This document shows positions 1-64,000 of a stretch of 64,000 nt of DNA, one piece after another (within the stretch, counting starts at the first letter, position 1; each line of letters begins with the position of its first letter). Under the pieces are notes generated by a model. It worked only from the letters and a program-made list of their open reading frames with translations, was not told the origin of the DNA and made no database searches. Made by a program: the position numbers and the translations under genes. Source of the stretch: a candidate division CPR2 bacterium GW2011_GWC2_39_35 (GTDB lineage: Bacteria; Patescibacteriota; CPR2); contig LBWX01000001.1 of the NCBI GenBank assembly GCA_000995065.1, forward strand, positions 159,563 through 223,562, in the 5' to 3' direction.

Positions 1-668
1 ATTACCTCGAAGTTGCAAAAGAAGATAGGGAAAAAATGTTTAAAGAAATTAAAAGCTTTATTTCCCAAATCACCGATCAAGACTTCTTAGGTCTTTTAGA
101 AAACTTATTCGAAGATAAAGAATTTGTAGAACTCTTTAAGAAAGCTCCGGCAGCCTGGACGATCCATCACTCCTATGTCGGGGGACTACTGGAACACGTC
201 TTGGATTGCCTACAAATTTCCGATTCTCTTTTAAGACGCTACCCTAAAATAAGAAAAGACATACTATTCACCGGTGCAATTCTTCACGACATCGGTAAAG
301 TTTTTGAACTTAATGTCGATACTACAATTACTCATTCAAACAGGGGAAAGCTTCTCGGTCATATTTATATAGGATGCGAATACCTTACTCAAAAAGCACC
401 CCAGGGTTTTCCAAAGGATAAATTAGACGAACTACTACATATGATTCTAAGCCACCATGGTGAAATAGAGTTCGGGTCGCCAATAAGGCCCAAAACCATT
501 GAGGCCGTTGCTTTATGGATGGCTGATTATTCATCTTTTAAGGTAAATATGGCATATAACTTTATATATGATAGTATAGATAATGACGATCAATCGTTTA
601 CAGGGTATCACCGCTATCTATCAACAGATATGTTTCTTGAGCCTTACCAGGATGCAAAGAATGAATAA
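1..668 (+). CDS. HD-domain phosphohydrolase, YhaM-like 3'-5' exoribonuclease family, 5'-truncated by window edge
   Basis: Frame is open from nt 3 with no upstream stop. HD signature motifs HHSYVGGLLEHVLD and ILHDIGKV, plus SHHGEIEFG. ORF track 36..668. Confidence 0.6.
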   Translation, partial: YLEVAKEDREKMFKEIKSFISQITDQDFLGLLENLFEDKEFVELFKKAPAAWTIHHSYVGGLLEHVLDCLQISDSLLRRYPKIRKDILFTGAILHDIGKVFELNVDTTITHSNRGKLLGHIYIGCEYLTQKAPQGFPKDKLDELLHMILSHHGEIEFGSPIRPKTIEAVALWMADYSSFKVNMAYNFIYDSIDNDDQSFTGYHRYLSTDMFLEPYQDAKNE

Positions 669-960
669 AAATCCAATTAATATCCAAATCCAGCCCGACA
701 AAATTAATGCTGTTTATACAGACGCTTTTAGCATTACCAGGTCTCTTGCAAATTTTACTTTGGATTTAGGACAGCAAGTTCCTCAGTTAAACATGGTAAA
801 CATATTTTCGAGGGTCGCGTTTTCTCCACAGCACGCAAAGCAATTGTCCGGCCTTATAAACGATGCTATAAAAGAATACGAAAAAGAATTTGGCGAAATT
901 AAGATAACTCCAGAAATGAGAGAAGACTTCTTAAAACAAGGGATGGGTTTTAAGCCTTAA
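661..960 (+). CDS. DUF3467-like small protein
   Basis: ATG at 661 overlaps the stop of the upstream gene. The C-terminal motif PQHAKQL...NDAIKEYEKEFGEI resembles the DUF3467 family. The track ORF 583..960 extends upstream in the same frame. Confidence 0.5.
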   Translation: MNKNPINIQIQPDKINAVYTDAFSITRSLANFTLDLGQQVPQLNMVNIFSRVAFSPQHAKQLSGLINDAIKEYEKEFGEIKITPEMREDFLKQGMGFKP

Positions 961-964
961 TTTT

Positions 965-988
965 AGCTTGGAGGGTAGCTTGGAGGGT
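965..988. repeat. tandem duplication of a 12-bp unit agcttggagggt x2 containing an SD-like GGAGG
   Basis: Direct reading of 961-990. Confidence 0.8.
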
Positions 989-2380
989 AAAATTACTTGT
1001 GATAATTGCGGTTCAGCATCTTTTATATTAATAAAAGGTGAGAATTATTGTACCGTTTGCGGTAAAAAAATAGAAGAAACGGCTGGAGATAATAAAGATG
1101 TCAGCTTTGACTCCCTAAATGCTGCCGAACTAATTAATAAAGAGAAAGAGCAAGGAAACAGCTTTGATTTTGCATCCGATAACAATATTTCTGAAATCCC
1201 TCAAACCTTAACCGCCGACGCATCTACGGTTAGCCTTGAATCACTACTTGAAATCATCTCTCCATCTCCCCAAATTAACCAAAGCACAAAGAGCACCGAA
1301 GGCCTGGAACAAAAACATGAAGATCGATTAACTCTTCAAGAAATTAAAAAAGAAATAGAAAACATCGAAAACAGAATTGCATCATCAGAGGAACTTTCGA
1401 AAGAAATTGACGCAGAGACTAAACCATTCGATGAAATCTCCTTATTTTCCAGAAAAATTTTTAAAGATATTAATCGCGAACTAAAAGATGAAAACAAAAA
1501 AGGAAGTCCCAAAAAAGAATTACCGGACAACCTTAAGAAAAACGCTGCAGAGATAATTAATAAACCGGTTCTTTTAAGAGGGGAAAAGGAATTAGAAAAT
1601 TTGGCTCATAATTTTATAGATAAAAGCGTGGTAAATGACAAGCCAATTCCTATGCCTAGCCCACTTTCTGAGAACGAAAAAGAGATAGGAAGTAAAAATA
1701 TCGATGGTGACACAGTTAAAAATCAGGACATTAATCATCATCACCATGTTTCCCAGTGGTTTAAGGCCGCTGAAACAAATCTAAGCATAAAGCCCGCTAA
1801 TAAAATCCCTCAAAAAAGCAAAAAGGAGAAAAAGAAGGGTGTTAGTAGACCCTTCATCATCTCTATTGCGATTATTTTTATTGCTCTTGCTGCCGGAGCA
1901 GCCTACTACTATCTACAAAATAAAGCTTCTCAAAATGAGCAAATTAATTACAATTTTACCGAAGATTTAAATAGTAACGCCAAATTTGTTGTCAATATCC
2001 CTCAATTTATTCCCGAAGGCTTTAAGCCTAGAAGCAGTAATATTACCGAGGGAAAAGTCGAGCTTCATTATTATTACGTACCAGAATTTAAAAACGAAAC
2101 ATATGATGTGATATATACTCAAGAAGTTGCCTCTTTAACTGCGGAAAAGTTTTCGAGCGAGATCAAAGAAAATGAAGATTGGAAATCCTTAACCGAAAAC
2201 GATACCGAATACTTTATAATGGGAAATAAGATAAGATGGATGTCTGACAAATTTAAGTACACCATCGATGGTCCAAATCTTTCCGAAGAGATGCTTTTCC
2301 AGATAGCTCTTTCGACAGCAGAGAGCGAATCTAAACCAAGCGAGATAACTCCCATCCCGGAAGAAAAATCAGCTCAATAA
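968..2380 (+). CDS. hypothetical membrane-anchored protein with N-terminal C4 zinc-ribbon (CDNCG...CTVCG), long acidic/low-complexity linker, one TM helix and a C-terminal globular domain
   Basis: 470-aa ORF. Non-ATG (TTG) start at 968 inside the tandem repeat. TM segment FIISIAIIFIALAAGAAYYY. Confidence 0.45.
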   Translation: MEGSLEGKITCDNCGSASFILIKGENYCTVCGKKIEETAGDNKDVSFDSLNAAELINKEKEQGNSFDFASDNNISEIPQTLTADASTVSLESLLEIISPSPQINQSTKSTEGLEQKHEDRLTLQEIKKEIENIENRIASSEELSKEIDAETKPFDEISLFSRKIFKDINRELKDENKKGSPKKELPDNLKKNAAEIINKPVLLRGEKELENLAHNFIDKSVVNDKPIPMPSPLSENEKEIGSKNIDGDTVKNQDINHHHHVSQWFKAAETNLSIKPANKIPQKSKKEKKKGVSRPFIISIAIIFIALAAGAAYYYLQNKASQNEQINYNFTEDLNSNAKFVVNIPQFIPEGFKPRSSNITEGKVELHYYYVPEFKNETYDVIYTQEVASLTAEKFSSEIKENEDWKSLTENDTEYFIMGNKIRWMSDKFKYTIDGPNLSEEMLFQIALSTAESESKPSEITPIPEEKSAQ

Positions 2381-2450
2381 TCATTTACGTACTAAAATTT
2401 CCTTTTTTTATGACTTTATGTTATTGTCATAAAAATAAACGAGGTGATTT

Positions 2451-2804
2451 ATGGTAGATGAAAAATGGTTTGATCTTCTAGACCTGATTGATGAAAAATT
2501 TGGTATCGACAAAAAAGAAAATGAGAATTTTACTTTTAAAGACGACGTTGGTAACGAGTTTAAGGGCACCATAAACAGAGTTTATTTTGATTCGCCATTT
2601 GGAAACATTAAGCTAGAAAGAACCAATAGACCCCTCATCCTTGATAAAAAAATTCATTATAATAGAACGTCCGGCACCGGAGCAAAGGTGGAATATCAGA
2701 CATCAGAGACCGAAACAACAAACAAGGTAACCGCTTATAAAGAAAATTCTGATACCGGAGAATGGGAAGAAGTAACTTTGCCCGCCGGCAATATTTCTTT
2801 TTAA
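2451..2804 (+). CDS. hypothetical protein
   Basis: 117-aa ORF in a co-directional gene string, tightly followed by the next ORF. Confidence 0.35.
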   Translation: MVDEKWFDLLDLIDEKFGIDKKENENFTFKDDVGNEFKGTINRVYFDSPFGNIKLERTNRPLILDKKIHYNRTSGTGAKVEYQTSETETTNKVTAYKENSDTGEWEEVTLPAGNISF

Positions 2805-3332
2805 ATGAAAATCGTTTATACAATTGTTGCTTTATTTACTGTAATTCTAGTCACTCTAGGAATTTTTGTTTTTTTTAAGGTCTCAAAAAACATTAAAAAC
2901 GAGGTTTTGATAAACGAACGAAGGGTTAATCTACCATTTGTCACAAAGCCAGGGGCCGATATCAACAAAGATATGGGATTTACGATGACTTTTACGGATG
3001 AAGAATTAGAAAAACAAATTGCACAAAATAGCAAAGGCGTTCTTCAAAACCCTAAAGTGTCGATTAGCTCTAGCGATATTACCCTCCGGGCCGAAGGAAA
3101 AAAAATAATCCCCTATAGCTTTGAGACCATAATTGTACCGGAAGTAAGGAACGAAAAAATCGATTTAAAGATTTCGGAAATTAAGATTTTCGGCCTCCCC
3201 GGAAACGTTATCAAAAAGGAGATAGAAAACATTTTAAATAAAGAAGTCTCCACAAAAATTAATGAGAATGCTAAGATAAAGAATATAGAATTAAAACCTA
3301 GTAAGTTACTCGTAAAGGGAGAAATGTTATGA
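2805..3332 (+). CDS. hypothetical protein with N-terminal TM anchor
   Basis: 175-aa ORF. N-terminal hydrophobic helix. Its stop overlaps the start of the next gene. Confidence 0.4.
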   Translation: MKIVYTIVALFTVILVTLGIFVFFKVSKNIKNEVLINERRVNLPFVTKPGADINKDMGFTMTFTDEELEKQIAQNSKGVLQNPKVSISSSDITLRAEGKKIIPYSFETIIVPEVRNEKIDLKISEIKIFGLPGNVIKKEIENILNKEVSTKINENAKIKNIELKPSKLLVKGEML

Positions 3333-3871
3333 AAAACCCAGCACAGAGAGTCGGAGTATTTATAGATGTCCAAAATCTTTATTATTCTGCAAAAGCGCTT
3401 TACGGCGCAAAAGTTAACTTCGGCGAAATTTTAAAAACTGCCGTTGCCGACAGACAACTCGTTAGGGCCATCGCCTATACTATTAAAGCGCAGATGCCGG
3501 AAGAGCAAAACTTTTTTGATGCTTTAACCAATATGGGAATCGAAGTTAAATCTAAAGAGCTTCAGGTATTTGTGTCCGGAGTTAAAAAAGGGGATTGGGA
3601 TGTTGGCATCGCTGTTGATATCCTTAAGATGGCACCAAAGCTAGATGCTATTATCTTATGCTCCGGCGATGGCGATTTCGAAATGCTCTTAGCTCACGCT
3701 AAGGCAGAGGGTGTCAGAGCCGAAGTTATTTCTTTTGGGCGCAGCACATCAGGAAGATTATTAGAAGAAGTTGATGATTTTGTCGATCTCGATCAGGACC
3801 CGGAAAGATTTTTAATCAAAGGCAGAACCGCACCAAAAACAAGTCAGAAGAAAAAGAGGCTATTTGGATAA
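3329..3871 (+). CDS. NYN / LabA-like domain protein (predicted RNase fold)
   Basis: VGVFIDVQNLYYSA ... ILCSGDGDFEMLL pattern typical of NYN/LabA (DUF88) proteins. Confidence 0.6.
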   Translation: MKNPAQRVGVFIDVQNLYYSAKALYGAKVNFGEILKTAVADRQLVRAIAYTIKAQMPEEQNFFDALTNMGIEVKSKELQVFVSGVKKGDWDVGIAVDILKMAPKLDAIILCSGDGDFEMLLAHAKAEGVRAEVISFGRSTSGRLLEEVDDFVDLDQDPERFLIKGRTAPKTSQKKKRLFG

Positions 3872-6621
3872 TGTCTTACTTAAAACCCATTGACGAGGTA
3901 TTAAAGGAATACAAAACAACCGAAGCCGGGCTCTCTAGCAATGAGGCCAGAAACCGCTTAATTAAATTTGGTCCGAATAAAATCGAAAACAAAAAGAAAC
4001 ATTCAGCACTAAAAAACTTTTTCTTGCAGTTTGTGGATTTCTTGGCCGTCATGCTTCTTATTGCAAGTACTTTGAGCTTTATATTAGGATCCTTAATAGA
4101 TGGGTTTGTAATTTTGGGTATCGTTATTCTAAACGCCACTATCTCATTTTTCCAAGAGTACAAAGCCGAAAAGGCAATTGAGGCATTGCAGAGGATGGTA
4201 CCTCAAAAAACCACCATTATTCGAAATAATTCCGAAGATATCATTGATGTTTCAGAGCTTGTTCCCGGAGACATCGTCGTTTTAGAGGAAGGGGGCAAAA
4301 TTCCGGCCGACATAAGGTTAATTGCCGCCAACAACCTTTACACAAACGATTTTGCCTTGACCGGCGAATCAGAGCCACAGGAAAAATTTGCCGGAGTAGA
4401 AAAGAGACCAAATCTCTCGATTACCGATATTAATAATATGGTATTTATGGGGATGAGTGTTTCTACCGGCAATGCTATTGGAGTAGTAGTTGGCGCCGGA
4501 ATGAATACCGAGTTTGGAAAAATCGCCAGCTTTACCACCGAAACCAAAAAAGAGTTAAGTCCTCTACAGCTAGAAATAATCAATATCGGCAAAATCGTGA
4601 GCCGACTTGTCTTTATTTTAGCTGTCGTTTTAGGAATCATTGGATTCTTTCTCGGATACGGACTACTAGAAAACATAAAGTTTACTATCGGGGTCGCAGC
4701 AGCCTTAGTTCCGGAAGGCCTACCAGCCACTATTTCCGTCGCCCTCGCCATTGCCGTTCAGAAAATGGCAAAAAGAAAAGCCATTATAAAGAAATTATCC
4801 GCGGTCGAAACCATGGGATGCATCAATGTAATTGCCACTGACAAAACTGGCACCTTAACAAAAAATGAGATGACCGTCAAAGATATTTACGCTCTCGGAA
4901 TGGATATTCACGTAAAGGGCGTAGGCTACCAGACGAACGGCAAATTTTTAGCGGGTGATAAAGAACTATCGGCTAAGGAGTTAGAAAAGTTAGACCTATT
5001 TTTTAAAGCTTGCGTTCTTTGCAATAATGCCCACCTAAAACATCACAAAGATAAAAAAGAGATAATTGGGGACCAAACCGAAGGCTCTCTTCTAGTACTT
5101 GCCGAGAAGGCCGGCATCAAAAAAGAGCCCTACGCCGTTAAATACAAAGAAATTTCAGAAATTGCCTTTACCTCCGAAAGAAAGAAGATGTCCACCGTCA
5201 ATCTTATAGATGGTAAAGCTCACGTTTTCTCAAAAGGCGCTCCCATCGAGGTTCTTTCTATTTGTAAGAAGGTTTTAATTGATGGCAAGGAACAAAACTT
5301 AACAGAAAACCTAAGAGAAGAAATTATAAACAAAAATAATGAATATGCCTCGAACGCCATGAGGGTCTTGGGCCTTGCCTATAAACCCATAGACATAAAG
5401 GATGAATATACCGAAAAAGAAGTGGAAAGCGATTTAATCTTCTTAGGACTTGCTGCCATCATCGATCCTCCGAGGGAAGAGGTAAAATTGGCTATAAATT
5501 TAGCTAAATCGGCCGGTATTAAGGTTTTTATGGTAACAGGTGATTATTCCCTTACAGGCCAAGCTATTGCCTTAAGAATCGGCCTTGGTGATAATTTAAA
5601 AGTCATAACCGGAACAGAACTTAATCATTTATCTGATAAAGAGCTATCCGAGATCTTAAAAATAAACGAATCGGCCATTTTTTCCCGCGTTGCTCCCGAA
5701 CATAAAATGCGAATTACCAAAATCTTGCAAAAAAATGGCCAAATTGTGGCTGTTACCGGAGACGGCGTTAATGATGCGCCTGCTCTTAAAAAAGCCAATG
5801 TTGGCGTGGCAATGGGAATTACCGGCACAGATGTTTCTAAAGAAGCGGCCGAAGTGATACTAACTGATGATAGCTTTGCTTCTATTATCTCGGCCATAAA
5901 AGAGGGCCGCATCATCTACGACAATATGAAAAAATTCATCAGGTACGTCTTCTCCTCGAACTTCGCTGAGTTAATTACCATTATTCTAGGCATCCCACTT
6001 GGCATTTCACCTTTATCGGCCATCCAAATTTTTGCAATCGATTTGGGCTCCGATATTGCACCTTCTTTAGCTTTAGCCGTTGACCCGGAAGACCCCGAGA
6101 TTATGTCTAGACAACCACGCAATCAGAAGCAAAAGATTTTTAACAAAGTAATGATTAGAGATCTAGTAATCGTAGGTTTTTTTGCTGCCTTCTTTGCTGT
6201 CCTCTCATTTATCTTTGTTATGGTAAACGGCGGTTGGCAATGGGGCGAAAGAATGACATCCAATGACTTTCTATATCGCCAGGGAAACGCCGCCACCGTC
6301 GCTGGCATTGCCTTAAGCCAAATAATCGTAACTTTCTATTGTCGAGCACCACATCTCTCTATAGTCAAAAGCTTTGGCCAGAATAAACGACTTGTGTACG
6401 CCAACTTATTTTCCGCTTTTTTACTCTTAAACGTAATTTACAATCCTTTGTTTAACAAAATGTATTCTACGGGACCACTAGAGCTAATTCATTGGCTGGT
6501 AATTCTATCTGGCATCTCGATTTTTGCACTCATGCTTGAGGGTTACAAAATCATCACTAGACCCAAAACTCCTACCCCCATAAACGATAAGGAGCCAGAG
6601 CTTCAACCAACTGCTAATTGA
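3871..6621 (+). CDS. P-type cation-transporting ATPase (type IIA, Ca2+/Mg2+-like)
   Basis: DKTGTLT phosphorylation motif, TGDGVNDAPAL hinge motif, TGES, ~10 TM segments, 916 aa. Confidence 0.85.
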   Translation: MSYLKPIDEVLKEYKTTEAGLSSNEARNRLIKFGPNKIENKKKHSALKNFFLQFVDFLAVMLLIASTLSFILGSLIDGFVILGIVILNATISFFQEYKAEKAIEALQRMVPQKTTIIRNNSEDIIDVSELVPGDIVVLEEGGKIPADIRLIAANNLYTNDFALTGESEPQEKFAGVEKRPNLSITDINNMVFMGMSVSTGNAIGVVVGAGMNTEFGKIASFTTETKKELSPLQLEIINIGKIVSRLVFILAVVLGIIGFFLGYGLLENIKFTIGVAAALVPEGLPATISVALAIAVQKMAKRKAIIKKLSAVETMGCINVIATDKTGTLTKNEMTVKDIYALGMDIHVKGVGYQTNGKFLAGDKELSAKELEKLDLFFKACVLCNNAHLKHHKDKKEIIGDQTEGSLLVLAEKAGIKKEPYAVKYKEISEIAFTSERKKMSTVNLIDGKAHVFSKGAPIEVLSICKKVLIDGKEQNLTENLREEIINKNNEYASNAMRVLGLAYKPIDIKDEYTEKEVESDLIFLGLAAIIDPPREEVKLAINLAKSAGIKVFMVTGDYSLTGQAIALRIGLGDNLKVITGTELNHLSDKELSEILKINESAIFSRVAPEHKMRITKILQKNGQIVAVTGDGVNDAPALKKANVGVAMGITGTDVSKEAAEVILTDDSFASIISAIKEGRIIYDNMKKFIRYVFSSNFAELITIILGIPLGISPLSAIQIFAIDLGSDIAPSLALAVDPEDPEIMSRQPRNQKQKIFNKVMIRDLVIVGFFAAFFAVLSFIFVMVNGGWQWGERMTSNDFLYRQGNAATVAGIALSQIIVTFYCRAPHLSIVKSFGQNKRLVYANLFSAFLLLNVIYNPLFNKMYSTGPLELIHWLVILSGISIFALMLEGYKIITRPKTPTPINDKEPELQPTAN

Positions 6622-6668
6622 CAAAACCCTTTCATAGAAGTAAAATTAAGCGTGTTTAAGAGGTTTTT

Positions 6669-8150
6669 ATGAATAACATAAGATTAAGATTCCCCCCATC
6701 TCCTACGGGAAAGTTCCATATCGGAAGCGCGAGAACCGCCCTTTTTAGTTATTTGTATGCCAGAAAAATGGGCGGCACGTTTGTTTTAAGATTAGAGGAC
6801 ACCGACCAATCAAGGTCCACCAAGGAATTTGAAGAGAACATAATGGAAGGAATGGAGTGGTTGGGACTCAATTGGGACGAAGGGCCAATTCCCGGCACCA
6901 ATAAGTACAAAGGTGATTTTGCTCCATATAGGCAAATAGAGAGATTTCGAGAAGGATTATACCAGCCTTATATCGATAAGCTATTTAAAGAAGACAGGGC
7001 TTATTATTGCTACTGCACCCCGGAAGAGCTGGAAGAAGAAAAGAAAGCTCAAGCCGAGAAAAAAGAAGCCCCTAAATACACCGGAAAATGCCGCGAATGC
7101 TCTAAGGAAAAAATCGAACAGTACGAAAAAGAGGGGAGAAGCAAGGTTGTACGGCTTAGATTGAATCCTGAAATTATTAAATACAAAGATATAATAAAAG
7201 GAGACATCGAATTTGACATGGCTTTATATGGCGATCCCGTCATCGTAAGGTCCGACGGTATGCCACTCTATAATTTTGTGGTCGTCGTTGACGACCTCAC
7301 CATGAAAATCACCCATGTTATAAGGGGGGAAGACCACATTTCTAATACGCCGATTCAAATTGCAATTTACAAAGCTTTGGGAGCCGGGGTACCCGAATTT
7401 GGTCATTTGCCTCTAACCTTAACACCCGACAAAAAGAAGATGAGTAAGCGTTTTGGTGATATTTCTATCGATAAGTACAAAAAAGAGGGCTACCTAAAAG
7501 AAGCCTTAATCAACTTTGCCGCCCTTCTCGGCTGGTCCTCCGGTACTGAACAAGAAATTTATTCAAAAGAAGAACTTGAAAAAGTCTTTAGCCTAGCTAG
7601 AGTCCAAAAGTCAAATGCGATATTTGATGTCGAAAGATTAAACTGGCTAAACGGTGTATGGATCAGAAAACTCTCCTTAGACAGAATTACCGCCGAATGC
7701 ATACCATATCTAAAAGAAGCCAAGCTGATTAATGACGATTTTGATAGAATTTACGTCGAAAAAGTAATCTCTCTAGTTAAAGAACGCTTAAAAATATTAT
7801 CAGAAGTAATTGATTTAACCGCATACTTTTTTAAAGATTTGGTTTTAAATCCAGAAAAATTAGTTTTTAGAAAGAGTACCATCGAAACCACTAAACAAGG
7901 GCTGGAAGATGTCATCATTCTCTTTGAAGATACTCCAATGTCTAAATGGCCGCTAAACGTGGATGAAATGAACAACCTCATGAATGAGGCCAAAAATATG
8001 CATAATTTATCAAATGGCGATGTTTTTTGGCCGGTAAGATATGCCTTATCTTTTTCCGAAGCCTCCCCAAGCCCCGCCGAGCTCTTAACGGTCCTGCCAA
8101 AAGAAGTGTCCTTAAAAAGACTTAAAGCCGCTTTAAAATCATTAAGTTGA
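6669..8150 (+). CDS. gltX: glutamate--tRNA ligase
   Basis: Class I HIGH-type motif HIGSARTALF, KMSKR motif, Cys-rich zinc-binding insertion, 493 aa. Confidence 0.9.
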   Translation: MNNIRLRFPPSPTGKFHIGSARTALFSYLYARKMGGTFVLRLEDTDQSRSTKEFEENIMEGMEWLGLNWDEGPIPGTNKYKGDFAPYRQIERFREGLYQPYIDKLFKEDRAYYCYCTPEELEEEKKAQAEKKEAPKYTGKCRECSKEKIEQYEKEGRSKVVRLRLNPEIIKYKDIIKGDIEFDMALYGDPVIVRSDGMPLYNFVVVVDDLTMKITHVIRGEDHISNTPIQIAIYKALGAGVPEFGHLPLTLTPDKKKMSKRFGDISIDKYKKEGYLKEALINFAALLGWSSGTEQEIYSKEELEKVFSLARVQKSNAIFDVERLNWLNGVWIRKLSLDRITAECIPYLKEAKLINDDFDRIYVEKVISLVKERLKILSEVIDLTAYFFKDLVLNPEKLVFRKSTIETTKQGLEDVIILFEDTPMSKWPLNVDEMNNLMNEAKNMHNLSNGDVFWPVRYALSFSEASPSPAELLTVLPKEVSLKRLKAALKSLS

Positions 8151-8249
8151 TGTAATGCACGAGGGTCATTCCCTTCAGAGGGTGCGACCCTTTCAAGGTT
8201 AATTAAAAGATAATCTTCATAACTCTTTTCGTTGCTTTCTTTTCTTGAA

Positions 8250-8285
8250 AAAATACTAATTTATGCTAAACTAAATTAGTATTTT
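8250..8285. repeat. perfect 14-bp AT-rich inverted repeat aaaatactaattta / taaattagtatttt with an 8-nt spacer
   Basis: Direct reading. Sits ~30 bp upstream of tRNA-Gln. Confidence 0.7.
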
Positions 8286-9900
8286 AAAGTTGTTTACTGT
8301 TTCCTGCTACCTGATTATGGGGAGTCGCCAAGCGGTAAGGCACTGGGTTCTGGTCCCAGCATTCGGGGGTTCGAATCCCTCCTCCCCAGCCAAAGGGGAC
8401 GCACCCCGGCTGAAAGTCGATAATTATGCAATAGAAAGGCGAAATCTCGGAGTTCGAATAACGTTCATCTTGCCATACCAGTCCGGATGGAAATATCGAA
8501 CTCAAGAGAATTCGTGTTTGATCCAGGTTGGAATTAGCAAAGGTCTGTGACAAGTTTTCGAACTTACTTCTTATAAAGTTAGTTATATCTTCAAGATTAT
8601 ATTTACCAATAAGCTCATCATTTTTAGTTACTTGAATATCTTTTATTTTCTCTTCTAACACCTTATTCTGCTCTTTAAACATCTCGTCGGAATAAACACC
8701 CGATAGATTCTTTTGTATAAGCGCTTGGCGTGTCCCATACAGCTTCTTTAACTCAATATCGGCATCCTCTCGTCTCTTTTGCAGCGTTGAGATCCTCTGA
8801 TAATACGTTTTCTTCAGAAAGGTATTAAATAGCTCTAAAGTCTCAACAGTGGGAGTTATTTGGGCTAAATAATCCATCGTTGCTAGATTTAGTTCGTCTA
8901 CAGAAAAAGACTTGCTACAGCGATTAGGGCAAAAATAATATGCATAGCGCTTTGTCTTGCCTTGAGTCCAGGCGCCCGTAAGGGGACTATCACAATGCTT
9001 GCATCTTACAATGCGTCTAAGAGGGAAGTCTGGATTGTCCTGATTCCTTCTCATAATCGGCGTAGAAATATTAGTATTCCGACCATCCAGGATAGCCTGG
9101 ACTTTGTAAAATAATTCCTCGGTGATCATGGCCGGATGTTGACCCTCAACTTCTTGGCCGTACTTTTTAGAAATAACTTTACCAGTATAGAACTTGTTAT
9201 GGAAAAGCCTGTTGATTGTTTGCGGCCTTATGGGTCCGCCTTTTTGTCTCTGAGTAACTCCTTGCTTGGTTAGGATATCCGCTATTTCCCTTAATGTTTT
9301 TGTGCCGGTAGCCACTAAATCCCAGGCTTCTTTTATCTTGTCAGAAGTTGCCGGATCTTTTATTGCATAGCCGTTTTGATTAATATACCCAAGCGGTACA
9401 TATGCTGCGAGTCCGGCCTGAAACCTTGCTCTAAGACCATTCCGGCTTCGTTCACCTCTAACATCATTATCCATTTGAGCAAACCCGGCCAGCATTGTTT
9501 CCACAAATTTCTCTGTGGGGCTATTACCTGTTGGTTCAGTTGCTGAAACTAATTTAATATCACATTCAGTCAGTTTTCTTCTTATTACTAAATAATCTGC
9601 CGTTTCCCTGGAAATGCGATCAAGACGATACACAATGACGGCTGCAATTTCTCTTTTTTGCTTCCTACAAAACTCTAGCATTTCAATGAGAGTCGGGCGG
9701 CCATTGATGGTTTTTGCTGACCGTCCTTCTTCTTTAAAAACCTGCAAAACATCAAAGCCTCTGTTTCTGGCATCTTTCCTGCATATGTCTTCTTGTGTAC
9801 CTAACGAATAATTCTCAACCTGGTCCTCACTTGATACCCGAACATAAATTACTGCCTTCTCAGGTCTTAATGCGGTTTTTCCAAAGTTTATTTGGCTCAT
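8284..9900 (-). CDS. large serine recombinase (resolvase N-domain + recombinase domain + zinc-ribbon/coiled-coil)
   Basis: N-terminal AVIYVRVSSEDQ catalytic-Ser motif. Recombinase domain and CxxC...C region. 538-aa ORF. The last ~45 codons run antisense through tRNA-Gln and the 24-bp repeat, so the true C-terminus is uncertain. Confidence 0.8.
   Translation of the reverse strand: MSQINFGKTALRPEKAVIYVRVSSEDQVENYSLGTQEDICRKDARNRGFDVLQVFKEEGRSAKTINGRPTLIEMLEFCRKQKREIAAVIVYRLDRISRETADYLVIRRKLTECDIKLVSATEPTGNSPTEKFVETMLAGFAQMDNDVRGERSRNGLRARFQAGLAAYVPLGYINQNGYAIKDPATSDKIKEAWDLVATGTKTLREIADILTKQGVTQRQKGGPIRPQTINRLFHNKFYTGKVISKKYGQEVEGQHPAMITEELFYKVQAILDGRNTNISTPIMRRNQDNPDFPLRRIVRCKHCDSPLTGAWTQGKTKRYAYYFCPNRCSKSFSVDELNLATMDYLAQITPTVETLELFNTFLKKTYYQRISTLQKRREDADIELKKLYGTRQALIQKNLSGVYSDEMFKEQNKVLEEKIKDIQVTKNDELIGKYNLEDITNFIRSKFENLSQTFANSNLDQTRILLSSIFPSGLVWQDERYSNSEISPFYCIIIDFQPGCVPFGWGGGIRTPECWDQNPVPYRLATPHNQVAGNSKQL
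8318..8392 (+). tRNA. tRNA-Gln (anticodon CTG)
   Basis: Manual cloverleaf fold. Acceptor UGGGGAG/CUCCCCA with U1:A72 as in bacterial tRNA-Gln. D-stem GCC/GGC. Anticodon stem CUGGG/CCCAG with loop UUCUGGU. T-arm GGGGG-UUCGAAU-CCCUC. Discriminator G. Encoded CCA. Confidence 0.8.
8392..8415. repeat. 24-bp direct repeat copy 1 (aaaggggacgcaccccggctgaaa), candidate att core
   Basis: Identical 24-mer at 19809-19832. Copy 1 begins at the last A of the tRNA-Gln CCA. Contains the GGGG-ACGCA-CCCC hairpin. Confidence 0.8.
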
Positions 9901-10048
9901 TTAACCCTCCCTTATTAGCTCCTTCAATGTTTTATTATTAAAAACCTGTCTTTCATATTCATTAAGCCAACATTCCAAGAGGTATTGAAATTCAGTAAGA
10001 AAGGAATCAAGATCTTCATCTGATAGCATACTAACGGCTTCTCCCATG
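9901..10048 (-). pseudogene. 3' remnant (49 codons) of a gene split by the IS481-like insertion; stop overlaps the recombinase ATG (TAAATG)
   Basis: Reading minus-strand 11139-11604 and 9901-10076 across one copy of the 12-bp duplication restores a continuous ~210-codon frame. Confidence 0.45.
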
Positions 10049-10076
10049 ATTGTCCGAGCCTTTTGAATCCGATTAT

Positions 10077-11126
10077 GGTACAGGGTCTAGACATTTAGGA
10101 CACTAAAATCTAAGTTTGCTTTCTCATAGCCCTCTAAACTTTTAAGGTATTCAAGTGGTGTTTTGTTAGACAAAGATTCATGGGGTCTGTAAATATTGTA
10201 CTTAACACAGTTTTCTGTGTTCAACTTCTGTAGCTTCAATATATCACTAAAGCTATCTAGTTTTGAATACACTTCCCTTTGATCGGTTCGGTGGCTTCTC
10301 TCAACTCGTCCATTGATGTTGGGACTAGCTGGAGGGATGAGGATGTGATCAATGCCTAGCTTCTGTAATAGCTCATCTAGCGGATGAGTTCTTTTAATCT
10401 TTAGGAAGTGATTGTAGGTAAACTCCGTACCATTGTCTGTTTGGATAATCTCTGGTACAAAAGCCGGTAAAAAGAACCGCCTAGCCTTAAGAACAAAATC
10501 AACTGTGTTTAAGGGAGTGATATTGTCATAGATATATTTAAATTTAATTCTGGTAGCACAATCGATGATGGAATATTGATAGGCTTCTCTTTTTAGGTGC
10601 TTTACATCCAATTGAAGCCTTTCCCCCGGATAGTAGGGATAATCCCAATAATTTCTACTTATGCGTTTCTTCTTGGGTTTTTTCTTAATTAACCCTAGCC
10701 TATGTAGGTTGTTGTTAATCCCTCGATCAGAAACCTTGATGCCATAATCTCTCTCCAGCACAAATTGGATCTTGGCTTTGCCCCAGTTATTCTCCTGTCT
10801 TAGTTTAATAATTAGTTCAATGATATCCTCATCATAGGACCTCGGGTTTGTTAAGGGTTTTTTGCTTTTGTCGTAGAGGCTCTTTTGACTTTTACCTGAT
10901 TCAACCCATCTTTTGTGCCAGTAGTAATATGTACTTCTTTCAATACCATAATATTTACAAGCTGCTTTAGCCGATCCTAATTCCTTGGCTTTTTCAAACC
11001 AAGCGAGCCGGAGCCTAGCTCCGTAAATGGTTAATTGTTTCTGGGTCATCTTGTATCTCACTTTTAGTCCTCTCTATTGTTTAATATTCTACTAAAAGTG
11101 TCCAACATGTCTGTACCCTGTATAAT
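10077..11126 (-). mobile_element. IS481-family insertion sequence (~1050 bp) with ~28-bp imperfect terminal inverted repeats and 12-bp target-site duplication
   Basis: TIRs GGTACAGGGTCTAGACATTTAGGACACT (left) versus the reverse complement of AGTGTCCAACATGTCTGTACCCTGTATA (right). Direct repeats gaatccgattat at 10065-10076 and 11127-11138. Confidence 0.7.
10087..11061 (-). CDS. DDE transposase, IS481 family (rve integrase core)
   Basis: N-terminal HTH region, QTDNGTEF and NGRVERSHRTDQRE motifs of the rve DDE domain, 324 aa. Confidence 0.8.
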   Translation of the reverse strand: MRYKMTQKQLTIYGARLRLAWFEKAKELGSAKAACKYYGIERSTYYYWHKRWVESGKSQKSLYDKSKKPLTNPRSYDEDIIELIIKLRQENNWGKAKIQFVLERDYGIKVSDRGINNNLHRLGLIKKKPKKKRISRNYWDYPYYPGERLQLDVKHLKREAYQYSIIDCATRIKFKYIYDNITPLNTVDFVLKARRFFLPAFVPEIIQTDNGTEFTYNHFLKIKRTHPLDELLQKLGIDHILIPPASPNINGRVERSHRTDQREVYSKLDSFSDILKLQKLNTENCVKYNIYRPHESLSNKTPLEYLKSLEGYEKANLDFSVLNV

Positions 11127-11604
11127 GAATCCGATTATCTACTTGACGTTCAGAAAAGGTTTGCACTAAAGAGTTAAATGACTGTCTAGGGCTAAAGGGG
11201 AGTTCAAAAGATCTTTTCCCAGTTGCAAATTCAGTGTTCTTTGGCACACTTGCACCATTTGTAAACACGCCTGGCCTGTCTAAAACATTTGTTGTACTTG
11301 TTTCCATTGCAAACTCCTTACTATGGTTATATTCATAGTCTACTATGGGTATATCCACAGTGTCAAGGGGATAATTTGAGATCGTTTTAGTCTCGTTTAC
11401 CTGTTTCTTTAGCCCTGTTTTTAGCCTTTCCTTTCCCATGTCTTTTTCCTTTCTTTTAAAAAATGCGTGCTTTTGATACCAGACACAAATAGGTGAGGAA
11501 GCAAGCGTAGTCAAAACTGGAGCTCCCCACCGGAAGAACGAGTTTGACGACGCTTTCCTCGCCGTATAATCCAAACCCAAAAGCACTTCTTTTAGAAATT
11601 CCAA
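11092..11604 (-). pseudogene. hypothetical gene, 3' end interrupted by the IS insertion (last 11 codons and the stop come from IS/TSD sequence)
   Basis: The ORF terminates inside the IS right end. See reconstruction with 9901-10048. Confidence 0.45.
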
Positions 11605-11650
11605 GTCTTAAAGAGTGTTATTAAAACGTTATGACTATGACCAAACTTAA

Positions 11651-11679
11651 TTGAATCTTAAGCGATTTAAGAGTATAAT
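11651..11679 (+). promoter_or_regulatory. sigma70-like promoter TTGAAT-17 bp-TATAAT for the cargo operon
   Basis: Direct reading ~40 bp upstream of the first cargo ORF. Confidence 0.45.
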
Positions 11680-11720
11680 GAAGCCAAAATTAAGCAATCG
11701 TTTTGGTTTAGGAGAATATA

Positions 11721-11954
11721 ATGGAAAAAGACGAAATCCTTGTTGCCGAGTTTACTGCTCCAGAATTAATGCTTGCTTGTCAGAAAGCTAAGGCAATTGT
11801 TACTGATATGGGCGGCGTACTTTCCCATGCTGCTATAGTTAGTAGAGAGTTAAAGATCCCTTGTGTTGTAGGTACTCATACAGCCACTAAAGCTTTAAAA
11901 AATGGCAATAAAATCTTAATTGACTTAAATTCTGGAACAGTTCAAAAGATTTAA
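11721..11954 (+). CDS. stand-alone PEP-utilizing-enzyme mobile (phosphohistidine swivel) domain protein
   Basis: TDMGGVLSHAAIVSRELKIPCVVG matches the swivel-domain signature with the conserved His. 77 aa. Confidence 0.6.
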   Translation: MEKDEILVAEFTAPELMLACQKAKAIVTDMGGVLSHAAIVSRELKIPCVVGTHTATKALKNGNKILIDLNSGTVQKI

Positions 11955-12016
11955 ATTAAGTAAAATATTAAGAATCTAATCTCGAAGTTACTTCATGAAT
12001 AAAAACGAGGAATGAA

Positions 12017-12688
12017 ATGAATACAAATCCATATGCAAAAAGAATATTAATTTTCGGAGACTCAAATGTCTGGGGCGATATTCCGCTTCAAGTCGGAACT
12101 AGGCTACCTGCCAATGTTCGCTGGACAGGGGTTTTACAGAATATGCTTGGAAATGATTATGAAGTCATTGAAGAAGGTTTAATAGGCCGAACAACAAATG
12201 TTGATGATCCATTTCCAGGTTTTGAAGACAAAAACGGAAAAGATTATCTTTTTCCTTGTTTAAGGTCTCAAATTCCGCTTGATTATGTTATTTTACTTTT
12301 AGGAAGTAATGATTTTAAGAAAGTTTTTAACCGAACAGCAAAAGATGTTGCTAAAGGTATTGATGAGCTCTTAACGCTTACAGAAAAATACGCTGAAAGA
12401 GACGGGGTTAAAGCAAAAATTCTTTTAATATCTCCTACCTATATCAAACCGAAAATCGAAGAAGTAAAACCTCATTTTTCAGGCTCTCCTGAAAAATCAC
12501 TTGAGTTGGGAAAAGAATTAGAACAAGTAGCCAAAAAACATCAATGCGGATTTATTAACTTGGCAGAATTTATTGAACCAAGTGATCTTGATAGTATTCA
12601 TTTGGAACCTGAATCACATAAAATAGTGGCCCAAAAGGTTTTTGAATTTTTAAAGAAGTCGAGGAATAAGCATGAAGCTAAAAGATAA
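12017..12688 (+). CDS. SGNH/GDSL-family hydrolase
   Basis: Block I GDS motif (IFGDSNVWG) and LLGSND block. Confidence 0.65.
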   Translation: MNTNPYAKRILIFGDSNVWGDIPLQVGTRLPANVRWTGVLQNMLGNDYEVIEEGLIGRTTNVDDPFPGFEDKNGKDYLFPCLRSQIPLDYVILLLGSNDFKKVFNRTAKDVAKGIDELLTLTEKYAERDGVKAKILLISPTYIKPKIEEVKPHFSGSPEKSLELGKELEQVAKKHQCGFINLAEFIEPSDLDSIHLEPESHKIVAQKVFEFLKKSRNKHEAKR

Positions 12689-13394
12689 ATATGCAATTGT
12701 AACAGGAGCCTCGACAGGAATTGGCAGGGCTATTGCTGTCCAATTTGCCAAAGAAGGGGCTTTTGTGGCTTTGGTAGCAAGAAGAGAAGATAGGCTGAGT
12801 GAAACCAAAAGAATGATTGAAGAAAATGGCGGCAAGGCTAAAGTTTTCATTACTGATTTAAGCAACATTGAATCTGTAAATAAAATGATAGGTGAAATTA
12901 AAAGCGATACTATAAGAATAGATATTTTAGCAAACATTGCCGGTATTTGGCATGGCGAGGATGAGGTTTATGCAGATACCGATTTTGAAAAATTTAGCCA
13001 AAACGTAATTTTAGACACTTATGATGTTGGCATTACTGCTCCAACACTTTTAGCACACGCATTTATTCCTTTAATGCCTAAAAGGGGTAAAATATTAAAT
13101 TTATCTGGCACTTTTGAATCCGGAGCTAAGGGATGGCTGCCTTATTATGTTTCTAAAAAAGCTATCGAAGATTTAACTGTTGGTTTATCTCAAGAATTAA
13201 CTGACAAAGACATCCAAGTAAATTGTATTTCTCCTTCTGATACGGCAACCGAGGAATATAAAAAATACTTTCCCCAATACATTAAAGATGCCATTGAACC
13301 AGAAGAAATAGCTAAAGAAGCCGTCAGATTTTGTTCTTCTGAGAGCGATGATATTACTGGCACCATTAAAGTAATTAAAAAGATGGGGGTTTAA
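12672..13394 (+). CDS. short-chain dehydrogenase/reductase (SDR)
   Basis: TGASTGIGRAIA Rossmann motif and YYVSKKA (YxxxK) catalytic motif. Confidence 0.8.
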   Translation: MKLKDKYAIVTGASTGIGRAIAVQFAKEGAFVALVARREDRLSETKRMIEENGGKAKVFITDLSNIESVNKMIGEIKSDTIRIDILANIAGIWHGEDEVYADTDFEKFSQNVILDTYDVGITAPTLLAHAFIPLMPKRGKILNLSGTFESGAKGWLPYYVSKKAIEDLTVGLSQELTDKDIQVNCISPSDTATEEYKKYFPQYIKDAIEPEEIAKEAVRFCSSESDDITGTIKVIKKMGV

Positions 13395-13395
13395 A

Positions 13396-14793
13396 ATGAA
13401 TAAACTAATCTCAACCAATCCTGCCGATAACTACACCAAAGTTGGTGAAGTAGAAATTTCAACCGATGAAGAAATTAAGGAAAAAGTTGCTAAAGCCAAT
13501 GCAGTTAAGACTATTTGGAAAGAACTTGGCGTTGATGGAAGGGTTAAACTACTAGAGCCAATTCGTGATGAATTTAAGACTCGAACTAATGAAATTGCTG
13601 AGCTAATTAGTTTAGAAACAGGCAAAGCAATCACAGAAAGTATATCCGAAGTAACTCGTTACGCTGAGGAGTTAACTTGGTTTTTAGAAAATGGTCCCAA
13701 AGCTTTAGCAGATGAAATAACACTAGAGGATAGTGAATCCTTGCATAGAATTAAGTACGAACCTTACGGCGTAGCAGCAGCCATTGCTCCTTGGAATTTT
13801 CCATTTGGAATGATGGTTTGGGGAGTTTTTCCAAATTTAGTTGCCGGTAATACTGTAGTTTTTAAAACCTCAGAGGAATCACCACTAACGGGTAAGTTAA
13901 TTGAAGAGATAATGTTAAGCCACAATCTACCGGAAGGTGTTTTTGCCGAAGTTTACGGTGCTGGTGATGTTGGCAAGAAACTCACAGAAAGTGATATTAA
14001 CTTAATTTGGTTTACGGGTAGCACCAGAACCGGAAAAGCGTTATACAAAACAGCAGCCGAGAAGTTTATCAAAGCTGTTCTTGAAATGGGAGGCTCCAAC
14101 CCTTGCGCTGTTTTTGAGGATGTTGATGTTTCCAAAACTGCTCCTGTCATATTCAATGGACGATACCGAAATAATGGTCAGGTATGCAGTGCTCTTAAAA
14201 GACTAATTGTACATGAAAACATTGCTGATGAACTTATATCTGAGCTTAAGAAAATCATTGAAAGCCAAAAGGTAGGAAATCCTCTTGATCCGCAGACTAA
14301 TTTAGGGAGTTTAGTCGCCAAAAGACAAAAAAACCTACTTGAAGAACAACTTAAAGATGCCTTAGACAAAGGCGCTAAAATAGCTGCCCAAACTAAACTC
14401 CCCGAAGGTTTAAAAGGTGCTTTCTTTGCTCCTACCTTACTGACTGATATTACTAAAGATATGAGAGTTTGGCATGAAGAAGTCTTTGGCCCCATTTTTC
14501 CATTAGTAACATTTAAGACAGAAGAAGAAGCCATAGAATTAGCTAATGATACTATCTATGGTCTCGGGGCAAGGGTAATGTCGGCTGATAAACATCGAGC
14601 TGACAGGGTGGCATCCAAAATAGATGCCGGTTCGGTAGCAATAAATACCGAATCAAGGTTTTGTCCTTGTGATCCTTTTGGTGGCTTTAAAAATTCTGGT
14701 CTAGGGCGTGAGCGTGGGTATGCCGGTCTTCAGGAGCTATGCCAGATTAAGGTTATTCAAGCATCAAATGATACTATATATACTGAGGCATAA
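13396..14793 (+). CDS. NAD(P)-dependent aldehyde dehydrogenase
   Basis: 465 aa. FTGSTRTGK, the EMGGSNP-type Glu region and the catalytic-Cys region (GQVCSA) typical of the ALDH superfamily. Confidence 0.85.
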   Translation: MNKLISTNPADNYTKVGEVEISTDEEIKEKVAKANAVKTIWKELGVDGRVKLLEPIRDEFKTRTNEIAELISLETGKAITESISEVTRYAEELTWFLENGPKALADEITLEDSESLHRIKYEPYGVAAAIAPWNFPFGMMVWGVFPNLVAGNTVVFKTSEESPLTGKLIEEIMLSHNLPEGVFAEVYGAGDVGKKLTESDINLIWFTGSTRTGKALYKTAAEKFIKAVLEMGGSNPCAVFEDVDVSKTAPVIFNGRYRNNGQVCSALKRLIVHENIADELISELKKIIESQKVGNPLDPQTNLGSLVAKRQKNLLEEQLKDALDKGAKIAAQTKLPEGLKGAFFAPTLLTDITKDMRVWHEEVFGPIFPLVTFKTEEEAIELANDTIYGLGARVMSADKHRADRVASKIDAGSVAINTESRFCPCDPFGGFKNSGLGRERGYAGLQELCQIKVIQASNDTIYTEA

Positions 14794-14795
14794 AT

Positions 14796-15554
14796 ATGGT
14801 AAACGCATCAAAAACTATCGGAATAATTGACTTTAATCCAGATCAAAACCCTGATCGAAGGCAATATGTAAAACGGATTAGTGCTTTACTTTCTGGCAAT
14901 GTAAGTGGTGAAGGCATATTCTTTAGGGAAGTAGACGATTTAAATAAATATGATGCTCTTATTCTATCGGGCTCTAAGCTTATCTCTAAACATTATCAAG
15001 AAATGGTTAGATCAGGGCAAGGATTGGAAGGTGATTATATTTGGATTGATAGGGCAGTTCAAGAAATAGCCAATTTTAAGGGGCCAATTTTTGGTATTTG
15101 CTTTGGTTCTCAAATCTTAGCACATATATTTGGTGGTGAAATCGGAAGGTTGGATAAAACCGAGGCTGGATATTTGCTTCACGAACTAACAGATGTAGGA
15201 TTAAATGATCCTATTTTTGGAAAGTTAGGTAAAACTTTCTGGGCTTCCCATTACCATATTAACTATGTCAAAACTTTACCTGATAATCCAAATTTAGCGT
15301 CAGATGTTCTTGCAACCAGAAATGGATATATCCATGCCTTTCGAATAAAAACTGCTTCTGGCGTAACTCACTATGGAACCCAACCCCATCCAGAAATGTC
15401 TAACCCAAAAGATGCTGTTTTCCTTGTCGAGGTAAATAAGGAACGGCTAATTGAAGATATTGGCGTTGAGGAATGTAATAAAGCTTTAGAAATTCCAAGT
15501 AATGCTAGTTTTGAATTTCAGAATGTAATTAAAGAGTTTGTAAAAAGAATATAA
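14796..15554 (+). CDS. class I glutamine amidotransferase-like protein
   Basis: GICFGSQ nucleophile-elbow Cys and downstream HPE consistent with the Cys-His-Glu triad. Confidence 0.65.
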   Translation: MVNASKTIGIIDFNPDQNPDRRQYVKRISALLSGNVSGEGIFFREVDDLNKYDALILSGSKLISKHYQEMVRSGQGLEGDYIWIDRAVQEIANFKGPIFGICFGSQILAHIFGGEIGRLDKTEAGYLLHELTDVGLNDPIFGKLGKTFWASHYHINYVKTLPDNPNLASDVLATRNGYIHAFRIKTASGVTHYGTQPHPEMSNPKDAVFLVEVNKERLIEDIGVEECNKALEIPSNASFEFQNVIKEFVKRI

Positions 15555-15563
15555 AGGAATAAT

Positions 15564-16151
15564 ATGGACGAAACACAAAGAATAATCGATTTTATACACT
15601 ATGCAGAGAAGCTGAAAACAGAACTAAGAAAAGCTTTTAAAAGTGATGAGAGCCGAGAAAGTGTAGCTGAACACACTTGGCGAGTTTCTTTAATGCTACT
15701 TTTGATAGTGCCTAAACTAAAAATAGAGGTTGATTTTCTAAAGATTCTTAAGATGGCGATTATTCATGACTTAGCTGAAATTGAAGCAAAGGATGTGCCA
15801 GTATTAGAATCTATAAACAACCATGAAAGGCTAAGCATAAAAGAAGAACAAGAGTTGGCAGCAATGAATAATATTAGAGCAATGCCGGGAGCTGATGGAC
15901 AAGAAATTTATGATCTATGGTCAGAGTATGAGGAACAAAAAACCAATGAAGCCAGGGCTTTAAAAGCTATTGATAGACTTGAAGGGCAGTTTCAATTCTT
16001 GAGCGAAAATGTAACTACTTTTACCGAACAAGACCAAGAAGCAATTAAGAAATTATTAGAAGAAACTACCAAACTATCTAAAATTGATCCATTTATCACT
16101 AGGCTAGACGAATTAACAATGGAAGATAGGCAAAATAGGATTAAATTCTAA
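15564..16151 (+). CDS. HD-domain phosphohydrolase, YfbR-like 5'-deoxynucleotidase family
   Basis: ESVAEHTWRVSLM ... IIHDLAEIEAKD HD motifs. Confidence 0.7.
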   Translation: MDETQRIIDFIHYAEKLKTELRKAFKSDESRESVAEHTWRVSLMLLLIVPKLKIEVDFLKILKMAIIHDLAEIEAKDVPVLESINNHERLSIKEEQELAAMNNIRAMPGADGQEIYDLWSEYEEQKTNEARALKAIDRLEGQFQFLSENVTTFTEQDQEAIKKLLEETTKLSKIDPFITRLDELTMEDRQNRIKF

Positions 16152-16153
16152 GA

Positions 16154-16903
16154 GTGGTAACGATGAAAGATGAAATTTCAACAAAAAAAGCTCTTGGCAT
16201 TTTGGCAAAAACTTTGCCACAAATTATTTATACTACTATTCTTGGCCTTACCCAAGTCAACCCTGTATGGTCAATTCTTTTTTACACCGGATTAGGAATG
16301 GTTAATGCCTGGGGATCCTTCGGCCAGGTTAGAATCAATGAGTTAGTTACATTTATAGATAAACATAGAGATCAGTTCCTTCCAGATATTATTAAGAGTG
16401 AGAAATTTAAATCTATCTTTCTAAATATCTTAGATGCTTATTTTAAAGAAACATTAGAAGAAAAAAGAAAGTTGCTAAGAAATTATTTATTAAATGTCGG
16501 AAAAGGTATAGAGAAAGACTTTGATTATCATACAAAATTAATGACCGTTTTGAATCAGATCACGTTTGATGAGCTTAAGGTTATCTCAATTTGGAACGGT
16601 AAATTGCAGGATAAGTTTGTTGAGAAAAATTCAGAAATTGGCTACACAAGGGATAATATTGAAGAAAAAATGACAAATCTTAATGCGGGACAAATCGCAT
16701 GGGCGTTAGGAAGAGAGGAAAAAGGTCAAAAAATTATGAGAAATATCAATTTTCTTGTGAAATCACTGGGTAATTACGGACTTTTAGATGTGAGAGAGTC
16801 TACACCAGTTATATTTGACAGTGAAAATAATAACTCTACTGTTGTTGTAGATGGAATAAGTGATTTCGGTAAAGCATTCCTAGGCTTTTTAAAGGAGGAC
16901 TAA
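16154..16903 (+). CDS. hypothetical protein
   Basis: 249-aa ORF in the operon. No recognisable motif. Confidence 0.4.
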   Translation: MVTMKDEISTKKALGILAKTLPQIIYTTILGLTQVNPVWSILFYTGLGMVNAWGSFGQVRINELVTFIDKHRDQFLPDIIKSEKFKSIFLNILDAYFKETLEEKRKLLRNYLLNVGKGIEKDFDYHTKLMTVLNQITFDELKVISIWNGKLQDKFVEKNSEIGYTRDNIEEKMTNLNAGQIAWALGREEKGQKIMRNINFLVKSLGNYGLLDVRESTPVIFDSENNNSTVVVDGISDFGKAFLGFLKED

Positions 16904-17263
16904 ATGGCAGAGATCGGAACAATTCAAAGATTTAGAGCTTCTCATGGGAAAGATAACCATGAGCATGATTTTAAAGTTGTAGTGGTTCTAGGTGGGCCAA
17001 TCGATAACGATACAGGGTATGTTTCTGGTGTTGATCATCATGACCTTATTGATAAATTAAAACAAATTCTGGGAAAGCTTGAGGATCAGAATTTAAATCA
17101 AATCCTCAAGGATGATGGTTCAAAATCCTCTGGTATGGAATCTATTGCTACTTATGTTCTTAAAAGATTGTTACCCGATTTACCCTCTTTAAAACTGGTA
17201 AAAGTTTGGGAAACAGATGATAGATATGCAATTATCTATCCAGGGGATATTGGAAATGTCTAA
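16904..17263 (+). CDS. 6-pyruvoyl-tetrahydropterin synthase / QueD-like fold protein
   Basis: His-containing N-terminal segment (HGKDNHEHDFKVVV), TGYVSGVDHHDLID, and ESIATYVLKRL...VKVWETDDRYAIIY resembling the PTPS C-terminal signature. 119 aa. Confidence 0.5.
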   Translation: MAEIGTIQRFRASHGKDNHEHDFKVVVVLGGPIDNDTGYVSGVDHHDLIDKLKQILGKLEDQNLNQILKDDGSKSSGMESIATYVLKRLLPDLPSLKLVKVWETDDRYAIIYPGDIGNV

Positions 17264-17705
17264 TCAAACTAAAAAGCAAACATCAATCATAATTGGATTA
17301 AAGGATAACAAAGTTCTCTTGGGTATGAAAAAGAGAGGTTTTGGCGAAGGTTATTGGAATGGTTTTGGCGGTAAAAGAAACAAAAGTGAAACCATGACCG
17401 AAGCTGCTCTTAGGGAAATTGAAGAAGAAGCAGGAATTATTCCCACCGACTTAAAAGAAGTTGGAATAATTGAATTTGATACTTTTACGACTCATATTTA
17501 TACCTTTTCCAACTATGAGGGAAAATTAACCGAATCCGAAGAAATGAAACCAAAGTGGTTTAATAATAATAGTCTCCCTTATGACAAAATGTGGGAAGGC
17601 GATAATATTTGGTTTCCCTTAGTTTTAGATGGCAAATGTTTTGATGCCGAATTTATATTTGAAGGTAAAAATTTAACCGAATGTCATATAAAGGTTAGGA
17701 AATAG
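17256..17705 (+). CDS. Nudix hydrolase, MTH1/NUDT1-like (oxidised purine dNTP pyrophosphatase type)
   Basis: Nudix box GGKRNKSETMTEAALREIEEEAGI. Overall resemblance to MTH1 (LGMKKRGFGEGYWNGFGG ... MKPKWF ... MWEGDNIWFPL). ATG overlaps the upstream stop (ATGTCTAA). Confidence 0.75.
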   Translation: MSNQTKKQTSIIIGLKDNKVLLGMKKRGFGEGYWNGFGGKRNKSETMTEAALREIEEEAGIIPTDLKEVGIIEFDTFTTHIYTFSNYEGKLTESEEMKPKWFNNNSLPYDKMWEGDNIWFPLVLDGKCFDAEFIFEGKNLTECHIKVRK

Positions 17706-17848
17706 AGATTGAACACAAATATTGTTCTAAATGACTTTAAATAAATCCTAAAGTTAGCATCAATTTTGACAGCCATAGATTATGGTCCGATAAAAAAGTT
17801 ACCCTTTTTTAAAAAGATAAGTTAAAATTAAGTGGTTTGGAGAACTAA

Positions 17849-18220
17849 ATGAAGTACAAATACACGGCTCAAGAAGCCAAACATATCAATAAATATGGTG
17901 CCGATTTAACTGTTTTCGGCCAAGTTGCGCCAACTGCAAGTATTGTTCGTATTTCGGTTGAAGAAGGGCATTTTGAAGAGTTTAAGCATGATGAAAGCAC
18001 TTTTATTTACTATGTTATCAAGGGTAATGGCATCTTTGTTCTTAATGATGAACAAGTGGAGGTTAAGGCTACGGACTTGATAGCAATCCCACCAAAAACC
18101 CGAATTCATTATTTTGGAAAAATGGAAATGCTGCTTGTGGTAACTCCTGCCTTTGACCCAAACAAAGAAGGCCACGTTCGGATGATCGGCAAAGAAGAAA
18201 ATCCATTAAAAAGAAGATAG
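17849..18220 (+). CDS. cupin-like small protein
   Basis: 123 aa. Beta-rich composition with a conserved His/Glu spacing. Weak call. Confidence 0.35.
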   Translation: MKYKYTAQEAKHINKYGADLTVFGQVAPTASIVRISVEEGHFEEFKHDESTFIYYVIKGNGIFVLNDEQVEVKATDLIAIPPKTRIHYFGKMEMLLVVTPAFDPNKEGHVRMIGKEENPLKRR

Positions 18221-18313
18221 TGCCCATTTTAACCCGAGCATCTTGTTCTAAGAAGTATAATTCGCTATTTTTGTTTTTATCGCTTAAAATAAAATTGATT
18301 AAGATTAGGATAT

Positions 18314-18835
18314 ATGAAATTTGTCGATACTAACCTCAAAGTACCTTTGGTACTGAAAACAGAAAGCTTTACTCTTAGGCCGTTGTCTCCGAAATATACA
18401 GAAATGGATTATAAGGCTATTATGTCTAACTTGGAACATCTGCAGGGCACCTTTGGTCCTTCCATAAAATGGCCGACAGCCGATCTTACGTTAGAAGAAA
18501 ACCAGTATGACTTGGAATTTCATCATGACCTTTTTATGAAGAGAGAAGAGTTTAGTTATATTGTTCTTGATCCGAAAGAGAAGTATTCAAAAGGTTGTGT
18601 GTACTTAGTTCCTTTGCTGCATCCGGATTATGACGTTTTAGTTTATTCTTGGGTTACCGCCAAAGAGGCAAAAAAGAATTTTCATCCTGTTCTAATTAAA
18701 ACTATTAAAGAGTGGTTACAAACATCCTGGCCGTTTAAAAAACCAGTTTTCCCCGGAATAACCATCTCTTGGGATGAATGGGATAAATGTCTGGGAGCAA
18801 ATGCAAATAATCCTACTCTCAAAACCCAAAATTAG
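18314..18835 (+). CDS. hypothetical protein (possible GNAT-like fold)
   Basis: 173-aa ORF. Weak resemblance only. Confidence 0.3.
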   Translation: MKFVDTNLKVPLVLKTESFTLRPLSPKYTEMDYKAIMSNLEHLQGTFGPSIKWPTADLTLEENQYDLEFHHDLFMKREEFSYIVLDPKEKYSKGCVYLVPLLHPDYDVLVYSWVTAKEAKKNFHPVLIKTIKEWLQTSWPFKKPVFPGITISWDEWDKCLGANANNPTLKTQN

Positions 18836-18941
18836 CAAAACCTAATTTTAATAAGAAATTACTCTAACTAGAAAACCAAGTGGTTTCGGACATTCTTTTC
18901 ATAAGTCTACTAATGCTATTATCCTGTTATTTAGTAGTGAA

Positions 18942-19190
18942 ATGTGGTATATTATCAGCAATATGACAAACGATAATAATGAGACAATCCGAAAAGAATT
19001 GGGTGAGAAAATAAAAAAGGCTAGAGAAAAAGCCGGACTAACCCAATCAGAAGTAGCTGCTGCCGCAGATATTAATGTTAGTTATTATGCTCAAATCGAA
19101 AGGGGGGAAGTAAACCCCTCATTTGAAAAACTTCACAGTATTACAAAAGTCCTTAAATTAAAGTCGTTTGATATTCTTAAAAAGAGTTGA
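18942..19190 (+). CDS. XRE-family helix-turn-helix transcriptional regulator
   Basis: LTQSEVAAAADINVSYYAQIERGE HTH_3 signature. The true start may be the internal ATG at 18963. Confidence 0.7.
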   Translation: MWYIISNMTNDNNETIRKELGEKIKKAREKAGLTQSEVAAAADINVSYYAQIERGEVNPSFEKLHSITKVLKLKSFDILKKS

Positions 19191-19191
19191 T

Positions 19192-19704
19192 ATGATTTGC
19201 AATAATGTTAACAATATTAGTTTTATTGGTATGGCTGGAGTCGGTAAAAGTTATTTCAGTAATAAGCTAATTAACTTCGGATATGAACACATTAAAGTAG
19301 ATGAACTTATTACCAATTTAGCCAACCTGAAGGGTGTCAACAAAGAAACGATTTCTGACAGTGAGTTTATAAAACTCGAGGAGCAAGCCATTCTTAACTT
19401 AAAAGAAGTATCCGAATCGGCAATTGATACCGGAGGCAGTGTTATATACTCTAATGAGGCTATGGAGTTACTTAAAGAAATTTCAGTTGTAGTATATCTT
19501 AAAGATTCCTTGGAAAACATTAAAAAGAGATTTGATGTCAGAGGCGAACCTCATTTGATCGGAATTGAAGGCAAGACCTTCGAAGAATTATTTCAAGAAA
19601 GATCTGAACAATACCAAAAATATGCAGACGTTATAATAGATGTTACAAAGATAAGCGATATTGAAGAAATTCTTTCAATAATCGGATCAAAGTCCCAAAA
19701 ATAG
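19192..19704 (+). CDS. P-loop kinase, shikimate-kinase-like fold
   Basis: Walker A GMAGVGKS. Overall collinearity with the AroK family (VDEL..., DTGGSVIYS, LID-like region). The track ORF starts at 19168, overlapping the regulator. Confidence 0.5.
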   Translation: MICNNVNNISFIGMAGVGKSYFSNKLINFGYEHIKVDELITNLANLKGVNKETISDSEFIKLEEQAILNLKEVSESAIDTGGSVIYSNEAMELLKEISVVVYLKDSLENIKKRFDVRGEPHLIGIEGKTFEELFQERSEQYQKYADVIIDVTKISDIEEILSIIGSKSQK

Positions 19705-19808
19705 AAATTCCACAGCTGCAACCACTAACTATGTAACTTCCTTAAAAGCTCTCATTATCCTATCAACCCACTCTAAAAAGAGTTCGAAAGAAAGTGCATC
19801 CAGGCAGC

Positions 19809-19832
19809 AAAGGGGACGCACCCCGGCTGAAA
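19809..19832. repeat. 24-bp direct repeat copy 2 (aaaggggacgcaccccggctgaaa)
   Basis: Identical to 8392-8415. Confidence 0.8.
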
Positions 19833-19836
19833 TATA

Positions 19837-19862
19837 AAAAGACCTTGAAATGGGTCTTTTTT
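19837..19862. terminator. bidirectional rho-independent terminator AAAAGACC-ttgaaatg-GGTCTTTTTT between convergent genes
   Basis: 8-bp stem, A-run and T-run on either side. Confidence 0.6.
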
Positions 19863-19981
19863 GAGCTCTATTAAATTTTATAAAATAGCAAAATTTGTTC
19901 TCAAAATATTTTGAGGAAAAGGGGATTCGAACTCTTAACCCCAACCAGCTATTGGAATTCAAAATACTAGCATTAAAGAGA

Positions 19982-20548
19982 TTATTGGGCTTTAGCTAAC
20001 TCCAGCGCAGCATCAATAACTTTCTCAAAATATTCTTTGGCTTGTACATATTCCTTATATTTCTCTGGATCATTGATTTCCATTCTAAAAACCTCCAGTG
20101 GTTTAAGCTCAAGCTTTTCAACCTCTTCTTCTTGCAGTTTAAAGTTGGATATAGAACCGTCATGCTTTAAGAGGTAAACATTTATAAACTCTCTATTTTG
20201 ATATGTTGCCTTTTTGTTATTAACAAAGGCGTCAACAATTCTTACATAAACAAATTTCAGATCTTCAACATTAGCCTTTAAACCTATTTCCTCCTTAAGT
20301 TCTCTTATGCCGCCTTCTTCAGGAGTTTCGCCTGCATCAATGTGGCCACCCCCGGACACATATAGCAACCCGGGATGGACATCTTTTATCTTTGATCGTT
20401 TTTGTAAGAGTATCTCCCCTTTAGAATTATAGAGCCAAATGTGCGTACAGCGATGCCACTTTCCTTGTTGGTGCACTTCCTTTTTTGGAAGAATCTCACC
20501 GGTTGGATTGCCATTTTCGTCTAGAACTTCTAATAAATCTTCTGCCAT
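19982..20548 (-). CDS. Nudix hydrolase
   Basis: Nudix box GGGHIDAGETPEEGGIRELKEEIGL. 188 aa. Confidence 0.75.
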   Translation of the reverse strand: MAEDLLEVLDENGNPTGEILPKKEVHQQGKWHRCTHIWLYNSKGEILLQKRSKIKDVHPGLLYVSGGGHIDAGETPEEGGIRELKEEIGLKANVEDLKFVYVRIVDAFVNNKKATYQNREFINVYLLKHDGSISNFKLQEEEVEKLELKPLEVFRMEINDPEKYKEYVQAKEYFEKVIDAALELAKAQ

Positions 20549-20686
20549 TTATTTCCTCCTCAGGGTGCATTATAGCAGAGAAGATATTACTAAAAAATAT
20601 ACTTATTTAGAGCAGATGGCGATAATGCTATCAAATCAAGATAACCAATTATTGTTAGCTTACAGAGTTTCAGTTAAAAAGGTCTG

Positions 20687-21043
20687 TTGATATTTACCAT
20701 TCAGTTTATCATATATTTTTTGAGCCGTTTGCTTGTCCGTTGGTTAAGCGAAAATGATGTTAAGGTTGGAAAAGTTATCCTTGTGGCCCCTTCTCTTGAC
20801 CCCGAAAGAACTGTTAATGGTTTTTATGATTTTAAAATAGACCTTGATTTAGCATCAAAGACTAAAGGATTAGTAATATTTGGTTCTGATAACGATGGTC
20901 AAAGTATCAAAAATAGTATTAAGAAGTTGCTATCCGTTATCAAGGACGTTAAATATAGGGAGTTTAGCGGATATGGACATTTTACCTTTGGTGATATGGG
21001 TAAAAGAGAATTTCCTGAACTTTTTGAAGAGGCTATGAAATGA
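20687..21043 (+). pseudogene. C-terminal fragment of a YdeN/RBBP9-like alpha/beta serine hydrolase (N-terminal half missing or disrupted)
   Basis: GYGHFTFGDMG and VILVAPS motifs. The upstream frame (20439-20690) is broken and carries no nucleophile-elbow region. Confidence 0.3.
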
Positions 21044-21169
21044 AAGTTGTAAAAAAATTACTACTAGGATATAATTTCATTCCATAGTAAGTAGCTTTAA
21101 AATTTTTCTGTACAGCCATGACTGCAAAAGCATAATTACAACATGCTATCTTTGTTAGAGAGGGGGTAA

Positions 21170-21439
21170 ATGATGATTGGCTACATACTCGTTGCTATAG
21201 TTGCATTTGTGTTGCTGGCTGCAGCAGTTTATCGCCTCTGGCTTCAGCTAACCGAACGAACGTGGGAGGTAACCCTTTTAGATTGGGAATCCGGCTATTC
21301 ATATGGGCTTAATCCTGCCCATCTCACAATCTCACGTCGAAAACGACTAACGGAAGCTAAAGCGATAAAGCTTAAAGAAAAGCTTCAAAAGAAGTATCCG
21401 ACGCCTAGGTATGAAATTCGACTACGCAGTAGTTCCTGA
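21170..21439 (+). CDS. hypothetical small membrane protein
   Basis: 89 aa with an N-terminal TM helix. SD AGAGAGGGGG upstream. Confidence 0.35.
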   Translation: MMIGYILVAIVAFVLLAAAVYRLWLQLTERTWEVTLLDWESGYSYGLNPAHLTISRRKRLTEAKAIKLKEKLQKKYPTPRYEIRLRSSS

Positions 21440-21491
21440 TTTCTTAACAAAAAATAAGCCGCGTATTTCGAACTAATAAACATTGGGCAAA

Positions 21492-21526
21492 TTGCCCTCA
21501 ACAACACCACGTTGAGGGCAATTTTC
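21492..21526 (+). terminator. rho-independent terminator (11-bp stem TTGCCCTCAAC/GTTGAGGGCAA + T-run) with an overlapping alternative upstream hairpin GGGCAA/TTGCCC
   Basis: Direct reading. The alternative pairing sequesters the 5' half of the terminator stem. Confidence 0.5.
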
Positions 21527-21622
21527 ATTTATATTCAGCAAAAAATACTCGACAAACCGGTTGAGCTATTTTTTTAAAGCTTAAAAAAACGACTATAATT
21601 TTATACTTAATACCGCTCCAAG

Positions 21623-21931
21623 ATGTATGACAAAAATCAGATTCGTTATGCCTGTCATCAAAGTGTAAGGAACATGGTATTTTCAGGTTCTCTTCCCTTT
21701 AGATCAGAAACTCTAGAAGATATTAAGGCTAAAGGCTACTTATGCCGCTCGTGCAACAGTTACGAGACTAATGCTCGTTGCGTCTGCGGCAACAAAGCCG
21801 TAAGAGAAGTGCACCTAGGTGAAGTAATTGTCGAAAAGGTCATAGCAGACGAAGGCGCTATCGAATTTACGGATAACAAAGAACTTAGAAAAGAAGGCGG
21901 TATCGGAGCTTTTTTGAGATTTAAAGGTTAA
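21623..21931 (+). CDS. hypothetical Cys-rich protein (CRSCNSY...CVCGNK)
   Basis: 102-aa ORF preceded by a TATAAT box at ~21593. Confidence 0.35.
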   Translation: MYDKNQIRYACHQSVRNMVFSGSLPFRSETLEDIKAKGYLCRSCNSYETNARCVCGNKAVREVHLGEVIVEKVIADEGAIEFTDNKELRKEGGIGAFLRFKG

Positions 21932-22060
21932 TTATTTCAAATTTTTCTTCTTTGTAAGACCAAAGGAACAATTAGCTTTTTTTGAGGTTAAAATCAACAA
22001 TAAGCAAATCAACGATTAACTATTTTTTTAGCTCAAGCTTTATGTTAATATATAAAGCAA

Positions 22061-23107
22061 ATGACAAGAAGAAAAACGCGGACAATTCAAATAGGCGGCA
22101 TTAAAATAGGTGGCGATAATCCGATTGCTATTCAATCTATGACCAACACGGATACCCGCGATGCCGCCTCAACCGTCAGTCAGATAAAAAAGCTGGAAGA
22201 GGCCGGGTGCGAGATAATCAGAGCAGCTGTCCCGGATATGAAGGCTGCCGAGGCTTTAAGGGAAATAAAAAAACAAATTTCCATTCCTTTAGTGGCCGAC
22301 ATTCATTTTGACTACAAACTTGCTCTAAAATCAATCGAGTCCGGCGTCGACAAGATTCGAATAAATCCGGGCAATATTGGCAATGAAGAAAAAGTAAAAG
22401 AAGTAGTCCGGGCTTGTAAAGACAAAAATATTCCGATTCGAATCGGAGTCAATATTGGCTCATTGGAAAAAGATATCGAACAAAAACACGGACGAACTGC
22501 CAAGGCCATGGTTGAAAGCGCCTTATTCCATATTCGCATTCTTGAAAAACTAGACTTTCATGACATTGCTGTTTCTCTTAAGGCTTCTGATGTTTTGCGA
22601 ACCGTTAAAGCTTATAGATTACTCTCCGAAAAAGTAGACTATCCTTTGCACTTAGGCATTACCGAAGCCGGCACCCCTAAAACGGGTACCATAAAAAGCT
22701 CTGTAGGGCTTGGGATTATGCTAGCCGAAGGCATTGGAGACACCATAAGAGTTTCTCTAACCAGTGATCCGACAGAAGAAATTCGAGTTGCTTGGGAGAT
22801 CCTTAAATCCTTGAATTTAAGAGAAAGGGGAGCAAACCTTATTTCTTGCCCGACCTGCGGCCGCACAGAAATCGACCTTATTAGTCTTGCAAATAAGGTA
22901 GAAGAAATAGTTCAGAAGATAGATAAACCGATTACTATCGCCGTTATGGGCTGCGTTGTAAACGGACCCGGAGAGGCAAAGGAAGCCGATGTCGGCGTTG
23001 CCGGCGGAAAAGGTGCCGGGGTAATATTTAAGAAGGGGAAAGTACTAAAAACCGTATCCGAAGCAGAACTTTTGCCGGAATTATTAAAAGAAATAGAAAA
23101 ATTGTGA
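22061..23107 (+). CDS. ispG: 4-hydroxy-3-methylbut-2-en-1-yl diphosphate synthase
   Basis: [14 protein letters not shown]-barrel signature and C-terminal [4Fe-4S] Cys region (CPTCGR...[10 protein letters not shown]). Confidence 0.9.
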
Positions 23108-23961
23108 CAGAGGATTTTATGGAAATCAAAATAGCTAAAGAGCTTGGATTTTGTTTCGGCGTCAAAAGAGCGGCTGATATGACTTTAGCCGAAGTTAATG
23201 GCGAGGTAATAAACACGCTTGGGCCTTTAATTCACAATCCCGAATTTACAAAATTTTTGGAAACAAGAAATGCCTATGTAGCAGACACGGTGGGCGATAT
23301 TAAGGGTAAGAAAGTTGTCATTAGAGCACACGGCATCCCAAAAGAAACGGAACAGGAAATCCAAGAAAACAACATAGAAATAATTGACGCTACTTGCCCT
23401 TACGTAAAGAGAGTTCAGCAACTCGCCGAAAAATATTACAATAAAGGCTACTCGGTTTTTATATTGGGAGAAAAAGACCATCCGGAAGTTATTGGCATCG
23501 AAAGCTACGCTCCAAATTCCATTGTACTAAAATACGAACATGATATTCCAGACCTGCCGCCAGAATCAAAAGTAGCCCTCATATCTCAAACAACCCAAAA
23601 ATTTAAGACCTTTGATAGCTTAGCATGTGCTCTTAAAAAACGCTTTAAAAACGTGGCAATTACAAATACTATTTGTGATGCCACCGAAAAAAGACAAAAG
23701 GCCGCCATGAAACTCGCTAAGGAGGTAGAAATAATGATTGTTATCGGCGGCAAGAACTCGTCAAATACCACAAAATTAAAAGAAATTTGCGGGCAAATTG
23801 TAAAAACCCATCATATTGAAACCGAAAAAGAGCTAAAGAAAGAGTGGCTTAAGGACATAAAAACAGTTGGGATAACAGCCGGAGCCTCTACCCCAGACTT
23901 TTCCATCGAAAAAGTTGTAGAAAAGATAAAAAGCATTAATACTCCCGCTCTCACCGCTTAA
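23104..23961 (+). CDS. ispH: 4-hydroxy-3-methylbut-2-enyl diphosphate reductase
   Basis: [15 protein letters not shown] and NSSNT motifs of LytB/IspH. Overlaps the ispG stop. Confidence 0.9.
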
Positions 23962-24028
23962 CAGATTAACTGTAACTCCAACTGTAAAGTTAATATGAGA
24001 TGGGAATGAATAGGAAAGAGGCATTAAT

Positions 24029-24949
24029 ATGAACAACATCAAAATTTTTTCCGGTAGTTCCGGAACGACTTTAGCTGAAAATGTTTGCAAGGAGCTTGGC
24101 ATTAAGCTCGGGAAGGCTCAAATAGAGACCTTTAATGATGGGGAAATTAACATCCAAATCCTAGAAGACATAAAAGATAAAGACATATATATCATAAATC
24201 CAACCAATCCGCCTACTGAGAATCTCTTTGAAATGGCTTTAATGTCTGATGCCGCCAAAAGAGCAGGAGCAAAGAGCATTACTCTTATTCCCACTTATCT
24301 TGGCTATAGTCGCCAAGACCGAAAAGATAAGCCAGGCAAACCCCTTAGCCTCAAAGTAATTACCGATATTTTATCCCTAAATGCCACTAGTATCCTATTA
24401 GTCGATATCCACGCCGAACAAACCACCGGTTTCTTTGCAAACAACATTGTAACCGATAATATTGCCGCTTTAACTATCTTTGCGCCTTATATCAAAGAAA
24501 ATATAAAAAACCATTTTGTGGTTGCCACTCCCGACGCCGGCGGGGTAAAAAGAGCTAAGCAGTTTGCCAAAGTGCTGGAAATTGATGATTATGTCATCTT
24601 TACTAAATATCGACCCGAAGCCGGAATTATCGAGAAGGAATCGACCAAGATAATCGGCGATGTTGAAGGCAAAGATGTTATCTTTATAGACGATATGATC
24701 GACACAGGAGGCACTATCATAAATGCCGCCAAACACGCCAAAAAATCCGGCGCTGGAGATATTTATGTACTTGCAACTCACGGTTTATTTTCCAAAAATG
24801 CCTTAGAAAAATTCGACAAGAGTGCCATAAAAGAAGTTATTGTTACTGACTCCATTTATCATGCACCGGAAGAATTAAAGACCAAAAGAGTAAAAATCAC
24901 TACAATTTCTATTGCCAAGCTCTTAGCCGAGACCCTTAATAAGAATTAA
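24029..24949 (+). CDS. prs: ribose-phosphate pyrophosphokinase
   Basis: IKIFSGSS N-terminus and PRPP-binding DDMIDTGGT motif. Confidence 0.9.
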   Translation: MNNIKIFSGSSGTTLAENVCKELGIKLGKAQIETFNDGEINIQILEDIKDKDIYIINPTNPPTENLFEMALMSDAAKRAGAKSITLIPTYLGYSRQDRKDKPGKPLSLKVITDILSLNATSILLVDIHAEQTTGFFANNIVTDNIAALTIFAPYIKENIKNHFVVATPDAGGVKRAKQFAKVLEIDDYVIFTKYRPEAGIIEKESTKIIGDVEGKDVIFIDDMIDTGGTIINAAKHAKKSGAGDIYVLATHGLFSKNALEKFDKSAIKEVIVTDSIYHAPEELKTKRVKITTISIAKLLAETLNKN

Positions 24950-24961
24950 TCAGAATAAGAA

Positions 24962-25618
24962 CTAACTCTCCAGGTCAGAAGAAACGGCAGATTGTTTTTT
25001 CTTTTTTGGCTTAGGAGTTCTAGTAAGTAAGTGATTTGAGGTAAATATAAAGGCAATAGAGGAAAGCCAGGCAACCGACACCACAATTGCAAGATTTAGC
25101 TCCCTCTTCTCAACTTCTTTTAAAGACCTGCCAACTAGAACATAGCCGGTACTTTGGCCGCTATAATGTTTAATAACTGTTGCCGCTCTTACTCCTTTTT
25201 TAGGCTTCCAAGTAAATCGAGTTTCTCCTTTTTTCTTTGCGTTGTCCAACACACCTCGAGGAAGGGTCGGGTCATTGCCATCAAGAGCAGCATTAGAATA
25301 AATACTGTTGCCGCTTGCGTCATACACTATTGTAAACACGGACATGCTTTTTGAAAAATCGACTTTATTTTCCGGCGATGGCGGCGGGGCCTGAATACTA
25401 CTTATCAAGGTATCCGCAATTTCTTCAGCATTCTGAATCTGAGGATCATTAGCTGCCTCGCGATAGCTCTGTTGAACCGCTACAAAAATAAGTCCCGACA
25501 TTAAAGTTGCAATTCCAATAAGGGGAATCAGATTCGAAAAACGCCTTAAGAAGCTAATTTGAGGTACTTTCGACAGATTTGGTAGTTTAGTTGGTTTTGG
25601 AATTTTTGGAAGTTTCAT
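24962..25618 (-). CDS. hypothetical membrane-anchored protein
   Basis: 218 aa with an N-terminal TM helix and a C-terminal TM helix plus Lys-rich tail. Confidence 0.4.
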   Translation of the reverse strand: MKLPKIPKPTKLPNLSKVPQISFLRRFSNLIPLIGIATLMSGLIFVAVQQSYREAANDPQIQNAEEIADTLISSIQAPPPSPENKVDFSKSMSVFTIVYDASGNSIYSNAALDGNDPTLPRGVLDNAKKKGETRFTWKPKKGVRAATVIKHYSGQSTGYVLVGRSLKEVEKRELNLAIVVSVAWLSSIAFIFTSNHLLTRTPKPKKKKQSAVSSDLES

Positions 25619-25844
25619 ATTCTCCTTTGTTTAGTAATTTAAGTATAACTGTTTTCTAAAAGTTAAGCTACTATTACGTCAATCTGCTTGCTCTTTTAGC
25701 GTCAGTTTAATTATTTTGTATGAACCTCTTTTTATGGTTCTTAACCTTTTTCGTAATCATCTCTACTTTTGAAAAACCAAAAGTAGCAAAAGTCTTCCGG
25801 CTGATCCTCGACAAAGTGTCGACATTGCGACTCATTCCTTCATA

Positions 25845-25905
25845 AAAACCTAACCGCTCCCTCGCTAAAGCTCAGATCGCGCCCTTAGGCGGGAGCAAGG
25901 TTTTT
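25845..25905. promoter_or_regulatory. GC-rich nested stem-loop element (outer AAAACCT/AGGTTTT, inner GCTCCC/GGGAGC) in a divergent intergenic region
   Basis: Direct reading. GC-rich island in otherwise AT-rich spacer. Confidence 0.35.
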
Positions 25906-26056
25906 ATCATAGTTATTTCGTTTATGTCTCTCTTTGCTTGCGGAGACCGGAGCAATTTTTGATTTTATTTATGGCAAATGAGGGATTTTTAGAGTATAAT
26001 CCACTAAATCAGAAATACTAAGAAAATTAACATTACATCCCTAGGGAGGGGCAAAT

Positions 26057-26821
26057 ATGAGGATTGGAACGATATGCATGAAAGGCATAAAAACCGTTAT
26101 GGAAGATGCCTTCTTTCTAGAATCGAACTTTATGGGACACAACTTGATTTTGGGCGGCGTCTTTGACGGACACTGCGGATCATTTGCTGCAAATTATGCT
26201 TCCCAAAAATTTACGACATATTTTAAATCATATCTTAATCAAGGTATCGAGAAGGCCTTTGAGAACAGTTATCAGCAAATAACTGATGAACTTGCTAGAA
26301 AGGATGCATTAGACTCCGGAACTACTGCTACCACCTTCCTTATTATGGACAACACAATTTATGGTGCCAATGTCGGCGATTCTGGAGCTATAGTTATAAC
26401 TAGCGAGGGCTTGTTAAAACTTACTAAAGATCATCGAATGACTAATCCCGATGAATTCGCAAGGGTGGCAGCTAAGAGCAGTATAATATTTCAGAAGATA
26501 AAAAGTCGCTCTATCTACGTTGCTGGCTACACAACGAAATATGGTTTAGAGCCCACAAGGTCACTAGGAGATAAAGATTACAGATCGGCCGGAATCATTC
26601 CAACACCCCACACTTTTACCCACCGCATTTCGGACCAAGATATTTATCTTATTGTTGCCACCGATGGTTTATGGGATTTTCTAAACGATACCCAAGTCGA
26701 AATTCTCGCAAGAGAAATTCCAGATCCAGCTGTTTTGGTAAAAGAAATATCAAAACATGTCTTCGGCAACTTTTGGGGAAATGACAACTTAACGATAATA
26801 GCAATCGGATTTAAAGAGTAG
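26057..26821 (+). CDS. PP2C-family Ser/Thr protein phosphatase
   Basis: GVFDGHCG, DSGA and ATDGLWD metal-binding motifs. Confidence 0.75.
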   Translation: MRIGTICMKGIKTVMEDAFFLESNFMGHNLILGGVFDGHCGSFAANYASQKFTTYFKSYLNQGIEKAFENSYQQITDELARKDALDSGTTATTFLIMDNTIYGANVGDSGAIVITSEGLLKLTKDHRMTNPDEFARVAAKSSIIFQKIKSRSIYVAGYTTKYGLEPTRSLGDKDYRSAGIIPTPHTFTHRISDQDIYLIVATDGLWDFLNDTQVEILAREIPDPAVLVKEISKHVFGNFWGNDNLTIIAIGFKE

Positions 26822-26855
26822 CTCTCATTTGGCTGCTCTTTTTTTATTTCAGTCT

Positions 26856-26880
26856 AAAAAGACTCCATAGGGGAGTCTTT
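26856..26880. terminator. bidirectional terminator AAAAAGACTCC-atag-GGGAGTCTTTTT
   Basis: 8-bp stem flanked by A/T runs. Confidence 0.6.
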
Positions 26881-27105
26881 TTACTTATCAAACAAGGCTA
26901 ATGTTTCGGGTTTTTGCCTGGACATCCAATCCATCAGTCTTTTTCTATGTTTATCTATGGACCACTCGGAATTTTTAAATTCATTCGGATGCTCATTTCG
27001 ATATTGCTCGCAAATAATCTCGTTTACTTTGTGATCAGGGGTATTGTAAAGCTGGTTATATTCTTCGATAAATTTACACATAAGGTCGCTATTTGTATTT
27101 TCCAT
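26881..27105 (-). CDS. hypothetical small protein
   Basis: 74-aa ORF, convergent with the phosphatase gene. Confidence 0.3.
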   Translation of the reverse strand: MENTNSDLMCKFIEEYNQLYNTPDHKVNEIICEQYRNEHPNEFKNSEWSIDKHRKRLMDWMSRQKPETLALFDK

Positions 27106-27241
27106 ATGTCTATTATATCACGGTTTTTACTAAAAATGAATAAAAAGCCAATCTTCGTTGACGATTACATAGAGGGTGGGGGATTCATCTGCCTCATCGT
27201 TAAGAACCTCTAAGCCTATTAATCTCAAAGCGATTACTAAA

Positions 27242-27640
27242 TTACTCAGAGGTAATGCCGTCAAACTCTTCTTTATTAGTCTCTGCATCTTCTTTTGTAG
27301 TCCCAACAATGCCGTCTTTATGATGAGCTGGAGAATAAATAGTGTATAGTTTTAAACCTTCGCTGTCAGAAATATTAATTACATTATGCTGGGCGCCTGC
27401 CGGCACCAAAACAGCATCGCCATCGCCAACTTCATATTCATTGCCATCTATTATTACTTTGCCTTTGCCAGCTTCGAATCTAAAAAACTGATCATTTTCT
27501 TCATGCACTTCCATACCAATTTCTTGTTTCGGCTTGAGACTCATTATTACCAATTGACTATGAGACCCCGTATACAAAACCTTTCTAAAGTTTTCATTTC
27601 CTAATGCTAATACTTCGATATTGTCTTTAAATCCTTTCAT
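27242..27640 (-). CDS. cupin-domain protein
   Basis: Conserved His-containing double-stranded beta-helix motifs (HEENDQFF..., HHKD). Confidence 0.55.
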   Translation of the reverse strand: MKGFKDNIEVLALGNENFRKVLYTGSHSQLVIMSLKPKQEIGMEVHEENDQFFRFEAGKGKVIIDGNEYEVGDGDAVLVPAGAQHNVINISDSEGLKLYTIYSPAHHKDGIVGTTKEDAETNKEEFDGITSE

Positions 27641-27822
27641 GTTTCCTCCTTTTTATAATATATAGGAATTATACTTGCATCCCCTCAAGGAAAAAATGGT
27701 GAAATTTATAATAGGAAAATTTTTGGCAGATTGAGTATGGGCAGTTTTGATATACCCTCTTTGTTCCTACAATATTATTTCCGTTTTGCTATTAACTATA
27801 AAATGCATTAGGATGGGGAGGT

Positions 27823-29175
27823 ATGAAAACTCCTGAATACATCCAAACCACGAATATCGAGCTAAATGATCAGTTTCAAAGAGCCTACAATCTTATGGAA
27901 AACAGCTTAAGGAATATTTTTATTACAGGAAAGGCCGGCACCGGAAAGTCAACCCTGCTTAACTATTTTAGAGAGAACACAAAGAAAAAGGTGGTTGTTT
28001 TAGCGCCTACGGGGGTGGCGGCCATAAATGTAAAAGGACAGACAATCCACTCCTTTTTTAAATTTAAACCGGATATTACATTAGCCAAGGTCAAAAAGCT
28101 AAAGGAAAAGAAGAATGAGAAGGCCAATCTCTACCAAAAAATAGACACCATAATCATTGACGAAATTTCCATGGTTAGAGCTGATCTTTTGGACTGTGTC
28201 GACAAGTTTTTGCGCCTGAACGGTAAAGAAACGGGCAAACCATTCGGCGGCATTCAGATGATATTTGTCGGCGACCTTTATCAGCTTCCGCCGGTAGTCA
28301 CAGCTCATGAAAAATCGATTTTTGAAGGTAGTTACAAAAGTGAATACTTTTTTGATGCCAAGGTTTTTGAAGGTTCTTTGTTTGAAGAACAATTTGATTT
28401 GGATTTTATTGAGCTAGAAAAAATATATCGTCAAAAAGATAACGAATTTATTAATTTACTCAGCACTATCAGAAATAATACAGCCACAAACACAGAACTA
28501 GAAGCCTTAAATAAGAGGCATAACCCGCACTTTAAACCTTCTTTTGAGGACTATTATATTTATCTTACGACAACCAATAAAATGGCTGCCGCAGTTAATG
28601 AAGAGCGATTAAACTTACTTGATGGAAAAAACCATCAATTTGAGGGCCAAGTAACCGGCAAATTTGACAATAAGTATTTACCAACGGACATAGGCCTTAA
28701 AATAAAAATGGGTTCCCAAGTGATGCTTCTAAATAATGATCCGGCCGGAAGGTGGGTAAACGGTAGTATCGGCAAAGTTGTCGATATTTTAGAAAATTTT
28801 GATAGCGAAGATGTGCTAAAGGTGGAGCTATCGTCCGGCAGGGTAGTGAACGTAACTCCTTTTACCTGGGAAGTCTTTAATTTTGAATTTGATGACATGA
28901 ACAATAGTTTAGTATCTAAAACCGTAGGGTCATTTACCCAGTATCCCTTAAAACTTGCTTGGGCTATAACCATCCACAAAAGCCAGGGCAAAACATTTGA
29001 AAAAATTATTGTTGATATCGGCTGGGGTACTTTTGCTCATGGCCAGATGTATGTCGCCTTAAGCAGATGCACCAGCCTAGACGGCATTGTACTTAAAAAA
29101 TCAATCCAACAGAAACACATAATAATGGACCAAAGAGTAGTGGATTTCGTAACCAACTACCGACAAGCGACTTAG
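27823..29175 (+). CDS. Pif1/RecD-family (SF1B) DNA helicase
   Basis: GKAGTGKSTLL Walker A, VLAPTGVAAINV, GQTIHSFF, DEISMV Walker B and the C-terminal IHKSQG motif. Confidence 0.75.
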   Translation: MKTPEYIQTTNIELNDQFQRAYNLMENSLRNIFITGKAGTGKSTLLNYFRENTKKKVVVLAPTGVAAINVKGQTIHSFFKFKPDITLAKVKKLKEKKNEKANLYQKIDTIIIDEISMVRADLLDCVDKFLRLNGKETGKPFGGIQMIFVGDLYQLPPVVTAHEKSIFEGSYKSEYFFDAKVFEGSLFEEQFDLDFIELEKIYRQKDNEFINLLSTIRNNTATNTELEALNKRHNPHFKPSFEDYYIYLTTTNKMAAAVNEERLNLLDGKNHQFEGQVTGKFDNKYLPTDIGLKIKMGSQVMLLNNDPAGRWVNGSIGKVVDILENFDSEDVLKVELSSGRVVNVTPFTWEVFNFEFDDMNNSLVSKTVGSFTQYPLKLAWAITIHKSQGKTFEKIIVDIGWGTFAHGQMYVALSRCTSLDGIVLKKSIQQKHIIMDQRVVDFVTNYRQAT

Positions 29176-29509
29176 TGCGCCAGAAGATGTGCTACATGTG
29201 CTATAAATATAATAATAAACTAGATTCTGAAATAAATTTATAATTATGAATCCGCCATGTAAGACTCGCCCTATCTAATTTAGCAAAAAAGGCGTATAAT
29301 ATATCTAACATATCAAATAGTTATACTATTTAGGCATCTAAAACCTCTAGTTATTTTTATGGAACTCAATCTTCTTAAGTGATTAGCAAATTTTATTTTC
29401 TATCTAGTTTACTTGCTAAGGTCTTTTTTAAATATTTAGGAAACTAATAAAAATTAAAGCAAAGAACCTTGGCCCAAGAGATCAACCAACAGATCGGAAA
29501 GAGAAATTT

Positions 29510-30713
29510 ATGAACATTTTATTTATTAGTCCAAATTCGCCCTTTGAAAGTATCGGCGGCGTCGAGCGTTATCTTGTCAATCTAATGGATTATTTTGAAA
29601 ATAAAAAGGAGTTTGAGATTATAGTTGTCTTGCCAACTTCCGGCAAAAGTTACTCTGAGAAAAAGAGTCATCTAACCATTTATTTTGATGAAAATCTAAA
29701 TTTGGCAAGTGGCTTGGGCGGCAAAAAAGCGATTCCCAACAAGGCTCTCTTATTTTCAAAAGAAATCGAAAATATTATCAAAAAACATGACATCGAAATA
29801 ATCTGCGCCGAAAATTTTCATCTTGGCTTGCCTCCTGCTTATAGCTTGCTTCTTAATATGGTGGCGGGATTAAATAATATCCCGTTGGTTTTAAGAGTTC
29901 ACTCGTTTGCAACTACTCCCTTGCAAGTAGAACTTATCAGTCAGCTAATGTGGAAACGCATCAGTTGTGTCAGTAAAAGCGTAACGGGCGACTGCTTTCA
30001 TAAAGGCGCGGATATAGATAGCTTGCTCACAGATTACCTGGGCGTAAACACTACCACTTTTAAAGACAATCCAAATATCTAGTCAGATAAGAAAAAAATT
30101 AAGCCTATCGTCCGAACATCAAATTGTTCTTACGGCTACCAGAATAATAACGGGTACAAAAAATATCCTTCAGGAAAAAGGGCTGATCAATTTGATTCAA
30201 GCATTTTCAAAAATATCTCCTCGTTATCCAAATTTAAGGCTGCTTATTGCAGTTGGGAAGCCGCCGGTAAGGCTTATTAATGAATTTAATCGAGCGCATG
30301 AGATGCTTATGGGTTATATTAAGCTTCATAATATTGAATCCAAAACAATTGTAAAAACATTTACGTTAGATGAAATGCCCCTGGTTTATAGAGAATCCGA
30401 TGTCTTTGTTTTGCCTTCCGAAAACGAAACATTTGGCCAGGTATTTATTGAGGCTATGGCCAGCGGTTTGCCGGTTATAGGCACCAAAGTTGGAGGTATA
30501 CCCGAGATTATCAGTGATTCATACAATGGCTATCTAATTCCACCGGATGATTCTAGCATGCTCGCACAAAGAATAGAGAAACTTATAACTGATAATGAAA
30601 CTAGAGATAAGTTTATTAAGGCCGGTATAAAAACGGTTAAAAATAAATTTGCCCTCGAAGAACAATTCCTTAATTTTACTAAAATGCTAGAAGCAACCAT
30701 CTCTGCTGGTTAA
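29510..30713 (+). pseudogene. family-4 glycosyltransferase split by a +1 frameshift at an A7 run (~30092-30098)
   Basis: N-terminal GT4 domain in frame 2 (29510..30082). C-terminal Glycos_transf_1 domain (EAMASGLPVIGTKVGGIPEII) in frame 0, which is open from ~30050. Manual translation across the junction is continuous apart from the shift. Confidence 0.6.
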
Positions 30714-30775
30714 TATTTTTTCAACTCGCAAGCAATAGCCCCAATTCTTTTTAAGGATGTGCAACATCGGGGTTA

Positions 30776-31609
30776 TTATTTTAAATCAAACAGTTGTTTC
30801 TTATGCTTAGAGATAGTTCTTCCACTTAAGGCAGCGATCATGAGTAGAAGACCAAGAATAAGAGTATAGACATAGGTTTTCTGAACTGTTGGTAATATAA
30901 GTGGCAATACGTTAGATAAAGCATAAGAAACAGAAGCTCCCAATCCTTCGCCGCTTGGAGTCTTAAGCGGGTGAGATTTTGCAGCCATATTGATAAAAGA
31001 AACGAAAACAGCCGGCAAAAAGCTAGCCAGAAAAAGAATGAATCCGGGCGCAAAAAGTCTACCGAACCTTTTGCTAAAATAGGCAACAAGGGAGATAGAA
31101 ACTAGAGAAATAACAAGAAAAACGAACGAAAATAGACTAAGAGTTTTATGATTCTTTGCACTGATAATTGTAAGTATTCCCGCTTCTTTTTTCATTTTTT
31201 TGACGAGCTCCGGATCATGAGATAATATATTTACCCCTTCAAGTCCATTATCATAAGCTGGCTCGACTATTTGTCTAAAAATATACATTCTTAGCTCGCG
31301 AGGAGTCCTGGTGTTTAAGTCTGTTTCACTGACATATATTTCTAAATTTGGGATGGGCTTAAACTTGCCATCCGGAGAGCTTTTAATCTTTTTCCTAACT
31401 TCGTCAAAATCCTTAGCATCATCCAATCCCTGACGACTAAAAGAAGTAGCTACAATTGTTGTCATAAGCTCGACACCAGGATTTTTGGCGGTAATGAATG
31501 ATAAATTAAAGAGAAGCAAAGTGACGCTTAACAAAAAAACCGATTTTATGCCAAAGATCCATTTTGCATCCACGTGCCAATATGACCTTGTTTTTTCTTT
31601 TTTCTCCAT
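30776..31609 (-). CDS. hypothetical polytopic membrane protein
   Basis: 277 aa with several hydrophobic helices. Confidence 0.4.
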   Translation of the reverse strand: MEKKEKTRSYWHVDAKWIFGIKSVFLLSVTLLLFNLSFITAKNPGVELMTTIVATSFSRQGLDDAKDFDEVRKKIKSSPDGKFKPIPNLEIYVSETDLNTRTPRELRMYIFRQIVEPAYDNGLEGVNILSHDPELVKKMKKEAGILTIISAKNHKTLSLFSFVFLVISLVSISLVAYFSKRFGRLFAPGFILFLASFLPAVFVSFINMAAKSHPLKTPSGEGLGASVSYALSNVLPLILPTVQKTYVYTLILGLLLMIAALSGRTISKHKKQLFDLK

Positions 31610-31731
31610 ATTAATATTCTAGCGTAAAATATTCGGTTTGACGATAAAGAAGGGGATATTAAGTAACTATTATTAGCCGAATAACCAAAGAAACAGTTAA
31701 AAGATAGCATAAAATAAAATTAGGAGGTTTT

Positions 31732-31986
31732 ATGTGTCCGTTTTGTCCGCATAATTTTGGTTTAGGATTTGGTCAAACAGCGTTTTGGGTTGGTACCGTG
31801 CTTAGTATTCTTTTTTGGTCGGCTTTTATCTACTTTATTTATTGGCTCATAAAAAGAGCTGGGTGGCTGGAGCGACCCGAAGCAAGAGGTCGGGAAAATG
31901 CCCTGAGAATTTTAGACGAGCGTTTTGCTAAAGGCGAGATCGATAAAAAAGAATACGAGGAAAGAAAAAGAGATCTACAAAAATAA
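31732..31986 (+). CDS. SHOCT-domain small membrane protein
   Basis: N-terminal TM plus the C-terminal ERFAKGEIDKKEYEERKRDL SHOCT signature. Confidence 0.55.
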   Translation: MCPFCPHNFGLGFGQTAFWVGTVLSILFWSAFIYFIYWLIKRAGWLERPEARGRENALRILDERFAKGEIDKKEYEERKRDLQK

Positions 31987-32903
31987 TGGAGCACGGTTAT
32001 CACGGAACCACAACTAACATTAAAGCCTTGCGTATCAGTGCTATCCTCATCTTTGTATATTTTATTTTTGAAATTATCGTTGCTTTTATAACCCATAGTT
32101 TAGCCTTATTGGCTGACGCCGCTCACGAATTATCAACTGTTGTGGCTATTGGAATCTCGCTAATTGCTATAGAGTTAGGCGCTAGAAAACCAACACCGGA
32201 AAGAACTTTTGGATTTTTAAGGCTAGAAGTCGTAGCCGCTTTTGTTAATGGCCTGCTTCTTTTGGGAATGGCAGGTTTTATCTTAACTCGCGGTTTTAAT
32301 AGGGTGATGCATCCCATCGAGATTCCATCTACACCAATGTTTATTGTTGGTATTGGTGGAATAGGGCTAGAAATTGCCGCTCTTTACATAATGTATCGCG
32401 GCCAAAAAGAGAACTTAAACATCAGGGGCGCTTTCTGGCATGTTGTTAATGCTTTTATGGGGAGCATTGCCGTAATCCTTGCTGCAACTTTTATCTTTTT
32501 TGGCCGTGTTTTTGTGGCTGATGCTTGGGCCGGCATCATCTTTGCTTTTGTATTAATTTGGGCTTCTTATGGGCTTATTAGGGATTCTTTTAATATCCTA
32601 ATCGATACCACCCCCAAAAACATATATCTAGTTGATATCGAAAGAGATCTAAAGAATATAAACGGCGTTATAGAAACTCACCATCTTCATGCCAGAGCGG
32701 TAGCCGAAAATATCAAAACCTTTAGCGGACACCTAATAGTTAAAGACCTAAAAGATTCTGAAAGAATTCTAAGAGAAGCAAAGGAAATTTTAGATATAAA
32801 ATATAAGTTTTCCTTGTCAACTATCCAGCTAGAAAACGAGGAGTTGGCGGAAAGTGACACAAAGGAGCTAGAATACGGGGAAAGAGATCACGTGGACCAC
32901 TGA
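31986..32903 (+). CDS. cation diffusion facilitator (CDF) family metal efflux transporter
   Basis: HSLALLADAAHELSTV TM2 signature, six TMs and a C-terminal cytoplasmic domain. Confidence 0.8.
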   Translation: MEHGYHGTTTNIKALRISAILIFVYFIFEIIVAFITHSLALLADAAHELSTVVAIGISLIAIELGARKPTPERTFGFLRLEVVAAFVNGLLLLGMAGFILTRGFNRVMHPIEIPSTPMFIVGIGGIGLEIAALYIMYRGQKENLNIRGAFWHVVNAFMGSIAVILAATFIFFGRVFVADAWAGIIFAFVLIWASYGLIRDSFNILIDTTPKNIYLVDIERDLKNINGVIETHHLHARAVAENIKTFSGHLIVKDLKDSERILREAKEILDIKYKFSLSTIQLENEELAESDTKELEYGERDHVDH

Positions 32904-33105
32904 CATCTTAAAGTAACCAATTTCAATTTGATAATAATAAAGGGCAGAAGATCTCCCCCCCCAACTGTCGTCCTGGCCGGACAGCGGGAGATTTTACAAC
33001 AAAAAAGGAATTCCGAGCCGAGCCAAACTTTAATAATATTTTGATAAACTATTTAAATTTTTTGGATTTACTTATATAATAGATGCTGTTAAAAAGAGGA
33101 TTACG

Positions 33106-33957
33106 ATGAATATATTAAAAACTTTTTTACTTCTAGGACTTCTCTCCGCCCTGATGGTACTTTTAGGAAAAACTTTTGGCGGCCAAACAGGAATGCTTAT
33201 CATGCTTGGCATATCCTTAGCTATGAACTTTTTCGGCTACTGGTTTTCGGATAAAATGGTACTTAAGATGACCAAGGCCAAACCGGTAAGCAAAGATAAA
33301 GAACGGGAATTGTATCATATGGTAGAAGAGATTTCCCATAGTGCCGGCATACCTGTTCCAAAAATTTACATGACAGACGATATGCAGCCCAATGCGTTTG
33401 CTACCGGCAGAAACCATAACCACGCAGTTGTTGCCGTAACTAGGGGGTTAATGGAGCTAGTCGATAAAAATGAGCTTAAGGGAGTAATTGCGCACGAGAT
33501 TGCGCACGTAAAAAATCGAGATATTTTAATAGGGTCCGTTGCCGCAATGATGGCCGGCGTAATCTCATACCTTGCCCAGATTGCCCAATGGGGCGCTATG
33601 TTCGGTGGTTTTGGCGGAGATGACGAAGAAGATGGGGGAAATATCGTTGGCACGCTAGTTTTAGCAATTGTCGCTCCCATTGCCGCCATGCTGGTGCAGA
33701 TGGCTATTTCCAGATCCAGGGAGTTTCATGCTGATGCCACTGGCGCCAGCTTTGCAAAAGATACCCAGGGATTATCCAGTGCCCTAGAGAAACTAGAAGT
33801 AGCCTCCAAGCGAATTCCAATGCGTCACGCCAATCCGTCTACGGCCCATATGTATATCTCCAATCCTTTAAGGGGTAGGGGAATGTTATCACTTTTTAGC
33901 ACCCACCCGACAACAAAAGCCCGGGTAGAAAAGCTTAGAGCTCTTAAAATCACTTAA
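33106..33957 (+). CDS. htpX: M48 zinc metalloprotease HtpX
   Basis: HEIAHV zinc-binding motif, membrane topology, 283 aa. Confidence 0.85.
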   Translation: MNILKTFLLLGLLSALMVLLGKTFGGQTGMLIMLGISLAMNFFGYWFSDKMVLKMTKAKPVSKDKERELYHMVEEISHSAGIPVPKIYMTDDMQPNAFATGRNHNHAVVAVTRGLMELVDKNELKGVIAHEIAHVKNRDILIGSVAAMMAGVISYLAQIAQWGAMFGGFGGDDEEDGGNIVGTLVLAIVAPIAAMLVQMAISRSREFHADATGASFAKDTQGLSSALEKLEVASKRIPMRHANPSTAHMYISNPLRGRGMLSLFSTHPTTKARVEKLRALKIT

Positions 33958-33994
33958 GCGAGAACAGGGATAAAAAAAGCATCTTGTTTTCGGG

Positions 33995-34030
33995 TTCGGT
34001 AACCGGAATTTTTGTTTTCCGGTTACCGGA
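33995..34030 (+). terminator. hairpin TTCGGTAACCGGAA-tttttgtttt-CCGGTTACCGGA downstream of htpX
   Basis: 12-13-bp stem with a T-rich loop. Confidence 0.45.
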
Positions 34031-34244
34031 GACCCTTTTACAAAATGCCATTTGCGTTATCTTTTTGCAGTACACTATTTGATCATGCGTCATACGTGCC
34101 TTCATGAATCCCGCAACCGCCTATTATGGTTACCGGCCCACTCATGTCTAATGGAATATTATTGTCAGCGTTCTCAGACATTACACACCTCCTTTCGTGA
34201 ATCGATGCCTAACTTTCTGACTTTGCTTCTACAAAGAATTACCG

Positions 34245-35060
34245 CTACCAGCTCCACTTCCTCAATATATCTCCGATTACAAAACCAGATCCTTGTTTGC
34301 CAACCGTAAAGCCGCTTTCACCCTGTAATTTCTGCTGGTTCTTACTAAGCAGTTGATCCAAGAGGTCATGCATGATTTTTGGATTTATCGTCTGTGCTAC
34401 AACACATCTCTTAAATAGATCATTCTCGTAGAAAGCTAGGACAAGAAACCCGTTCCTGTAAATAGTGTAGGAGAAATGCGTTCCCCTTGTCGAGTCCTTG
34501 CACTCGGAAAGATAACAATCCACCATCGCAACAATTGGACAATTTGACAGATCTTCTTCAACCACCTTCGACAACCGCAAGCATTTTTTCATTGCCTGAT
34601 GCACAGTATGCAGCTGTTTTTTGTCGGTTATCGGTATGCTAGCGCCATCCGAAATTCGATCAATCCAAATACGCTTAACGCCGTAAAAACAGACTTCTTC
34701 TGGGCTTGCCGGCACTTCTCTTAGAAAGGTCATTAACATGGAAGTATCGGCCGCTCGATAAGTATCGTACGAGAACATGTCAATCGGATTCGTATTATAG
34801 CAAATTAGCCCTTCGGAAATTTCGATGTCTACACCTCTACAACAACCATCGTCATAAACGCCGATTCGAAATCCTGGCCCCGACGTATCCGGAAAATATG
34901 TACTACCCGATGTTTCTAATGATTCCAGAAGCAGACCTTTAAATTTGGCTAACAATTCCGGAATGTATACCTGCTTTTCTTTTTCTTCTCTACCTGCTTC
35001 TCTTTCCTCAATTTTAAGACATGTTACTTCTTCTAATAAACTACCGAGTTCATAATCCAT
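34245..35060 (-). CDS. hypothetical Cys-rich protein, compositionally atypical (GC-richer than neighbours)
   Basis: 271-aa ORF on the opposite strand to its neighbours. No recognisable motif. Confidence 0.4.
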   Translation of the reverse strand: MDYELGSLLEEVTCLKIEEREAGREEKEKQVYIPELLAKFKGLLLESLETSGSTYFPDTSGPGFRIGVYDDGCCRGVDIEISEGLICYNTNPIDMFSYDTYRAADTSMLMTFLREVPASPEEVCFYGVKRIWIDRISDGASIPITDKKQLHTVHQAMKKCLRLSKVVEEDLSNCPIVAMVDCYLSECKDSTRGTHFSYTIYRNGFLVLAFYENDLFKRCVVAQTINPKIMHDLLDQLLSKNQQKLQGESGFTVGKQGSGFVIGDILRKWSW

Positions 35061-35190
35061 CCGCTGTCACCCCGATTCCTTATTGTTTTTTTATCATAAG
35101 ACCAAGTTATAAAGGCACAATCAATCGCCGTTTTAGATATGGATTATATCAGAGATATGGCCATCTCTCAAGAAAAACGAGGCAAAATTA

Positions 35191-35219
35191 TTGACAAAAG
35201 CATAAAATTAGCGTAGAAT
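35191..35219 (+). promoter_or_regulatory. sigma70-like promoter TTGACA-17 bp-TAGAAT upstream of typA
   Basis: Direct reading. Confidence 0.4.
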
Positions 35220-35373
35220 AATGAGGTTGTTAATTACTAAATTTTTCCACTAGACTCGCCTTCGAAATAACCTTCGAACAGGCAGGTATACCTAGAGAAA
35301 TGCCAACAGAAAAGGCTTTTTTTATCCGTTGGAGCCGGATTTCGCATTAAATAATAAAGGATTGGTACTCAAT

Positions 35374-37185
35374 ATGAATTTAAGAAACGTTGCCATTATT
35401 GCTCACGTAGACCACGGAAAAACCACTCTAGTCGATGGTTTACTCAAACAATCTAAAACTTTTAGAGAAAACGAGGCGGCTTTTAGTCAGACTCTTATTA
35501 TGGACTCCAACGATCAGGAGCGCGAAAGAGGCATTACTATTTTATCCAAAAATACAGCCGTTAAATATGGGGAAACCAAAATTAATATTATTGACACCCC
35601 GGGACACGCCGATTTTGGCGGAGAAGTAGAAAGAATTTTAAATATGGCAGACGGCGCCATCCTCGTAGTTGATGCCCAGGAAGGCCCAATGCCGCAAACC
35701 AAATTTGTATTGAAAAAAGCCTTAGAGATTGGCCTAAAGCCGATTGTAGTCATAAATAAAATTGATAAGCCTAATTCTAGAATTGATGAAGTAATTTCTA
35801 AGACTAGCGATTTGTTTTTAGACTTAGCTACCAATACCGACCAGTTAGACTTTCCTGTTTATTATGCCGTTGGACGTGATGGAAAAGCCTGGAATGAAAT
35901 GCCGGAAAATTCTGACGAAATAGCCGACCTTACACCTGTTTTTGATGCTATTTTAAATCATGTTCCGGCTCCGGACGTAGCGCATGACGAACCTTTTCAG
36001 ATGCTTGTTACCTCGCTAGACCGAGACAGTTTTCAGGGCAAACACGTAATTGGCCGCATTAAGCGCGGCTTCATTAAGCCTGGAACCACCATCACCTTGA
36101 TTAAAAAAGATGGTACTACCGAGCAATCTAGAATCGATAAGGTTTACGTTTCTCAAGGATTAAAAAAGATCGAAATCGAAGAGGCTAACGCCGGAGAGAT
36201 TGTATCTCTAACCGGTGTAAGAAACGCAAGCATCGGCGATACTATAGCCGATAGCCAGAACCCGGAAGCCTTGCCAACCATCGAAATCGAAGAACCTACC
36301 TTAAAAATGTCTGTTGGCGCAAATACATCTCCGTTTGCCGGCAAAGAAGGTCAATTTGTAACCAGCCGTCAGATCTTGGAAAGAATCAATAAAGAGCTAG
36401 AAACCAATGTTTCTCTAAAAATGGAGATGGGAGGAGAGGGGAACTATATTCTTTCCGGACGTGGCGAGCTTCATTTGTCGGTATTCATCGAAAACTTGAG
36501 ACGCGAAGGTTTTGAGCTTCAGGTTGGAAAACCTCAGGTAATTACTAAGATTGTTAGTGGCAAGGAGAATGAACCAATAGAGGAATTAACGATAGATGTT
36601 GCTACCGAGCATGTCGGAGCGGTAACCTCAGAAGTTGGCCGTCGTAAAGGCAACTTGCTAGCCCAAGAAGAGAATGCCGATAGCACTACAAGGCTTATGT
36701 TTGAAATCTCAACTAGAGGTTTGTTAGGCCTTAGAAACCAGCTTTTAACTTTGTCGCGCGGCACAGCCATCATGAACTCTCTATTTCTAAGATTCCAGCC
36801 GGTTGGCGCACCTATTCCACGTCTCCGAAATGGCGCCCTAATTGCCAGCGAGCCGGGCAAAGCCGTGGCTTATGGTCTTAATAACGCCCAAGCGAGAGGA
36901 ACAGTCTTTATTAATCCCCAGACACAAGTGTACGAGGGAATGATTGTAGGCCTAAATGCCCGTGAAGGCGACCTAGAAATAAATGTAACTAAAGAAAAGA
37001 AGCTTACCAATGTCAGGGCTTCTAGTTCCGATGAGGCCATTGCCCTAACTCCGCCAACAGTTTTATCCCTAGAACAGTCCTTGGACTTCTTGGAAGATGA
37101 CGAACTCTTAGAAGTAACTCCGAAATACTTAAGACTCAGAAAGAGGCTCTTAAATGCAACAGCGAGATCTAGAGCAAGGAAATAA
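35374..37185 (+). CDS. typA: translational GTPase TypA/BipA
   Basis: AIIAHVDHGKTTL G1 motif, DTPGHADF and NKIDK motifs, BipA-type C-terminal domains. ATG at 35374 preferred over the track start at 35329. Confidence 0.85.
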   Translation: MNLRNVAIIAHVDHGKTTLVDGLLKQSKTFRENEAAFSQTLIMDSNDQERERGITILSKNTAVKYGETKINIIDTPGHADFGGEVERILNMADGAILVVDAQEGPMPQTKFVLKKALEIGLKPIVVINKIDKPNSRIDEVISKTSDLFLDLATNTDQLDFPVYYAVGRDGKAWNEMPENSDEIADLTPVFDAILNHVPAPDVAHDEPFQMLVTSLDRDSFQGKHVIGRIKRGFIKPGTTITLIKKDGTTEQSRIDKVYVSQGLKKIEIEEANAGEIVSLTGVRNASIGDTIADSQNPEALPTIEIEEPTLKMSVGANTSPFAGKEGQFVTSRQILERINKELETNVSLKMEMGGEGNYILSGRGELHLSVFIENLRREGFELQVGKPQVITKIVSGKENEPIEELTIDVATEHVGAVTSEVGRRKGNLLAQEENADSTTRLMFEISTRGLLGLRNQLLTLSRGTAIMNSLFLRFQPVGAPIPRLRNGALIASEPGKAVAYGLNNAQARGTVFINPQTQVYEGMIVGLNAREGDLEINVTKEKKLTNVRASSSDEAIALTPPTVLSLEQSLDFLEDDELLEVTPKYLRLRKRLLNATARSRARK

Positions 37186-37307
37186 ATAGGCGAATAGGTT
37201 AATTGGTTGATGGGCTAATAGGGAAATAAGATGTCTTGTTGTTTGAGCGAAGAGCTACCTTGACCAGAATTAAGAGTCAAGAATTATGAATAGAGAAAAG
37301 ACGAAAG

Positions 37308-37331
37308 AGGCCCCTTAAACCGGGGCTTTTT
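37308..37331 (+). terminator. rho-independent terminator AGGCCCC-ttaaac-CGGGGCTTTTT
   Basis: Direct reading downstream of typA. Confidence 0.6.
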
Positions 37332-37665
37332 AATGCAAAAATCCCCTAGGCCAACCCAGGTCTTCTCGGCAGGAAAATATCAAGAAAAATGTCATTCCCG
37401 ACTAGACCATTAAAAAATATAATCCGTTGATCAGGAATCTAGAACTTTTTATTGAATTGTTCTATTTAGGAAAAGGGCGCACAGAGCTTTTGAAATTACT
37501 TAGGATCAGTTATAACCTTCGAGCACCTTTTCCGGTTGTGTGTTTGTTCTCTTTTTGCGATGTGCTACTTTCACAGGACGGTATTCCACCAGCGACTCCA
37601 CGAAAACTGGCGCCTTCGTTTCTTTGTCTCCCGTCTATCCTTTACTTATGAAAGCTACTTCTCCA

Positions 37666-37794
37666 GCCAGCAGGTAGGACTTGAACCTAACCATTGGTCC
37701 CTTAGTTATAGATTTATCAATTGAGGCATTTAACTAAGCAACTGTTTTATCTGTGCGCTGCTGGTATTATAACAATAAATTCCATATTTGGCAA
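37666..37794 (-). ncRNA. candidate small RNA with tRNA-like 3' module (T-arm GGUUCAAGUCC, 7-bp terminal helix CCAGCAG/CUGCUGG) driven by a TTGCCA-17 bp-TATAAT promoter (37766-37794)
   Basis: Manual reverse-complement reading. Does not fold into a canonical cloverleaf: ~99 nt, internal 8-bp hairpin CUUAGUUA/UAACUAAG, and no GG D-loop. Confidence 0.3.
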
Positions 37795-37873
37795 AGGAGA
37801 ATTAAGATAACTTCTCCATAAAATCGAAGAATAATATTGAGTGCTTGATGCGTTAAATATGTAAGTCGCGAAT

Positions 37874-39226
37874 TTACTTCACAAAAGTTAGAGCGACGCC
37901 GCGATTGTTGGCGCGGCCGGTTCGGCCAATTCTATGAATATAGTCGTCAAAGCTTTCGGGGAGATCGTAATTAATAACGTGGGTCACGCCATCAATGTCT
38001 AAGCCTCTAGCGGCTACGTCAGTAGCCACCAAAATATTTAGTTCATCTTGCTTAAACGACCTCAAGGCTCTTTCTCTTTTGTTTTGAGGCTTGTCGCCAT
38101 GAATAGAAGTTGATTTAAACCCTCTAACGGCTAGTTCTCTGGATAACTCCTCAACACCTCTTTTGGTTTTGCCAAAGATCAACACTTTCTCGAATTCTTC
38201 CTGAATCAGAAGTTCATGTAAAACTTCAATTTTCTGCTGGTCCCTTGGTACTTTTACGATATCTTGTTCGACATTATCGGATGTTTGAGACGCCTTAACA
38301 GAAACCGTAATCGGATTTGTAAGGAACGTCTGGATAAGACTGTTTATTCTTGGCGAAATTGTAGCGGAAAAAAACAAGGATTGTCTTTTTTGAGGTAGGT
38401 AAGACATAATTTTCTGAATATCCTCGATAAAACCCATATCTACCATTCTATCTACCTCGTCCAAAACAATATTCTGGAAGCCAGGTAGTCTTAATTTGCC
38501 TCTCTTTATAAGGTCGTTGATTCTGCCCGGCGTTCCAATAACAAATTGGGGTTGTCTTTGGAGGTTAGAGATCTGCCTTCCGATATTAGCACCACCAATA
38601 ACCTGAACCGAAAAGAGTCTCATTCCTCTGGAAAATTCTCTAAACTCGGCGTCAATCTGACTGGCAAGCTCTCTGGTTGGAGTAACAATAAGAACTCTCT
38701 GACTCTTGTCTTTAAAAATCTTATCAATAAGAGGAACTATGAAAGCTCCTGTCTTACCGGTACCGGTACTAGCAATACCAATAACATCTCTACCTTCTAA
38801 AAGATGGGGGATGGATTGATCCTGAATAGGGGTCGGGGTTGTATAATTTTTTTGTTCAATATTTTTCTTTAGCTCTGCCGAGATATCAAAATCAGCAAAC
38901 CGATGTTCTGAAACATATTCTTCGGACTCGCTCACGGGAGCCGCCTTTTTGATATACCTAGAGTAATCTTCGGCCTGCCTAAAATTACCTCTTCGAGGCT
39001 TACTAGACCAATTTTTTCTATAACCGGAACTAGTAAAAGAACTTTGGCTTCTGCTAGCACTTCCATAAGGCACGAAATTACCTCGTGATCCCTGAAAAGT
39101 ACTAGTTTGACCTCCGCTATTATTAGAATTACTTGAAGCAAAATTATATTTGCTTTTTGGTTTAGACGAGTTGAAGCCGCCTTTACCTCTGCCTTTTGAA
39201 ACAGAATTAAAAGATTTTTGATACAT
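37874..39226 (-). CDS. DEAD-box ATP-dependent RNA helicase (DEVD variant) with RG/S-rich N-terminal tail
   Basis: ASTGTGKT motif I, PTRELA, LDEVDRM (motif II), SAT, VATDVAARGLD and HRIGRTGR motifs. Confidence 0.85.
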   Translation of the reverse strand: MYQKSFNSVSKGRGKGGFNSSKPKSKYNFASSNSNNSGGQTSTFQGSRGNFVPYGSASRSQSSFTSSGYRKNWSSKPRRGNFRQAEDYSRYIKKAAPVSESEEYVSEHRFADFDISAELKKNIEQKNYTTPTPIQDQSIPHLLEGRDVIGIASTGTGKTGAFIVPLIDKIFKDKSQRVLIVTPTRELASQIDAEFREFSRGMRLFSVQVIGGANIGRQISNLQRQPQFVIGTPGRINDLIKRGKLRLPGFQNIVLDEVDRMVDMGFIEDIQKIMSYLPQKRQSLFFSATISPRINSLIQTFLTNPITVSVKASQTSDNVEQDIVKVPRDQQKIEVLHELLIQEEFEKVLIFGKTKRGVEELSRELAVRGFKSTSIHGDKPQNKRERALRSFKQDELNILVATDVAARGLDIDGVTHVINYDLPESFDDYIHRIGRTGRANNRGVALTFVK

Positions 39227-39521
39227 AACACTCTTTCCTGCCCGCCTTATTTTGGCTGGGCTGTCCGCCTAAGTTTTCTTCAAAAATCTTGACGGATCGT
39301 TCTCGCATACAGCGAACTTAAATTTATTTACGTCGCTAGTATGAAATCCCGAGTATTTGTATTAAACATCCTTTTTAAAAAAGGCTCGCATCCATAAAAA
39401 CAACTTGTTTACTATATCACATAACAATATATTTGTCCAGTCTTAATTCAAAAATTTGCTGGCAACTGCTAGCATTTTTCCTTACAATTAAATCATAATC
39501 TATAAATAAGCAGGGATAGAA

Positions 39522-39734
39522 ATGAAAGATAACCAAAAACGTTTTTTTATTACATCACTTTTAATATTAGTTGTCATTGTAGCTAGCTACTTTGCTCTTA
39601 AGAATGCGACCGAGAATCAGGAGAAAGAAAGGCAGGATAGGGAACAATTCATCGAAAAAATGAAAAAAGATATTGAAAAAGAAAATAGAGAAAAGGCAGA
39701 GAGCAGCAACTTACATAGCCTAAAGGTCTTATAA
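39522..39734 (+). CDS. hypothetical small membrane/coiled-coil protein
   Basis: 70 aa with an N-terminal TM helix. Directly precedes the Nudix gene. Confidence 0.35.
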   Translation: MKDNQKRFFITSLLILVVIVASYFALKNATENQEKERQDREQFIEKMKKDIEKENREKAESSNLHSLKVL

Positions 39735-39735
39735 G

Positions 39736-40224
39736 ATGAAAAACGACAGCGAAACAACTAAGAGAGTAACCACTCTTTGTACGGTTCTTAAAGATGATCA
39801 GATTCTTTTAGGCTTAAAGAAAAAAGGATTCGGCAAAGGTAAATGGAATGGTTTTGGCGGAAAAGTAGAAAAAGGGGAGAGTGTTTATGAAGCCGCCAAA
39901 CGAGAGTTAGAAGAAGAAATCTGCATAAAGGCTCGCGACATGACTAAGAGAGGCATTATTATTTTTGACGGCATGGACGAAGAAATTATTGAGGTTCACT
40001 TTTTTAGCCTGACAAAATTCGAAGGAACGCCCACCGAAACAAATGAAATGAAGCCAAAATGGTTTAACTTGAGCGACATTCCTGACAACAAAATGTGGCT
40101 AGGTGACCAATACTGGCTGCCAATGTTGCTCGAGGGAAAAAATTTTATAGGTATATTCTATTTCGACGGTCCGGATAAACTAATTGATTATAAACTGGAA
40201 GAAATAATAGACAAAGCTTCTTAA
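39736..40224 (+). CDS. Nudix hydrolase, MTH1/NUDT1-like (paralog of 17256-17705)
   Basis: GGKVEKGESVYEAAKRELEEEICI Nudix box. LGLKKKGFGKGKWNGFGG and MKPKWF...MWLGDQYWLP collinear with the other copy. Confidence 0.75.
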   Translation: MKNDSETTKRVTTLCTVLKDDQILLGLKKKGFGKGKWNGFGGKVEKGESVYEAAKRELEEEICIKARDMTKRGIIIFDGMDEEIIEVHFFSLTKFEGTPTETNEMKPKWFNLSDIPDNKMWLGDQYWLPMLLEGKNFIGIFYFDGPDKLIDYKLEEIIDKAS

Positions 40225-40423
40225 CCAGACCTTAACCTAACGCATGTCTAAATGGACATGCTGTTTTAAGCATAAGTTTTTCTTGACGTGGTTTAGGATT
40301 TTGACTAAACTATATGCTTGCAAAGAGGATATTCTAGAATTTTAACTGTAAAACAACTTTAACTGTTGCTGTAAATTCCTCCAAAATTTCAAAGGATTAT
40401 TTTCTTTTTTTCATAAAAATATA

Positions 40424-40452
40424 TTGACAAATAAACGAGAATAATGTACAAT
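40424..40452 (+). promoter_or_regulatory. near-consensus sigma70 promoter TTGACA-17 bp-TACAAT
   Basis: Direct reading. Confidence 0.5.
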
Positions 40453-40606
40453 ATTGGCTTTGAACGAGATGAAATGTTATAGAAATAGGCACTTTAAAAA
40501 ATAATGATCCCGAAAGTTAGGATTCAAACAAGCATAAGCCACTGTCATTGAAAAGGAGGCAAGAGACGCTACTAAGTACCACGCTCATCGCAATGTATAC
40601 AGTCTA

Positions 40607-40942
40607 TTGGAACAGGAGAATACAGTGTCAGTACTGAATAAAAATAAGAGCATTTTGATGGATCCGTACAGTAACTTGTTTTTGTATGCAAGCGCGCTGG
40701 CAACCACGGACCCCGTGAACAACACAATAAGAAATACTACACAAGTAGCGTTGGAAATTTTGGAAGATCGCAATCTTGACCCAAAAGGTCATGACATCTT
40801 CGAAGGTCCATTTTCGAAGGCGAGAAGAAACAGAAACAACGCCTTCGAAGCTACGATCGTTTATGTAGAAGCATTGGCTTCTCCAACGATCGTCACATAC
40901 GAGATGACAGCAATTGACAACCGCCGCCTCGTATTAGCATAG
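40607..40942 (+). CDS. hypothetical protein (TTG start, no convincing SD-start pair)
   Basis: 111-aa ORF ~150 nt downstream of the promoter. The GGAGG at 40553 is not followed by a start codon. Confidence 0.3.
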   Translation: MEQENTVSVLNKNKSILMDPYSNLFLYASALATTDPVNNTIRNTTQVALEILEDRNLDPKGHDIFEGPFSKARRNRNNAFEATIVYVEALASPTIVTYEMTAIDNRRLVLA

Positions 40943-40957
40943 ACAGACAAAAGTCCA

Positions 40958-41056
40958 GGGGATGATGAGAAGAAAAATAAAAAAGAATTTGCAATCGCAT
41001 ATTGATTGTAGAAAGTTCGTTCTTTCTTTATCTTCTCGTCCCCTGGCAATACCCTT
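40958..41056. repeat. long imperfect inverted repeat (CCAGGGGATGATGAGAAGAAA ... TTTCTTTATCTTCTCGTCCCCTGG) forming a ~25-bp-stem hairpin
   Basis: Direct reading downstream of the 111-aa ORF. Confidence 0.5.
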
Positions 41057-41129
41057 CAAGACACCGTTAAAGCGGGCTTTTTTTATTTATAAAGAAATGT
41101 TATTTTAAACTTAAGAAAGCGGTAAGAAT

Positions 41130-41591
41130 ATGCTCATCAAATTGAAAAATCTAAAACAACTTCAGGACGATAAGACTATTTTTACCTCCGGCGCTTTTGA
41201 TATTTTACATGTCGGACATATCGCTCACTTTAGATACATCAAAGAATGTTGCCCAAATCATAAGTTGGTTGTCGGTGTCCTATCCGATAAGAGAATAAGA
41301 GTTAAAAAAGGAGCAAAGAGGCCAATCATGAGCGAGAGTCAAAGGCTTGCCATGATTGACGCTATAAAATATGTCGATTACTCTTTTATTGTACCGACTA
41401 CAAAAAAGGGGGGAGACAATACCCTAAGAATAGTTAATTTACTAAAACCAGAATACGTAGCCGTGTTACCATACTGGAAAAAAAGAGAAAAAAAACTTAT
41501 AAACACCAATACCAAACTCATAATAAGCAAAATTGGCCCAAGACAATCATCCACAAAAATAATAGAAAAGATTGTAAAGCTTTTTGCCTGA
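41130..41591 (+). CDS. HxGH-type nucleotidyltransferase (cytidylyl/adenylyltransferase-like)
   Basis: FTSGAFDILHVGHIAHF motif. 153 aa. Confidence 0.6.
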   Translation: MLIKLKNLKQLQDDKTIFTSGAFDILHVGHIAHFRYIKECCPNHKLVVGVLSDKRIRVKKGAKRPIMSESQRLAMIDAIKYVDYSFIVPTTKKGGDNTLRIVNLLKPEYVAVLPYWKKREKKLINTNTKLIISKIGPRQSSTKIIEKIVKLFA

Positions 41592-41835
41592 ACCGCCCTC
41601 ACTTTTAAAATAAAGAACCCATAATCGTCATCCTGAACTTGTTTCATGCCTCCTGTTCTACAACTGGGGAGACTCTGAAACGAGTTCAGAATGACGGCGG
41701 TAAGAGTGGTAAAGCTTTTTTGCTAGAAATAACAAACATTAGAGTTTAATTTATCTAAATATTTGGTAAAAGCATAAGGCAAATTATAATCCCAAGGCTT
41801 AAGATGTGTCTAGGATTCTTTAATTTGGAGAACTT

Positions 41836-42273
41836 ATGAATAGAAAAATGACTTTAATCGTAATCGGAGGATTATTTATTCTTGGAGTATTTATTTATAT
41901 AAATAATCTGAAGTCTAAAAAATACCCTGACCTAAATCTTGGTAGTGGAGCCGAAGAACAAGAAAAAACGTCAGCTCCATCAGAGACACCAAGGCATACC
42001 GAAGAACCTAAAACATCTAGAGGAGGCACTACTAAAGTAAAGCTCTCCTTGTCGCCAAATCAAAATACTAAAATTTCGATAACTACAAATGGCGAACTAA
42101 CCTTAAACAACAATGATGGAGAGCAACATTCCATAATTTCAGATCATCCTAAGCTAAATGGCAATGTTATAAATCCTGGCGACTCCCTAAAAGTGGTTTT
42201 TAGCGAAACGGGAGAGTTTGAGTATTACTGCAAGAACCATCCAGAAGAAAATGGCAAGATAATAGTCAAATAA
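41836..42273 (+). CDS. hypothetical secreted/anchored protein with cupredoxin-like C-terminal motif (YYCKNHPEENGK)
   Basis: N-terminal TM/signal segment. C-terminal Cys-x2-His motif. Confidence 0.35.
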   Translation: MNRKMTLIVIGGLFILGVFIYINNLKSKKYPDLNLGSGAEEQEKTSAPSETPRHTEEPKTSRGGTTKVKLSLSPNQNTKISITTNGELTLNNNDGEQHSIISDHPKLNGNVINPGDSLKVVFSETGEFEYYCKNHPEENGKIIVK

Positions 42274-42648
42274 TACTCCCAACCCGTTATAATAGAGTTG
42301 TTATCTAGGATCATTTATGAAGAAAGCGCCGCTTTTGTTTTTTTCCAAAACCGACTGGACGCTTATTGTCTTAAGCTTTGCGGTTTCCCTATATTTGTAT
42401 CCTTCGCTTTCAGACATTGGAATATAGAAAGCGAAACCGACGCTTGGGGCCCTAAACTTTATTCTTTAATCTCAATGCCAATTATTGCCACCGTTATTTT
42501 GACTCTGATAGCATATTTACCCAAGCCAAACCCTTTTTATTCTTATCAAGTTTGGAAAAAGGATAAGAAAAAATAAGCATGTAAATAACATCGGCACCAT
42601 TATTATCATATTTGGCATACTGATTAGGATAATATATAATACTATTCA

Positions 42649-43584
42649 ATGGTAACAGAGGACATTATGAATACAGTAATCAAAGTAGAAAAGCTAGTTA
42701 AAGAGTACAAAGGCCTAACTGCAGTAAAGGGGATTTCTTTTGAGGTTAAAAAGGGCGAAATCTTTGGCTTGCTTGGAGAAAATGGCGCCGGCAAGACCAC
42801 CACTTTGGAAATGATAGAGGGCCTTAGAAAACCTACCTCCGGGGAAATCTCGGTTTTGGGACATAACGTTAGAAATGAGATTTCTGAGATTAAAGAGAGA
42901 ATTGGCGTCCAGCTTCAATCATCAGCTTATTACAACTATCTAACCTTAAAAGAGATTTTAAGCCTCTTTGGAAGTTTTTACACTGAAAGCCTAGACCCGG
43001 ATGATCTTTTAAAAATGGTAGATCTTGAGGAAAAAGCTGGAGCAACCGTAAACAACCTCTCCGGCGGCCAAAAACAAAGGTTTTCTATTGTTGCAAGCTT
43101 AGTGAATGACCCCGAAATTGTCTTCTTAGACGAGCCAACAACCGGCCTGGACCCCATGGCCAGAAGAAATCTTTGGGATATTATTACAAAGATTAAAGCC
43201 AAAGGAAAAACTATTATCCTAACTACTCATTACCTAGAAGAGGCCGAGATGCTTTGCGATAGAATTGCCATCATGGAAAAGGGTGAAATTTTGATGATGG
43301 GCAAAACGCACGAACTTATAGAGAGCACCAAAAATCCCTTCAAAACAACTTTTATCGCCACAAGCCTCTCAAAAGAAACTCTAAAAGAGCTGGAAGGGCT
43401 AGGAGAAGTTAATGAGCTCGCCGGGAAGTCGCACCACTTTGAGATGATGCTAAAGACTCAGGTCAACCTAAATAAAGCTATAAAGATCGTCCAGAAACTA
43501 GAACCCGAAAGTATAACAGTGGGGAGATCTACCTTAGAAGATTTGTTTATAGAATTAACCGGTAAAAGAATAGGTGGGGAATAA
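42649..43584 (+). CDS. ABC transporter ATP-binding protein
   Basis: Walker A GENGAGKTT, signature LSGGQKQR, Walker B FLDEPT. Confidence 0.85.
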   Translation: MVTEDIMNTVIKVEKLVKEYKGLTAVKGISFEVKKGEIFGLLGENGAGKTTTLEMIEGLRKPTSGEISVLGHNVRNEISEIKERIGVQLQSSAYYNYLTLKEILSLFGSFYTESLDPDDLLKMVDLEEKAGATVNNLSGGQKQRFSIVASLVNDPEIVFLDEPTTGLDPMARRNLWDIITKIKAKGKTIILTTHYLEEAEMLCDRIAIMEKGEILMMGKTHELIESTKNPFKTTFIATSLSKETLKELEGLGEVNELAGKSHHFEMMLKTQVNLNKAIKIVQKLEPESITVGRSTLEDLFIELTGKRIGGE

Positions 43585-44665
43585 TATGAAAAAACTACTA
43601 CTTGCCGATATCAAAATGCTTCTTAGAAGCAAGCAAACTCTTTTTTGGTCTCTTATGTTTCCCCTGATGTTTACTTTTATATTCGGTTCCTTCTTTGGAA
43701 AGGGTAATAACAGCGTCGGAACTGTTGCCTTAATTAACGAGTCAAACACAGAACTGGCTAAAAGTTTTGATAAAGCCGCTAGGGATTCGGGGATATTCAC
43801 AATTAAAGATGATATTAACGTTGAAGAAGCAAAAAAACTAATTGGGAAAGATCAGCTTTCCGGAGCTATAGTTATTCCAAAAGGATTCGGTGAACAAAAG
43901 CCAGATGCTCCAAAAAATATAAAGGTTGTCTACGATCCAGCCGGCCAAGCCGGAAGAACACTCATCGGCTTTACGAACCAATTTTTAACGGCCGCTAATC
44001 TTGAGATCCAACAGGCTAAACCTATATTTTCGGTAGAGGAAGAGAAAACCAACACGAAACAATTTGGATATTTCGACTTTATCCTAATGGGTCTTATCGG
44101 CATGGCCCTAATGAATTCCTCCATTCAAGGAATGTCTATTGCTATGAGCAAATATAGGGAAGACAAAATCTTAAAGCGACTTACTACTACACCGCTAAAG
44201 GTTTGGCATTTTATTGCGGCCGAAGTAACATCTAGGCTTCTAGTAAATGTGATCCAAGTAACACTTATTTTGCTTGTTGGTTTTTATATGTTTGACGCCC
44301 ATATAAACGGAAGTATTTTTCTTATTTATGTTTTAGCGCTGCTTGGCGCTCTACTGTTTCAGTCCATCGGATTTGTTATTGCCGGACTCTCCAAGACAAC
44401 AAATGCAGCCGAAGGCATGTCTACTGCCATCGCCATTCCGATGATGTTTTTATCCGGCGTCTTTTTTCCGATAGATCAGCTGCCTAAATGGCTATATTCT
44501 ATTGTTCAGTATCTACCATTAGCGCCGCTCCTTCGAACAATGAGATCAGTCGCCCTAGAAGACGCTTCGCCATTTGCAAATCCCAGCAATCTTATACTAG
44601 TAATTGTCTGGGTTGTAGCCGCTTTAATAATTGCTGCATACAAATTTCGCTTAGCTGACGAGTAA
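43574..44665 (+). CDS. ABC-2 family transporter permease
   Basis: Six TM segments. Overlaps the ATPase stop. Confidence 0.75.
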   Translation: MGNNMKKLLLADIKMLLRSKQTLFWSLMFPLMFTFIFGSFFGKGNNSVGTVALINESNTELAKSFDKAARDSGIFTIKDDINVEEAKKLIGKDQLSGAIVIPKGFGEQKPDAPKNIKVVYDPAGQAGRTLIGFTNQFLTAANLEIQQAKPIFSVEEEKTNTKQFGYFDFILMGLIGMALMNSSIQGMSIAMSKYREDKILKRLTTTPLKVWHFIAAEVTSRLLVNVIQVTLILLVGFYMFDAHINGSIFLIYVLALLGALLFQSIGFVIAGLSKTTNAAEGMSTAIAIPMMFLSGVFFPIDQLPKWLYSIVQYLPLAPLLRTMRSVALEDASPFANPSNLILVIVWVVAALIIAAYKFRLADE

Positions 44666-44671
44666 ACAAAA

Positions 44672-44752
44672 AGAAAAACAGTTTCATTCTTACTGAGACA
44701 TTGTAATAAATTACAATATTAAAGTCTCAGTAAGATAAAAACTGCTTTACTT
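44672..44752 (+). terminator. large hairpin (stem TTACTGAGAC/GTCTCAGTAA, palindromic loop ATTGTAAT..ATTACAAT) after the ABC operon
   Basis: Direct reading. Confidence 0.45.
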
Positions 44753-45748
44753 GTCGTGGGTGGATTTAATAACAGGCTACGACAAAGCCACTCCTGTGTG
44801 CCTGATCTTAAAATCGCCATGCTTCCCTTTTCTTTTGATGGCTCTTGCCATAGAAATATTCGTTTCAACAGGTTTTTTTTGAGAGTTTAAGAGGATACAA
44901 TCTCTCTTTGGTTCGCCTATGCCTCGTCTGTCTTTACCCATAAAACCATCCCTCTAAGTCCAGAGATTCTTATATTATTAGTTAGTCATCATTGCACGTA
45001 CCCTAAGCTTTTTACTTCTGTTTCGGCTGTCATTTCTTCAAAATGCCAATTGACACAAGATCTAGATCTTCTCTTCGCCTCGTTTTTCGTTATATTAGCC
45101 TTAATTACTCTGCCCGAGCCATTGACCACTTGCCAATTACCTTTTCGTCTACTCCTAGGTTCTCCTGCCAAAACACACCTCCGCTTTCTGCCAATACCGA
45201 CATTACAATTTCTAGCTAAACTGTGTTTGATAAATATGACTTGCTGCGAATTTAAAAGGTGCTCTTTCTCTTTTTTGTAAGTTAAGGGAATTTTAGATCA
45301 TAAGCGGTTTTCAGTCAAGCGAAATATAACCTCAAAACAATTAAAAAAACTACCAGAACCTTTATGCTAAAAAACATGAGCATCGCAATGCTCGTTCTGG
45401 TAGTCCTTCTATCGTCGATTCTTAAATTCCTCATTTGCAAGTGATTATGCCCGGTAATGGCAACCATGATCTTTTAAGGATTCGATCCCATTTCTTGCGC
45501 AGTAATTCTATAAGCTCTCTAACTCCGCCCGGCATAAAATGTGGCACCTCCTTTAGCAAATATACATTTTTTTGAATCGATCTCCTCAATCCGATTAATC
45601 TATCAAGCCTCCAACAGAAACGGTTTTACTCAAATTTTAAGTTACACTACAACCGATAAGTAGTCAACTTTAAATAAAGTCTATAAAAAACACTCTTTTC
45701 AAAATTTTTCACCTATGTATAATCAACCAAGATAACTTAGGAGAACGT

Positions 45749-46192
45749 ATGAAAATTGGTCTTTTGGTCGTAGGCGTAGCTTTGGTTTTAGGAATGATTT
45801 TCGTCTTCCAAAGCCAGACAAAAAATACAAAAAAAGCTCACAACAACAGCGAAAAAGAGGAGAAAACGGTGTCTAATTACAAAAATGTAAATACTAAAGA
45901 ATTTGATGAACTTTTAAAGGATGGCAACGTCCTAATAGTCGATGTCAGGACTCAAACGGAATATGATTCCGGCCGCATTAGAGATGCTAAATTGATACCG
46001 ATAGATGCATTTGATAAAACGTTGGATAAAGAACCTTTAGCTAAAGGTAAAAAGATTCTTATATATTGTCATAGCGGCAACCGAAGCCGAACTGCCGCCG
46101 CCAGCTTAGTTTTAAGAGGCTATGAGGAAGTCTATAACCTTCAATACGGCATCACGGAATGGGAACAAGCCGGAATGACGGTGGAAAAATAG
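45749..46192 (+). CDS. membrane-anchored rhodanese-domain sulfurtransferase
   Basis: N-terminal TM helix. Rhodanese active-site loop CHSGNRS. Confidence 0.7.
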   Translation: MKIGLLVVGVALVLGMIFVFQSQTKNTKKAHNNSEKEEKTVSNYKNVNTKEFDELLKDGNVLIVDVRTQTEYDSGRIRDAKLIPIDAFDKTLDKEPLAKGKKILIYCHSGNRSRTAAASLVLRGYEEVYNLQYGITEWEQAGMTVEK

Positions 46193-46366
46193 GCAACTAA
46201 TATCTTATTTTTAATTGACTTAATTGATCTAAAAAATCCCAATTCATACAATGACTAAAAGTTAGAATTAGAAACTTAGACATTAGACATTGATTAGAAA
46301 TTAGTAATTAGAGCAATTAGAAATTCCTATATTCTAAAGCTATGGTTTTGGTTTTAGACTTAGGGC

Positions 46367-46702
46367 TTAGCTTACTCTCTCAAAAGTAATAATCGAGACC
46401 AGGCTTCTGTCGCCGAGATAATTCGGATACTCTCTTTCGAGATACTCTTCGATCTCGTCAATCTTCTCGAAACCAATATCAACCAGGTCTTCTTTTTTTA
46501 GTTCCTCGGAGCGCTTAACTATCACTTCTAAAACCTGAAGAGAGCCAACTTTATCCCTCGAAATATCATCTAGCAGATCAGTTGTAGCGCACATCTCGCA
46601 AACTCGATAACCCTTTTTAATAACTGTCATCTGGTCGCCAACTTTTAAGTTCGCCGGATTTTTAATACCAATTCCATAATTAAATTCAACCTTTTGGGCC
46701 AT
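46367..46702 (-). CDS. hypothetical protein (possible PUA/ASCH-like beta-barrel)
   Basis: 111-aa ORF. Weak resemblance only. Confidence 0.35.
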   Translation of the reverse strand: MAQKVEFNYGIGIKNPANLKVGDQMTVIKKGYRVCEMCATTDLLDDISRDKVGSLQVLEVIVKRSEELKKEDLVDIGFEKIDEIEEYLEREYPNYLGDRSLVSIITFERVS

Positions 46703-46888
46703 TTTTACTCCTGTTACTAGGAATTAATTTATCACTCAACGGTTGCCAATGCAAGAGTTCGAATTTTCTTAAAGCAAGAACTCCTCCAAAAAAATCTATA
46801 TTTTAAACACTTTTTTTATTACTAAACAATGAGGCATCAAAAAAACAATCATACTAAAATAAAAGAAGCGTAAATAAAGGCAACATAA

Positions 46889-47077
46889 ATGATTTCTTCT
46901 TCAGAAATTGCTGGAATTTTAGAAAGAACAGATTTTCCAAAATCAAGGAGCGAGATTATTAAAATTGCAAAAGACAAAAAAGCAAGCAATGAAATAATAA
47001 ACGTTCTAAATACCTTGCCGAACAAACAGTATAATTCACTGGCAGGCATTTGGGACGCAATAGGGGAGGTAGAATAA
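46889..47077 (+). CDS. DUF2795-like small protein
   Basis: DFPKSRSEII..A...AS.EIINVLNTLPNKQYNS pattern typical of DUF2795. Confidence 0.5.
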   Translation: MISSSEIAGILERTDFPKSRSEIIKIAKDKKASNEIINVLNTLPNKQYNSLAGIWDAIGEVE

Positions 47078-47412
47078 TGGCTGAAAAAGTGCTTAAAAAA
47101 GAAGAGTGGAAAGAATATCTATCGGATTTTTCATCCAACTACCAAACTCGTTATTCAACCTTGAGCGTAGAGGAGCCAGGATTAGAGGAAACCGTCATTT
47201 TCGAAGCCTTGCCGCTAATAGCTATTGAACCGGACCTAAAAAATCGAACGCCCCATATCGAAATAATCGCAGGCGACCTAGCCGGAGAAAATCCGGATAA
47301 TATTACTCATACGATTAATAATCCTCAGGAAATAACGGTTGATGAAAATGATGGAGTGGAAAATATCATTATAATAACGGAAGAGGGAAGAATTACATTA
47401 GAAATTATTTAG
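47077..47412 (+). CDS. hypothetical acidic protein
   Basis: ATG at 47077 overlaps the previous stop. The track ORF from 47050 is probably over-extended. Confidence 0.4.
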   Translation: MAEKVLKKEEWKEYLSDFSSNYQTRYSTLSVEEPGLEETVIFEALPLIAIEPDLKNRTPHIEIIAGDLAGENPDNITHTINNPQEITVDENDGVENIIIITEEGRITLEII

Positions 47413-47419
47413 AAAGGGG

Positions 47420-47689
47420 GTGAAAAATATGTTAAATCTTCTTGCTTGGATGTTGCTTGGCTTAATTGCCGGCTGGATTGCTGACTTGATTGTTCCGGGA
47501 GAGGCTCCTGGTGGACTCATTGGAACAATAATTATCGGTATCGTCGGTGCTGTGCTTGGCGGCTTTATCTTTCAGGCCCTAGGAGGGCCCGGCATAACTG
47601 GACCATTAAGTCTAACAAGCATTCTTGTGGCTGCGCTTGGTGCAATAATCCTGCTCTTTATCGTAAGATACTTTACAAAAGCAACGTAA
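47420..47689 (+). CDS. GlsB/YeaQ/YmgE-family stress-response membrane protein
   Basis: LLGLIAGWIADLIVPG ... IIGIVGAVLGGFIF glycine-zipper TM signature. Confidence 0.7.
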   Translation: MKNMLNLLAWMLLGLIAGWIADLIVPGEAPGGLIGTIIIGIVGAVLGGFIFQALGGPGITGPLSLTSILVAALGAIILLFIVRYFTKAT

Positions 47690-47760
47690 AGTATAAGAAA
47701 AGAAAGTGCTCCGCAGATTCCGATGTGGGGCACTTTGATAATAACTAATGAATAAAAAAT

Positions 47761-48390
47761 ATGTTCAAAAATAGAGTTGAGGCCGGCAAAGAACTGGCCT
47801 CTCATTTACTTAAATATAAAAGTGAAAATGGTATAGTCTTGGGGCTTCCTCGAGGTGGGGTAGTACCGGCCTGCAAAGTTGCCAAGGCTTTAAATTGGCC
47901 TTTAGATGTTTTTATTTCCCGAAAAATTACGGCTCCTCTTAATCCTGAATATGCCATTGGCGCCATAACCGAAAATGGCTTACTAGAATTAAACGACGAG
48001 TTAATTTCTGAATTGCCGGACATCGATGCGGAATATATCGCTCATGAGATTAAACATCAGAAAGAAGAAATAGCCCGCAGAAAGGAATTGTTTAGAAATG
48101 GGCGAGATCTACCAGATTTAAAGAAAAAAACCGTTATCTTGGTAGATGATGGCGTGGCTACCGGCTTTACTCTGCTTGCCGCCATCAACTCTCTTAGGAA
48201 GTTAGGAGCAAAAAAGATAATAGCCGCCGTTCCGATAGTTCCAAAGGAGATAAAAAAGGCTTTTAACGAAAAAGTCGATCAATTTATTGCCCTAAAAACG
48301 CCGGAAGTTTTTTTTGCTGTCGGGGAGTTTTATGAAGAATTTCCTCAAGTAGAAGATGAGGAAGTTATAAAAATCCTTCAAAAAAAATAA
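47761..48390 (+). CDS. phosphoribosyltransferase-domain protein
   Basis: PRPP-binding motif VILVDDGVATGFT. Confidence 0.7.
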   Translation: MFKNRVEAGKELASHLLKYKSENGIVLGLPRGGVVPACKVAKALNWPLDVFISRKITAPLNPEYAIGAITENGLLELNDELISELPDIDAEYIAHEIKHQKEEIARRKELFRNGRDLPDLKKKTVILVDDGVATGFTLLAAINSLRKLGAKKIIAAVPIVPKEIKKAFNEKVDQFIALKTPEVFFAVGEFYEEFPQVEDEEVIKILQKK

Positions 48391-48403
48391 ACGTTTTGCT
48401 AAG

Positions 48404-49564
48404 ATGGTAATGCTTATGAAAAAAATAACACCATCTTGGCTTATCTCGATATTTTTGATAATTGGCTGCCTCGCAGCCACAACTTTTCTTATAAAAAAAG
48501 AACTCACCAAACCAAATGCTTCTAAGCTAATGGGGTCTATTTCAGCCGAAGAACTAAAGGCTAAAATCGACCGTAAGGATTTTTTCTACCTAATTGACGG
48601 GAGAGGTACTACCGAATACACCTTGGAGCATATTCCCGGCGCCGTGAATATAACACCAAATGAGGTCCCCGAAAAAACAAAGGCTTTTACTAAAGACAGC
48701 GAGATTGTAGTATATTGCGAATTTAGATGCGGCATTGCTAAAGAGATAAAGGATAAACTAGCCAGTTTGGATTTTAATAACGTAAGAATTTATAATGAGG
48801 GTGTGCCCGGCTGGCAAGAAAAAGGCTACAAAACCGCAAAGGGTGACGAAAAAAGTCTCATAAATTTATCTGCCAGATATTCGACCGCGCCCTTAATACT
48901 TATCGCCGGACTTACGGACGGCATTAATCCTTGCGCTATCGGAATGCTTCTTTTTTTGTTGGGTTATTTAATTATCTTTGCCGAAAGGCCAGAAAAAAGC
49001 CTTGGCATCGGTGTTTCTTACATTGCGACTACTTACATAGCATATTTCCTCTTGGGACTAGTTTTGCTCAACTCCCTATATAGCATTACAGGATCAACCG
49101 GATTCACTTTAATCTCCAAACTGATCAACTTTTTAATTATTGGCATCCTTTTCGGAGCCGCCGTTATAAATATTAAAGATTATTTTGCTTACGGAAAGGG
49201 GCTTAGCCTTCAGATACCTAAATCAGTCAGGGGCAAGCTTCAAAAGGTGGTGGAAATGGCCACGATTCCCTCAACTATCATCTTAGCCTTTTTAGTCACT
49301 TTTTTTGAATCTCCCTGCTCGCTGCCGGTGTATGTTGGCACCTTAAAAATACTAAGAGAAACTTATTCTTCAGTTGAAGCATTAATATATCTGGGTCTTT
49401 ATAATTTTATGTTCGTTCTGCCGCTCATCATCCTCTTAATTGTAGTTTTAAGAGGCGAACAGATGGTTTTTATCAAGGAATGGGAACACAAGAATAAGAA
49501 AAAAATGAAGCTTGCTATGGGAATAGCACAGTTAATTATTGCCGGATGGATATTGGTGATGTAA
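48404..49564 (+). CDS. fusion of a periplasmic-type rhodanese domain with a DsbD/CcdA-like thiol-disulfide transmembrane domain
   Basis: Rhodanese loop YCEFRCG. Membrane-embedded Cys motifs GINPCAIG and ESPCSLPVY in TM helices. Confidence 0.55.
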   Translation: MVMLMKKITPSWLISIFLIIGCLAATTFLIKKELTKPNASKLMGSISAEELKAKIDRKDFFYLIDGRGTTEYTLEHIPGAVNITPNEVPEKTKAFTKDSEIVVYCEFRCGIAKEIKDKLASLDFNNVRIYNEGVPGWQEKGYKTAKGDEKSLINLSARYSTAPLILIAGLTDGINPCAIGMLLFLLGYLIIFAERPEKSLGIGVSYIATTYIAYFLLGLVLLNSLYSITGSTGFTLISKLINFLIIGILFGAAVINIKDYFAYGKGLSLQIPKSVRGKLQKVVEMATIPSTIILAFLVTFFESPCSLPVYVGTLKILRETYSSVEALIYLGLYNFMFVLPLIILLIVVLRGEQMVFIKEWEHKNKKKMKLAMGIAQLIIAGWILVM

Positions 49565-49640
49565 TGGAAGGAAATTATTTTTCTGCTCTCCAGCCTAATA
49601 ATCTTGATTTGAAATCATCCTTATGCTAGCGTAAGACTAC

Positions 49641-50462
49641 ATGAAAAAAATCATCCGCAAGCTATTTATTCCTCATCCTAATAATCTTTTTAGGCCTCAT
49701 GCCATGAGACATAAGGCTATTTCTATTTACTCGATTGGCCTCATGCTTAGCCACTTAGCTTTTGGGATCGGATTTGATACTGTCTCGGTGTCAGCCCAGG
49801 TAGGAGAAAGCATGACTCATCAAATAGTATCTCTTACTAATTCGGAAAGGCAAAAAGTAAATTTGCCGGCACTAAAAGAAAACAGTCAACTCCAGGGAGC
49901 CGCTATCGCTCGAGCTAAGGATATGTTTGCCAAGGATTATTGGGATCATTTTGCTCCGGATGGAAAAGAGCCTTGGGAGGCCATCAAGGAAGCAGGCTAT
50001 AATTATTCTTACGCCGGAGAAAACTTGGCAAAAGGATTTTCAGATGCAAATTCGACCGTTAATGCCTGGATGAACAGCCAAACCCACAAGGATAATCTTT
50101 TAAACAGCAATTATGAAGATATTGGTATTGCCGTAGTCTCCGATAGTTTTAAGGGAAGAAATACCACAATTATCGTTCAGCTTTTTGCCGCGCCTTTTGA
50201 GAGGGGAGTAAAACCGGTAACCGTTCTTGGCGCCAAATCAGAGACAAAACAGCTAAATTTAGCCAGCATGACAAGCTCTCAAAATATTCCATATACTGCG
50301 GCCTGGGCTATGATCGCTTTAATGCTTTTAGCTGATGGCTGGATGCTTTACAAGCAGGGTCATCACAAAGACAAACATCATAGGTTCCACTTTGGTCTAG
50401 CTTCGATTCTGATGGCCGCCTTATTTAGCTTACTTACCGTACAAGTTTCAAATATACTTTAA
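49641..50462 (+). CDS. CAP/SCP/PR-1 (YkwD-like) domain protein with C-terminal membrane anchor
   Basis: LTNSERQK...GENLAKG...WMNSQTHKDNLL CAP signatures. C-terminal TM helices. Confidence 0.7.
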   Translation: MKKIIRKLFIPHPNNLFRPHAMRHKAISIYSIGLMLSHLAFGIGFDTVSVSAQVGESMTHQIVSLTNSERQKVNLPALKENSQLQGAAIARAKDMFAKDYWDHFAPDGKEPWEAIKEAGYNYSYAGENLAKGFSDANSTVNAWMNSQTHKDNLLNSNYEDIGIAVVSDSFKGRNTTIIVQLFAAPFERGVKPVTVLGAKSETKQLNLASMTSSQNIPYTAAWAMIALMLLADGWMLYKQGHHKDKHHRFHFGLASILMAALFSLLTVQVSNIL

Positions 50463-50477
50463 ACTTTTGGAGGAAAA

Positions 50478-51428
50478 ATGCTCGATTTGGCAATAATTGG
50501 TACCGGACCGGCAGGACTGTCTGCTGCAATTTATGCTGCAAGATATCTAATTAATTTTAAAATCTATGGCCAAATACCCGGCGGTCAAATAAACGAAGCT
50601 CATTTAGTCGATAATTATCCCGGCATTCCGGGTGTTACAGGAGAAGAGCTGGTTACGAGGTTTAATGAACACCTTAAACACCTCGAGGTTAAAACAGAAA
50701 ACATCCTGATAAAAGGCATCAAAAAAGAAAATGGAATTTTTAACATCATCCTAGATTCAAGCGACCTCGAAAAGGCATCGGTTGAGGCTAAAAACATCCT
50801 CCTTACCATCGGAACGGAAAGAATAAAATTAGCCATCCCCGGCGAAGCCGAATTTATGGGGAAGGGCGTGTCGTACTGCGCTACTTGCGATGCTTTTTTT
50901 TATAGGCATAAGTCGGTTGCGGTAGTTGGCGGGTCCGATTCGGCGCTAACCTCCGCCTTATATCTTGCAGACGTTGCGAAGGAAGTTTATCTTATTTACA
51001 GAGGAAAAGACCTTAAAGCTATGCCCGTCTGGATCGAAAAAGCCAAAGCCAACTCGAAAATCAAAATTGTTTTGGAAAGAAACATAACTAAGGTAAGCGG
51101 CACAAATTTTGTAGAAGAGATAGAGCTTGACAAAGAATTTGATGGCGAAAAGAACCTCAAGGTTGACGGCGTGTTTGTAGAAATCGGTACCACCCCGAAC
51201 GTCGCCCTTATTAAATCCTTGGAGATTAAGACTGATGATAGAGGGTTTATCGAAACCGACACCGCCCAAAAAACAAACGTTCCCGGCGTTTGGGCGGCAG
51301 GAGATATTACCACCGGATCAAATAAATTTAGACAGATTGTAACAGCGGCATCAGAGGGAGCCGTCGCGGTTCACGATATATACAAGAATCTTAAAGCAGC
51401 GGAAAAAGAAACTGGGAAATTAGGCTAG
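50478..51428 (+). CDS. trxB: thioredoxin-disulfide reductase
   Basis: GTGPAGLSAAIYAAR FAD motif, redox-active CATCD, second Rossmann GGSDSAL. Confidence 0.85.
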   Translation: MLDLAIIGTGPAGLSAAIYAARYLINFKIYGQIPGGQINEAHLVDNYPGIPGVTGEELVTRFNEHLKHLEVKTENILIKGIKKENGIFNIILDSSDLEKASVEAKNILLTIGTERIKLAIPGEAEFMGKGVSYCATCDAFFYRHKSVAVVGGSDSALTSALYLADVAKEVYLIYRGKDLKAMPVWIEKAKANSKIKIVLERNITKVSGTNFVEEIELDKEFDGEKNLKVDGVFVEIGTTPNVALIKSLEIKTDDRGFIETDTAQKTNVPGVWAAGDITTGSNKFRQIVTAASEGAVAVHDIYKNLKAAEKETGKLG

Positions 51429-51550
51429 CAGAGCAAAAAGGCTTGACAAGGAATTCAGGTTCGATAGAATTTTAAGCGTAAATGGCTTGACTTCATAAGA
51501 AGCAAGCGTTATGTTAATAAAAAATTTATCCCGAAAGGAGGTGAAGACAA

Positions 51551-51694
51551 ATGGCAACAGTAGGTTATTGCGTAAAGTGTAAAGCTAAGCAAGAAATGAA
51601 AGACGAAGAGAAGGTTACCCTAAAAAACGGTAAGCCTGCAACCAAGGGCACTTGTCCTGTTTGCGGCACCAAAATGTTTAAAATTGGTGGCTAG
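51551..51694 (+). CDS. small zinc-ribbon protein (47 aa; resembles DUF5679)
   Basis: SD AAAGGAGGTGA 7 nt upstream. CVKCKAK...CPVCGTKMFK. Not in the ORF track because it is under 60 aa. Confidence 0.5.
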   Translation: MATVGYCVKCKAKQEMKDEEKVTLKNGKPATKGTCPVCGTKMFKIGG

Positions 51695-51794
51695 TAGTTA
51701 AAAGTTTGAGGGGGATTTTAAATAGCCCCGAGCCCGCAGTCCCAAGGATCGTCCGAAGGATTCAGGTTCGGGACTATTTTTATCTCAGAAATTA

Positions 51795-51903
51795 CGAATG
51801 TCAAAGCTCAAATGTCAAATGAAATCCAAAGAACAAAGGTCAAAAATTAAACATTAGTTATTTATCATTGATTTGTCATTCGAACTTTGAATTTTGACAT
51901 TCG
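51795..51903. repeat. pair of ~27-bp imperfect inverted repeats (cgaatgtcaaagctcaaatgtcaaatg / cattcgaactttgaattttgacattcg) with reiterated TGTCAAA motifs
   Basis: Direct reading. Sits ~75 bp upstream of tRNA-Glu. Confidence 0.5.
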
Positions 51904-51978
51904 CAACGTGCTGATAAACCATTATTTCGTTGAAAACCGTATGATTTTATGATAAAATTTTCACGTCATGGAGACTAT

Positions 51979-52054
51979 GGCCCCATCGTCTAGAGGTCTA
52001 GGACGCCACCCTCTCAAGGTGGTAACACGGGTTCGAATCCCGTTGGGGCTGCCA
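51979..52054 (+). tRNA. tRNA-Glu (anticodon CTC)
   Basis: Manual fold. Acceptor GGCCCCA/UGGGGCU (G1:U72 wobble). D-arm UCGUCUAGAGGUCUAGGACG. Anticodon stem CCACC/GGUGG with loop CUCUCAA. T-arm ACGGG-UUCGAAU-CCCGU. Discriminator G. Encoded CCA. Confidence 0.85.
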
Positions 52055-52180
52055 GAGAAAAATCAAAAATCTTTAATGATAGCTTTTGACTAATAGCATG
52101 ATGACTCTTTAAGAGCCGTTTTTTATTTTAAATACTTCGGATTATCAATCTGAGTAATAATAAGAACAAGACTAAATGAA

Positions 52181-52220
52181 AACCGGCTTTGAGTTTATGG
52201 CTCGCTGCCGGTTCCTTTTT
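52181..52220. terminator. hairpin AACCGGC-...-GCCGGTT + T-run between tRNA-Glu and the convergent radical SAM gene
   Basis: Direct reading. Confidence 0.45.
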
Positions 52221-52249
52221 CGCTATTCACTTTGATAGATGTCTCTGGA

Positions 52250-53704
52250 CTAAGACGGATAAAGAAACCGTCTTGTTGTCCTCATGGCTTTGGAGATGAT
52301 CAATCCAAAACTATCACGCTGATTGTAAAATCCAACTGGTGGATTCACGCTAGGTATGCTCTTGGATTGCTCGTAGAGCTTCTTATACACTGGGTTCACA
52401 GCTCCGAGCACTCCGATGGAGTTGTATAATGAAGGCAAATACTTTCTCGATCTACTAATTCGTTGTAATATTGCCTTCTTGCTGTAAACTCGATCCCCAA
52501 GCCATTGATATCCTTCCAAAAGCGCATCAAGAGTCATCCCTTTTGGATAATGCGTTGGGCGCACGATGTCGTAACACTCCCAACGGTTTTCCATGCCGGA
52601 AATCAGACGCCCTTCAGCCTCTATGTTGGCTCGCAGTTTGGAGCCTGGATAAGCCGTGGCTACTGTAAGTTGAGGGATATCTGCGTTTGTTTCTCGAATA
52701 AACCTATCCACCAGCTCGAAGATGTCATCCTTCTGGTCATCTAGCCCCGAGATAAAACAGGCCACAGTTGCAATGCCGCGACTATGAAGCTTCTCGATTA
52801 CATAACCATAGTAATCATACAGGCTTGAAAAGCCGTGATTTTTTGCTTTCTTCAAGTCTGTCCCATCACCTGTAAGCGTCTCGAAGCCCATTAGAAGAGC
52901 CACACAGCCGCTTTTGGGGAGTAATTCCATTAGCTCTTGATCATGAACCACACCCACCGAGCTTTGTGCAAACCATTTTTTGTTCAATGGCACTAATGCA
53001 CGGCAAACATCTTTGGCATATCCTGGACCAGCCGCCATAATATCGTTTGCCGACAAAAAAGCAAATCTGGACGGCAATTCCCGGAATTCCTGGGCCAGAA
53101 GCTCAGGACTTCTTCTGTGTACCCTGTCGCCAAAAACTATGTTGGCAGTGCAAAAGTCGCAGTCGAAAGCGCAACCATGAATATGCTCCAACGAATGCGT
53201 GTTATTGTACTTGTTCCGCTGAAGCAAATCGTAAGCCGGCCTTGGCAGCTCATCAAGGTCGGTTCTGCCAACCCTCTCATAGACATCCTTAAGCTTTCCT
53301 TTGGCAAGATCTGCCATTAGCTGCGGCAAAGTTGGCTCAATTTCACCGATTACCACCGCACCATACGATGACGCTTCTTCCGGCATGACTGTCGGATGCA
53401 CACCACCTAATACCACCTTAACACCTCGAATGGCAAATTTCTGTGCCAGAACATATGCCCGCGCCGCTTCGTAAGTCATGCAAGAGATAAAGACGACATC
53501 AGGAAGTTCTTTAAAGGAAATCTCTTCGACATTCTCGTCGACGATTCTCACATCTACCTCTAAAATATCCTGGCTTCTTACAGCCCCAGCCACAACCGCG
53601 GGCGTCGATGGCAACATATACTTTCTACCAAACAGATTGATACTGCCTTGATTACTCCAAGGCTTTATGACCCAAACAATCATTTTCCTAATCAATAAAC
53701 CCAC
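52250..53704 (-). CDS. B12-binding-domain radical SAM protein
   Basis: N-terminal cobalamin-binding Rossmann-like region. CAFDCDFC (CxxxCxxC) radical SAM cluster motif. GC-richer than surroundings. Start codon ambiguous: GTG 53704, TTG 53695 or ATG 53683. Confidence 0.8.
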   Translation of the reverse strand: MGLLIRKMIVWVIKPWSNQGSINLFGRKYMLPSTPAVVAGAVRSQDILEVDVRIVDENVEEISFKELPDVVFISCMTYEAARAYVLAQKFAIRGVKVVLGGVHPTVMPEEASSYGAVVIGEIEPTLPQLMADLAKGKLKDVYERVGRTDLDELPRPAYDLLQRNKYNNTHSLEHIHGCAFDCDFCTANIVFGDRVHRRSPELLAQEFRELPSRFAFLSANDIMAAGPGYAKDVCRALVPLNKKWFAQSSVGVVHDQELMELLPKSGCVALLMGFETLTGDGTDLKKAKNHGFSSLYDYYGYVIEKLHSRGIATVACFISGLDDQKDDIFELVDRFIRETNADIPQLTVATAYPGSKLRANIEAEGRLISGMENRWECYDIVRPTHYPKGMTLDALLEGYQWLGDRVYSKKAILQRISRSRKYLPSLYNSIGVLGAVNPVYKKLYEQSKSIPSVNPPVGFYNQRDSFGLIISKAMRTTRRFLYPS

Positions 53705-53952
53705 CTCCGAAGATTTTCCAATGTTTATAATTTTGCGTCTATCTTAAAAATGCTATCTATCATTAAGCATTTAATATAAATTATCCAAAGAACTTACCTT
53801 TAAAACGTCGACTTATTGTAACACAATTTAGGAATTAGTCTAGAATCTGCGTCACAACTGACGTTTGATTACCGACAGTCTTTACAGGCATGTGGAAGAC
53901 CCGTTTTCCAGATGCCAGTAATTTCTTTTGTTTTTTAATTTTGCCCAAAACA

Positions 53953-53976
53953 AAAAAGCCCGATCGGGGTTTTTTG
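53953..53976. terminator. bidirectional terminator AAAAAGCCCGATCGGGGTTTTTT
   Basis: Palindromic GC stem flanked by A- and T-runs. Confidence 0.55.
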
Positions 53977-54048
53977 TTTATTTGCCTCGTGAAATACCTT
54001 TTTATCTGAGCTAAACTATCATCATAAACCAAACTATAAAAAGAGGAG

Positions 54049-54282
54049 GTGAATGAAGTGGGAAAGTTAAATTGGCTCGATTGGCTTGCATATACGTTAG
54101 TTATTGTCGGCGCCATTAACTGGGGCTTAATCGGGTTTTTTGGCTTCGATTTGGTGGCGGCAATCTTTGGCGGAGGCGCGACAAATACGTTTTCGGTCCT
54201 TCCAAGGGTAATATATGCTGTTGTCGGTCTTGCCGGACTTTACTTAATTTATGTATTATTCGTAAAAGAGACGGCAAGGTAA
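54049..54282 (+). CDS. DUF378-like small membrane protein
   Basis: LVIVGAINWGLIGFFGFDLVAAIFGG signature. The start is more likely GTG at 54058, 9 nt after the GGAGG. Confidence 0.55.
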   Translation: MNEVGKLNWLDWLAYTLVIVGAINWGLIGFFGFDLVAAIFGGGATNTFSVLPRVIYAVVGLAGLYLIYVLFVKETAR

Positions 54283-54285
54283 AAT

Positions 54286-56622
54286 ATGGCCGAGACTTTT
54301 TTCCAAAGACTTGTTAAAAAAGAAGAAAAAAAGCTTCCCATTATACCAGTTAAAGATATGGTGCTATTTGCTCATGTCATAACACCGATATTTTTTGAGA
54401 GAGAAAATTCCAAGATAGCGGTTAACACAGCCATGAAAAGCAATCATCAAGTTATAATACTCACTCAAAGAGACAAAAACATTCTCGACCCGGAGCCAAA
54501 AGACCTTTACGAAGTAGGGACGCTAGCCAATATTGCTCAGGTAAGACAATTACCTGAGGGGTTTTTAGTTGTCGTTGCCGACGGGATATCTACCGTTAGG
54601 GTAAAAAGGATAAATCCCGGAGATCATTTTCTTAAGGGCACATTTGAGGAGCTGAAAGAAACGTACAATCCATCCAGGCAAAACGATGCTTTATTTAGGT
54701 CGGTAATAGATCAGTTTAAGCAGGTAATACAGCTGGGAAAAACCGTTGCCTTAGAGGGTTTGGTCTCTCTATTCGATCTCTCCGACCCGATTAGGACTAC
54801 AAATGTTATTACCTTTGCCCTGGATATCACCACCAAGGATAAACAAAAGTTGTTGGAAATGACAGATATCGCAAGCAGGCTCGAGTTGCTTTCCACTTAT
54901 TTAGCCAAAGAAATTGCCGTCCTCCAAACATCGCAAAGAATACAGCACCGCACAAGCGAGGAGATAGGTAAAATGCAAAGAGAGGTTTACTTAAGAGAGC
55001 AGCTTAGATCTATCGAGAAAGAACTCGGCATCAGCGAAGAAAATGGGGGACTTGCGGAGGTTAAGAAAAAGATTGAGGATGCAAGGATGCCGGATTATGC
55101 TTTTAAAACCGCCCTCGCCGAATACGACCGGCTTAAAAAAATGCCAGCTTTTTCGCCTGAAGTTTCTTGGATTAGAACATACCTCGATTGGCTAACGGAT
55201 CTGCCCTGGTCTAATAAATCCTCCGACAGAATAGACCTTAAACAAGCCGAGGCTATCTTAAACGAAGACCATTACGGCCTCGAGAAAGTAAAGCAGATGG
55301 TCTTAGAATACCTGGCCGTCATCAAGCTGGTTGGCAAGATAAGAGGTCCCATATTGTTATTCGTCGGGCCGCCCGGAACGGGCAAAACTTCGATCGGCCA
55401 ATCCATTGCAAGAGCCATGAACCGAAAATTTACCCGAATGTCTCTGGGTGGCATCCGCGACGAAGCCGAAATAAAAGGCTTTAGAAGAACTTATGTGGGC
55501 GCACAACCCGGAAGAATCATTCAGGGCATTAAATCGGCCGGAACCAAAAATCCGGTATTCATGTTAGATGAGATTGATAAAGTAGGAGTTGATTTTAGAG
55601 GTGATCCATCAGCAGCCTTATTAGAAGCCTTGGACCCGGCCCAAAACAATAATTTTCAAGACCATTACATCGAAATTCCCTTTGATCTTTCGGACACCAT
55701 GTTTATTACAACTGCCAATATTTTAGATACCATTCCACCCCCCTTAAGAGACAGGATGGAGATGATTCCTTTTTCGGGCTATACAGTTAAAGAGAAGCTG
55801 GAGATTGCCAAACGTTATTTGATTCCAAAACTCGAAAACACACATGGCTTTAAAAAAAATGACATTGCTTTTCCAGACTCCGTTATTAAAAAGATCATAA
55901 ATGCTTATACCAAAGAAGCCGGCGTTAGAAATTTAGAAAGAGAAATCGCTTCTATTTTTAGAAAAGTTGCCAGAAAAATTGCAGAAAATAGCAAGAAGCC
56001 GCCATTCGAACTAAATGAGAAAAATTTAGAGAAGCACTTGGGGGCGCCAAGGTTTCATACCGATATTAAAGAAAGAAAGGATGAAACCGGAGTAACGCCG
56101 GCATTGGCCTGGAGCGAAACCGGAGGAGTAGTGTTATTTGTTGAAGCCCAGCCGGTGGAAGGAAAGGGGCATCTAATTCTTACCGGAAAACTTGGCGACG
56201 TTATGAAAGAATCGGCGGAAGCCGCTCTAACCTACGCTAGAGCTCACGCTAAAGAATACGGTTACGAACCGAGTTTTTATGAGAAAGCGGATATTCATAT
56301 TCATGTACCAGAAGGAGCAATCCCAAAAGACGGGCCTTCGGCTGGAATCGCCATTGCAACAGCGATAATTTCCGCCTTATCAAAAAGAGCAGTAAAAAAA
56401 GAAGTGGGAATGACGGGAGAGATAACACTTAGAGGCAGAGTTCTACCAATCGGCGGAGTTAAAGAAAAAGTTTTAGCCGGCGAAACTATGGGACTTAAAA
56501 CAATTATCTTACCCAAAGAAAACATGCGAGATATAGACGAAGTTCCCGAAGAAGTAAAGCAAAAACTAAACTTTATCTTTGTTGATGAAATGCGGGAAGT
56601 GCTTAAAGAAGCGTTAAGATAG
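54286..56622 (+). CDS. lon: ATP-dependent Lon protease
   Basis: LON N-domain, AAA+ GPPGTGKTS Walker A, S16 protease domain with PKDGPSAGIA catalytic Ser. Confidence 0.9.
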   Translation: MAETFFQRLVKKEEKKLPIIPVKDMVLFAHVITPIFFERENSKIAVNTAMKSNHQVIILTQRDKNILDPEPKDLYEVGTLANIAQVRQLPEGFLVVVADGISTVRVKRINPGDHFLKGTFEELKETYNPSRQNDALFRSVIDQFKQVIQLGKTVALEGLVSLFDLSDPIRTTNVITFALDITTKDKQKLLEMTDIASRLELLSTYLAKEIAVLQTSQRIQHRTSEEIGKMQREVYLREQLRSIEKELGISEENGGLAEVKKKIEDARMPDYAFKTALAEYDRLKKMPAFSPEVSWIRTYLDWLTDLPWSNKSSDRIDLKQAEAILNEDHYGLEKVKQMVLEYLAVIKLVGKIRGPILLFVGPPGTGKTSIGQSIARAMNRKFTRMSLGGIRDEAEIKGFRRTYVGAQPGRIIQGIKSAGTKNPVFMLDEIDKVGVDFRGDPSAALLEALDPAQNNNFQDHYIEIPFDLSDTMFITTANILDTIPPPLRDRMEMIPFSGYTVKEKLEIAKRYLIPKLENTHGFKKNDIAFPDSVIKKIINAYTKEAGVRNLEREIASIFRKVARKIAENSKKPPFELNEKNLEKHLGAPRFHTDIKERKDETGVTPALAWSETGGVVLFVEAQPVEGKGHLILTGKLGDVMKESAEAALTYARAHAKEYGYEPSFYEKADIHIHVPEGAIPKDGPSAGIAIATAIISALSKRAVKKEVGMTGEITLRGRVLPIGGVKEKVLAGETMGLKTIILPKENMRDIDEVPEEVKQKLNFIFVDEMREVLKEALR

Positions 56623-56669
56623 AATTTATTCCACTTGCTAATCCCAAAGCCATTGATTAAAATGGGTCT

Positions 56670-58316
56670 GTGGACGATGCGAATTTCAAACTTATGCGAA
56701 TATTATCAATGGTCGGCGGTTTAGTAGTAATCTTTACTTACACCCTCATTTATTTTGCATACCCGGAATCAGATTCAACCCCTTATTTAATAATTTATAT
56801 TGTCACTTTAGCTCTGACTCTATATAATATTGCTCTTGCCGGGATCTTTAAGAAAAATAGCAATAGACTGTTTCTTAGAACAGAAGTGGCACTATACGGC
56901 ATAATTGGATTTTTGTTTCTTGATTTGACTGGAGGCATAGGCAGTCCTTATCTATTTATAGTTTATTTTGCCATAGTTTTTGCATTTCTAAATTCTCGAA
57001 TTTCCGGCTATCTCACTGCCGGATCCACTGTTTTCTATCTGATTTTTATTTCATTAATTGAAAACCAGCCCATTTCCGTAAACAACGTAAAAATAGTTAT
57101 CCCGCAAATTGTCGGCATCGGTTTTGCTTCTGTAATTTCTTCTTATTATGGCGGCTTCCTAAAGAATACATTAAGCGAGAAGTCTCAGATGCAAGGCATG
57201 GTTCAAAAATTAACGGCCGATAAAAGTAAAGATGATGCGATACTTTCCTGTATGGCAGATGGTGTTTATGCAGTAGATGAAGATCGAAAAATTATAATTT
57301 TTAATAAAGCTGCAGAAGACTTAACCGGTTGGAAAGCAGAAGACGCAATCGGTCTAAACTGCTCGACGGTTATGAAATTAAAAGATGACCAGGATCTGAA
57401 CATCTGCGAAAAAAGCTGTCCGATGCTTATATCTTGGAGCAGCGGTGAAAGTGTCGTAAAAAACGATATGTGCTTTATTAATAAATACAAAAAGACTATT
57501 CAAGTTTCAGGCTCATATGCACCAATAAAAAACCTCTCCGGCAATACAACTGGCGGCCTATGCGTTTTTAGAGACGTTACAAAACAAAAGCAATTAGAGC
57601 GACAAAAAGATGAATTTATATCTACGGCCTCTCACGAAATGAGAACTCCGTTAACGGCCATGGAGGGCTATATCGATCTTGCCACGAACCCAAAAATTGC
57701 TAAAATTGACGAAAAAGCTAAAGAATACCTTGATAAGGCCCACTCTCAGGTATTGGGCATGTCCAGACTCATGAAAGACCTTTTAAATATCTCAAAAATA
57801 GAAGAAGGCAAGTTCGAATTAAGCAAACAATCCTTTGAGATTAAAGATTTAATTTCTTCAGTCATCGAGACACTTAACAAGATGGCAACAGAAAAGGGTT
57901 TAAAATTAAAATTTAACGAATCCAATATTAGTTTTGCCGGAAAAAAGGCGATAGGAGTTTCTACAAAAATAATGGCAGATCCCGACAAAGCACGCGAGGT
58001 TTTAAATAACTTGACCGAAAACGCTATCAAATATACTAAGGAAGGACACATAGAAGTATCGGTAACTTATGACCAAGATTTTGCCACCATTTGCGTAGCT
58101 GACACTGGAATCGGTATTTCGCCCGACGACCAAAAACATATTTTCCAAAAATTTTATCAAGTCGCCGACTACGAAACTAGAGAAGTGGGTGGCACCGGTC
58201 TTGGTTTGTATATCACCAGATCGATGGTCGAAATGAACGGCGGGAAAATATGGGTAGAAAGCAAAAAAGGCCAGGGCTCAAAATTTTTCTTTACAATCCC
58301 TAGGTCAATTGATTAA
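56670..58316 (+). CDS. membrane-associated PAS-domain sensor histidine kinase
   Basis: N-terminal multi-TM domain, PAS region, HisKA H-box SHEMRTPL, and HATPase N/G boxes (NAIKYT, GTGLGL). Confidence 0.8.
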   Translation: MDDANFKLMRILSMVGGLVVIFTYTLIYFAYPESDSTPYLIIYIVTLALTLYNIALAGIFKKNSNRLFLRTEVALYGIIGFLFLDLTGGIGSPYLFIVYFAIVFAFLNSRISGYLTAGSTVFYLIFISLIENQPISVNNVKIVIPQIVGIGFASVISSYYGGFLKNTLSEKSQMQGMVQKLTADKSKDDAILSCMADGVYAVDEDRKIIIFNKAAEDLTGWKAEDAIGLNCSTVMKLKDDQDLNICEKSCPMLISWSSGESVVKNDMCFINKYKKTIQVSGSYAPIKNLSGNTTGGLCVFRDVTKQKQLERQKDEFISTASHEMRTPLTAMEGYIDLATNPKIAKIDEKAKEYLDKAHSQVLGMSRLMKDLLNISKIEEGKFELSKQSFEIKDLISSVIETLNKMATEKGLKLKFNESNISFAGKKAIGVSTKIMADPDKAREVLNNLTENAIKYTKEGHIEVSVTYDQDFATICVADTGIGISPDDQKHIFQKFYQVADYETREVGGTGLGLYITRSMVEMNGGKIWVESKKGQGSKFFFTIPRSID

Positions 58317-58377
58317 AATTAACATGTGTCTTGACTAAATAATAGTTTGACTCCATAATTGTAACAAGGAGAGATAA

Positions 58378-58749
58378 ATGCCAAAAATACTACTAGTTGA
58401 AGATGATGTTGCTTTAAGAGATATTTATTCTGCTCGCTTCGGAGCCGAAAGCTATACCGTTTCTGTAGCTTCCGATGGCGAAGAAGCTTTATCCGTAGCT
58501 GTAAAGGACAAACCGGATATTATTCTTCTTGATATTATGATGCCAAAAATTAGTGGCTTTGATGTTTTAGACATCTTAAGAGCGACTCCGGAAACCAAAG
58601 TTACTAAAATTATTGTGATGTCAGCCTTGTCCCAACCTTCGGACATCGAAAAGGGTAAAATGCTAGGCGCCGACGAATACCTTGTAAAATCTCAGGTCAC
58701 TCTATCTGAAGTGGTTGATAAAGTAAAAGAAGTATTAGGCAGAAATTAA
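58378..58749 (+). CDS. single-domain response regulator (CheY-like receiver)
   Basis: LLVEDD and DIILLDIMMP (phospho-acceptor Asp). No output domain. Confidence 0.8.
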   Translation: MPKILLVEDDVALRDIYSARFGAESYTVSVASDGEEALSVAVKDKPDIILLDIMMPKISGFDVLDILRATPETKVTKIIVMSALSQPSDIEKGKMLGADEYLVKSQVTLSEVVDKVKEVLGRN

Positions 58750-58840
58750 AAAAATAGACAAGCCAAACAGGATAGAGTAACTTGAAGGCTTGTTTTATTT
58801 TATCTAGAAATTAAGGGAAAAAAGAGGTATAATTAAGCTC

Positions 58841-60142
58841 ATGAAAAGAACACTATCATCTCAAGTTCCAAAATCTATCGGTAAAGAAGTTTTAGTCGAG
58901 GGCTGGATTCACAAAATCCGGAAGCTGGGCGGCATAAATTTCCTGGTAATCCGCGATCGATCCGGACTAGTGCAAGCTATTGTAGGGGGCGAGGAGGCCA
59001 TAGAAAAGCTAAAGGATTTAACAACCGAAACTGTGGTTAAAATTATTGGTAACGTCGTTAAAGAAGACAGGGCTCCTGGTGGGGCAGAAATTCACGTAAC
59101 AACCGTAGAGGTTTTATCGCCGGTAAAAGAAGATCTGCCAGTAGAAATCAATAAGAAAGACCTTAATGTTAATCTGGATACTTTATTCGATTGGCGGCCA
59201 ATTACTTTAAGAGCCCCCAAGCAAAGAGCAATATTTAAGGTCCAAGCCGAGATTCTTTCGGCTTGGAGAGATTTCTTTAAGGAAAACGACTTTACCGAAA
59301 TTAACACTCCGAAAATAGTTGAAGCAGGCGCCGAAACGGGTGGCGCCGAAATGTTCGAGATAAAATATTTTAAGAAGAAAGCATTTCTTGCGCAAAGCCC
59401 ACAACTATATAAGGAGATAATGGCCGGCGTATTTGAACGAGTTTTTGAAACGGCTTATGCCTACAGAGCCGAGCCTCATTCTACATCGAGACATATAAAC
59501 GAATACCTAAGCCTTGATATGGAAATGGGCTTTATAGATAGTTGGATGGATCTTATAAACATTCATCAGGAGTTAATTAAGTTTATTCTAGAAAGCCTCA
59601 AGAAAAATGCCAAAGCCGAATTTGAGCTTTTGGGAGCAACATTGCCCGAATATGTAAAAATTCCGGTAATTAAGCTTCGAGAAGCTCAGGAAATTCTAGA
59701 AAAAGAATATGGGGAAAAATGCGTTGGCGAACCGGATTTAGAACCCCGGCACGAAAAGCAAATCTGTGAGTATTCAAATAAGAAATGGGGAACCGAGTTT
59801 ATCTTTATTACTCACTATCCAAGCAAAAAGCGGCCTTTTTATACAATGGATGATCCGGAAAGCCCCGAAGAAACTTTAAGCTTCGATCTTTTATTTAGAG
59901 GCCTCGAAGTAACAACCGGAAGCCAAAGAATTCATAGATATGAAGATCATTTAGAAAAAATGAGGAAGAGAGGCATGAGCACAAAGGGATTTGAAGATTA
60001 TTTAAACGTCTTTAAATACGGTATGCCGCCTCATGGTGGCTTCTGCCAAGGACTGGAGAGACTAACAGCTCGTTTTCTGGAATTAGATAACGTGAAAGAA
60101 GCCAGCCTATTCCCTAGAGATATGAATAGATTGAGACCATAA
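58841..60142 (+). CDS. aspS: aspartate--tRNA ligase, archaeal/short type (possibly non-discriminating)
   Basis: OB anticodon-binding N-domain and class II motifs (FRAE, GGFCQGLERL). ~430-aa length typical of the archaeal-type enzyme. Confidence 0.75.
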   Translation: MKRTLSSQVPKSIGKEVLVEGWIHKIRKLGGINFLVIRDRSGLVQAIVGGEEAIEKLKDLTTETVVKIIGNVVKEDRAPGGAEIHVTTVEVLSPVKEDLPVEINKKDLNVNLDTLFDWRPITLRAPKQRAIFKVQAEILSAWRDFFKENDFTEINTPKIVEAGAETGGAEMFEIKYFKKKAFLAQSPQLYKEIMAGVFERVFETAYAYRAEPHSTSRHINEYLSLDMEMGFIDSWMDLINIHQELIKFILESLKKNAKAEFELLGATLPEYVKIPVIKLREAQEILEKEYGEKCVGEPDLEPRHEKQICEYSNKKWGTEFIFITHYPSKKRPFYTMDDPESPEETLSFDLLFRGLEVTTGSQRIHRYEDHLEKMRKRGMSTKGFEDYLNVFKYGMPPHGGFCQGLERLTARFLELDNVKEASLFPRDMNRLRP

Positions 60143-60317
60143 GAATCCAGAGAAAGAATTAGAATTATGAGTAAAGAATAAAGTATAGGAATAAAAACAA
60201 GCACTCTCAAGCTTAACTCTGCATTTCATGTTCATTATTCTAAATACTTTATACTCAATTCTTTATTCTAGTTTCATTGGTCACATTTTAGCTTATTAAA
60301 CATTTTGCCTGTATAAT

Positions 60318-61019
60318 ATGATTATGACCTACACCATAAAAATATTACAATTCGAAGGTCCTCTAGACCTTTTGCTTCAGCTCACCCTGAAAGAAAAGTT
60401 AGAGATTACCGAAGTTTCGCTTTCAAAAATTACCGAGGAGTACTTAACTTATATCGATAAATTTAAAGTAAACGCCGGCCAGCTTGCCGAATTCTTAAAT
60501 ATTTCAAGTAAACTTTTATATTTAAAATCAAGAGCTCTCTTGCCCTCAGTTAAAACCGAGGAAGAGGAAGAAGATATCGAGAAGCTAAAAGATCAGCTCG
60601 AAGAATATAAAAGGTATAAAGAAGCTGCTAAAAAACTGCACGAAATCTTAAATAAAAAAGAAGTTAGTTTTGCCACAAGAGGAAAATCCAAATTTAAGAA
60701 TGATTTTTTTGAACCGCCGTCTGCAGATGCCAAAATTCTCTTAGAAATTTTTAAAAGCGTTTTAAATAAAATGCCCGACCCCGAAAAACTCCCGGAGAAA
60801 AGCGTTATAAAGCAGGTAACTTTAGAAGAAAAGTACGCTGAAATTGAATCAATTCTTAAAAAGAACAAAACCATTGAACTATCGGCTATACTAAAAGAGA
60901 TGAAATCGAAAATAGAAATTGTTATAACTTTCCTTGCAATTCTAGAAATGGTTAAGCAGAAAGTAGTGGTAGTAAAACAAAGTTCAAATTTTTCTGAAGT
61001 AAGTATCATAAAGGTGTAA
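60318..61019 (+). CDS. scpA: segregation and condensation protein A (kleisin)
   Basis: FEGPLDLLLQL N-terminal signature. Extended -10 TGTATAAT at 60306. Confidence 0.8.
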   Translation: MIMTYTIKILQFEGPLDLLLQLTLKEKLEITEVSLSKITEEYLTYIDKFKVNAGQLAEFLNISSKLLYLKSRALLPSVKTEEEEEDIEKLKDQLEEYKRYKEAAKKLHEILNKKEVSFATRGKSKFKNDFFEPPSADAKILLEIFKSVLNKMPDPEKLPEKSVIKQVTLEEKYAEIESILKKNKTIELSAILKEMKSKIEIVITFLAILEMVKQKVVVVKQSSNFSEVSIIKV

Positions 61020-61022
61020 AGT

Positions 61023-61529
61023 ATGGAATTAAAACAAATCTTAGAAAGCCTGCTTCTAGTAGCCGAGAAACCGGTTTCTCTTGAAGAACTGTGTGTGACG
61101 CTAGAACAAGACAAAGAAACCGTTCTAGAGGCCTTAAATGACCTCACGGAGGAGTTTTCCAGTAAAGGTATCAACATCATCTGCAGCAATGATGAGTTTG
61201 AGATGGTCTCCAGTCCCAAAAACGCTAATTGGGTTATGCGATTTTTAAATCAGGAGTTAAAAAATGACTTAGCTCAATCGGCTTTAGAGGTCTTAGCCAT
61301 TATCCTTTACAAACAACCGATAACCAGAGGCGAAATCGAGCAAATTCGAGGCGTAAATTCGGATCAATCGGTAAGAAATTTGCTTATTAGGGGACTTATC
61401 GAAGAAAAAGGCCGAAAAGATACCCCCGGAAAGCCGATCCTATTCGGCACAAGCATTAATCTTCTAAAACATTTTGGTTTTTCGTCCAAAGAAGACATCC
61501 CGAAACTAGAGGAAATTACTAATGATTAA
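61023..61529 (+). CDS. scpB: segregation and condensation protein B
   Basis: Tandem winged-helix signatures (PITRGEIEQIRGV). Confidence 0.8.
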   Translation: MELKQILESLLLVAEKPVSLEELCVTLEQDKETVLEALNDLTEEFSSKGINIICSNDEFEMVSSPKNANWVMRFLNQELKNDLAQSALEVLAIILYKQPITRGEIEQIRGVNSDQSVRNLLIRGLIEEKGRKDTPGKPILFGTSINLLKHFGFSSKEDIPKLEEITND

Positions 61530-62124
61530 GGCCATCGTTTTTGATTTCGGCGATGTTTTAGCTGATGACGGTTTTAAAATGGCCCGCGAAGCAATCTTGG
61601 ATACCCGTAAGTACCCGCAAGAACTTGTAGATCACGCTTTCGAAAATAACCTATGGCACGATTGGGATAAAGGGCTTGTTCCCTCCAAAGAGTACTGGGA
61701 TGAATTCGCAAAGATTTTAGGCAAAAGAAATATGAGGAAAGTAAAAAAATTCATGGTCAAAAACACTAAGCTAAGACCTAGAATGATTGATTTAGTTAAA
61801 TCTTTAAAAGCCCATTACAAAGTCGGCCTTTTAAGTAACACCGTGCCGGAGTTAAAAAAAGAAGTGAATAAGCTAAACGGTTTGTTCGATGAATTCATCT
61901 TGTCTTATAAAGTGCACATGAGAAAACCTGATAAAGAAATATATCTTTTAACAGCCGAGAAACTAGACTTAAAGCCAGAAGAGTGCCTGTTTATAGATGA
62001 TAGGGAATATGTGTTAGATGCTGCCCTAGAATGTGGATTCGAAGGGATTTTGTTTAAATCCGAAAAGGGGCTTACCCAGGAGCTTAAGGAAAGACAGCTA
62101 TGGAACGAATTAATAAATATTTAG
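61522..62124 (+). CDS. HAD-superfamily hydrolase
   Basis: Motif I FDFGDVL and motif IV-type DD near the C-terminus. Confidence 0.65.
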   Translation: MIKAIVFDFGDVLADDGFKMAREAILDTRKYPQELVDHAFENNLWHDWDKGLVPSKEYWDEFAKILGKRNMRKVKKFMVKNTKLRPRMIDLVKSLKAHYKVGLLSNTVPELKKEVNKLNGLFDEFILSYKVHMRKPDKEIYLLTAEKLDLKPEECLFIDDREYVLDAALECGFEGILFKSEKGLTQELKERQLWNELINI

Positions 62125-62786
62125 CAAGAGCAGGGCTCGGATCTAGAAGAAACGTTGAGGAATTAATTCAAAAAGGTATGGTTAAAATTGATGGCGAAAC
62201 GGCCACTTTAACGAGCAAGGTAGCAGAAAACAGCACTGTTGCCGTAAATGATGAAAAAATATCGCCAAAGGAATTAGTTTACTTAGTAATCAACAAGCCC
62301 AAAGGGTACATTACAACCCTTAAAGATCCGTATGCTAAGAAAAAAATAACAGATATTTTGCCGGAAGAATTTAACAATCTCTCTCCGGTAGGAAGACTCG
62401 ATAAAGATACAACCGGACTTTTAATCCTAACAAATGACGGAGACTTAGCTTATAGATTGACTCATCCTAAACATGAAAAAGAGAAGGAATACGTTGTTAA
62501 GGCGATTCCGGAACCAAAAGAAGTAGACTTAGACAAATTAAGAAAAGGGATTTTGCTAGAAGATGGCAAAACAAAACCGGCTAAAATAGCAAAAGAAGAC
62601 AATAAAATAAGCATTATTATTACCGAAGGAAGAAAAAGGCAGATAAGAAGAATGTTTGAGGCAATTGGCTATAAAGTGACAGAATTAAAAAGAATAAGAA
62701 TAGGAAGCTTACTTATTGGTAAGTTAGAAGAAGGGGAGTTTCGTTTTTTAAATAATAAAGAAATTTGCGACCTAAAAAATGACTAA
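62100..62786 (+). CDS. rRNA pseudouridine synthase (RsuA/RluB family) with N-terminal S4 domain
   Basis: S4 RINKYLARAGLGSRR and catalytic VGRLDKDTTGLLILTNDG. Confidence 0.8.
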   Translation: MERINKYLARAGLGSRRNVEELIQKGMVKIDGETATLTSKVAENSTVAVNDEKISPKELVYLVINKPKGYITTLKDPYAKKKITDILPEEFNNLSPVGRLDKDTTGLLILTNDGDLAYRLTHPKHEKEKEYVVKAIPEPKEVDLDKLRKGILLEDGKTKPAKIAKEDNKISIIITEGRKRQIRRMFEAIGYKVTELKRIRIGSLLIGKLEEGEFRFLNNKEICDLKND

Positions 62787-63702
62787 AGCCGTAATCATAA
62801 TTTTAATAATCTCAGATTTAATTCTCCCCAAATCCTTAGCTTTAAAAATTGAGGATCATTTTATTAAAAATAATCCGGAGAATGGACAAAAAATCGCTGT
62901 GACTTTAACAAATCAGGTAAAAGGCAAGCCCATCTCTATACACAAAACACCATCAAAGGTTAATGAACAATCTATTTATTCAGGAAGTTCCGAAATTATC
63001 TACGCTATCGATCTGAACACAAATTTTGTTCTGACCGATAAAAATGGGCAACAGAAGTTTCCCATGGCAAGCCTTACCAAATTAATGACAGCTCATATTG
63101 CGTTTAACGAATTAGATCTAAATAAAATCGTCACCGTGCCAAATTACAATCTGAACTCCAAAGATTCCAGAATGGGCCTTATTCCGGGAGAAAAAATGAG
63201 CGTCCGAGATCTGTTATACGGCCTTTTGGTCCAGTCTGCCGGAGATGCTGCCCTTACCTTAGCAAAAGAGATTTCCGGGAATGATACCGAATTTGCAAAA
63301 CTTATGAATGCTAAAGCAAAAGAGATCGACCTCACGGACACCAACTTTACAAATTCAATCGGCATAGATGACTTCAACCATCATTCTACTGCGAAGGATC
63401 TTGCCGGTTTAACACGAACTTTGATCTTAAAAACAGATTTTAGAAACATGGTTAGCTCAAAGAGTTATATTGCAAAAAGCGAGAGCGGATTAACACATGC
63501 TCTTGAAAATACGAACAAACTGTTAGATAATAAGCTCGTTTTTGGGGTAAAGACCGGAAAAACAGATGCCGCCGGCGAATGCTTAATCTCACTCGCAAAA
63601 GTTGGGGATCACGAAATATTAACGGTGGTTATGGGAAGCGCAAATAGATTTACAGAAACCCAAAACCTTATTAACTGGATAAAGGTAAATTACAAATGGT
63701 AG
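62779..63702 (+). CDS. serine-type D-Ala-D-Ala carboxypeptidase (PBP5/DacA-like)
   Basis: SLTK (SxxK), SAGD (SxN-like) and KTG motifs. Confidence 0.75.
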
Positions 63703-64000
63703 AAGAAATATCTTACAAACCAATCGTCACAATCGTTGGCAGGCCTAATGTAGGCAAGTCAACTTTATTTAACAGAATTTCCGGCAAAAGAACTGCCATA
63801 ACTTCAGAAGAACCCGGCACCACCAGAGATCGCCTTTATGATGCCGTTACTTGGAATAAAAAAGAATTTATCTTGGTGGATACGGCCGGAATCGAAACCG
63901 AGCTTGAAGACGAATTAGCTGAAGACATTAGAATGCAAATTGATGTCGCCTTAGACGAAGCAGATTATTTTGTATTTGCTGTAGATGCCCAAACCGGTAT
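63696..64000 (+). CDS. der: ribosome-biogenesis GTPase Der/EngA, N-terminal part (runs off window)
   Basis: [13 protein letters not shown]1 and DTAG G3. ATG overlaps the previous stop (ATGGTAG). No stop before the window end. Confidence 0.8.

Follow-up and report, generated by a model that had tools for sequence, protein, structure and literature searches.

Serine integrases of phages and ICEs, such as those of phiC31, Bxb1, A118/LI and SPbeta (SprA), act on short att sites with a very short core, and the integrase gene is located beside attP. The same organization is found at a tRNA-Gln gene in the window analyzed here, i.e., the whole 64-kb stretch of DNA. The large serine recombinase (LSR) encoded there and its CPR homologues resemble these enzymes in possessing Resolvase, Recombinase and Zn ribbon domains, with the window LSR only 25-28% identical to phage integrases and its matches to solved structures distant. 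The host is a groundwater CPR bacterium. While phage and ICE integrases insert into protein-coding or intergenic sites, the CPR LSRs target tRNA or tmRNA genes at their 3' terminus. Also in contrast to phages and ICEs, the integrase ORF itself contains attP, integration exchanges the C-terminal tail, and the elements, 5-12 kb in size, carry no recognisable phage or conjugation genes.

SCCmec elements are serine-recombinase (CcrAB) islands at the 3' end of rlmH/orfX, which is preserved, with direct repeats of at least 15 bp; they frequently form tandem or composite arrays in which further att-like junctions lie internally. The window element shares the serine recombinase, the preserved 3' end of a housekeeping gene and the flanking direct repeats. 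The CPR family differs from SCCmec in target gene class and host range, in the position of attP, which is contained in the LSR gene whereas the ccr genes lie within SCC without spanning it, and in its norm of a 4-8-nt core, the long repeat being an exception. The P4-like islands of the Islander and TIGER catalogues show the same layout, with a tRNA 3' end as target and the integrase gene adjoining the tRNA; as in the CPR family, the tRNA is restored by element sequence and tandem accretion occurs at one tRNA. These islands, however, use a tyrosine enzyme, the repeated tRNA segment is far shorter in the CPR family, and crossover is at the discriminator/CCA there but in the anticodon or T loop in tyrosine-integrase islands. 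In SSV1-type archaeal integrases, mycobacteriophage integration-dependent immunity and tnpX of Tn4451, an attP within or beside a gene alters its product or expression. The CPR family likewise changes an element gene upon integration or excision, but SSV1 and BPs are tyrosine systems and Tn4451 shows a promoter effect (joint promoter), while the CPR family uses a serine integrase. What changes there is the integrase itself, which trades a conserved C-terminal tail of ~20-35 aa for tRNA-antisense codons.

A probable LSR element at the 3' end of tRNA-Gln

The segment 8391-19808 is read here, with a probability of roughly 0.8, as a mobile element integrated at the extreme tRNA-Gln 3' end by its own LSR. 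The features are:

8284..9900, minus strand: LSR gene as read when integrated, 538 aa (ORF, Pfam, PHROG)
8318..8392, plus strand: tRNA-Gln(CTG), integration target and B arm of attL (ARAGORN)
8387..8390, plus strand: attL core CAGC (acceptor end, discriminator, C74), presumed crossover region
8391..8415, plus strand: copy 1 of the direct repeat, 25 nt, with which the P' arm of the element begins
9924..10075, minus strand: orfU C-terminal fragment, ~50 aa (reconstruction with the IS removed)
10076..11125, minus strand: nested IS, 1050 bp, splitting orfU
10087-11061, minus strand: DDE/rve transposase of the nested IS (HTH_32, rve and rve_3 domains)
11138..11604, minus strand: orfU N-terminal fragment
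11721..18835, plus strand: variable cargo operon (Pfam, NCBIfam)
18942..19190, plus strand: XRE/HTH_3 regulator, family backbone gene adjoining the P arm (Pfam 1.8e-15)
19168..19704, plus strand: shikimate-kinase-like P-loop kinase, overlapping the HTH gene, cargo or accessory (Pfam SKI 1.2e-15)
19729..19808, minus strand: detached integrase 3' end, stop at 19729-19731
19771..19804, plus strand: P arm of attR, ctctaaaaagagttcgaaagaaagtgcatccagg, with T-loop-like GTTCGAA (matrix score)
19805..19808, plus strand: attR core CAGC, directly after the P arm
19808..19832, plus strand: direct-repeat copy 2, 25 nt, P'-arm copy where host B' sequence is expected
19836..19862, plus strand: hairpin and U-run, presumed original tRNA-Gln terminator (B' side) and host flank

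The first-pass annotation had proposed an integrative island at the tRNA-Gln 3' end with a serine recombinase on the left side as well as a nested IS and cargo, and this reading is supported. The element measures ~11.4 kb, or ~10.36 kb when the IS and its target duplication are subtracted. The tRNA-Gln discriminator is G8389 and the CCA occupies 8390-8392, in agreement with the earlier statement that copy 1 of the repeat begins on the A of this CCA. The LSR ORF, running from 9900 to 8284, continues through copy 1, as had been noted, and on through the antisense tRNA, and this read-through is a family-wide feature and not an accident. The first ~498 aa are element-encoded and the last ~40 aa (WGGGIRTPECW...) are an antisense translation of tRNA-Gln. 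The protein matches PF00239 (Resolvase, 6.9e-31, residues 16-163), PF07508 (Recombinase, 7.8e-15), PF13408 (Zn_ribbon_recom, 6e-06, 27.0 bits at a cutoff of 25.3) and a PHROG integrase (4e-88). In an alignment of 21 LSR sequences Y19, R21 and the catalytic S23 are invariant, as are the four Zn-ribbon cysteines C300, C303, C324 and C328, and residues ~340-440 are conserved. Judged by its sequence the LSR is intact, and the catalytic, Recombinase and zinc-ribbon domains place it among the large serine recombinases. We infer that this enzyme catalysed the integration.

The conserved partner gene orfU directly precedes the LSR gene in nearly all family loci (tblastn, 79 subject loci at E<=1e-3 and 77 at E<=1e-5) and is a candidate directionality or accessory factor. 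In the window it is interrupted by the IS. Besides the rve transposase, this IS has terminal inverted repeats of ~29 nt, and it is flanked by a target duplication of 12 bp, TGAATCCGATTA (10064-10075 and 11126-11137). The nested IS annotated earlier is thus confirmed and, having a single DDE (rve) transposase, inverted repeats and duplication, is classified as putative IS481-like.

The cargo lies within the segment, as previously assigned, and its genes encode a 77-aa PEP-utilizer mobile domain, a GDSL hydrolase, an SDR, an aldehyde dehydrogenase, a GATase, an HD_3/YfbR-like protein, a 249-aa unknown protein, a PTPS/QueD-like protein, a NUDIX protein, a cupin and a 173-aa unknown protein. Eight cargo genes gave no tblastn match at other family loci, SDR and NUDIX gave only distant matches there (25-32% identity), and PADLOC detected no defence system in the cargo. 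The shikimate-kinase-like gene was not found at other family loci either, and its NCBIfam matches fall below curated cutoffs. The XRE gene matches 22 family loci, the best eight with 57-75% identity, and is located within ~700 nt of the P arm where this was checked (L026, L037, L053, L062 and L075).

A CPR-wide family and the right end of the element

The LSR has more than 1000 homologues; the best 120 show 57-67% identity to the query at lengths of 507-615 aa, and their tails part ways after '...V.FG...GIRT', corresponding to the antisense T-arm. Eighty homologous LSR loci were fetched, all from CPR/Patescibacteria MAGs, and in 69 of them the LSR 3' end overlaps a tRNA or tmRNA 3' end (tRNAs for Glu, Ser, Pro, Leu, Ala, Met, Arg, Gly, Lys and Phe, and one tmRNA). 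In at least 12 loci a conserved P arm of ~34 nt is found 5.5-11.3 kb away, followed by a core of 4-8 nt identical to the tRNA end and often by a terminator; the minimal shared cores CAGC, GCAC, CCAC and CGAC all end at C74. Tandem or accreted copies are seen as internal P-core-P' junctions in L064 and L071, and L072 has two P arms. At L037, L053 and L062 the sequence found at the LSR 3' end is not a tRNA and is partly P-arm-like, and attP-type junctions occur at L130, L133 and L135, whose contigs could represent tandem arrays rather than circles. By sequence comparison the 80 loci define one element family with LSR, orfU and XRE regulator as backbone and variable cargo as the rest. The window has all five family features, namely tRNA-end overlap, orfU (IS-interrupted), XRE gene, P arm and tail. 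No earlier description of this large CPR family of small tRNA-end serine-integrase elements was found.

A P-arm matrix trained exclusively on 15 other loci, with the window excluded, scored 19771-19804 at 39.6 bits, whereas the runner-up in the window reached 14.6 bits and the best shuffle 20.0 bits. The sequence left of copy 2, previously described as a weak echo of the tRNA 3' region, is accordingly real and constitutes a conserved recombination arm. As this is the sole strong P-arm match in the window and is followed by CAGC, the element extends from ~8391 to 19808. CAGC is the only in-register sequence common to attL (tRNA...CAGC|CAAAGG...) and attR (P arm-CAGC|AAAGG...) and is homologous to the 4-8-nt cores at 12 other family loci; the window therefore presents a hybrid attL and attR whose core also occurs in the target gene, and the integrase is located on one side, an architecture seen at the 12 other loci as well. 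Crossover is predicted to have occurred within these four nucleotides, at about the discriminator/C74, and the exact dinucleotide is a prediction as well.

From the discriminator to the T-loop sequence TTCGAA, 19 nt are counted in the tRNA but 24 nt in the P arm. In attP the distal motif is displaced outward by 5 bp, in line with the known difference between attB and attP half-sites of serine integrases, for which the LI integrase of Rutherford et al. 2013 is reportedly a comparable case, so that the T-loop is probably the motif recognized by the zinc-ribbon domain. The P and P' consensus sequences show weak dyad symmetry (at best 12/27 positions, ~7-8 in other registers), a point that counts against the integration model. 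Joined to 8391 at the core, 19729..19808 codes in the reconstruction for the tail CLDALSFELFLEWVDRIMRAFKEVT*, which fits the conserved LDALxFEHLLxWL; the homologous tail (A/G)LDAL(C/S)FEHLL(G/A)WL is present at 34 distinct attR/attP sites. Since the P arm read across the core codes this conserved tail, integration swaps the integrase C-terminus for antisense-tRNA codons.

For the strong terminator that the first-pass annotation had placed beside copy 2, folding of 19836-19862 returned a 10-bp stem with U-run (-22.9 kcal/mol, z = -3.3), while a simple consensus scan made no terminator call. In relatives gltX-tRNA-Gln is kept with neither LSR nor 24-mer, and a terminator hairpin directly follows the tRNA within ~10 nt. 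The nearest relatives are far removed (57-63% GluRS identity), and synteny is not preserved past the tRNA; support for the right boundary therefore comes from the family P-arm model and the terminator and not from an aligned empty site. In the suggested comparison with an empty site, LSR-free tRNA-Gln loci were seen in these distant relatives, and all 19 public population assemblies are occupied, with no empty site (attB) among them. The circular junction P arm-core-P'-LSR, the other sign of mobility considered earlier, was found in none of the 19 either, all having attL and attR only, and the cluster of the window LSR has a single sequence. As orfU is split by the IS and no assembly contains an empty site or circle, the element may now be immobile.

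That the LSR-tRNA arrangement is old, immobile and vertically inherited, with LSR and orfU (and the IS) as a remnant, the operon at 11.7-19.7 kb as ordinary chromosomal DNA and copy 2 with the P arm as left over from a different, decayed element, is considered unlikely. The fixation in all assemblies, in which neither attB nor attP is seen, the broken orfU, a cargo that looks metabolic and not typical of mobile elements, and the lack of a sharp GC-content step would all be compatible with it. It conflicts with the presence of the XRE gene and P arm at the far end in correct orientation, at 11.4 kb compared to 5.5-11.3 kb in the family, with the detached tail-coding sequence, which is intact and in register with the core of this LSR, with the attR core, which matches the end of this tRNA, and with relatives, which carry none of these genes after tRNA-Gln.

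The direct repeat

The 24-mer AAAGGGGACGCACCCCGGCTGAAA is present exactly twice on the plus strand of the window, at 8392-8415 and 19809-19832, the same two positions as originally reported; its expected number in shuffles is 0. The exact repeat is really 25 bp, as c8391 and c19808 are also identical, and it grows to CAGC(C)A once a 1-nt indel is allowed. Copy 1 contributes the CA of the tRNA-Gln CCA, forms a hairpin, and codes on its minus strand for the integrase residues FQPGCVPF(G).

The 24-mer had been taken to fit a tyrosine-type event or a REP-like element better than a serine recombinase, an idea that was not upheld: the LSR family has its own attL/attR architecture, which the window matches. 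Tyrosine-integrase islands typically show long perfect direct repeats at tRNA 3' ends, and the repeat here is perfect and unique in the window. It is nevertheless very improbable that it represents the att core of a tyrosine-recombinase-type integration with the serine recombinase as passenger: copy 1 codes for part of the integrase and is homologous throughout the LSR family, the family's P arm precedes copy 2, and at other family loci repeats of at least 12 bp are absent and just the 4-8-nt cores occur. A tyrosine-recombinase tRNA island is also largely refuted by Pfam scans, which found no such recombinase among the major ORFs of 8284-19704. Equally remote is the reading as a small dispersed REP-like hairpin repeat whose two copies are coincidental, with no island. 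The 24-mer does fold as a hairpin (CAGC-aaa-GGGG-acgca-CCCC-g-GCTG), but only two copies exist in 64 kb even with 3 mismatches tolerated, one of them coding, both sit exactly at the family-defined att positions, and there is no exact match in the GTDB species-representative genomes and JGI contigs searched.

By sequence, then, the 24-mer is not the recombination core, and the only core shared in the window is CAGC. The direct repeat exists because attR carries 24 nt of P' sequence past the core, a repetition of the element's P' arm that is atypical for the CPR tRNA-end LSR family. Most likely a tandem or earlier copy of this element was once present and has been lost except for this stretch, an origin that needs an attR one C shorter than the simple model predicts. 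It is less probable, though to be taken more seriously than the alternatives above, that the attB of this lineage already carried the sequence or that gene conversion or hairpin selection keeps the copies identical. The perfect identity (24/24) and a hairpin that could act as processing or termination signal at both places agree with this, but the sequence is absent from the tRNA-Gln flanks of relatives, it fits CCA-AA-NNN-GAC, the P' consensus of the whole family, and belongs to the coding region of the integrase, and the B' arms of other loci lack a P'-type motif except at internal tandem junctions.

Integration model and its implications

In the proposed integration by the element's own LSR, attB would consist of the tRNA 3' end (B arm), the core and the terminator of the tRNA (B'), and attP of the conserved P arm, the core and a P' arm enclosed by the integrase gene at its 3' end. 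The tRNA would be intact after integration, its final CA and a replacement hairpin being supplied by the element. The integrase gene would lose its last ~26 codons, moved 11.4 kb off to attR, and would read on into the antisense tRNA instead. That this extends to a CPR-wide clade of serine integrases, with an attB half-site formed by T-loop and acceptor end, which are universally conserved in tRNAs, a T-loop-like mimic shifted outward by 5 bp in attP, attP within the gene and a tail swap that switches direction together with orfU, is a tentative proposal about which we are rather doubtful. If true, the excised form would encode a full-length enzyme with the LDALxFEHLLxWL tail and the integrated form a tail-swapped enzyme, and tail swap and orfU would constitute a built-in switch setting the direction of recombination. 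These integrases would then also be natural tools for DNA insertion at tRNA genes in organisms that so far are without genetic tools.

Recombinases reading across tRNA ends

The large serine recombinase (LSR) beside tRNA-Gln matches the PHROG integrase category (4e-88), is only 25-28% identical to phage integrases and is by its sequence a bona fide large serine recombinase. The features of the segment and its right flank are:

8318-8392, tRNA-Gln(CTG)
9900 to 8284, minus strand, LSR ORF of 538 aa with Resolvase, Recombinase and zinc-ribbon domains
upstream of the LSR, minus strand, orfU, a partner gene of ~157 aa split by the IS
10076-11125, IS of 1050 bp with rve transposase, ~29-nt inverted repeats and the 12-bp target duplication TGAATCCGATTA
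11721-18835, plus strand, metabolic-type operon
18942-19190, XRE/HTH_3 gene
ending at 19704, shikimate-kinase-like gene
19836-19862, hairpin with U-run, after the second copy of a 24-bp direct repeat

A protein search returned more than 1000 LSR homologues, the best 120 of which are 57-67% identical to the query and 507-615 aa long; their alignment is conserved up to '...GYSNT.ISPFY.AILD.Q...V.FG...GIRT' and divergent beyond. The family was sampled at 80 loci from species-representative genomes, nearly all labelled Patescibacteria/CPR. Five MAGs carrying a CPR-type integrase are titled 'uncultured Gammaproteobacteria' (L079, L087, L092, L097, L098) and one contig is labelled Bacillota (L068), which are probably labelling or binning errors and not real hosts. 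In 69 of the 80 loci the LSR 3' end meets or overlaps a tRNA encoded on the other strand (a tmRNA in one locus), the targets being tRNAs for Glu, Ser, Pro, Leu, Ala, Met, Arg, Gly, Lys and Phe; several of the other loci are cut short by the contig end but still show part of a tRNA end. The tmRNA case (L056, 11527-11955), where the element sits at the 3' end of the gene, is consistent with an enzyme that recognises the T-arm and acceptor end common to both kinds of RNA. As close relatives of the LSR were found neither in IMG/VR nor among INPHARED phages or PLSDB plasmids, the element does not appear to be a recognisable phage or plasmid.

The first-pass annotation had remarked that the recombinase ORF reads through the first copy of the repeat, and this is borne out: the last ~44 codons correspond, in reverse complement, to the 24-mer (FQPGCVPF), gCCAaa (FG) and the tRNA (WGGGIRTPECW...), and the 'GIRT' of the homologues results from antisense reading of the tRNA T-arm (GGATTCGAACC). 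Since the overlap with the tRNA end recurs across loci and the sequence that follows it has the common pattern CCA-AA-NNN-GAC..., the read-through is a property of the family, whose integrases lie against tRNA gene ends with spacing and reading frame both fixed.

Element boundaries and the crossover

As had been stated, the 24-mer AAAGGGGACGCACCCCGGCTGAAA is present exactly twice in the window, at 8392-8415 (copy 1) and 19809-19832 (copy 2), with no further copies at up to 3 mismatches and a chance expectation of none. The exact repeat is 25 bp long (8391-8415 and 19808-19832), as the preceding C is common to both, and it extends to CAGC(C)A if one missing C is allowed. The exact 24-mer had no matches in the scanned genome and metagenome contig collections, which apparently do not include the source genome. 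In 69 homologous loci, repeats of at least 12 bp around the tRNA end are essentially absent, which rules out long direct repeats as a feature of the family and led to a search for the far recombination arm (P arm), in which the last 6 nt of each tRNA were sought with a T-loop-like motif before them.

This search revealed a conserved P arm of ~34 nt (consensus AGCCAAAAGGTGTTCGAATGAAAGTGCATCAAGG), located 5.5-11.3 kb from the tRNA and always in the same orientation, immediately followed by a core that repeats the tRNA end exactly (GCACCA, CTACCA, CCGCCA and others) and then by host sequence that is often a terminator. A P-arm matrix trained on 15 loci with the window excluded gave a single match in the window (19771-19804, 39.6 bits), the next-best site scoring 14.6 bits and the best of 50 shuffles 20.0. 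This match is the sequence left of copy 2 that had been described as an echo of the tRNA 3' region. It is directly followed by CAGC, corresponding to the tRNA-Gln acceptor end, discriminator and C74, and the single P arm followed by CAGC places the element at about 8391-19808 (11,418 bp). The earlier proposal of an integrated island at tRNA-Gln with serine recombinase, IS and cargo is supported by the family P arm, the core and the backbone genes, with two corrections: the 24-mer is not the att core, and the leaning toward a tyrosine-type event or a REP-like repeat is not borne out. Pfam scans of the major ORFs of the segment found no tyrosine recombinase.

Comparing attL (tRNA end, core and the P' arm inside the integrase 3' end) with attR (P arm, core and right flank) in 13 elements gave shared runs of 4-8 nt. 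The minimal shared cores all end at the first C past the discriminator, i.e., CAGC in the window, GCAC in L052 and L087, CCAC in L090 and CGAC in L094, which points to an exchange around D73/C74. In attL the encoded CCA would then owe its final CA to the element, and the predicted junctions would read ...AAAGTGCATCCAGGCAGC followed by CAAAGGGGACGCACCCCGGCTGAAAGTCGATAATT in attP and ...ATCCCTCCTCCCCAGC followed by AAAGGGGACGCACCCCGGCTGAAATATAAAAAG in attB. From TTCGAA to the discriminator, direct counting gave 19 nt in the tRNA T-loop versus 24 nt in the P arm. In serine-integrase sites the distal motif, bound by the zinc-ribbon domain, is reportedly shifted 5 bp outward in attP relative to attB as a hallmark (Rutherford et al. 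2013), and from this likeness we infer that the T-loop would be the zinc-ribbon-domain recognition motif. The P and P' consensus sequences show weak dyad symmetry, only slightly above background, and it is given no weight here.

Two further T-loop-like motifs were observed. Read on the tRNA-sense strand, the conserved GYSNT codons at 8450-8464 (in most loci at about +58, counted from the end of the tRNA) give GGTGTTCGAATAGCC, a near match to the 10-mer GGTGTTCGAA of the P arm, with third codon positions that vary little; this could be a distal att component or additional binding site, could stem from shared ancestry or could reflect coding conservation alone. In the host flank at 19915-19960, ~90 nt right of copy 2, the opposite strand carries GGGGATTCGAACTC, which was recognised neither as a tRNA by ARAGORN nor as a P arm by the matrix.

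The second repeat copy and the integrase tail

Copy 1 is the start of the element's P' arm; it is integrase coding sequence and matches the family consensus. Copy 2 directly follows the attR core, a place where B' sequence of the host would be expected. Other loci lack the P' motif in their B' arms unless the site is an internal junction between tandem or accreted elements: at one such junction 8 nt are identical (L064), and at another a decayed LSR 3' end survives over ~35 nt (L071). L072 has two P arms, and in L037, L053 and L062 the LSR is followed by non-tRNA sequence, partly P-arm-like, in place of the tRNA. The most economical account is that a second, or earlier, copy of this element lay alongside and was deleted, leaving the 24 nt of P' that form copy 2. 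The probability of this reading is about 0.5, because attR is short of one C relative to the simple model.

The core and the 24-mer fold into a hairpin. Hairpins right after the tRNA 3' end were also observed in many P' arms of the family (L021-L100, first ~30 nt; e.g., L031, L052, L063, L079, L099), where they fall within the integrase coding region of the opposite strand. They may act as substitute processing or termination signals for a tRNA whose own terminator was displaced.

Across the core into the P arm, the LSR frame encodes a conserved peptide, (A/G)LDAL(C/S)FEHLL(G/A)WL..., and the frame stays open over 12-35 aa in 34 distinct attR/attP sites. Three metagenomic contigs have an attP-type junction in the order P arm, core, P' and LSR, and in these the LSR ORF ends with the conserved tail (...FGGLDALPFEHLLAWLDQLRQAFEE... 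in L130, likewise in L133 and L135). Joining window position 19808 to 8391 gives ...VPFG-CLDALSFELFLEWVDRIMRAFKEVT with a stop at 19729-19731. The conservation of the tail across the core and the ORFs ending in it at attP-type junctions argue that integration detaches the last ~26 integrase codons and that antisense-tRNA codons take their place. This exchange might control the activity or direction of the integrase.

Gene content, host setting and significance

In 77-79 loci the sequence directly upstream of the LSR encodes a conserved counterpart of the C-terminal ~70 aa of orfU, a gene with no matches in Pfam or PHROG. The XRE gene has conserved counterparts in 22 loci, the best eight being 57-75% identical, and adjoins the P arm in the loci with checked positions (L026, L037, L053, L062, L075). 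Other window genes are largely missing from the remaining family loci, where only the SDR and one NUDIX gene match, distantly (25-32% identity), and the metabolic-type genes are variable cargo. PADLOC detected no defence system in the cargo, and none of the cargo genes scored above a curated NCBIfam cutoff. A stand-alone gene for a 77-aa PEP-utilizer 'mobile domain' (11721-11954) heads the cargo operon, and the overlapping XRE and shikimate-kinase-like pair (18942-19704) resembles fused HTH-kinase regulators (NCBIfam PRK08154, below cutoff).

The nine assemblies covering this site (L001-L006, L008-L010) all carry the IS insertion in orfU (10064-11137 including the duplication), which may have immobilised the element. 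One ENA scaffold (L003, ~14393-14511, corresponding to ~11060-11100 of the window) has a run of Ns and differing sequence at the IS end; the 87-bp difference is a scaffold gap and was rejected as real variation. The Ns together with the differing sequence suggest that the IS is multi-copy in the genome, confusing assembly; the window contains only one copy.

The host is a groundwater (Rifle) CPR2 bacterium. Its nearest relatives, with GluRS 57-63% identical to that of the window, retain the full upstream gene order through gltX as well as tRNA-Gln, and contain neither the LSR nor the 24-mer. Their terminator hairpin, at most about 10 nt past the tRNA, matches the hairpin after copy 2 in the window. 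Gene order downstream of tRNA-Gln differs among all three lineages, making this tRNA a variable spot, and with the downstream order not conserved no aligned empty site was obtained from these relatives. The surroundings of tRNA-Gln are variable in every lineage: in a CPR2 relative the gap between gltX and tRNA-Gln is ~1.1 kb (L101 11461-12559, L102 10658-11801) versus 168 nt in the window and holds a 135-aa ORF and an 80-aa GIY-YIG-domain ORF, and past tRNA-Gln, at ~12830 of L101, lies the tRNA-like fragment cctcctccctagcca.

All 19 public assemblies of the population carry attL and attR only, with no attB or attP allele, and contigs with identical GluRS or NUDIX show the occupied arrangement only. 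One Logan contig (L007) ends inside tRNA-Gln; an assembly-graph branch explains this more simply than a polymorphism, given a co-occurring relative with almost identical tRNA-Gln (L102) from one of the same samples (JGI 3300025309). As orfU is broken and no excision products were seen, the element may now be grounded.

Transfer RNA genes are classic targets of tyrosine integrases, and the general view is that serine integrases avoid them. Full-text literature searches found no description of tRNA-targeting serine integrases in CPR, which does not disprove that one exists. The elements resemble SCCmec/Ccr in operation (serine recombinase, 3' end of a housekeeping gene, tandem arrays) and tyrosine-integrase tRNA islands in layout, and the split integrase tail calls to mind SSV1-type integrases and the integration-dependent immunity of mycobacteriophages. 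The island itself is ordinary in principle; out of the ordinary are the serine-integrase clade targeting tRNA ends across CPR and the apparent tail swap on integration.

For the window, the boundaries of the island are settled, and the odd 24-bp repeat and the read-through ORF are accounted for. More broadly, a large and coherent clade of serine integrases (more than 1000 proteins) has settled on the terminal nucleotides of many different tRNA genes, and of one tmRNA gene, throughout CPR, a group whose mobile elements are poorly known, and defines a class of mobile islands that are small (5-12 kb) and have three backbone genes. It offers a testable model of how a serine integrase would read tRNA ends, through a T-loop motif and a 5-bp attB/attP offset, an example of integration that would alter the integrase's own C-terminus, and candidate enzymes for site-specific insertion at conserved sites.

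Follow-up and report, generated by a model that had tools for sequence, protein, structure and literature searches.

The question raised by this locus is which gene stood directly upstream of a site-specific recombinase before an insertion sequence broke it, and what its loss might mean for the genomic island that the recombinase borders. The window, a 64,000-nucleotide stretch from a candidate-division CPR2 bacterium, contains an 11.4-kb island (8416-19832) lying immediately 3' of a tRNA-Gln gene. The island has the usual marks of tRNA islands: flanking repeats, one of them at the 3' end of the tRNA gene, a recombinase at the edge, and a deviating composition, with 33-36% GC within the island compared to 39-42% in the flanks. 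Its left end is formed by a minus-strand operon consisting of the broken small gene and an intact gene for a large serine recombinase (LSR). The three recombinase domains score above their cut-offs (PF00239, 108 bits; PF07508, 55 bits; PF13408, 27 bits), and homologues of the protein number more than 1000 at E<=1e-30. After excision, the recombinase reading frame would end 11 codons past the att core, giving a protein of 514 aa. The junctions predicted for the empty chromosomal site and for the excised circle are CCTCCCCAGCCAAAGGGGACGCACCCCGGCTGAAATATAAAAAGACC (attB) and CATCCAGGCAGCAAAGGGGACGCACCCCGGCTGAAAGTCGATAATT (attP). The coordinates of all features are given in Table 1. The arrangement is very probably best explained by the insertion of an IS481 element into a small gene coupled to the recombinase, the small protein being a putative partner or cofactor of the LSR.

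Table 1. Features of the island edge, in window coordinates.
Feature	Position	Strand	Remarks
Large serine recombinase (LSR), 538 aa, intact	8284..9900	-	Pfam Resolvase + Recombinase + Zn_ribbon_recom
tRNA-Gln (CTG), integration target of the island	8318..8392	+	ARAGORN; recombinase ORF antisense through the tRNA
Left 25-bp island repeat (attL core) CAAAGGGGACGCACCCCGGCTGAAA	8391..8415		Repeated exactly and directly at 19808-19832; adjoins the 3' end of the tRNA
Small gene, 3' part	9901..10076	-	In frame with the 5' part once the IS is removed
Recombinase Shine-Dalgarno AGGGAGGG	9905..9912	-	Read from the sequence; lies in the final small-gene codons (R-E-G)
Target-site duplication, copy 1, 12 bp	10065..10076		Exact repeat; identity continues to 10064
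IS481-family insertion sequence, 1,050 bp	10077..11126	-	Similarity to the independent copy L002 stops at both ends
Terminal inverted repeat, transposase 3' side	10079..10104		22/26 complementary to 11097-11122
DDE transposase, 324 aa, GTG start (alternative ATG gives 320 aa)	10087..11061	-	Pfam + NCBIfam
Terminal inverted repeat, transposase 5' side	11097..11122		Pairs with 10079-10104
Target-site duplication, copy 2, 12 bp	11127..11138		Exact repeat; identity continues to 11126
Small gene, 5' part (codons 1-56, then duplicated codons)	11139..11307	-	Start from homologue alignment and Shine-Dalgarno
Promoter of the small-gene/recombinase operon (TTGACA N18 TAGACT)	11337..11366	-	10/12 consensus positions match
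Right 25-bp island repeat (attR core), then terminator hairpin (AAAAAGACC..GGTCTTTTTT)	19808..19832		Exact direct repeat

The original prediction placed here an IS481-like element with a 12-bp target duplication. The duplicated 12-mer GAATCCGATTAT is exact at both sites, and if one ambiguous base is counted, the repeat is 13 bp long (TGAATCCGATTAT, 10064-10076 and 11126-11138). Neither the 12-mer nor the 13-mer has a further occurrence in the 64 kb on either strand. The terminal inverted repeats, proposed to be about 28 bp long and imperfect, are indeed imperfect but span 26 bp with 22 matches. A degenerate pattern of the inverted ends finds these two sites alone in the window (expectation 0 in 100 shuffles), so the search for other copies sharing the ends has revealed no second copy in the window. 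The limits of the element are confirmed by its closest other copy, L002 (80% nucleotide and 87% amino acid identity), whose similarity begins and ends exactly at window positions 11126 and 10077. These are the inner edges of the repeats, and the ends of the element are therefore defined independently of the repeats. L002 is flanked by its own duplication of 11-15 bp, and duplications of 16 and 14 bp accompany the related multi-copy elements L006 and L007. Elements of this kind are present in several copies in other metagenome-assembled genomes (MAGs), with five in OY969576.1 and three in CAVUMM01. The relatives are confined to MAGs of uncultured bacteria, several of which are labelled Saccharibacteria, plus one Thermomicrobiales bin.

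The transposase, predicted correctly as a 324-aa DDE enzyme, carries HTH_32/HTH_23 and rve/rve_3 domains in Pfam. Its best NCBIfam family is IS481 (NF033577), matched over positions 2-283 of the 284 in the model, and IS3 follows with 83 bits, 119 bits behind. As the IS481 score of 202.4 bits does not reach the curated cut-off of 224 bits, the assignment rests on the best match together with the architecture, which is a single open reading frame with an N-terminal HTH and an rve-type DDE core. The residues D152, D209 and E254 of the DDE triad are invariant among nine relatives. IS3 transposases use a programmed frameshift, unlike those of IS481. Like the type element, IS481 of Bordetella pertussis, the window element is about 1 kb long, has one frame without a frameshift, and has imperfect terminal inverted repeats and a flanking target-site duplication. 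According to ISfinder, IS481-family ends are typically TGT and target duplications range from about 4 to 15 bp; the ends of the window element read TACAGGG instead, and the duplications are long, 12-16 bp across this CPR subgroup. Judged by these features, the element is a divergent member of the IS481 family. A single copy is seen in this genome; its intact ends and intact DDE triad suggest that it may be active.

Deletion of 10077-11138 in silico creates a single uninterrupted frame from 11604 to 9901, which agrees with the original prediction that removal of the element would restore a gene. The size of that gene, put at about 210 codons, has to be revised. The frame of about 213 codons is open only mechanically, and the gene itself comprises 114 codons, since its homologues are about 85-140 aa long. 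The alignment of homologues begins at METSTTN (ATG at 11307), and this start has its own Shine-Dalgarno sequence (AAGGAG, 11319-11314) and its own promoter. The upstream half of the earlier-proposed frame is non-coding and contains a 72-nt hairpin; the operon promoter is located downstream of the start proposed there. Two other starts, MGKERL... of the 115- and 170-aa gene-caller ORFs and a TTG at 11604, were rejected, as both lie upstream of the conserved promoter in a region where no homologue aligns.

A single IS481-family element, oriented like the small gene, has jumped into it at codon 60/61, with duplication of 12 (or 13) bp of the target. The insertion splits the first long conserved helix within a near-invariant QKAR motif. 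Intact homologues match the joined product along its whole length, junction included, and one of them, P0002, reads '..LIQKARLIMG..' where the window reads '..RIQKARTIMG..'. At present, the 5' part of the gene runs into the insertion sequence and would give a 71-aa product (11307-11092) devoid of the conserved domain. The 3' part survives as a 48-codon remnant ORF, MGEAVSM...IREG (9901-10047 including the TAA stop), annotated by NCBI as a 48-aa hypothetical protein of the CPR2 bacterium. Through the insertion, the distance between the native promoter and the recombinase has grown by 1,062 bp.

The search for uninterrupted alleles has thus yielded an intact homologue across the junction, but no IS-free allele of the same lineage. 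The 24 contigs that encode this GluRS show 100% identity throughout the compared stretches, and wherever a contig reaches far enough it contains both the recombinase and the insertion sequence; no IS-free allele or empty site is found among the 24. Breaks of some assemblies at the insertion sequence and at the tRNA were considered as signs of population heterogeneity, but they fall inside repeated or conserved sequence and do not testify to empty sites. The exact reconstructed 114-aa protein is absent from a collection of 15 billion proteins. The predicted IS-free junction is GAGCCTTTTGAATCCGATTATCTACTTGACG. In the metagenome_contigs collection, a 27-mer of this junction and the 25-bp att core of the island both have 0 matches, and these zeros are uninformative because the organism itself is absent from that collection.

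The coupling of the small gene to the recombinase can be described in some detail. The junction of the two genes reads ...AAGGGAGGGTTAAATGAGC. The stop codon had been thought to overlap the recombinase start, but TAA (9903-9901) directly adjoins ATG (9900-9898) with no overlap. The recombinase Shine-Dalgarno sequence lies inside the last codons of the remnant, exactly as had been proposed, and the proposed translational coupling is supported.

The broken gene is a member of a widespread, unnamed and uncharacterised family. Clustered at 50% identity, the family numbers 388 representatives at a limit of E<=1e-3 and 239 under the stricter limit of E<=1e-10. Conservation is found mostly in the C-terminal ~70 residues, a strongly acidic domain (median pI 4.5, net charge -7), and the N-terminal region varies among elements. 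The AlphaFold model predicts residues 1-33 to be disordered, followed by helices at 40-50, 52-71, 76-101 and 107-113, with pLDDT of about 90 for residues 61-114. The protein has no match in Pfam, NCBIfam, PHROG, PDB sequences, PDB folds or BFVD, and it shows neither an HTH or RHH nor any other DNA-binding signature. A scan of viral contigs found no family member. A Rosetta-stone test detected the domain in 0 of 120 LSR homologues, including those of at least 600 aa; the extra length of the longer homologues is C-terminal. No description of the family was found in the literature on serine-recombinase elements and accessory proteins of CPR/Patescibacteria.

In nine of nine independent loci, a family member is found immediately upstream of, or overlapping, a homologous LSR gene. 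Starting from the small proteins, loci L001, L016, L017/18, L019 and L020/21 all have a homologous LSR adjoining, which starts anywhere from 17 nt within the small gene to 13 nt beyond its end. A blind start from three LSR homologues leads to loci L043, L044 and L045, each with a family member directly upstream (HMM E 1e-28 to 1e-35). In all relatives checked, the 3' end of the LSR gene is antisense in a tRNA gene; the att site of L019 is at tRNA-Gly. The suggestion that the small protein is a candidate accessory factor of the recombinase thereby gains real support.

By combining these observations, it is possible to propose a role for the small protein. It would be a partner dedicated to this LSR clade, most likely one that binds the recombinase as a cofactor controlling its directionality or activity; such a role is plausible. 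If the small protein is a dedicated partner, then its loss probably alters or abolishes the regulated recombination of the island. Read-through from the native and transposase promoters could still provide transcripts of the recombinase gene, which is intact. The insertion itself is a routine event of genome wear, useful mainly for correct annotation, and the interesting part is the syntenic partner family. A more far-reaching proposal, somewhat less likely to be true than not, is that the small, acidic, helical proteins are a new widespread family (at least 388 clusters at 50% identity) of obligate, translationally coupled cofactors of a large clade of tRNA-targeting LSRs in CPR integrative elements. 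They would then constitute the first syntenic, sequence-recognisable class of LSR partners, either similar to recombination directionality factors (RDFs) or controlling activity, in contrast to the non-syntenic and unrecognisable RDFs of phages.

Several known systems resemble this arrangement in part. In the xis-int operons of tyrosine-recombinase integrative elements, for example Tn916 with xis-Tn and int-Tn, a small accessory gene is directly upstream of the integrase gene and co-transcribed with it at one end of the element. The small gene of the window is likewise immediately upstream of the integrase gene, but here the recombinase is of the serine type, and the small protein is acidic and helical without a winged-helix excisionase signature. 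In the fdxN element of Anabaena, the large serine recombinase XisF needs the small element-encoded proteins XisH and XisI for excision. Among NCBIfam models, the window's LSR matches XisF best, although at 90 bits against a cut-off of 375, and XisH and XisI have Pfam families of their own, which the small protein does not match. Tycheposons and other tRNA cargo islands resemble the window's island in carrying metabolic cargo, in integrating at a tRNA gene and in having a site-specific recombinase at their edge; in a minority of tycheposons this is a large serine recombinase (bioRxiv 10.1101/2020.12.28.424599). The window's island differs in that its host belongs to another phylum (CPR), the tRNA lies antisense within the LSR gene itself, a conserved small partner gene is present, and no replication genes are seen.

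The proposal matters because genome engineering is known to be limited by the discovery of cognate cofactors for large serine integrases, RDFs being without conservation or synteny (PMC12286644). A conserved, always-adjacent partner family would supply hundreds of integrase-cofactor pairs as candidates, complete with tRNA att sites, and would shed light on the movement of mobile elements in CPR bacteria. To our knowledge, almost nothing is known experimentally about such movement.

A more specific version of the cofactor role, that the small protein is an RDF switching the LSR to attL x attR excision and that the insertion locked the island in the chromosome, we regard as rather doubtful. The strict synteny and translational coupling with the LSR speak for it, and the modelled acidic helical domain would suit protein binding rather than DNA binding. 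Furthermore, all contigs of the population examined at the locus show the integrated arrangement and no empty site, although in a clonal population the missing empty sites prove nothing. The small protein has no similarity to any characterised RDF or excisionase, but similarity is not a defining feature of RDFs; since known RDFs share no common structure or fold (PMC12286644), missing homology is no argument against this role. The same source describes known RDF genes as characteristically lacking synteny with the integrase gene, which speaks against it, and obligatory co-expression with the integrase would hamper integration after transfer. The established pairs (SPbeta SprA/SprB, TP901-1 Int/Orf7, Bxb1 gp35/gp47 and phiC31 Int/gp3) also combine an LSR with a small family-specific protein, whereas the partner here is strictly adjacent and translationally coupled in 9/9 loci and resembles no solved structure in sequence or fold. 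Finally, the island may be immobile regardless. It is of the cargo-only type, in contrast to the DGR-bearing islands of L001 and L017 and to conjugative-type elements, and contains no transfer genes and no replication genes. As the Replic_Relax and coupling-protein genes found beside the module in relatives are absent, it may have been immobile for reasons other than the insertion.

It is unlikely that the small protein has nothing to do with recombination, serving for example in transfer, replication or host interaction and being merely co-expressed, so that the insertion was neutral for the mobility of the island. The relatives do lie in elements with coupling-protein, Replic_Relax and DUF2958 genes, which offer other functions of this kind. 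However, the small gene stays with the LSR where the rest of the element differs wholly (L001, L017, the window and the conjugative-type elements), and the start/stop overlap is conserved. This conserved attachment is the pattern of a functional pair.

The operon promoter suggests another function for the small protein, that of an autoregulator binding a palindrome over its own -10 box, in which case the insertion would derepress or rewire expression of the recombinase. The palindrome, CATAGTAGACTATG (11352-11325), lies over the -10 of the promoter, and the same promoter layout recurs upstream of the small gene in the majority of the related loci examined. A palindrome centred on the -10 is present in most operon promoters examined, its half-site sequence differing among elements, and the copies cluster at the promoter only; the N-terminal region of the protein likewise varies among elements. 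Autoregulation is nevertheless improbable: the conserved domain is acidic and lacks a DNA-binding signature, the N-terminus is predicted to be disordered, and there are other candidates for binding the operator, namely the LSR itself and the neighbouring Replic_Relax/XRE proteins.

That the repeats are fortuitous or part of the element, and that the flanking ORF pieces were never one gene, has nothing beyond the general caution about short repeats in its favor and is effectively refuted by the uniqueness of the repeats, by their position exactly at the limits of similarity to L002, and by the alignment of the joined product with intact homologues. The three "hypothetical" ORFs in the CPR2 records should accordingly be annotated as the two halves of one gene and an insertion sequence.

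The small gene upstream of the large serine recombinase (LSR) is the first of two genes in an operon, and a simple IS insertion has split it and duplicated the target. Exact copies of the 12-mer GAATCCGATTAT lie at 10065-10076 and 11127-11138, as the original prediction had stated; the identity runs one base further, to 13 bp, and has no further occurrence in the 64-kb window. The imperfect inverted ends of the element (10079-10104 against 11097-11122, 22/26 matches) both lie between the target repeats, and their sole matches in the 64 kb are each other, shuffled sequences being expected to give none. The transposase (10087-11061, minus strand, 324 aa) has HTH_32/HTH_23 and rve/rve_3 domains, and its residues D152, D209 and E254 are unchanged across an alignment with eight relatives. 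Its description as IS481-like is upheld: IS481 is the top NCBIfam family, with 202 bits over positions 2-283 of a 284-position model (the runner-up, IS3, has 83 bits), although this falls short of the curated threshold of 224.

The nearest other copy of the IS, L002 from MAG DBS2-1.bin108 (87% at the amino acid and 80% at the nucleotide level), confirms the limits of the element independently, as the similarity spans exactly 11126 to 10077 and stops there. Because the 13th identical base is also present in the end of L002, duplications of 12 and 13 bp are indistinguishable in the window. L002 has a flanking repeat of its own of 11-15 bp, and in a Saccharibacteria MAG the target duplications of multi-copy relatives measure 16 and 14 bp, so long duplications are a trait of this IS subgroup. 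The insertion event is an ordinary one. At least five related IS481-type copies (L009, L010, L011, L014 and L015) are present in OY969576.1, a 1.9-Mb uncultured-bacterium MAG chromosome; the L014 copy is itself split by ~1.1 kb of inserted DNA.

In-silico removal of 10077-11138 restores a single open frame from 11604 to 9901, as had been predicted. Among the matches to the joined product is P0002, an intact homologue of 113 aa, which spans the IS junction (LIQKARLIMG versus RIQKARTIMG in the window). Its first residue aligns to METSTTN at ATG 11307, which has an AAGGAG Shine-Dalgarno sequence (SD) six bases 5'. The promoter TTGACA-N18-TAGACT is at 11366-11337, and the same layout is found 5' of P0002 in its own contig. 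Judged from the alignment, the SD and the promoter, the biological gene is 114 codons long and starts at ATG 11307. The original observation and its core interpretation were right, but the proposed size of ~210 codons was wrong: 11400-11604, then taken as coding, lies upstream of the promoter and holds a 72-nt hairpin.

The IS separates codon 60 from codon 61, a point that falls in the near-invariant QKAR motif and in the first long helix predicted for the conserved domain. The insertion leaves an N-terminal product of 71 aa with an IS-encoded tail, and a 48-codon remnant. Public annotation (KKR18786.1, KKS09771.1 and others) presents the two halves as separate hypothetical proteins of 48 aa and of 115 or 170 aa; the upstream starts behind the latter are probably wrong.

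When 1.84 billion cluster representatives were searched exhaustively with HMMER, 388 relatives of the small protein emerged at E<=1e-3, of which 239 also pass E<=1e-10. Nearly all are 85-140 aa long, with conservation within the C-terminal ~70 residues (consensus ..IFPEqxEExxiQKARrImGxxxxxLSDEELexYLTEFQYLidsWLDeyEkqvFxgkTLkqlL..). Members with a named source belong to CPR lineages (CPR2, Woykebacteria, Microgenomates); two members carry the spurious automatic names PI-3 kinase and MlaC. Searches of Pfam, NCBIfam, PHROGs and PDB sequences give no match for the small protein. In the AlphaFold model, computed from a 71-sequence alignment, residues 1-33 are disordered, helices span 40-50, 52-71, 76-101 and 107-113, and pLDDT is ~90 or more over residues 61-114; Foldseek with this model returned nothing from PDB or BFVD. 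With a median pI of 4.5 and a net charge of -7, the conserved domain is strongly acidic.

The small gene adjoins the LSR gene in 9/9 loci, window included. Long contigs with small-protein hits provide five independent loci (L001, L016, L017/18, L019, L020/21), and in all of them a homologous LSR starts between 17 nt inside the small gene and 13 nt past its end. In a blind test that took three LSR homologues from long contigs as its starting point (L043, L044, L045), a family member is directly 5' of each LSR (HMM E 1e-28 to 1e-35), the junctions being one 4-nt overlap and two gaps of 1-2 nt. The junction is an ATGA overlap in four loci, and in the window and L044 the last small-gene codons (..REG, ..QEG) double as the recombinase SD. 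The small-protein domain is fused to none of 120 LSRs examined. The neighbouring genes of the relatives include Replic_Relax, TrwB/TraG-type coupling proteins and DUF2958, with diversity-generating retroelement (DGR) modules in two; the small gene and the LSR are thus the integration module shared by a range of CPR integrative elements. The DGR modules (L001 4621-6402, L017 1-1342) comprise an RVT_1 reverse transcriptase and bAvd, and that of L001 also has an FN3/CarboxypepD_reg target protein.

Since strict adjacency and start/stop coupling persist across otherwise unrelated elements, and the conserved domain is acidic, predicted to be helical and unlike DNA-binding proteins, it is slightly more likely than not that the small protein works as a partner dedicated to the LSR. 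That it is specifically a recombination directionality factor (RDF) is rather unlikely. In PMC12286644, RDFs are described as sharing no common fold and their genes as lacking synteny to the integrase gene, whereas the small gene is syntenic with the LSR. This family of syntenic LSR partners is a lead of modest interest. The insertion displaces the native promoter from the recombinase. Read-through could still provide transcription of the recombinase: the element has the same orientation as the operon, and predictions for that strand give a single terminator-like site, a weak one. Translational coupling of the recombinase now depends on the remnant ORF. The island may, as first suggested, have been locked in place by the loss of the small gene.

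In every clade locus checked, the LSR ORF enters or crosses a tRNA gene in antisense at its 3' end. The serine integrases of this clade thus target tRNA genes, and their att site lies where the integrase gene itself ends. The window LSR is intact, with 538 aa when integrated and 514 aa in the excised circle (predicted stop 11 codons past the att core); as read from these frames, integration alters its C-terminal tail.

LSR ends within tRNA genes, and promoter sites of the small-gene/LSR operons
Feature	Location	Remark
LSR end / tRNA-Gln	window 8284-8392	LSR antisense to tRNA
LSR end / tRNA-Ser	L001 11897-11988	LSR antisense to tRNA
LSR end / tRNA-Glu	L016 5804-5879	LSR antisense to tRNA
LSR end / tRNA-Glu	L017 5811-5887	LSR antisense to tRNA
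LSR end / tRNA-Gly	L019 5868-5942	LSR antisense to tRNA
LSR end / tRNA-Leu	L020 5948-6031	LSR antisense to tRNA
Promoter site	window 11325-11372	
Promoter site	L001 ~9930-9990	
Promoter sites	L016, L019, L020 ~3900-4000	
Promoter sites	L043-L045 ~4580-4720	

Most operon promoters examined have the form TTGACA-N18-TA(T/G/A)ACT and a palindrome that has its centre at the -10 element; TTGACA is not visible in the 90 nt read in L017/L018. The half-site depends on the element (CATAGTAGACTATG in the window, GGATAGTATACTATCC in L045, CCTAGTATACTAGG in L044, CTATTAATATATTAATAG in L043) and occurs in 2-4 copies clustered at the promoter only, and the palindrome looks like a putative element-specific operator.

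The ends of the island are an exact 25-bp repeat (8391-8415 and 19808-19832). The left copy starts on the final two bases of tRNA-Gln, and the right copy is followed by a terminator hairpin. Large serine recombinases normally need just 2 bp of crossover identity, and 25 bp is long by comparison; the identity block includes the hairpin GGGG-ACGCA-CCCC. The GC content is 33-36% within the island versus 39-42% outside. The CPR2 genomes carrying the locus come from the Rifle aquifer. All contigs retrieved via the remnant, the transposase or the neighbouring GluRS are 100% identical over the compared region and share one arrangement, with the transposase in one genomic context only. Neither an IS-free nor an island-free variant is on record; two metagenome pattern scans also gave no hit, but they carry no weight, since even the att core is absent from that collection.

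The island carries metabolic cargo (a PEP-utiliser fragment, GDSL hydrolase, SDR, aldehyde dehydrogenase, GATase, HD, PTPS, NUDIX, cupin and SKI-like kinase), which by sequence inspection also includes a predicted XRE-type regulator; there are no transfer or replication genes among the island genes. The imperfect 72-nt hairpin (11492-11563; plus strand -34.4 kcal/mol, z = -5.5; minus strand z = -2.6) lies in non-coding DNA, flanked by the operon promoter on one side and by the divergent gene for the PEP-utiliser fragment on the other. It matches nothing in Rfam, has no second copy in the window, and may be an oriT-like site, a terminator or a small RNA. The first cargo gene, a stand-alone 77-aa ORF (11721-11954), consists of the mobile (phosphohistidine) domain of PEP-utilising enzymes alone; it is a fragment of a gene or else a swivel domain standing on its own.

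Follow-up and report, generated by a model that had tools for sequence, protein, structure and literature searches.

Thirteen open reading frames (ORFs), all on the + strand, occupy positions 11721-19704 of the window, a 64,000-nt stretch of DNA from a candidate division CPR2 (Patescibacteria) genome. They are packed as the first-pass annotation had described: neighbouring ORFs overlap or lie no more than 9 nt apart at eight of the 12 junctions (-47, -23/+1, -17, 0, 1, 2, 2 and 9), including every junction in 12017-17705, and the other four gaps measure 62, 93, 106 and 143 nt. Same-strand junctions of 20 nt or less account for 67% inside the array versus 34% outside, although co-directional packing is general in the window, where 59 of the 72 ORFs lie on the + strand. 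A scan located the proposed promoter, TTGAAT-17-TATAAT (11651-11679, + strand), in the intergenic position expected for a promoter of the first cargo gene, and a ribosome-binding site (RBS), AGGAGAA, lies at 11711. Since promoter-like matches in the region are not enriched (33, against 30.8 ± 6 in shuffled sequence), this element counts as consistent with a promoter, not as evidence of one.

Base composition divides the array. GC3 of the first nine genes (11721-17705) is 0.26, compared with 0.375 ± 0.045 for host genes (Mann-Whitney p 1.5e-6) and 0.37-0.41 for island backbone genes. Tight coupling and a common, unusually low GC3 indicate that these nine genes probably arrived together, as a single block from a donor of lower GC. 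The cupin and 173-aa ORFs downstream, which are host-like in composition, probably have separate histories.

The array is the cargo of an integrative island

The 13 genes are carried by an 11.4-kb integrative island (8391-19832), confirming the earlier suggestion of a mobile segment. Its boundaries are a perfect 25-nt direct repeat, CAAAGGGGACGCACCCCGGCTGAAA, recognized by repeat search and sequence, with attL at 8391-8415 and attR at 19808-19832. The attL copy abuts the chromosomal target, a tRNA-Gln(CTG) gene (8318-8392, + strand; ARAGORN; Rfam tRNA, 59 bits), a serine recombinase gene lies within the left end of the island, and a hairpin followed by a T-run (19838-19862) is located just outside, beyond attR. 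No empty site or excised form was seen among the 17 retrieved contigs of this population, because all 17 carry the island.

The recombinase is a more unusual part of the island than the cargo array: integration cuts the very gene that encodes it. In the integrated state this large serine recombinase (LSR) is encoded at 8284-9900 (- strand) and possesses Resolvase, Recombinase and Zn_ribbon_recom domains. Analysis of its C-terminus revealed that the ORF body spans 8416-9900 and that the last ~44 codons come from attL and the antisense tRNA. The detached 3' tail of the gene, ending in CLDALSFELFLEWVDRIMRAFKEVT and a stop, is found at 19729-19807 (- strand), where it is 1 nt out of frame, and the same frameshift was seen in every independent assembly covering attR.

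Directly upstream of the recombinase lies a partner gene split by an IS481-family insertion sequence (10077-11138, - strand). The C-terminal fragment (9901-10076, - strand) ends with a stop codon abutting the recombinase ATG, and the N-terminal fragment occupies 11139-11439 (- strand). The IS481 transposase (10087-11061, - strand) was recognized by its rve/rve_3/HTH_32 domains and by tblastn to annotated IS481 transposases; the element has imperfect inverted repeats of 26 nt (10079-10104 and 11097-11122) and a 12-nt target duplication, GAATCCGATTAT, at 10065 and 11127 inside the partner gene. Its removal in silico restored an intact 158-aa ORF; in 79 of 80 related loci, the recombinase is preceded by a gene 31-64% identical to this ORF. 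With a split partner gene and a frameshift in the detached recombinase tail, this copy of the island appears immobilised and is probably no longer mobile.

A family of tRNA-targeting islands with variable cargo

Searches recovered at least 248 metagenomic relatives of the LSR, from which 80 loci were kept for comparison. An antisense tRNA runs across the recombinase 3' end in 38 of the 45 loci scanned, representing 11 tRNA identities. The family is thus a widespread one that inserts at the 3' ends of tRNA genes and carries attP within the ORF of its recombinase. The partner gene is kept in 79 of the 80 loci, homologues of the XRE gene (49-75% identical) stand at the far end of 13 islands, and a Replic_Relax gene was found in 8 of the 11 islands inspected. 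The family backbone therefore consists of the LSR, the small partner gene directly upstream, a far-end XRE gene and often Replic_Relax. Apart from XRE, none of the cargo is common to the related islands in the 80 loci, and the shikimate-kinase-like (SK-like) gene that follows XRE was found only in the CPR2 island. The remaining cargo of the relatives is heterogeneous (DGR reverse transcriptase with bAvd, DUF285, sortase, IMPase, glyoxalase and others), so cargo varies from island to island.

With Resolvase, Recombinase and Zn-ribbon domains encoded at one end, site-specific insertion and variable accessory cargo, the island resembles LSR islands and prophages (SCCmec/ccr, phiC31- and Bxb1-type), and by analogy the small gene neighbouring the LSR could be a directionality factor. 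Unlike the SCCmec/phiC31/Bxb1-type elements, this family targets the 3' ends of tRNA genes with many different identities, as tyrosine integrases usually do, and has its att core inside the recombinase ORF; the island described here resides in a CPR bacterium, and its 25-nt repeat is unusually long. An attP within the integrase's own ORF is shared with the 'suicidal' SSV-type integrases (SSV1, pTN3, pT26-2), whose genes are therefore partitioned upon integration into a tRNA gene (PMC8371274; PMC7253208). Those enzymes are tyrosine recombinases reported to be exclusive to archaea, whereas the island enzyme is a serine recombinase found in bacteria. It also loses only its last ~30 codons, replaced from the antisense tRNA, so that the catalytic and DNA-binding domains stay intact.

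Enzymes encoded by the cargo genes

Pfam supported the family labels proposed earlier for 11 of the 13 ORFs; the other two (16154/16163-16903 and 18314-18835) had no sequence match in Pfam, NCBIfam, PADLOC, PHROG or PDB. None of the proteins reached an NCBIfam equivalog cut-off, and every substrate assignment given here is therefore inferred.

The array is headed, as first described, by a stand-alone phosphohistidine swivel domain of 77 aa (11721-11954; PF00391, PEP-utilizers, E 1e-24, full domain). In two CPR contigs, residues ~366-446 of full-length PpsA match it at 56-59% identity, and no PpsA remnants were found flanking it. An exact internal PpsA domain with no partner domains nearby, together with the IS481 in the partner gene and the frameshifted recombinase tail, might be taken to mean that the cargo is decaying hitch-hiker DNA of little current function, the swivel ORF being a ppsA fragment. 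We regard this as quite improbable, given that all 13 ORFs are intact and keep their catalytic motifs (swivel His, in SHAAIV; GATase Cys and His-Pro-Glu; HD; Nudix box; Walker A), that the swivel ORF has its own RBS with a clean start and stop, and that identical cargo sequences occur in several independent assemblies.

The next four genes encode an SGNH/GDSL hydrolase (12017-12688; PF13472/PF00657, E 1e-10), a classical short-chain dehydrogenase/reductase (SDR, 12672-13394; PF00106, E 2e-37; no NCBIfam equivalog at cut-off), an NAD(P)-dependent aldehyde dehydrogenase (ALDH, 13396-14793; PF00171, E 4e-135) and a stand-alone class I glutamine amidotransferase (GATase)-like protein (14796-15554; PF00117, E 4e-13). 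Orthologues of the ALDH with 51-75% identity occur in Saccharibacteria, other Patescibacteria, Nanoarchaeota and other archaea. Both the GICFG nucleophile elbow and the HPE motif are present in the GATase-like protein, for which the closest solved structures are GMP synthase subunit A and gamma-glutamyl peptidase. Judging by family membership alone, the SGNH protein may be an esterase, the ALDH and SDR may oxidise or reduce aldehydes or carbonyls, and the GATase-like protein may be a glutaminase or gamma-glutamyl hydrolase.

Four further genes complete the low-GC3 block. The first encodes an HD_3 phosphohydrolase of the HDDC2/YfbR/YGK1 5'-(deoxy)nucleotidase family (15564-16151; PF13023, E 3e-34), with matches to 3kh1, HDDC2 and YGL101W and a score below the NCBIfam YfbR cut-off. 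A 246-aa protein without an assigned family follows (16163-16903; gene callers start at 16163 rather than 16154). Its own family is small, with 23 clusters in 5.8 billion proteins and named members from CPR bacteria. Modelling of the two unassigned proteins gave mixed results: the AlphaFold model of the 246-aa protein (pLDDT 83.6) predicts hydrophobic helices at the N-terminus, a body that is helical and, at the C-terminus, a hairpin resembling a winged helix, and a fold search with it returned no significant match, while the model of the 173-aa protein (18314-18835) had a pLDDT of 39, too low for use.

The third gene of this group encodes a Cys-less 'mini-PTPS' T-fold protein of 119 aa (16904-17263; PF01242, E 1e-12), and the fourth, overlapping it by 47 nt, an MTH1/NUDT1-like Nudix hydrolase (17217-17705; Nudix, E 8e-12). 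Like PTPS/QueD (COG0720), the T-fold protein matches the Pfam PTPS family and keeps three Zn-binding His (His14/His19/His21) and a pterin-anchoring Glu103 in a WETD motif; none of the Zn ligands varies across the seven clusters of its subfamily, nor does the ring-anchoring Glu. Unlike PTPS/QueD, it contains no Cys at all, since it lacks the ~20-residue loop on which the catalytic Cys would sit, and the triad's Asp-His pair is not conserved. The Nudix protein matches vertebrate MTH1 in the PDB at E 9e-36, versus 3e-5 for bacterial MutT, shares ~45-50% identity with vertebrate MTH1 and retains the Nudix box and WNGFGGK. Where the MW(P/A)DD motif of vertebrate MTH1 has its first Asp, the island protein has Gly, so its specificity may differ from that of MTH1.

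These features bear on the tetrahydropterin chemistry that the first-pass annotation had read from the PTPS-like and SDR genes. A tetrahydropterin- or queuosine-type module (PTPS/QueD, a sepiapterin-reductase-like SDR and a NudB-like Nudix) would accord with the PF01242 match and with weak NCBIfam matches of the T-fold protein to QueD (E 3e-5) and of the Nudix protein to dihydroneopterin triphosphate diphosphatase (E 5e-7), both far below cut-off. Without the catalytic Cys and Asp-His pair, however, with a Nudix ~30 orders of magnitude closer to MTH1 and a generic SDR encoded five genes away from the PTPS-like gene, such a module is extremely unlikely. Profile searches found no FolE (GTP cyclohydrolase), QueC, QueE or FolB/K on the island, nor do the module's genes co-occur among PTPS-like relatives; this reading is already largely refuted.

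Beyond the nine-gene block lie a small cupin (17849-18220; Cupin_2, PF07883, E 5e-7; GC3 0.35, host-like), the 173-aa protein, an XRE-family HTH regulator belonging to the island backbone (18942-19190; HTH_3, PF01381, E 2e-15) and the SK-like P-loop protein (19192-19704; SKI, PF01202, E 1e-15). A role for the last in (d)NTP recycling, as once proposed, is not supported, since it is shikimate-kinase-like and not a nucleotide kinase.

Gene neighbourhoods argue for individually acting enzymes

Neighbourhoods were compared for relatives of 4 of the 13 cargo genes (ALDH, 246-aa, PTPS-like and 173-aa) and for the recombinase family. No conserved co-occurrence emerged for these four genes or in the 80 related islands. 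None of the other 12 cargo genes lies within 10 kb of the ALDH gene in its 13 closest orthologues (51-75% identity), and no Nudix, GATase, ALDH, SDR or SGNH gene is near the PTPS-like or ALDH relatives examined. The combination indeed matches no described pathway or defence system, as had been remarked from the outset.

Relatives of the 246-aa protein are encoded within a restriction-modification (R-M) operon, between its methylase and specificity genes, within a different mobile element, or with unrelated genes around them; they also occur beside a DUF4365/PrimPol/recombinase element. Relatives of the 173-aa protein adjoin a type I R-M system with RhuM/Bro-N genes or lie in a NACHT/TraG element. 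Such contexts, the location on a mobile island and a weak match of the Nudix protein to the PADLOC candidate PDC-S07 speak for anti-phage or anti-mobile-element defence by all or part of the array, acting through nucleotide depletion or alteration (Nudix, HD) or through the two unassigned proteins. We consider this very improbable: PADLOC returned generic Nudix and XRE models and no system component, no sensor-effector architecture is visible, and the cargo of related islands is mostly non-defence. The depletion mechanism suggested earlier also fits poorly with the enzymes, as the MTH1-like Nudix and HDDC2/YfbR/YGK1-like HD belong to house-cleaning families that sanitise damaged or monophosphate nucleotides, and are not bulk dNTP depleters of the dNTP-triphosphohydrolase type.

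The PTPS-like relatives reside in chromosomal DUF3467-PTPS-HDIG or PTPS-PALP contexts, among nucleotide-processing genes and not the pterin genes typical of PTPS/QueD. In the two closest (76% and 69% identity), the PTPS-like ORF and an HDIG-type HD gene overlap, and in one of them a nucleoside 2-deoxyribosyltransferase-family gene comes next. This arrangement would fit a reading of the nine-gene block, or its distal HD_3/246-aa/mini-PTPS/Nudix part, as a lineage-restricted pathway for a purine- or pterin-type nucleotide, a route of damage clearance or of salvage/modification in which the Zn-containing Cys-less T-fold would bind or transform the base, and the Nudix and HD enzymes would process the phosphates. 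The overlapping or 0-9-nt junctions, the uniformly low GC3, the purine-type nucleotide binding common to the T-fold, MTH1-like and HD_3 proteins and the invariant Zn ligands and Glu of the seven-member subfamily all agree with such a pathway. However, the HD proteins beside the PTPS-like relatives have no detectable homology to the island HD_3, a 50%-identical relative adjoins a PLP enzyme gene instead, none of the relatives has the other enzymes nearby, and the 246-aa gene between HD_3 and PTPS moves freely among R-M and mobile-element contexts. A single pathway thus seems unlikely.

Taken jointly, the evidence leads us to favour, with moderate confidence, a cargo of individually acting accessory enzymes rather than one conserved pathway, carried by a variable-cargo family of tRNA islands. 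The overlapping junctions and uniform composition of the nine genes would be equally expected of a genuine single-pathway operon. As individually acting enzymes, probably co-transcribed from the left end of the island, the MTH1-like Nudix would convert damaged purine (d)NTPs to monophosphates and the HD_3 enzyme would dephosphorylate (d)NMPs, both roles being assigned by family only, and the cargo enzymes together could serve as a 'damage-control/house-cleaning' kit for a metabolically minimal cell. Such a theme groups generic families after the fact. Having an MTH1-like Nudix and an HDDC2/YfbR-family nucleotidase in one array recalls sanitation by MTH1/NUDT1 and a 5'-nucleotidase, but the pairing is conserved in no relative examined, and the Gly in the MW(P/A)DD motif may set the island enzyme apart.

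A putative split regulator at the right end

The XRE and SK-like genes are translationally coupled. Their reported overlap depends on the start chosen: it amounts to 23 nt with the earlier start, whereas gene callers place the kinase start at ATG 19192, 1 nt past the XRE stop. The best NCBIfam match of the SK-like protein is a Desulfovibrio SK-like homoserine kinase (105 bits, cut-off 197). In BzdR an XRE HTH is fused to an SK-like effector domain (PMC3602430), and SK-like proteins can phosphorylate other alcohols too (PMC5764234). As in BzdR-type regulators, the two island proteins match consecutive parts of NF006015, an XRE-SK fusion model of 314 positions (XRE covers 20-91 and the kinase 136-288), with scores far below its cut-off; unlike BzdR, they are separate polypeptides. 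The pair is thus predicted to be a split BzdR-type regulator, in which the HTH protein would bind DNA and the SK-like partner would modulate it as a ligand-binding or alcohol-kinase module. Walker A is intact in the SK-like protein, so kinase function may remain.

The cargo array is carried by an integrative island

The mobile context proposed for the array in the first-pass annotation was borne out by its surroundings. A tRNA-Gln gene (8318-8392) adjoins a perfect 25-nt direct repeat whose two copies (8391-8415 and 19808-19832) bound an island of 11.4 kb, and a large serine recombinase with Resolvase, Recombinase and zinc-ribbon domains is encoded on the - strand inside the left end (8284-9900). 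This domain set, the att-flanked insertion edge and the presence of related elements at other tRNA genes identify the island as an integrative element of the large-serine-recombinase type. The recombinase gene is followed by an IS481-family element (10065-11138) with 26-nt imperfect inverted repeats and a 12-nt target duplication, GAATCCGATTAT. No empty site of the island was found among the retrieved contigs, all of which carry it in the same place; exact-sequence matches assign the window to Rifle groundwater candidate division CPR2 genomes.

The cargo comprises 13 ORFs running in one direction (11721-19704, + strand), with 8 of the 12 junctions overlapping or at most 9 nt long and the remaining four gaps measuring 62-143 nt. 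Pfam searches upheld 11 of the 13 family labels assigned earlier (swivel, SGNH, SDR, ALDH, class I GATase, HD_3/YfbR-like, PTPS, Nudix, cupin, XRE and shikimate-kinase-like protein); since none of the array proteins attained an NCBIfam equivalog cut-off, only family-level names are justified. The TTGAAT-17-TATAAT promoter placed before the array can be read at 11651-11679, although shuffled sequence yields such sites no less often. Comparison with solved structures puts the GATase beside GMP-synthase subunit A and gamma-glutamyl peptidases. Around the swivel ORF no other PpsA domain remnants were found, and the swivel matches in metagenomic loci belong to complete chromosomal ppsA genes that lie outside the islands. 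A Puu-like polyamine route combining the ALDH with the Peptidase_C26-like GATase was dropped, as neither PuuA nor PuuB is present and the C26 similarity is weak. Scanning of viral contigs found no relatives of the HD_3 protein, GATase, Nudix or kinase.

Base composition divides the cargo. The nine genes from swivel to Nudix (11721-17705) have a GC3 of 0.22-0.30 (mean 0.26), against 0.375 +/- 0.045 for host genes (p 1.5e-6), and a strongly positive GC skew (0.18-0.20), while GC3 is 0.37-0.41 for the backbone genes and 0.35 for both the cupin gene and the gene of a 173-aa protein. The low GC3 and tight junctions suggest that the nine genes arrived together as a single block. The composition implies that this block had a different, lower-GC origin from that of the island carrying it.

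The cargo genes do not recur as a set

The array had been suggested to encode a modification module or a nucleotide-depletion defence, an idea to be refuted by homologs in unrelated contexts without conserved co-occurrence, and this was the pattern obtained for relatives of the four genes subjected to neighbourhood analysis. None of the other 12 array genes lies within 10 kb of the 13 closest ALDH orthologues (51-75% identity), whose hosts are Saccharibacteria, other Patescibacteria, Nanoarchaeota and other archaea. Likewise, no other island gene was found within up to 10 kb of the relatives of ALDH (13 loci), a 246-aa protein (five contexts), the PTPS-like protein (three contexts) or the 173-aa protein (two contexts), so that for these four of the 13 cargo genes no grouping of the same neighbours in several diverged genomes was seen. 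Exact-protein matches of ALDH and the PTPS-like protein came only from the same Rifle groundwater CPR2 population in identical context, and are therefore uninformative on conservation.

Nor was a described defence system recognised in a search of the ten cargo proteins other than SDR, ALDH and cupin against PADLOC-DB v2, which returned only generic Nudix (PDC-S07) and XRE/control-protein matches. With no PADLOC system, with enzyme families of the house-cleaning kind and with a kinase that is not a nucleotide kinase, the nucleotide-depletion defence envisaged earlier is unlikely.

The array as first described is confirmed, and its interpretation has partial support: the annotations and the mobile context stand, but the system proposed from them is not upheld. 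Our preferred reading of the cargo is a one-off set of accessory and house-cleaning enzymes, carried by a decaying island whose family targets tRNA genes by means of a serine recombinase; the vehicle is more unusual than the cargo is as a system. Even a conspicuous combination of enzymes on mobile DNA need not make a system; CPR islands appear to ferry assorted single-enzyme functions, here mostly of damage-control types, into cells of minimal metabolism.

PTPS-like, Nudix and HD_3 proteins

The 119-aa PTPS-like protein (16904-17263) carries a T-fold domain of the PTPS/QueD type (COG0720; PF01242, E 1e-12). The three Zn-binding residues His14, His19 and His21, which match the HGH motif of the rat and human enzymes in alignment, are invariant in its subfamily, and Glu103 is also kept. 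The protein contains no cysteine because the loop bearing the catalytic Cys (Cys42 in rat PTPS numbering) is deleted, a Ser being aligned to that position. The LDHKNL motif reads LEDQNL, is not conserved across the subfamily and lacks the Asp-His pair. Moreover, GTP cyclohydrolase I, QueC/QueE, sepiapterin reductase and FolK were found neither among the island genes nor in the neighbourhoods of PTPS-like relatives. The pairing of PTPS and SDR had been pointed out as one used for tetrahydropterin-type chemistry; with no Cys, no Asp-His pair and no pathway partners, pterin chemistry by this protein is unlikely as judged from its residues and gene context.

The Nudix protein (17217-17705) shares about 45-50% identity with vertebrate MTH1/NUDT1, far above bacterial MutT, and matches solved MTH1 structures with E 9e-36 versus 3e-5 for MutT. 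Base recognition specific to MTH1 involves Asn33, Trp117, Asp119 and Asp120 (human numbering). The Nudix box and the WNGFGGK and MW..D..WFPL motifs are kept in the array protein, in which a Gly is aligned to the first Asp of vertebrate MW(P/A)DD and takes the place of one Asp of the base-recognition pair. Searching 1.84 billion representatives revealed a large MTH1-like family around it and no relative above about 50% identity. The HD_3 protein (15564-16151) matches PF13023 (E 3e-34) and groups with the nucleotidases HDDC2, YGK1 and 3kh1 in the PDB, scoring 25.6 bits against the NCBIfam YfbR equivalog with its cut-off of 122.

These neighbours bear on the main rival to the mosaic cargo reading, a lineage-specific purine-nucleotide pathway in which HD_3 and the MTH1-like Nudix, together with the mini-PTPS that lacks Cys, would form a new purine-damage pathway. 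The mini-PTPS subfamily, comprising seven clusters, occurs repeatedly beside nucleotide-processing genes: HD_3 and the Nudix on the island, and HDIG and deoxyribosyltransferase-family genes elsewhere, the 76% and 69% identical relatives of the island protein lying in chromosomal DUF3467-PTPS-HDIG(-nucleoside deoxyribosyltransferase)-MBL contexts. No homology of that HDIG gene to the island HD_3 was detectable, and a 50% relative adjoins a PLP enzyme. We keep this pathway as an improbable alternative to a mosaic of single enzymes.

A further Nudix protein just outside the island (19982-20548, - strand) has type 1 isopentenyl-diphosphate isomerase as its best match (NF002995, E 2e-17, below cut-off). 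With ispG and ispH nearby (22061-23961, + strand), it may be the idi of this CPR2 genome rather than a nucleotide hydrolase.

The XRE/kinase pair and two proteins without assigned family

The XRE regulator (18942-19190) and the SK-like kinase (19192-19704) match consecutive halves of NF006015, an XRE-HTH fused to a shikimate-kinase-like domain (positions 20-91 and 136-288; 42 and 24 bits, cut-off 204). The same architecture is known from BzdR, in which the two domains are fused (PMC3602430); the island pair differs in consisting of two separate polypeptides, each scoring below the cut-off. The best match of the kinase is the SK-like homoserine kinase of Desulfovibrio, whose fold accepts other alcohol substrates (PMC5764234). 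A BzdR-like architecture would thus be a better explanation of the pair than a role in nucleotide depletion. Among 80 related loci the XRE is recurrent and the SK-like partner is unique to the island studied here.

Profile and structure searches, proposed earlier for the ORFs at 16163-16903 and 18314-18835, assigned a family to neither. The 246-aa product of the former yielded a confident AlphaFold model (pLDDT 83.6), mostly helical with a C-terminal winged-helix-like hairpin, for which Foldseek found nothing below E 0.1 in the PDB; its GTG-start version (249-aa ORF) has no exact record. Its family forms 23 clusters among 5.8 billion proteins, the named members being CPR bacteria, and the AT content of its genes exceeds that of the loci in which they lie. 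The relatives (L018-L022 and L157) occur in an R-M operon between methylase and specificity genes, beside a PrimPol/DUF4365/serine-recombinase element or amid unrelated genes; no conserved partner or common neighbour was found. Such context-switching is typical of defence- or mobile-element-associated genes.

The AlphaFold model of the 173-aa protein is unusable (pLDDT 39), and a suspected GNAT-like identity was not confirmed, no Pfam, NCBIfam or PDB match being obtained even at E 10. Its relatives adjoin type I R-M genes or lie within a TraG/NACHT element. An 83%-identical copy on another CPR2 contig from the same Rifle metagenome (L071-L073) is adjoined by type I R-M, RhuM and Bro-N genes, and a relative at 30% identity forms part of the cargo of a related island (L131, 7348-7746). 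The Cys-less mini-PTPS and these two proteins, recurrent in R-M and mobile contexts, are flagged as three small unstudied families.

A family of tRNA-targeting islands with a common backbone

The metagenome scan returned at least 248 relatives of the recombinase, 80 loci of which (53-67% identity) were kept. Of 45 loci scanned (L075-L159), 38 have the 3' end of the recombinase gene overlapped by an antisense tRNA gene, with 11 target identities (Glu, Ser, Tyr, Pro, Met, Asp, Phe, Arg, Lys, Gly and Gln), and one further copy integrated at tRNA-Phe was found in viral contigs. Targeting of tRNA genes is unusual for serine integrases. A literature search on CPR serine-recombinase islands gave nothing specific.

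The XRE is the sole cargo protein of our island to recur (13 loci, 49-75% identity), encoded opposite to the recombinase and 1.5-9 kb away from its start, and the 80 islands have only XRE and backbone in common with it. In silico deletion of the IS481 element restored a 158-aa ORF whose homologues directly precede the recombinase gene in 79 of the 80 loci; this partner protein, for which neither Pfam nor NCBIfam gave a match, is a candidate directionality factor. In 11 islands surveyed, Replic_Relax was encoded in eight (no remnant was found in the window), and other cargo included a DGR reverse transcriptase with bAvd, DUF285, sortase, inositol monophosphatase, histidine phosphatase, glyoxalase, an oxidoreductase and an AlaX-like protein. 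The recurrence of a few genes against a varied remainder defines a backbone of partner gene, recombinase and XRE, with or without Replic_Relax, and an idiosyncratic cargo. DGR parts, namely the reverse transcriptase and a bAvd-like accessory protein, were seen in several related island interiors (L098, L102, L086 and L127).

Integration splits the recombinase gene

In this family the recombinase ORF itself contains the att core, and part of the gene is detached upon integration, as read from the window and nine loci (L085, L086, L087, L098, L102, L104, L107, L127 and L134). In L085, a 6.8-kb contig without a tRNA gene, the recombinase is convergent with the XRE, about 90 nt apart (1694-3509), and ends ...SFGGLDALPFEHLLAWLDQLRQAFEES... 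with its tail in frame, the layout expected of the excised (attP) form; no terminal overlap of the contig was found. In the eight integrated loci a homologous tail of about 30 codons lies at the island end remote from the recombinase, just past the XRE on the recombinase strand. In integrated copies the recombinase ORF continues into the antisense tRNA, giving ...G(I/N/S)RT..., and the core shared by body and tail, e.g. TTTGGCGG, is antisense to the 3' end of the tRNA. In five loci, a protein of 526-536 aa was restored in frame when body and tail were joined at this core of 7-11 nt.

The island in the window has the same arrangement, its recombinase ORF (8284-9900, - strand) being matched by a detached tail (19729-19807, - strand). 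The predicted attB is ...CCAGC-CAAAGGGGACGCACCCCGGCTGAAA-TATAAAAAG... and the predicted attP ...CCAGGCAG-CAAAGGGGACGCACCCCGGCTGAAA-GTCGATAA.... Joined through the 25-nt repeat, the tail is one base out of frame, and one added G at the attR edge (19805-19812) would give PFGCLDAL... in gapless alignment to the family consensus. All independent assemblies covering the site have the same attR sequence, which indicates a real population mutation rather than an assembly error. With a frameshifted tail and an IS481 element in the partner gene, this copy looks immobilised.

Integration at a tRNA gene that splits the integrase gene recalls the archaeal SSV-type 'suicidal' integrases. Those are tyrosine recombinases, whereas the present family is a serine recombinase (PF00239) of CPR bacteria and thus an analogue, not a member, of the SSV family. 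Our limited literature search found own-gene splitting only for archaeal tyrosine recombinases and no bacterial or serine example, which is no proof of novelty; the present case would extend the phenomenon to bacteria and to serine recombinases. We tentatively propose, as a possibility short of an even chance, that this is the first bacterial serine-type 'self-splitting' integrase family, with a built-in switch. In this scheme attP would lie within the last ~30 recombinase codons, the excised element would encode a full-length enzyme with the conserved amphipathic tail GGLDALxFEHLLAWLDQLRQAF, the integrated element would encode an isoform whose tail is read from antisense tRNA, and the swap of tails would switch the direction or activity of recombination. 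For the question of how C-terminal tails influence directionality in large serine recombinases, enzymes widely used for genome engineering, this large family provides a natural experiment, with attB sites that can be predicted at tRNA 3' ends and an attP located within the recombinase gene. A long direct repeat like that of the window occurs in one related island (L104, 23 nt), the other cores measuring 7-11 nt.
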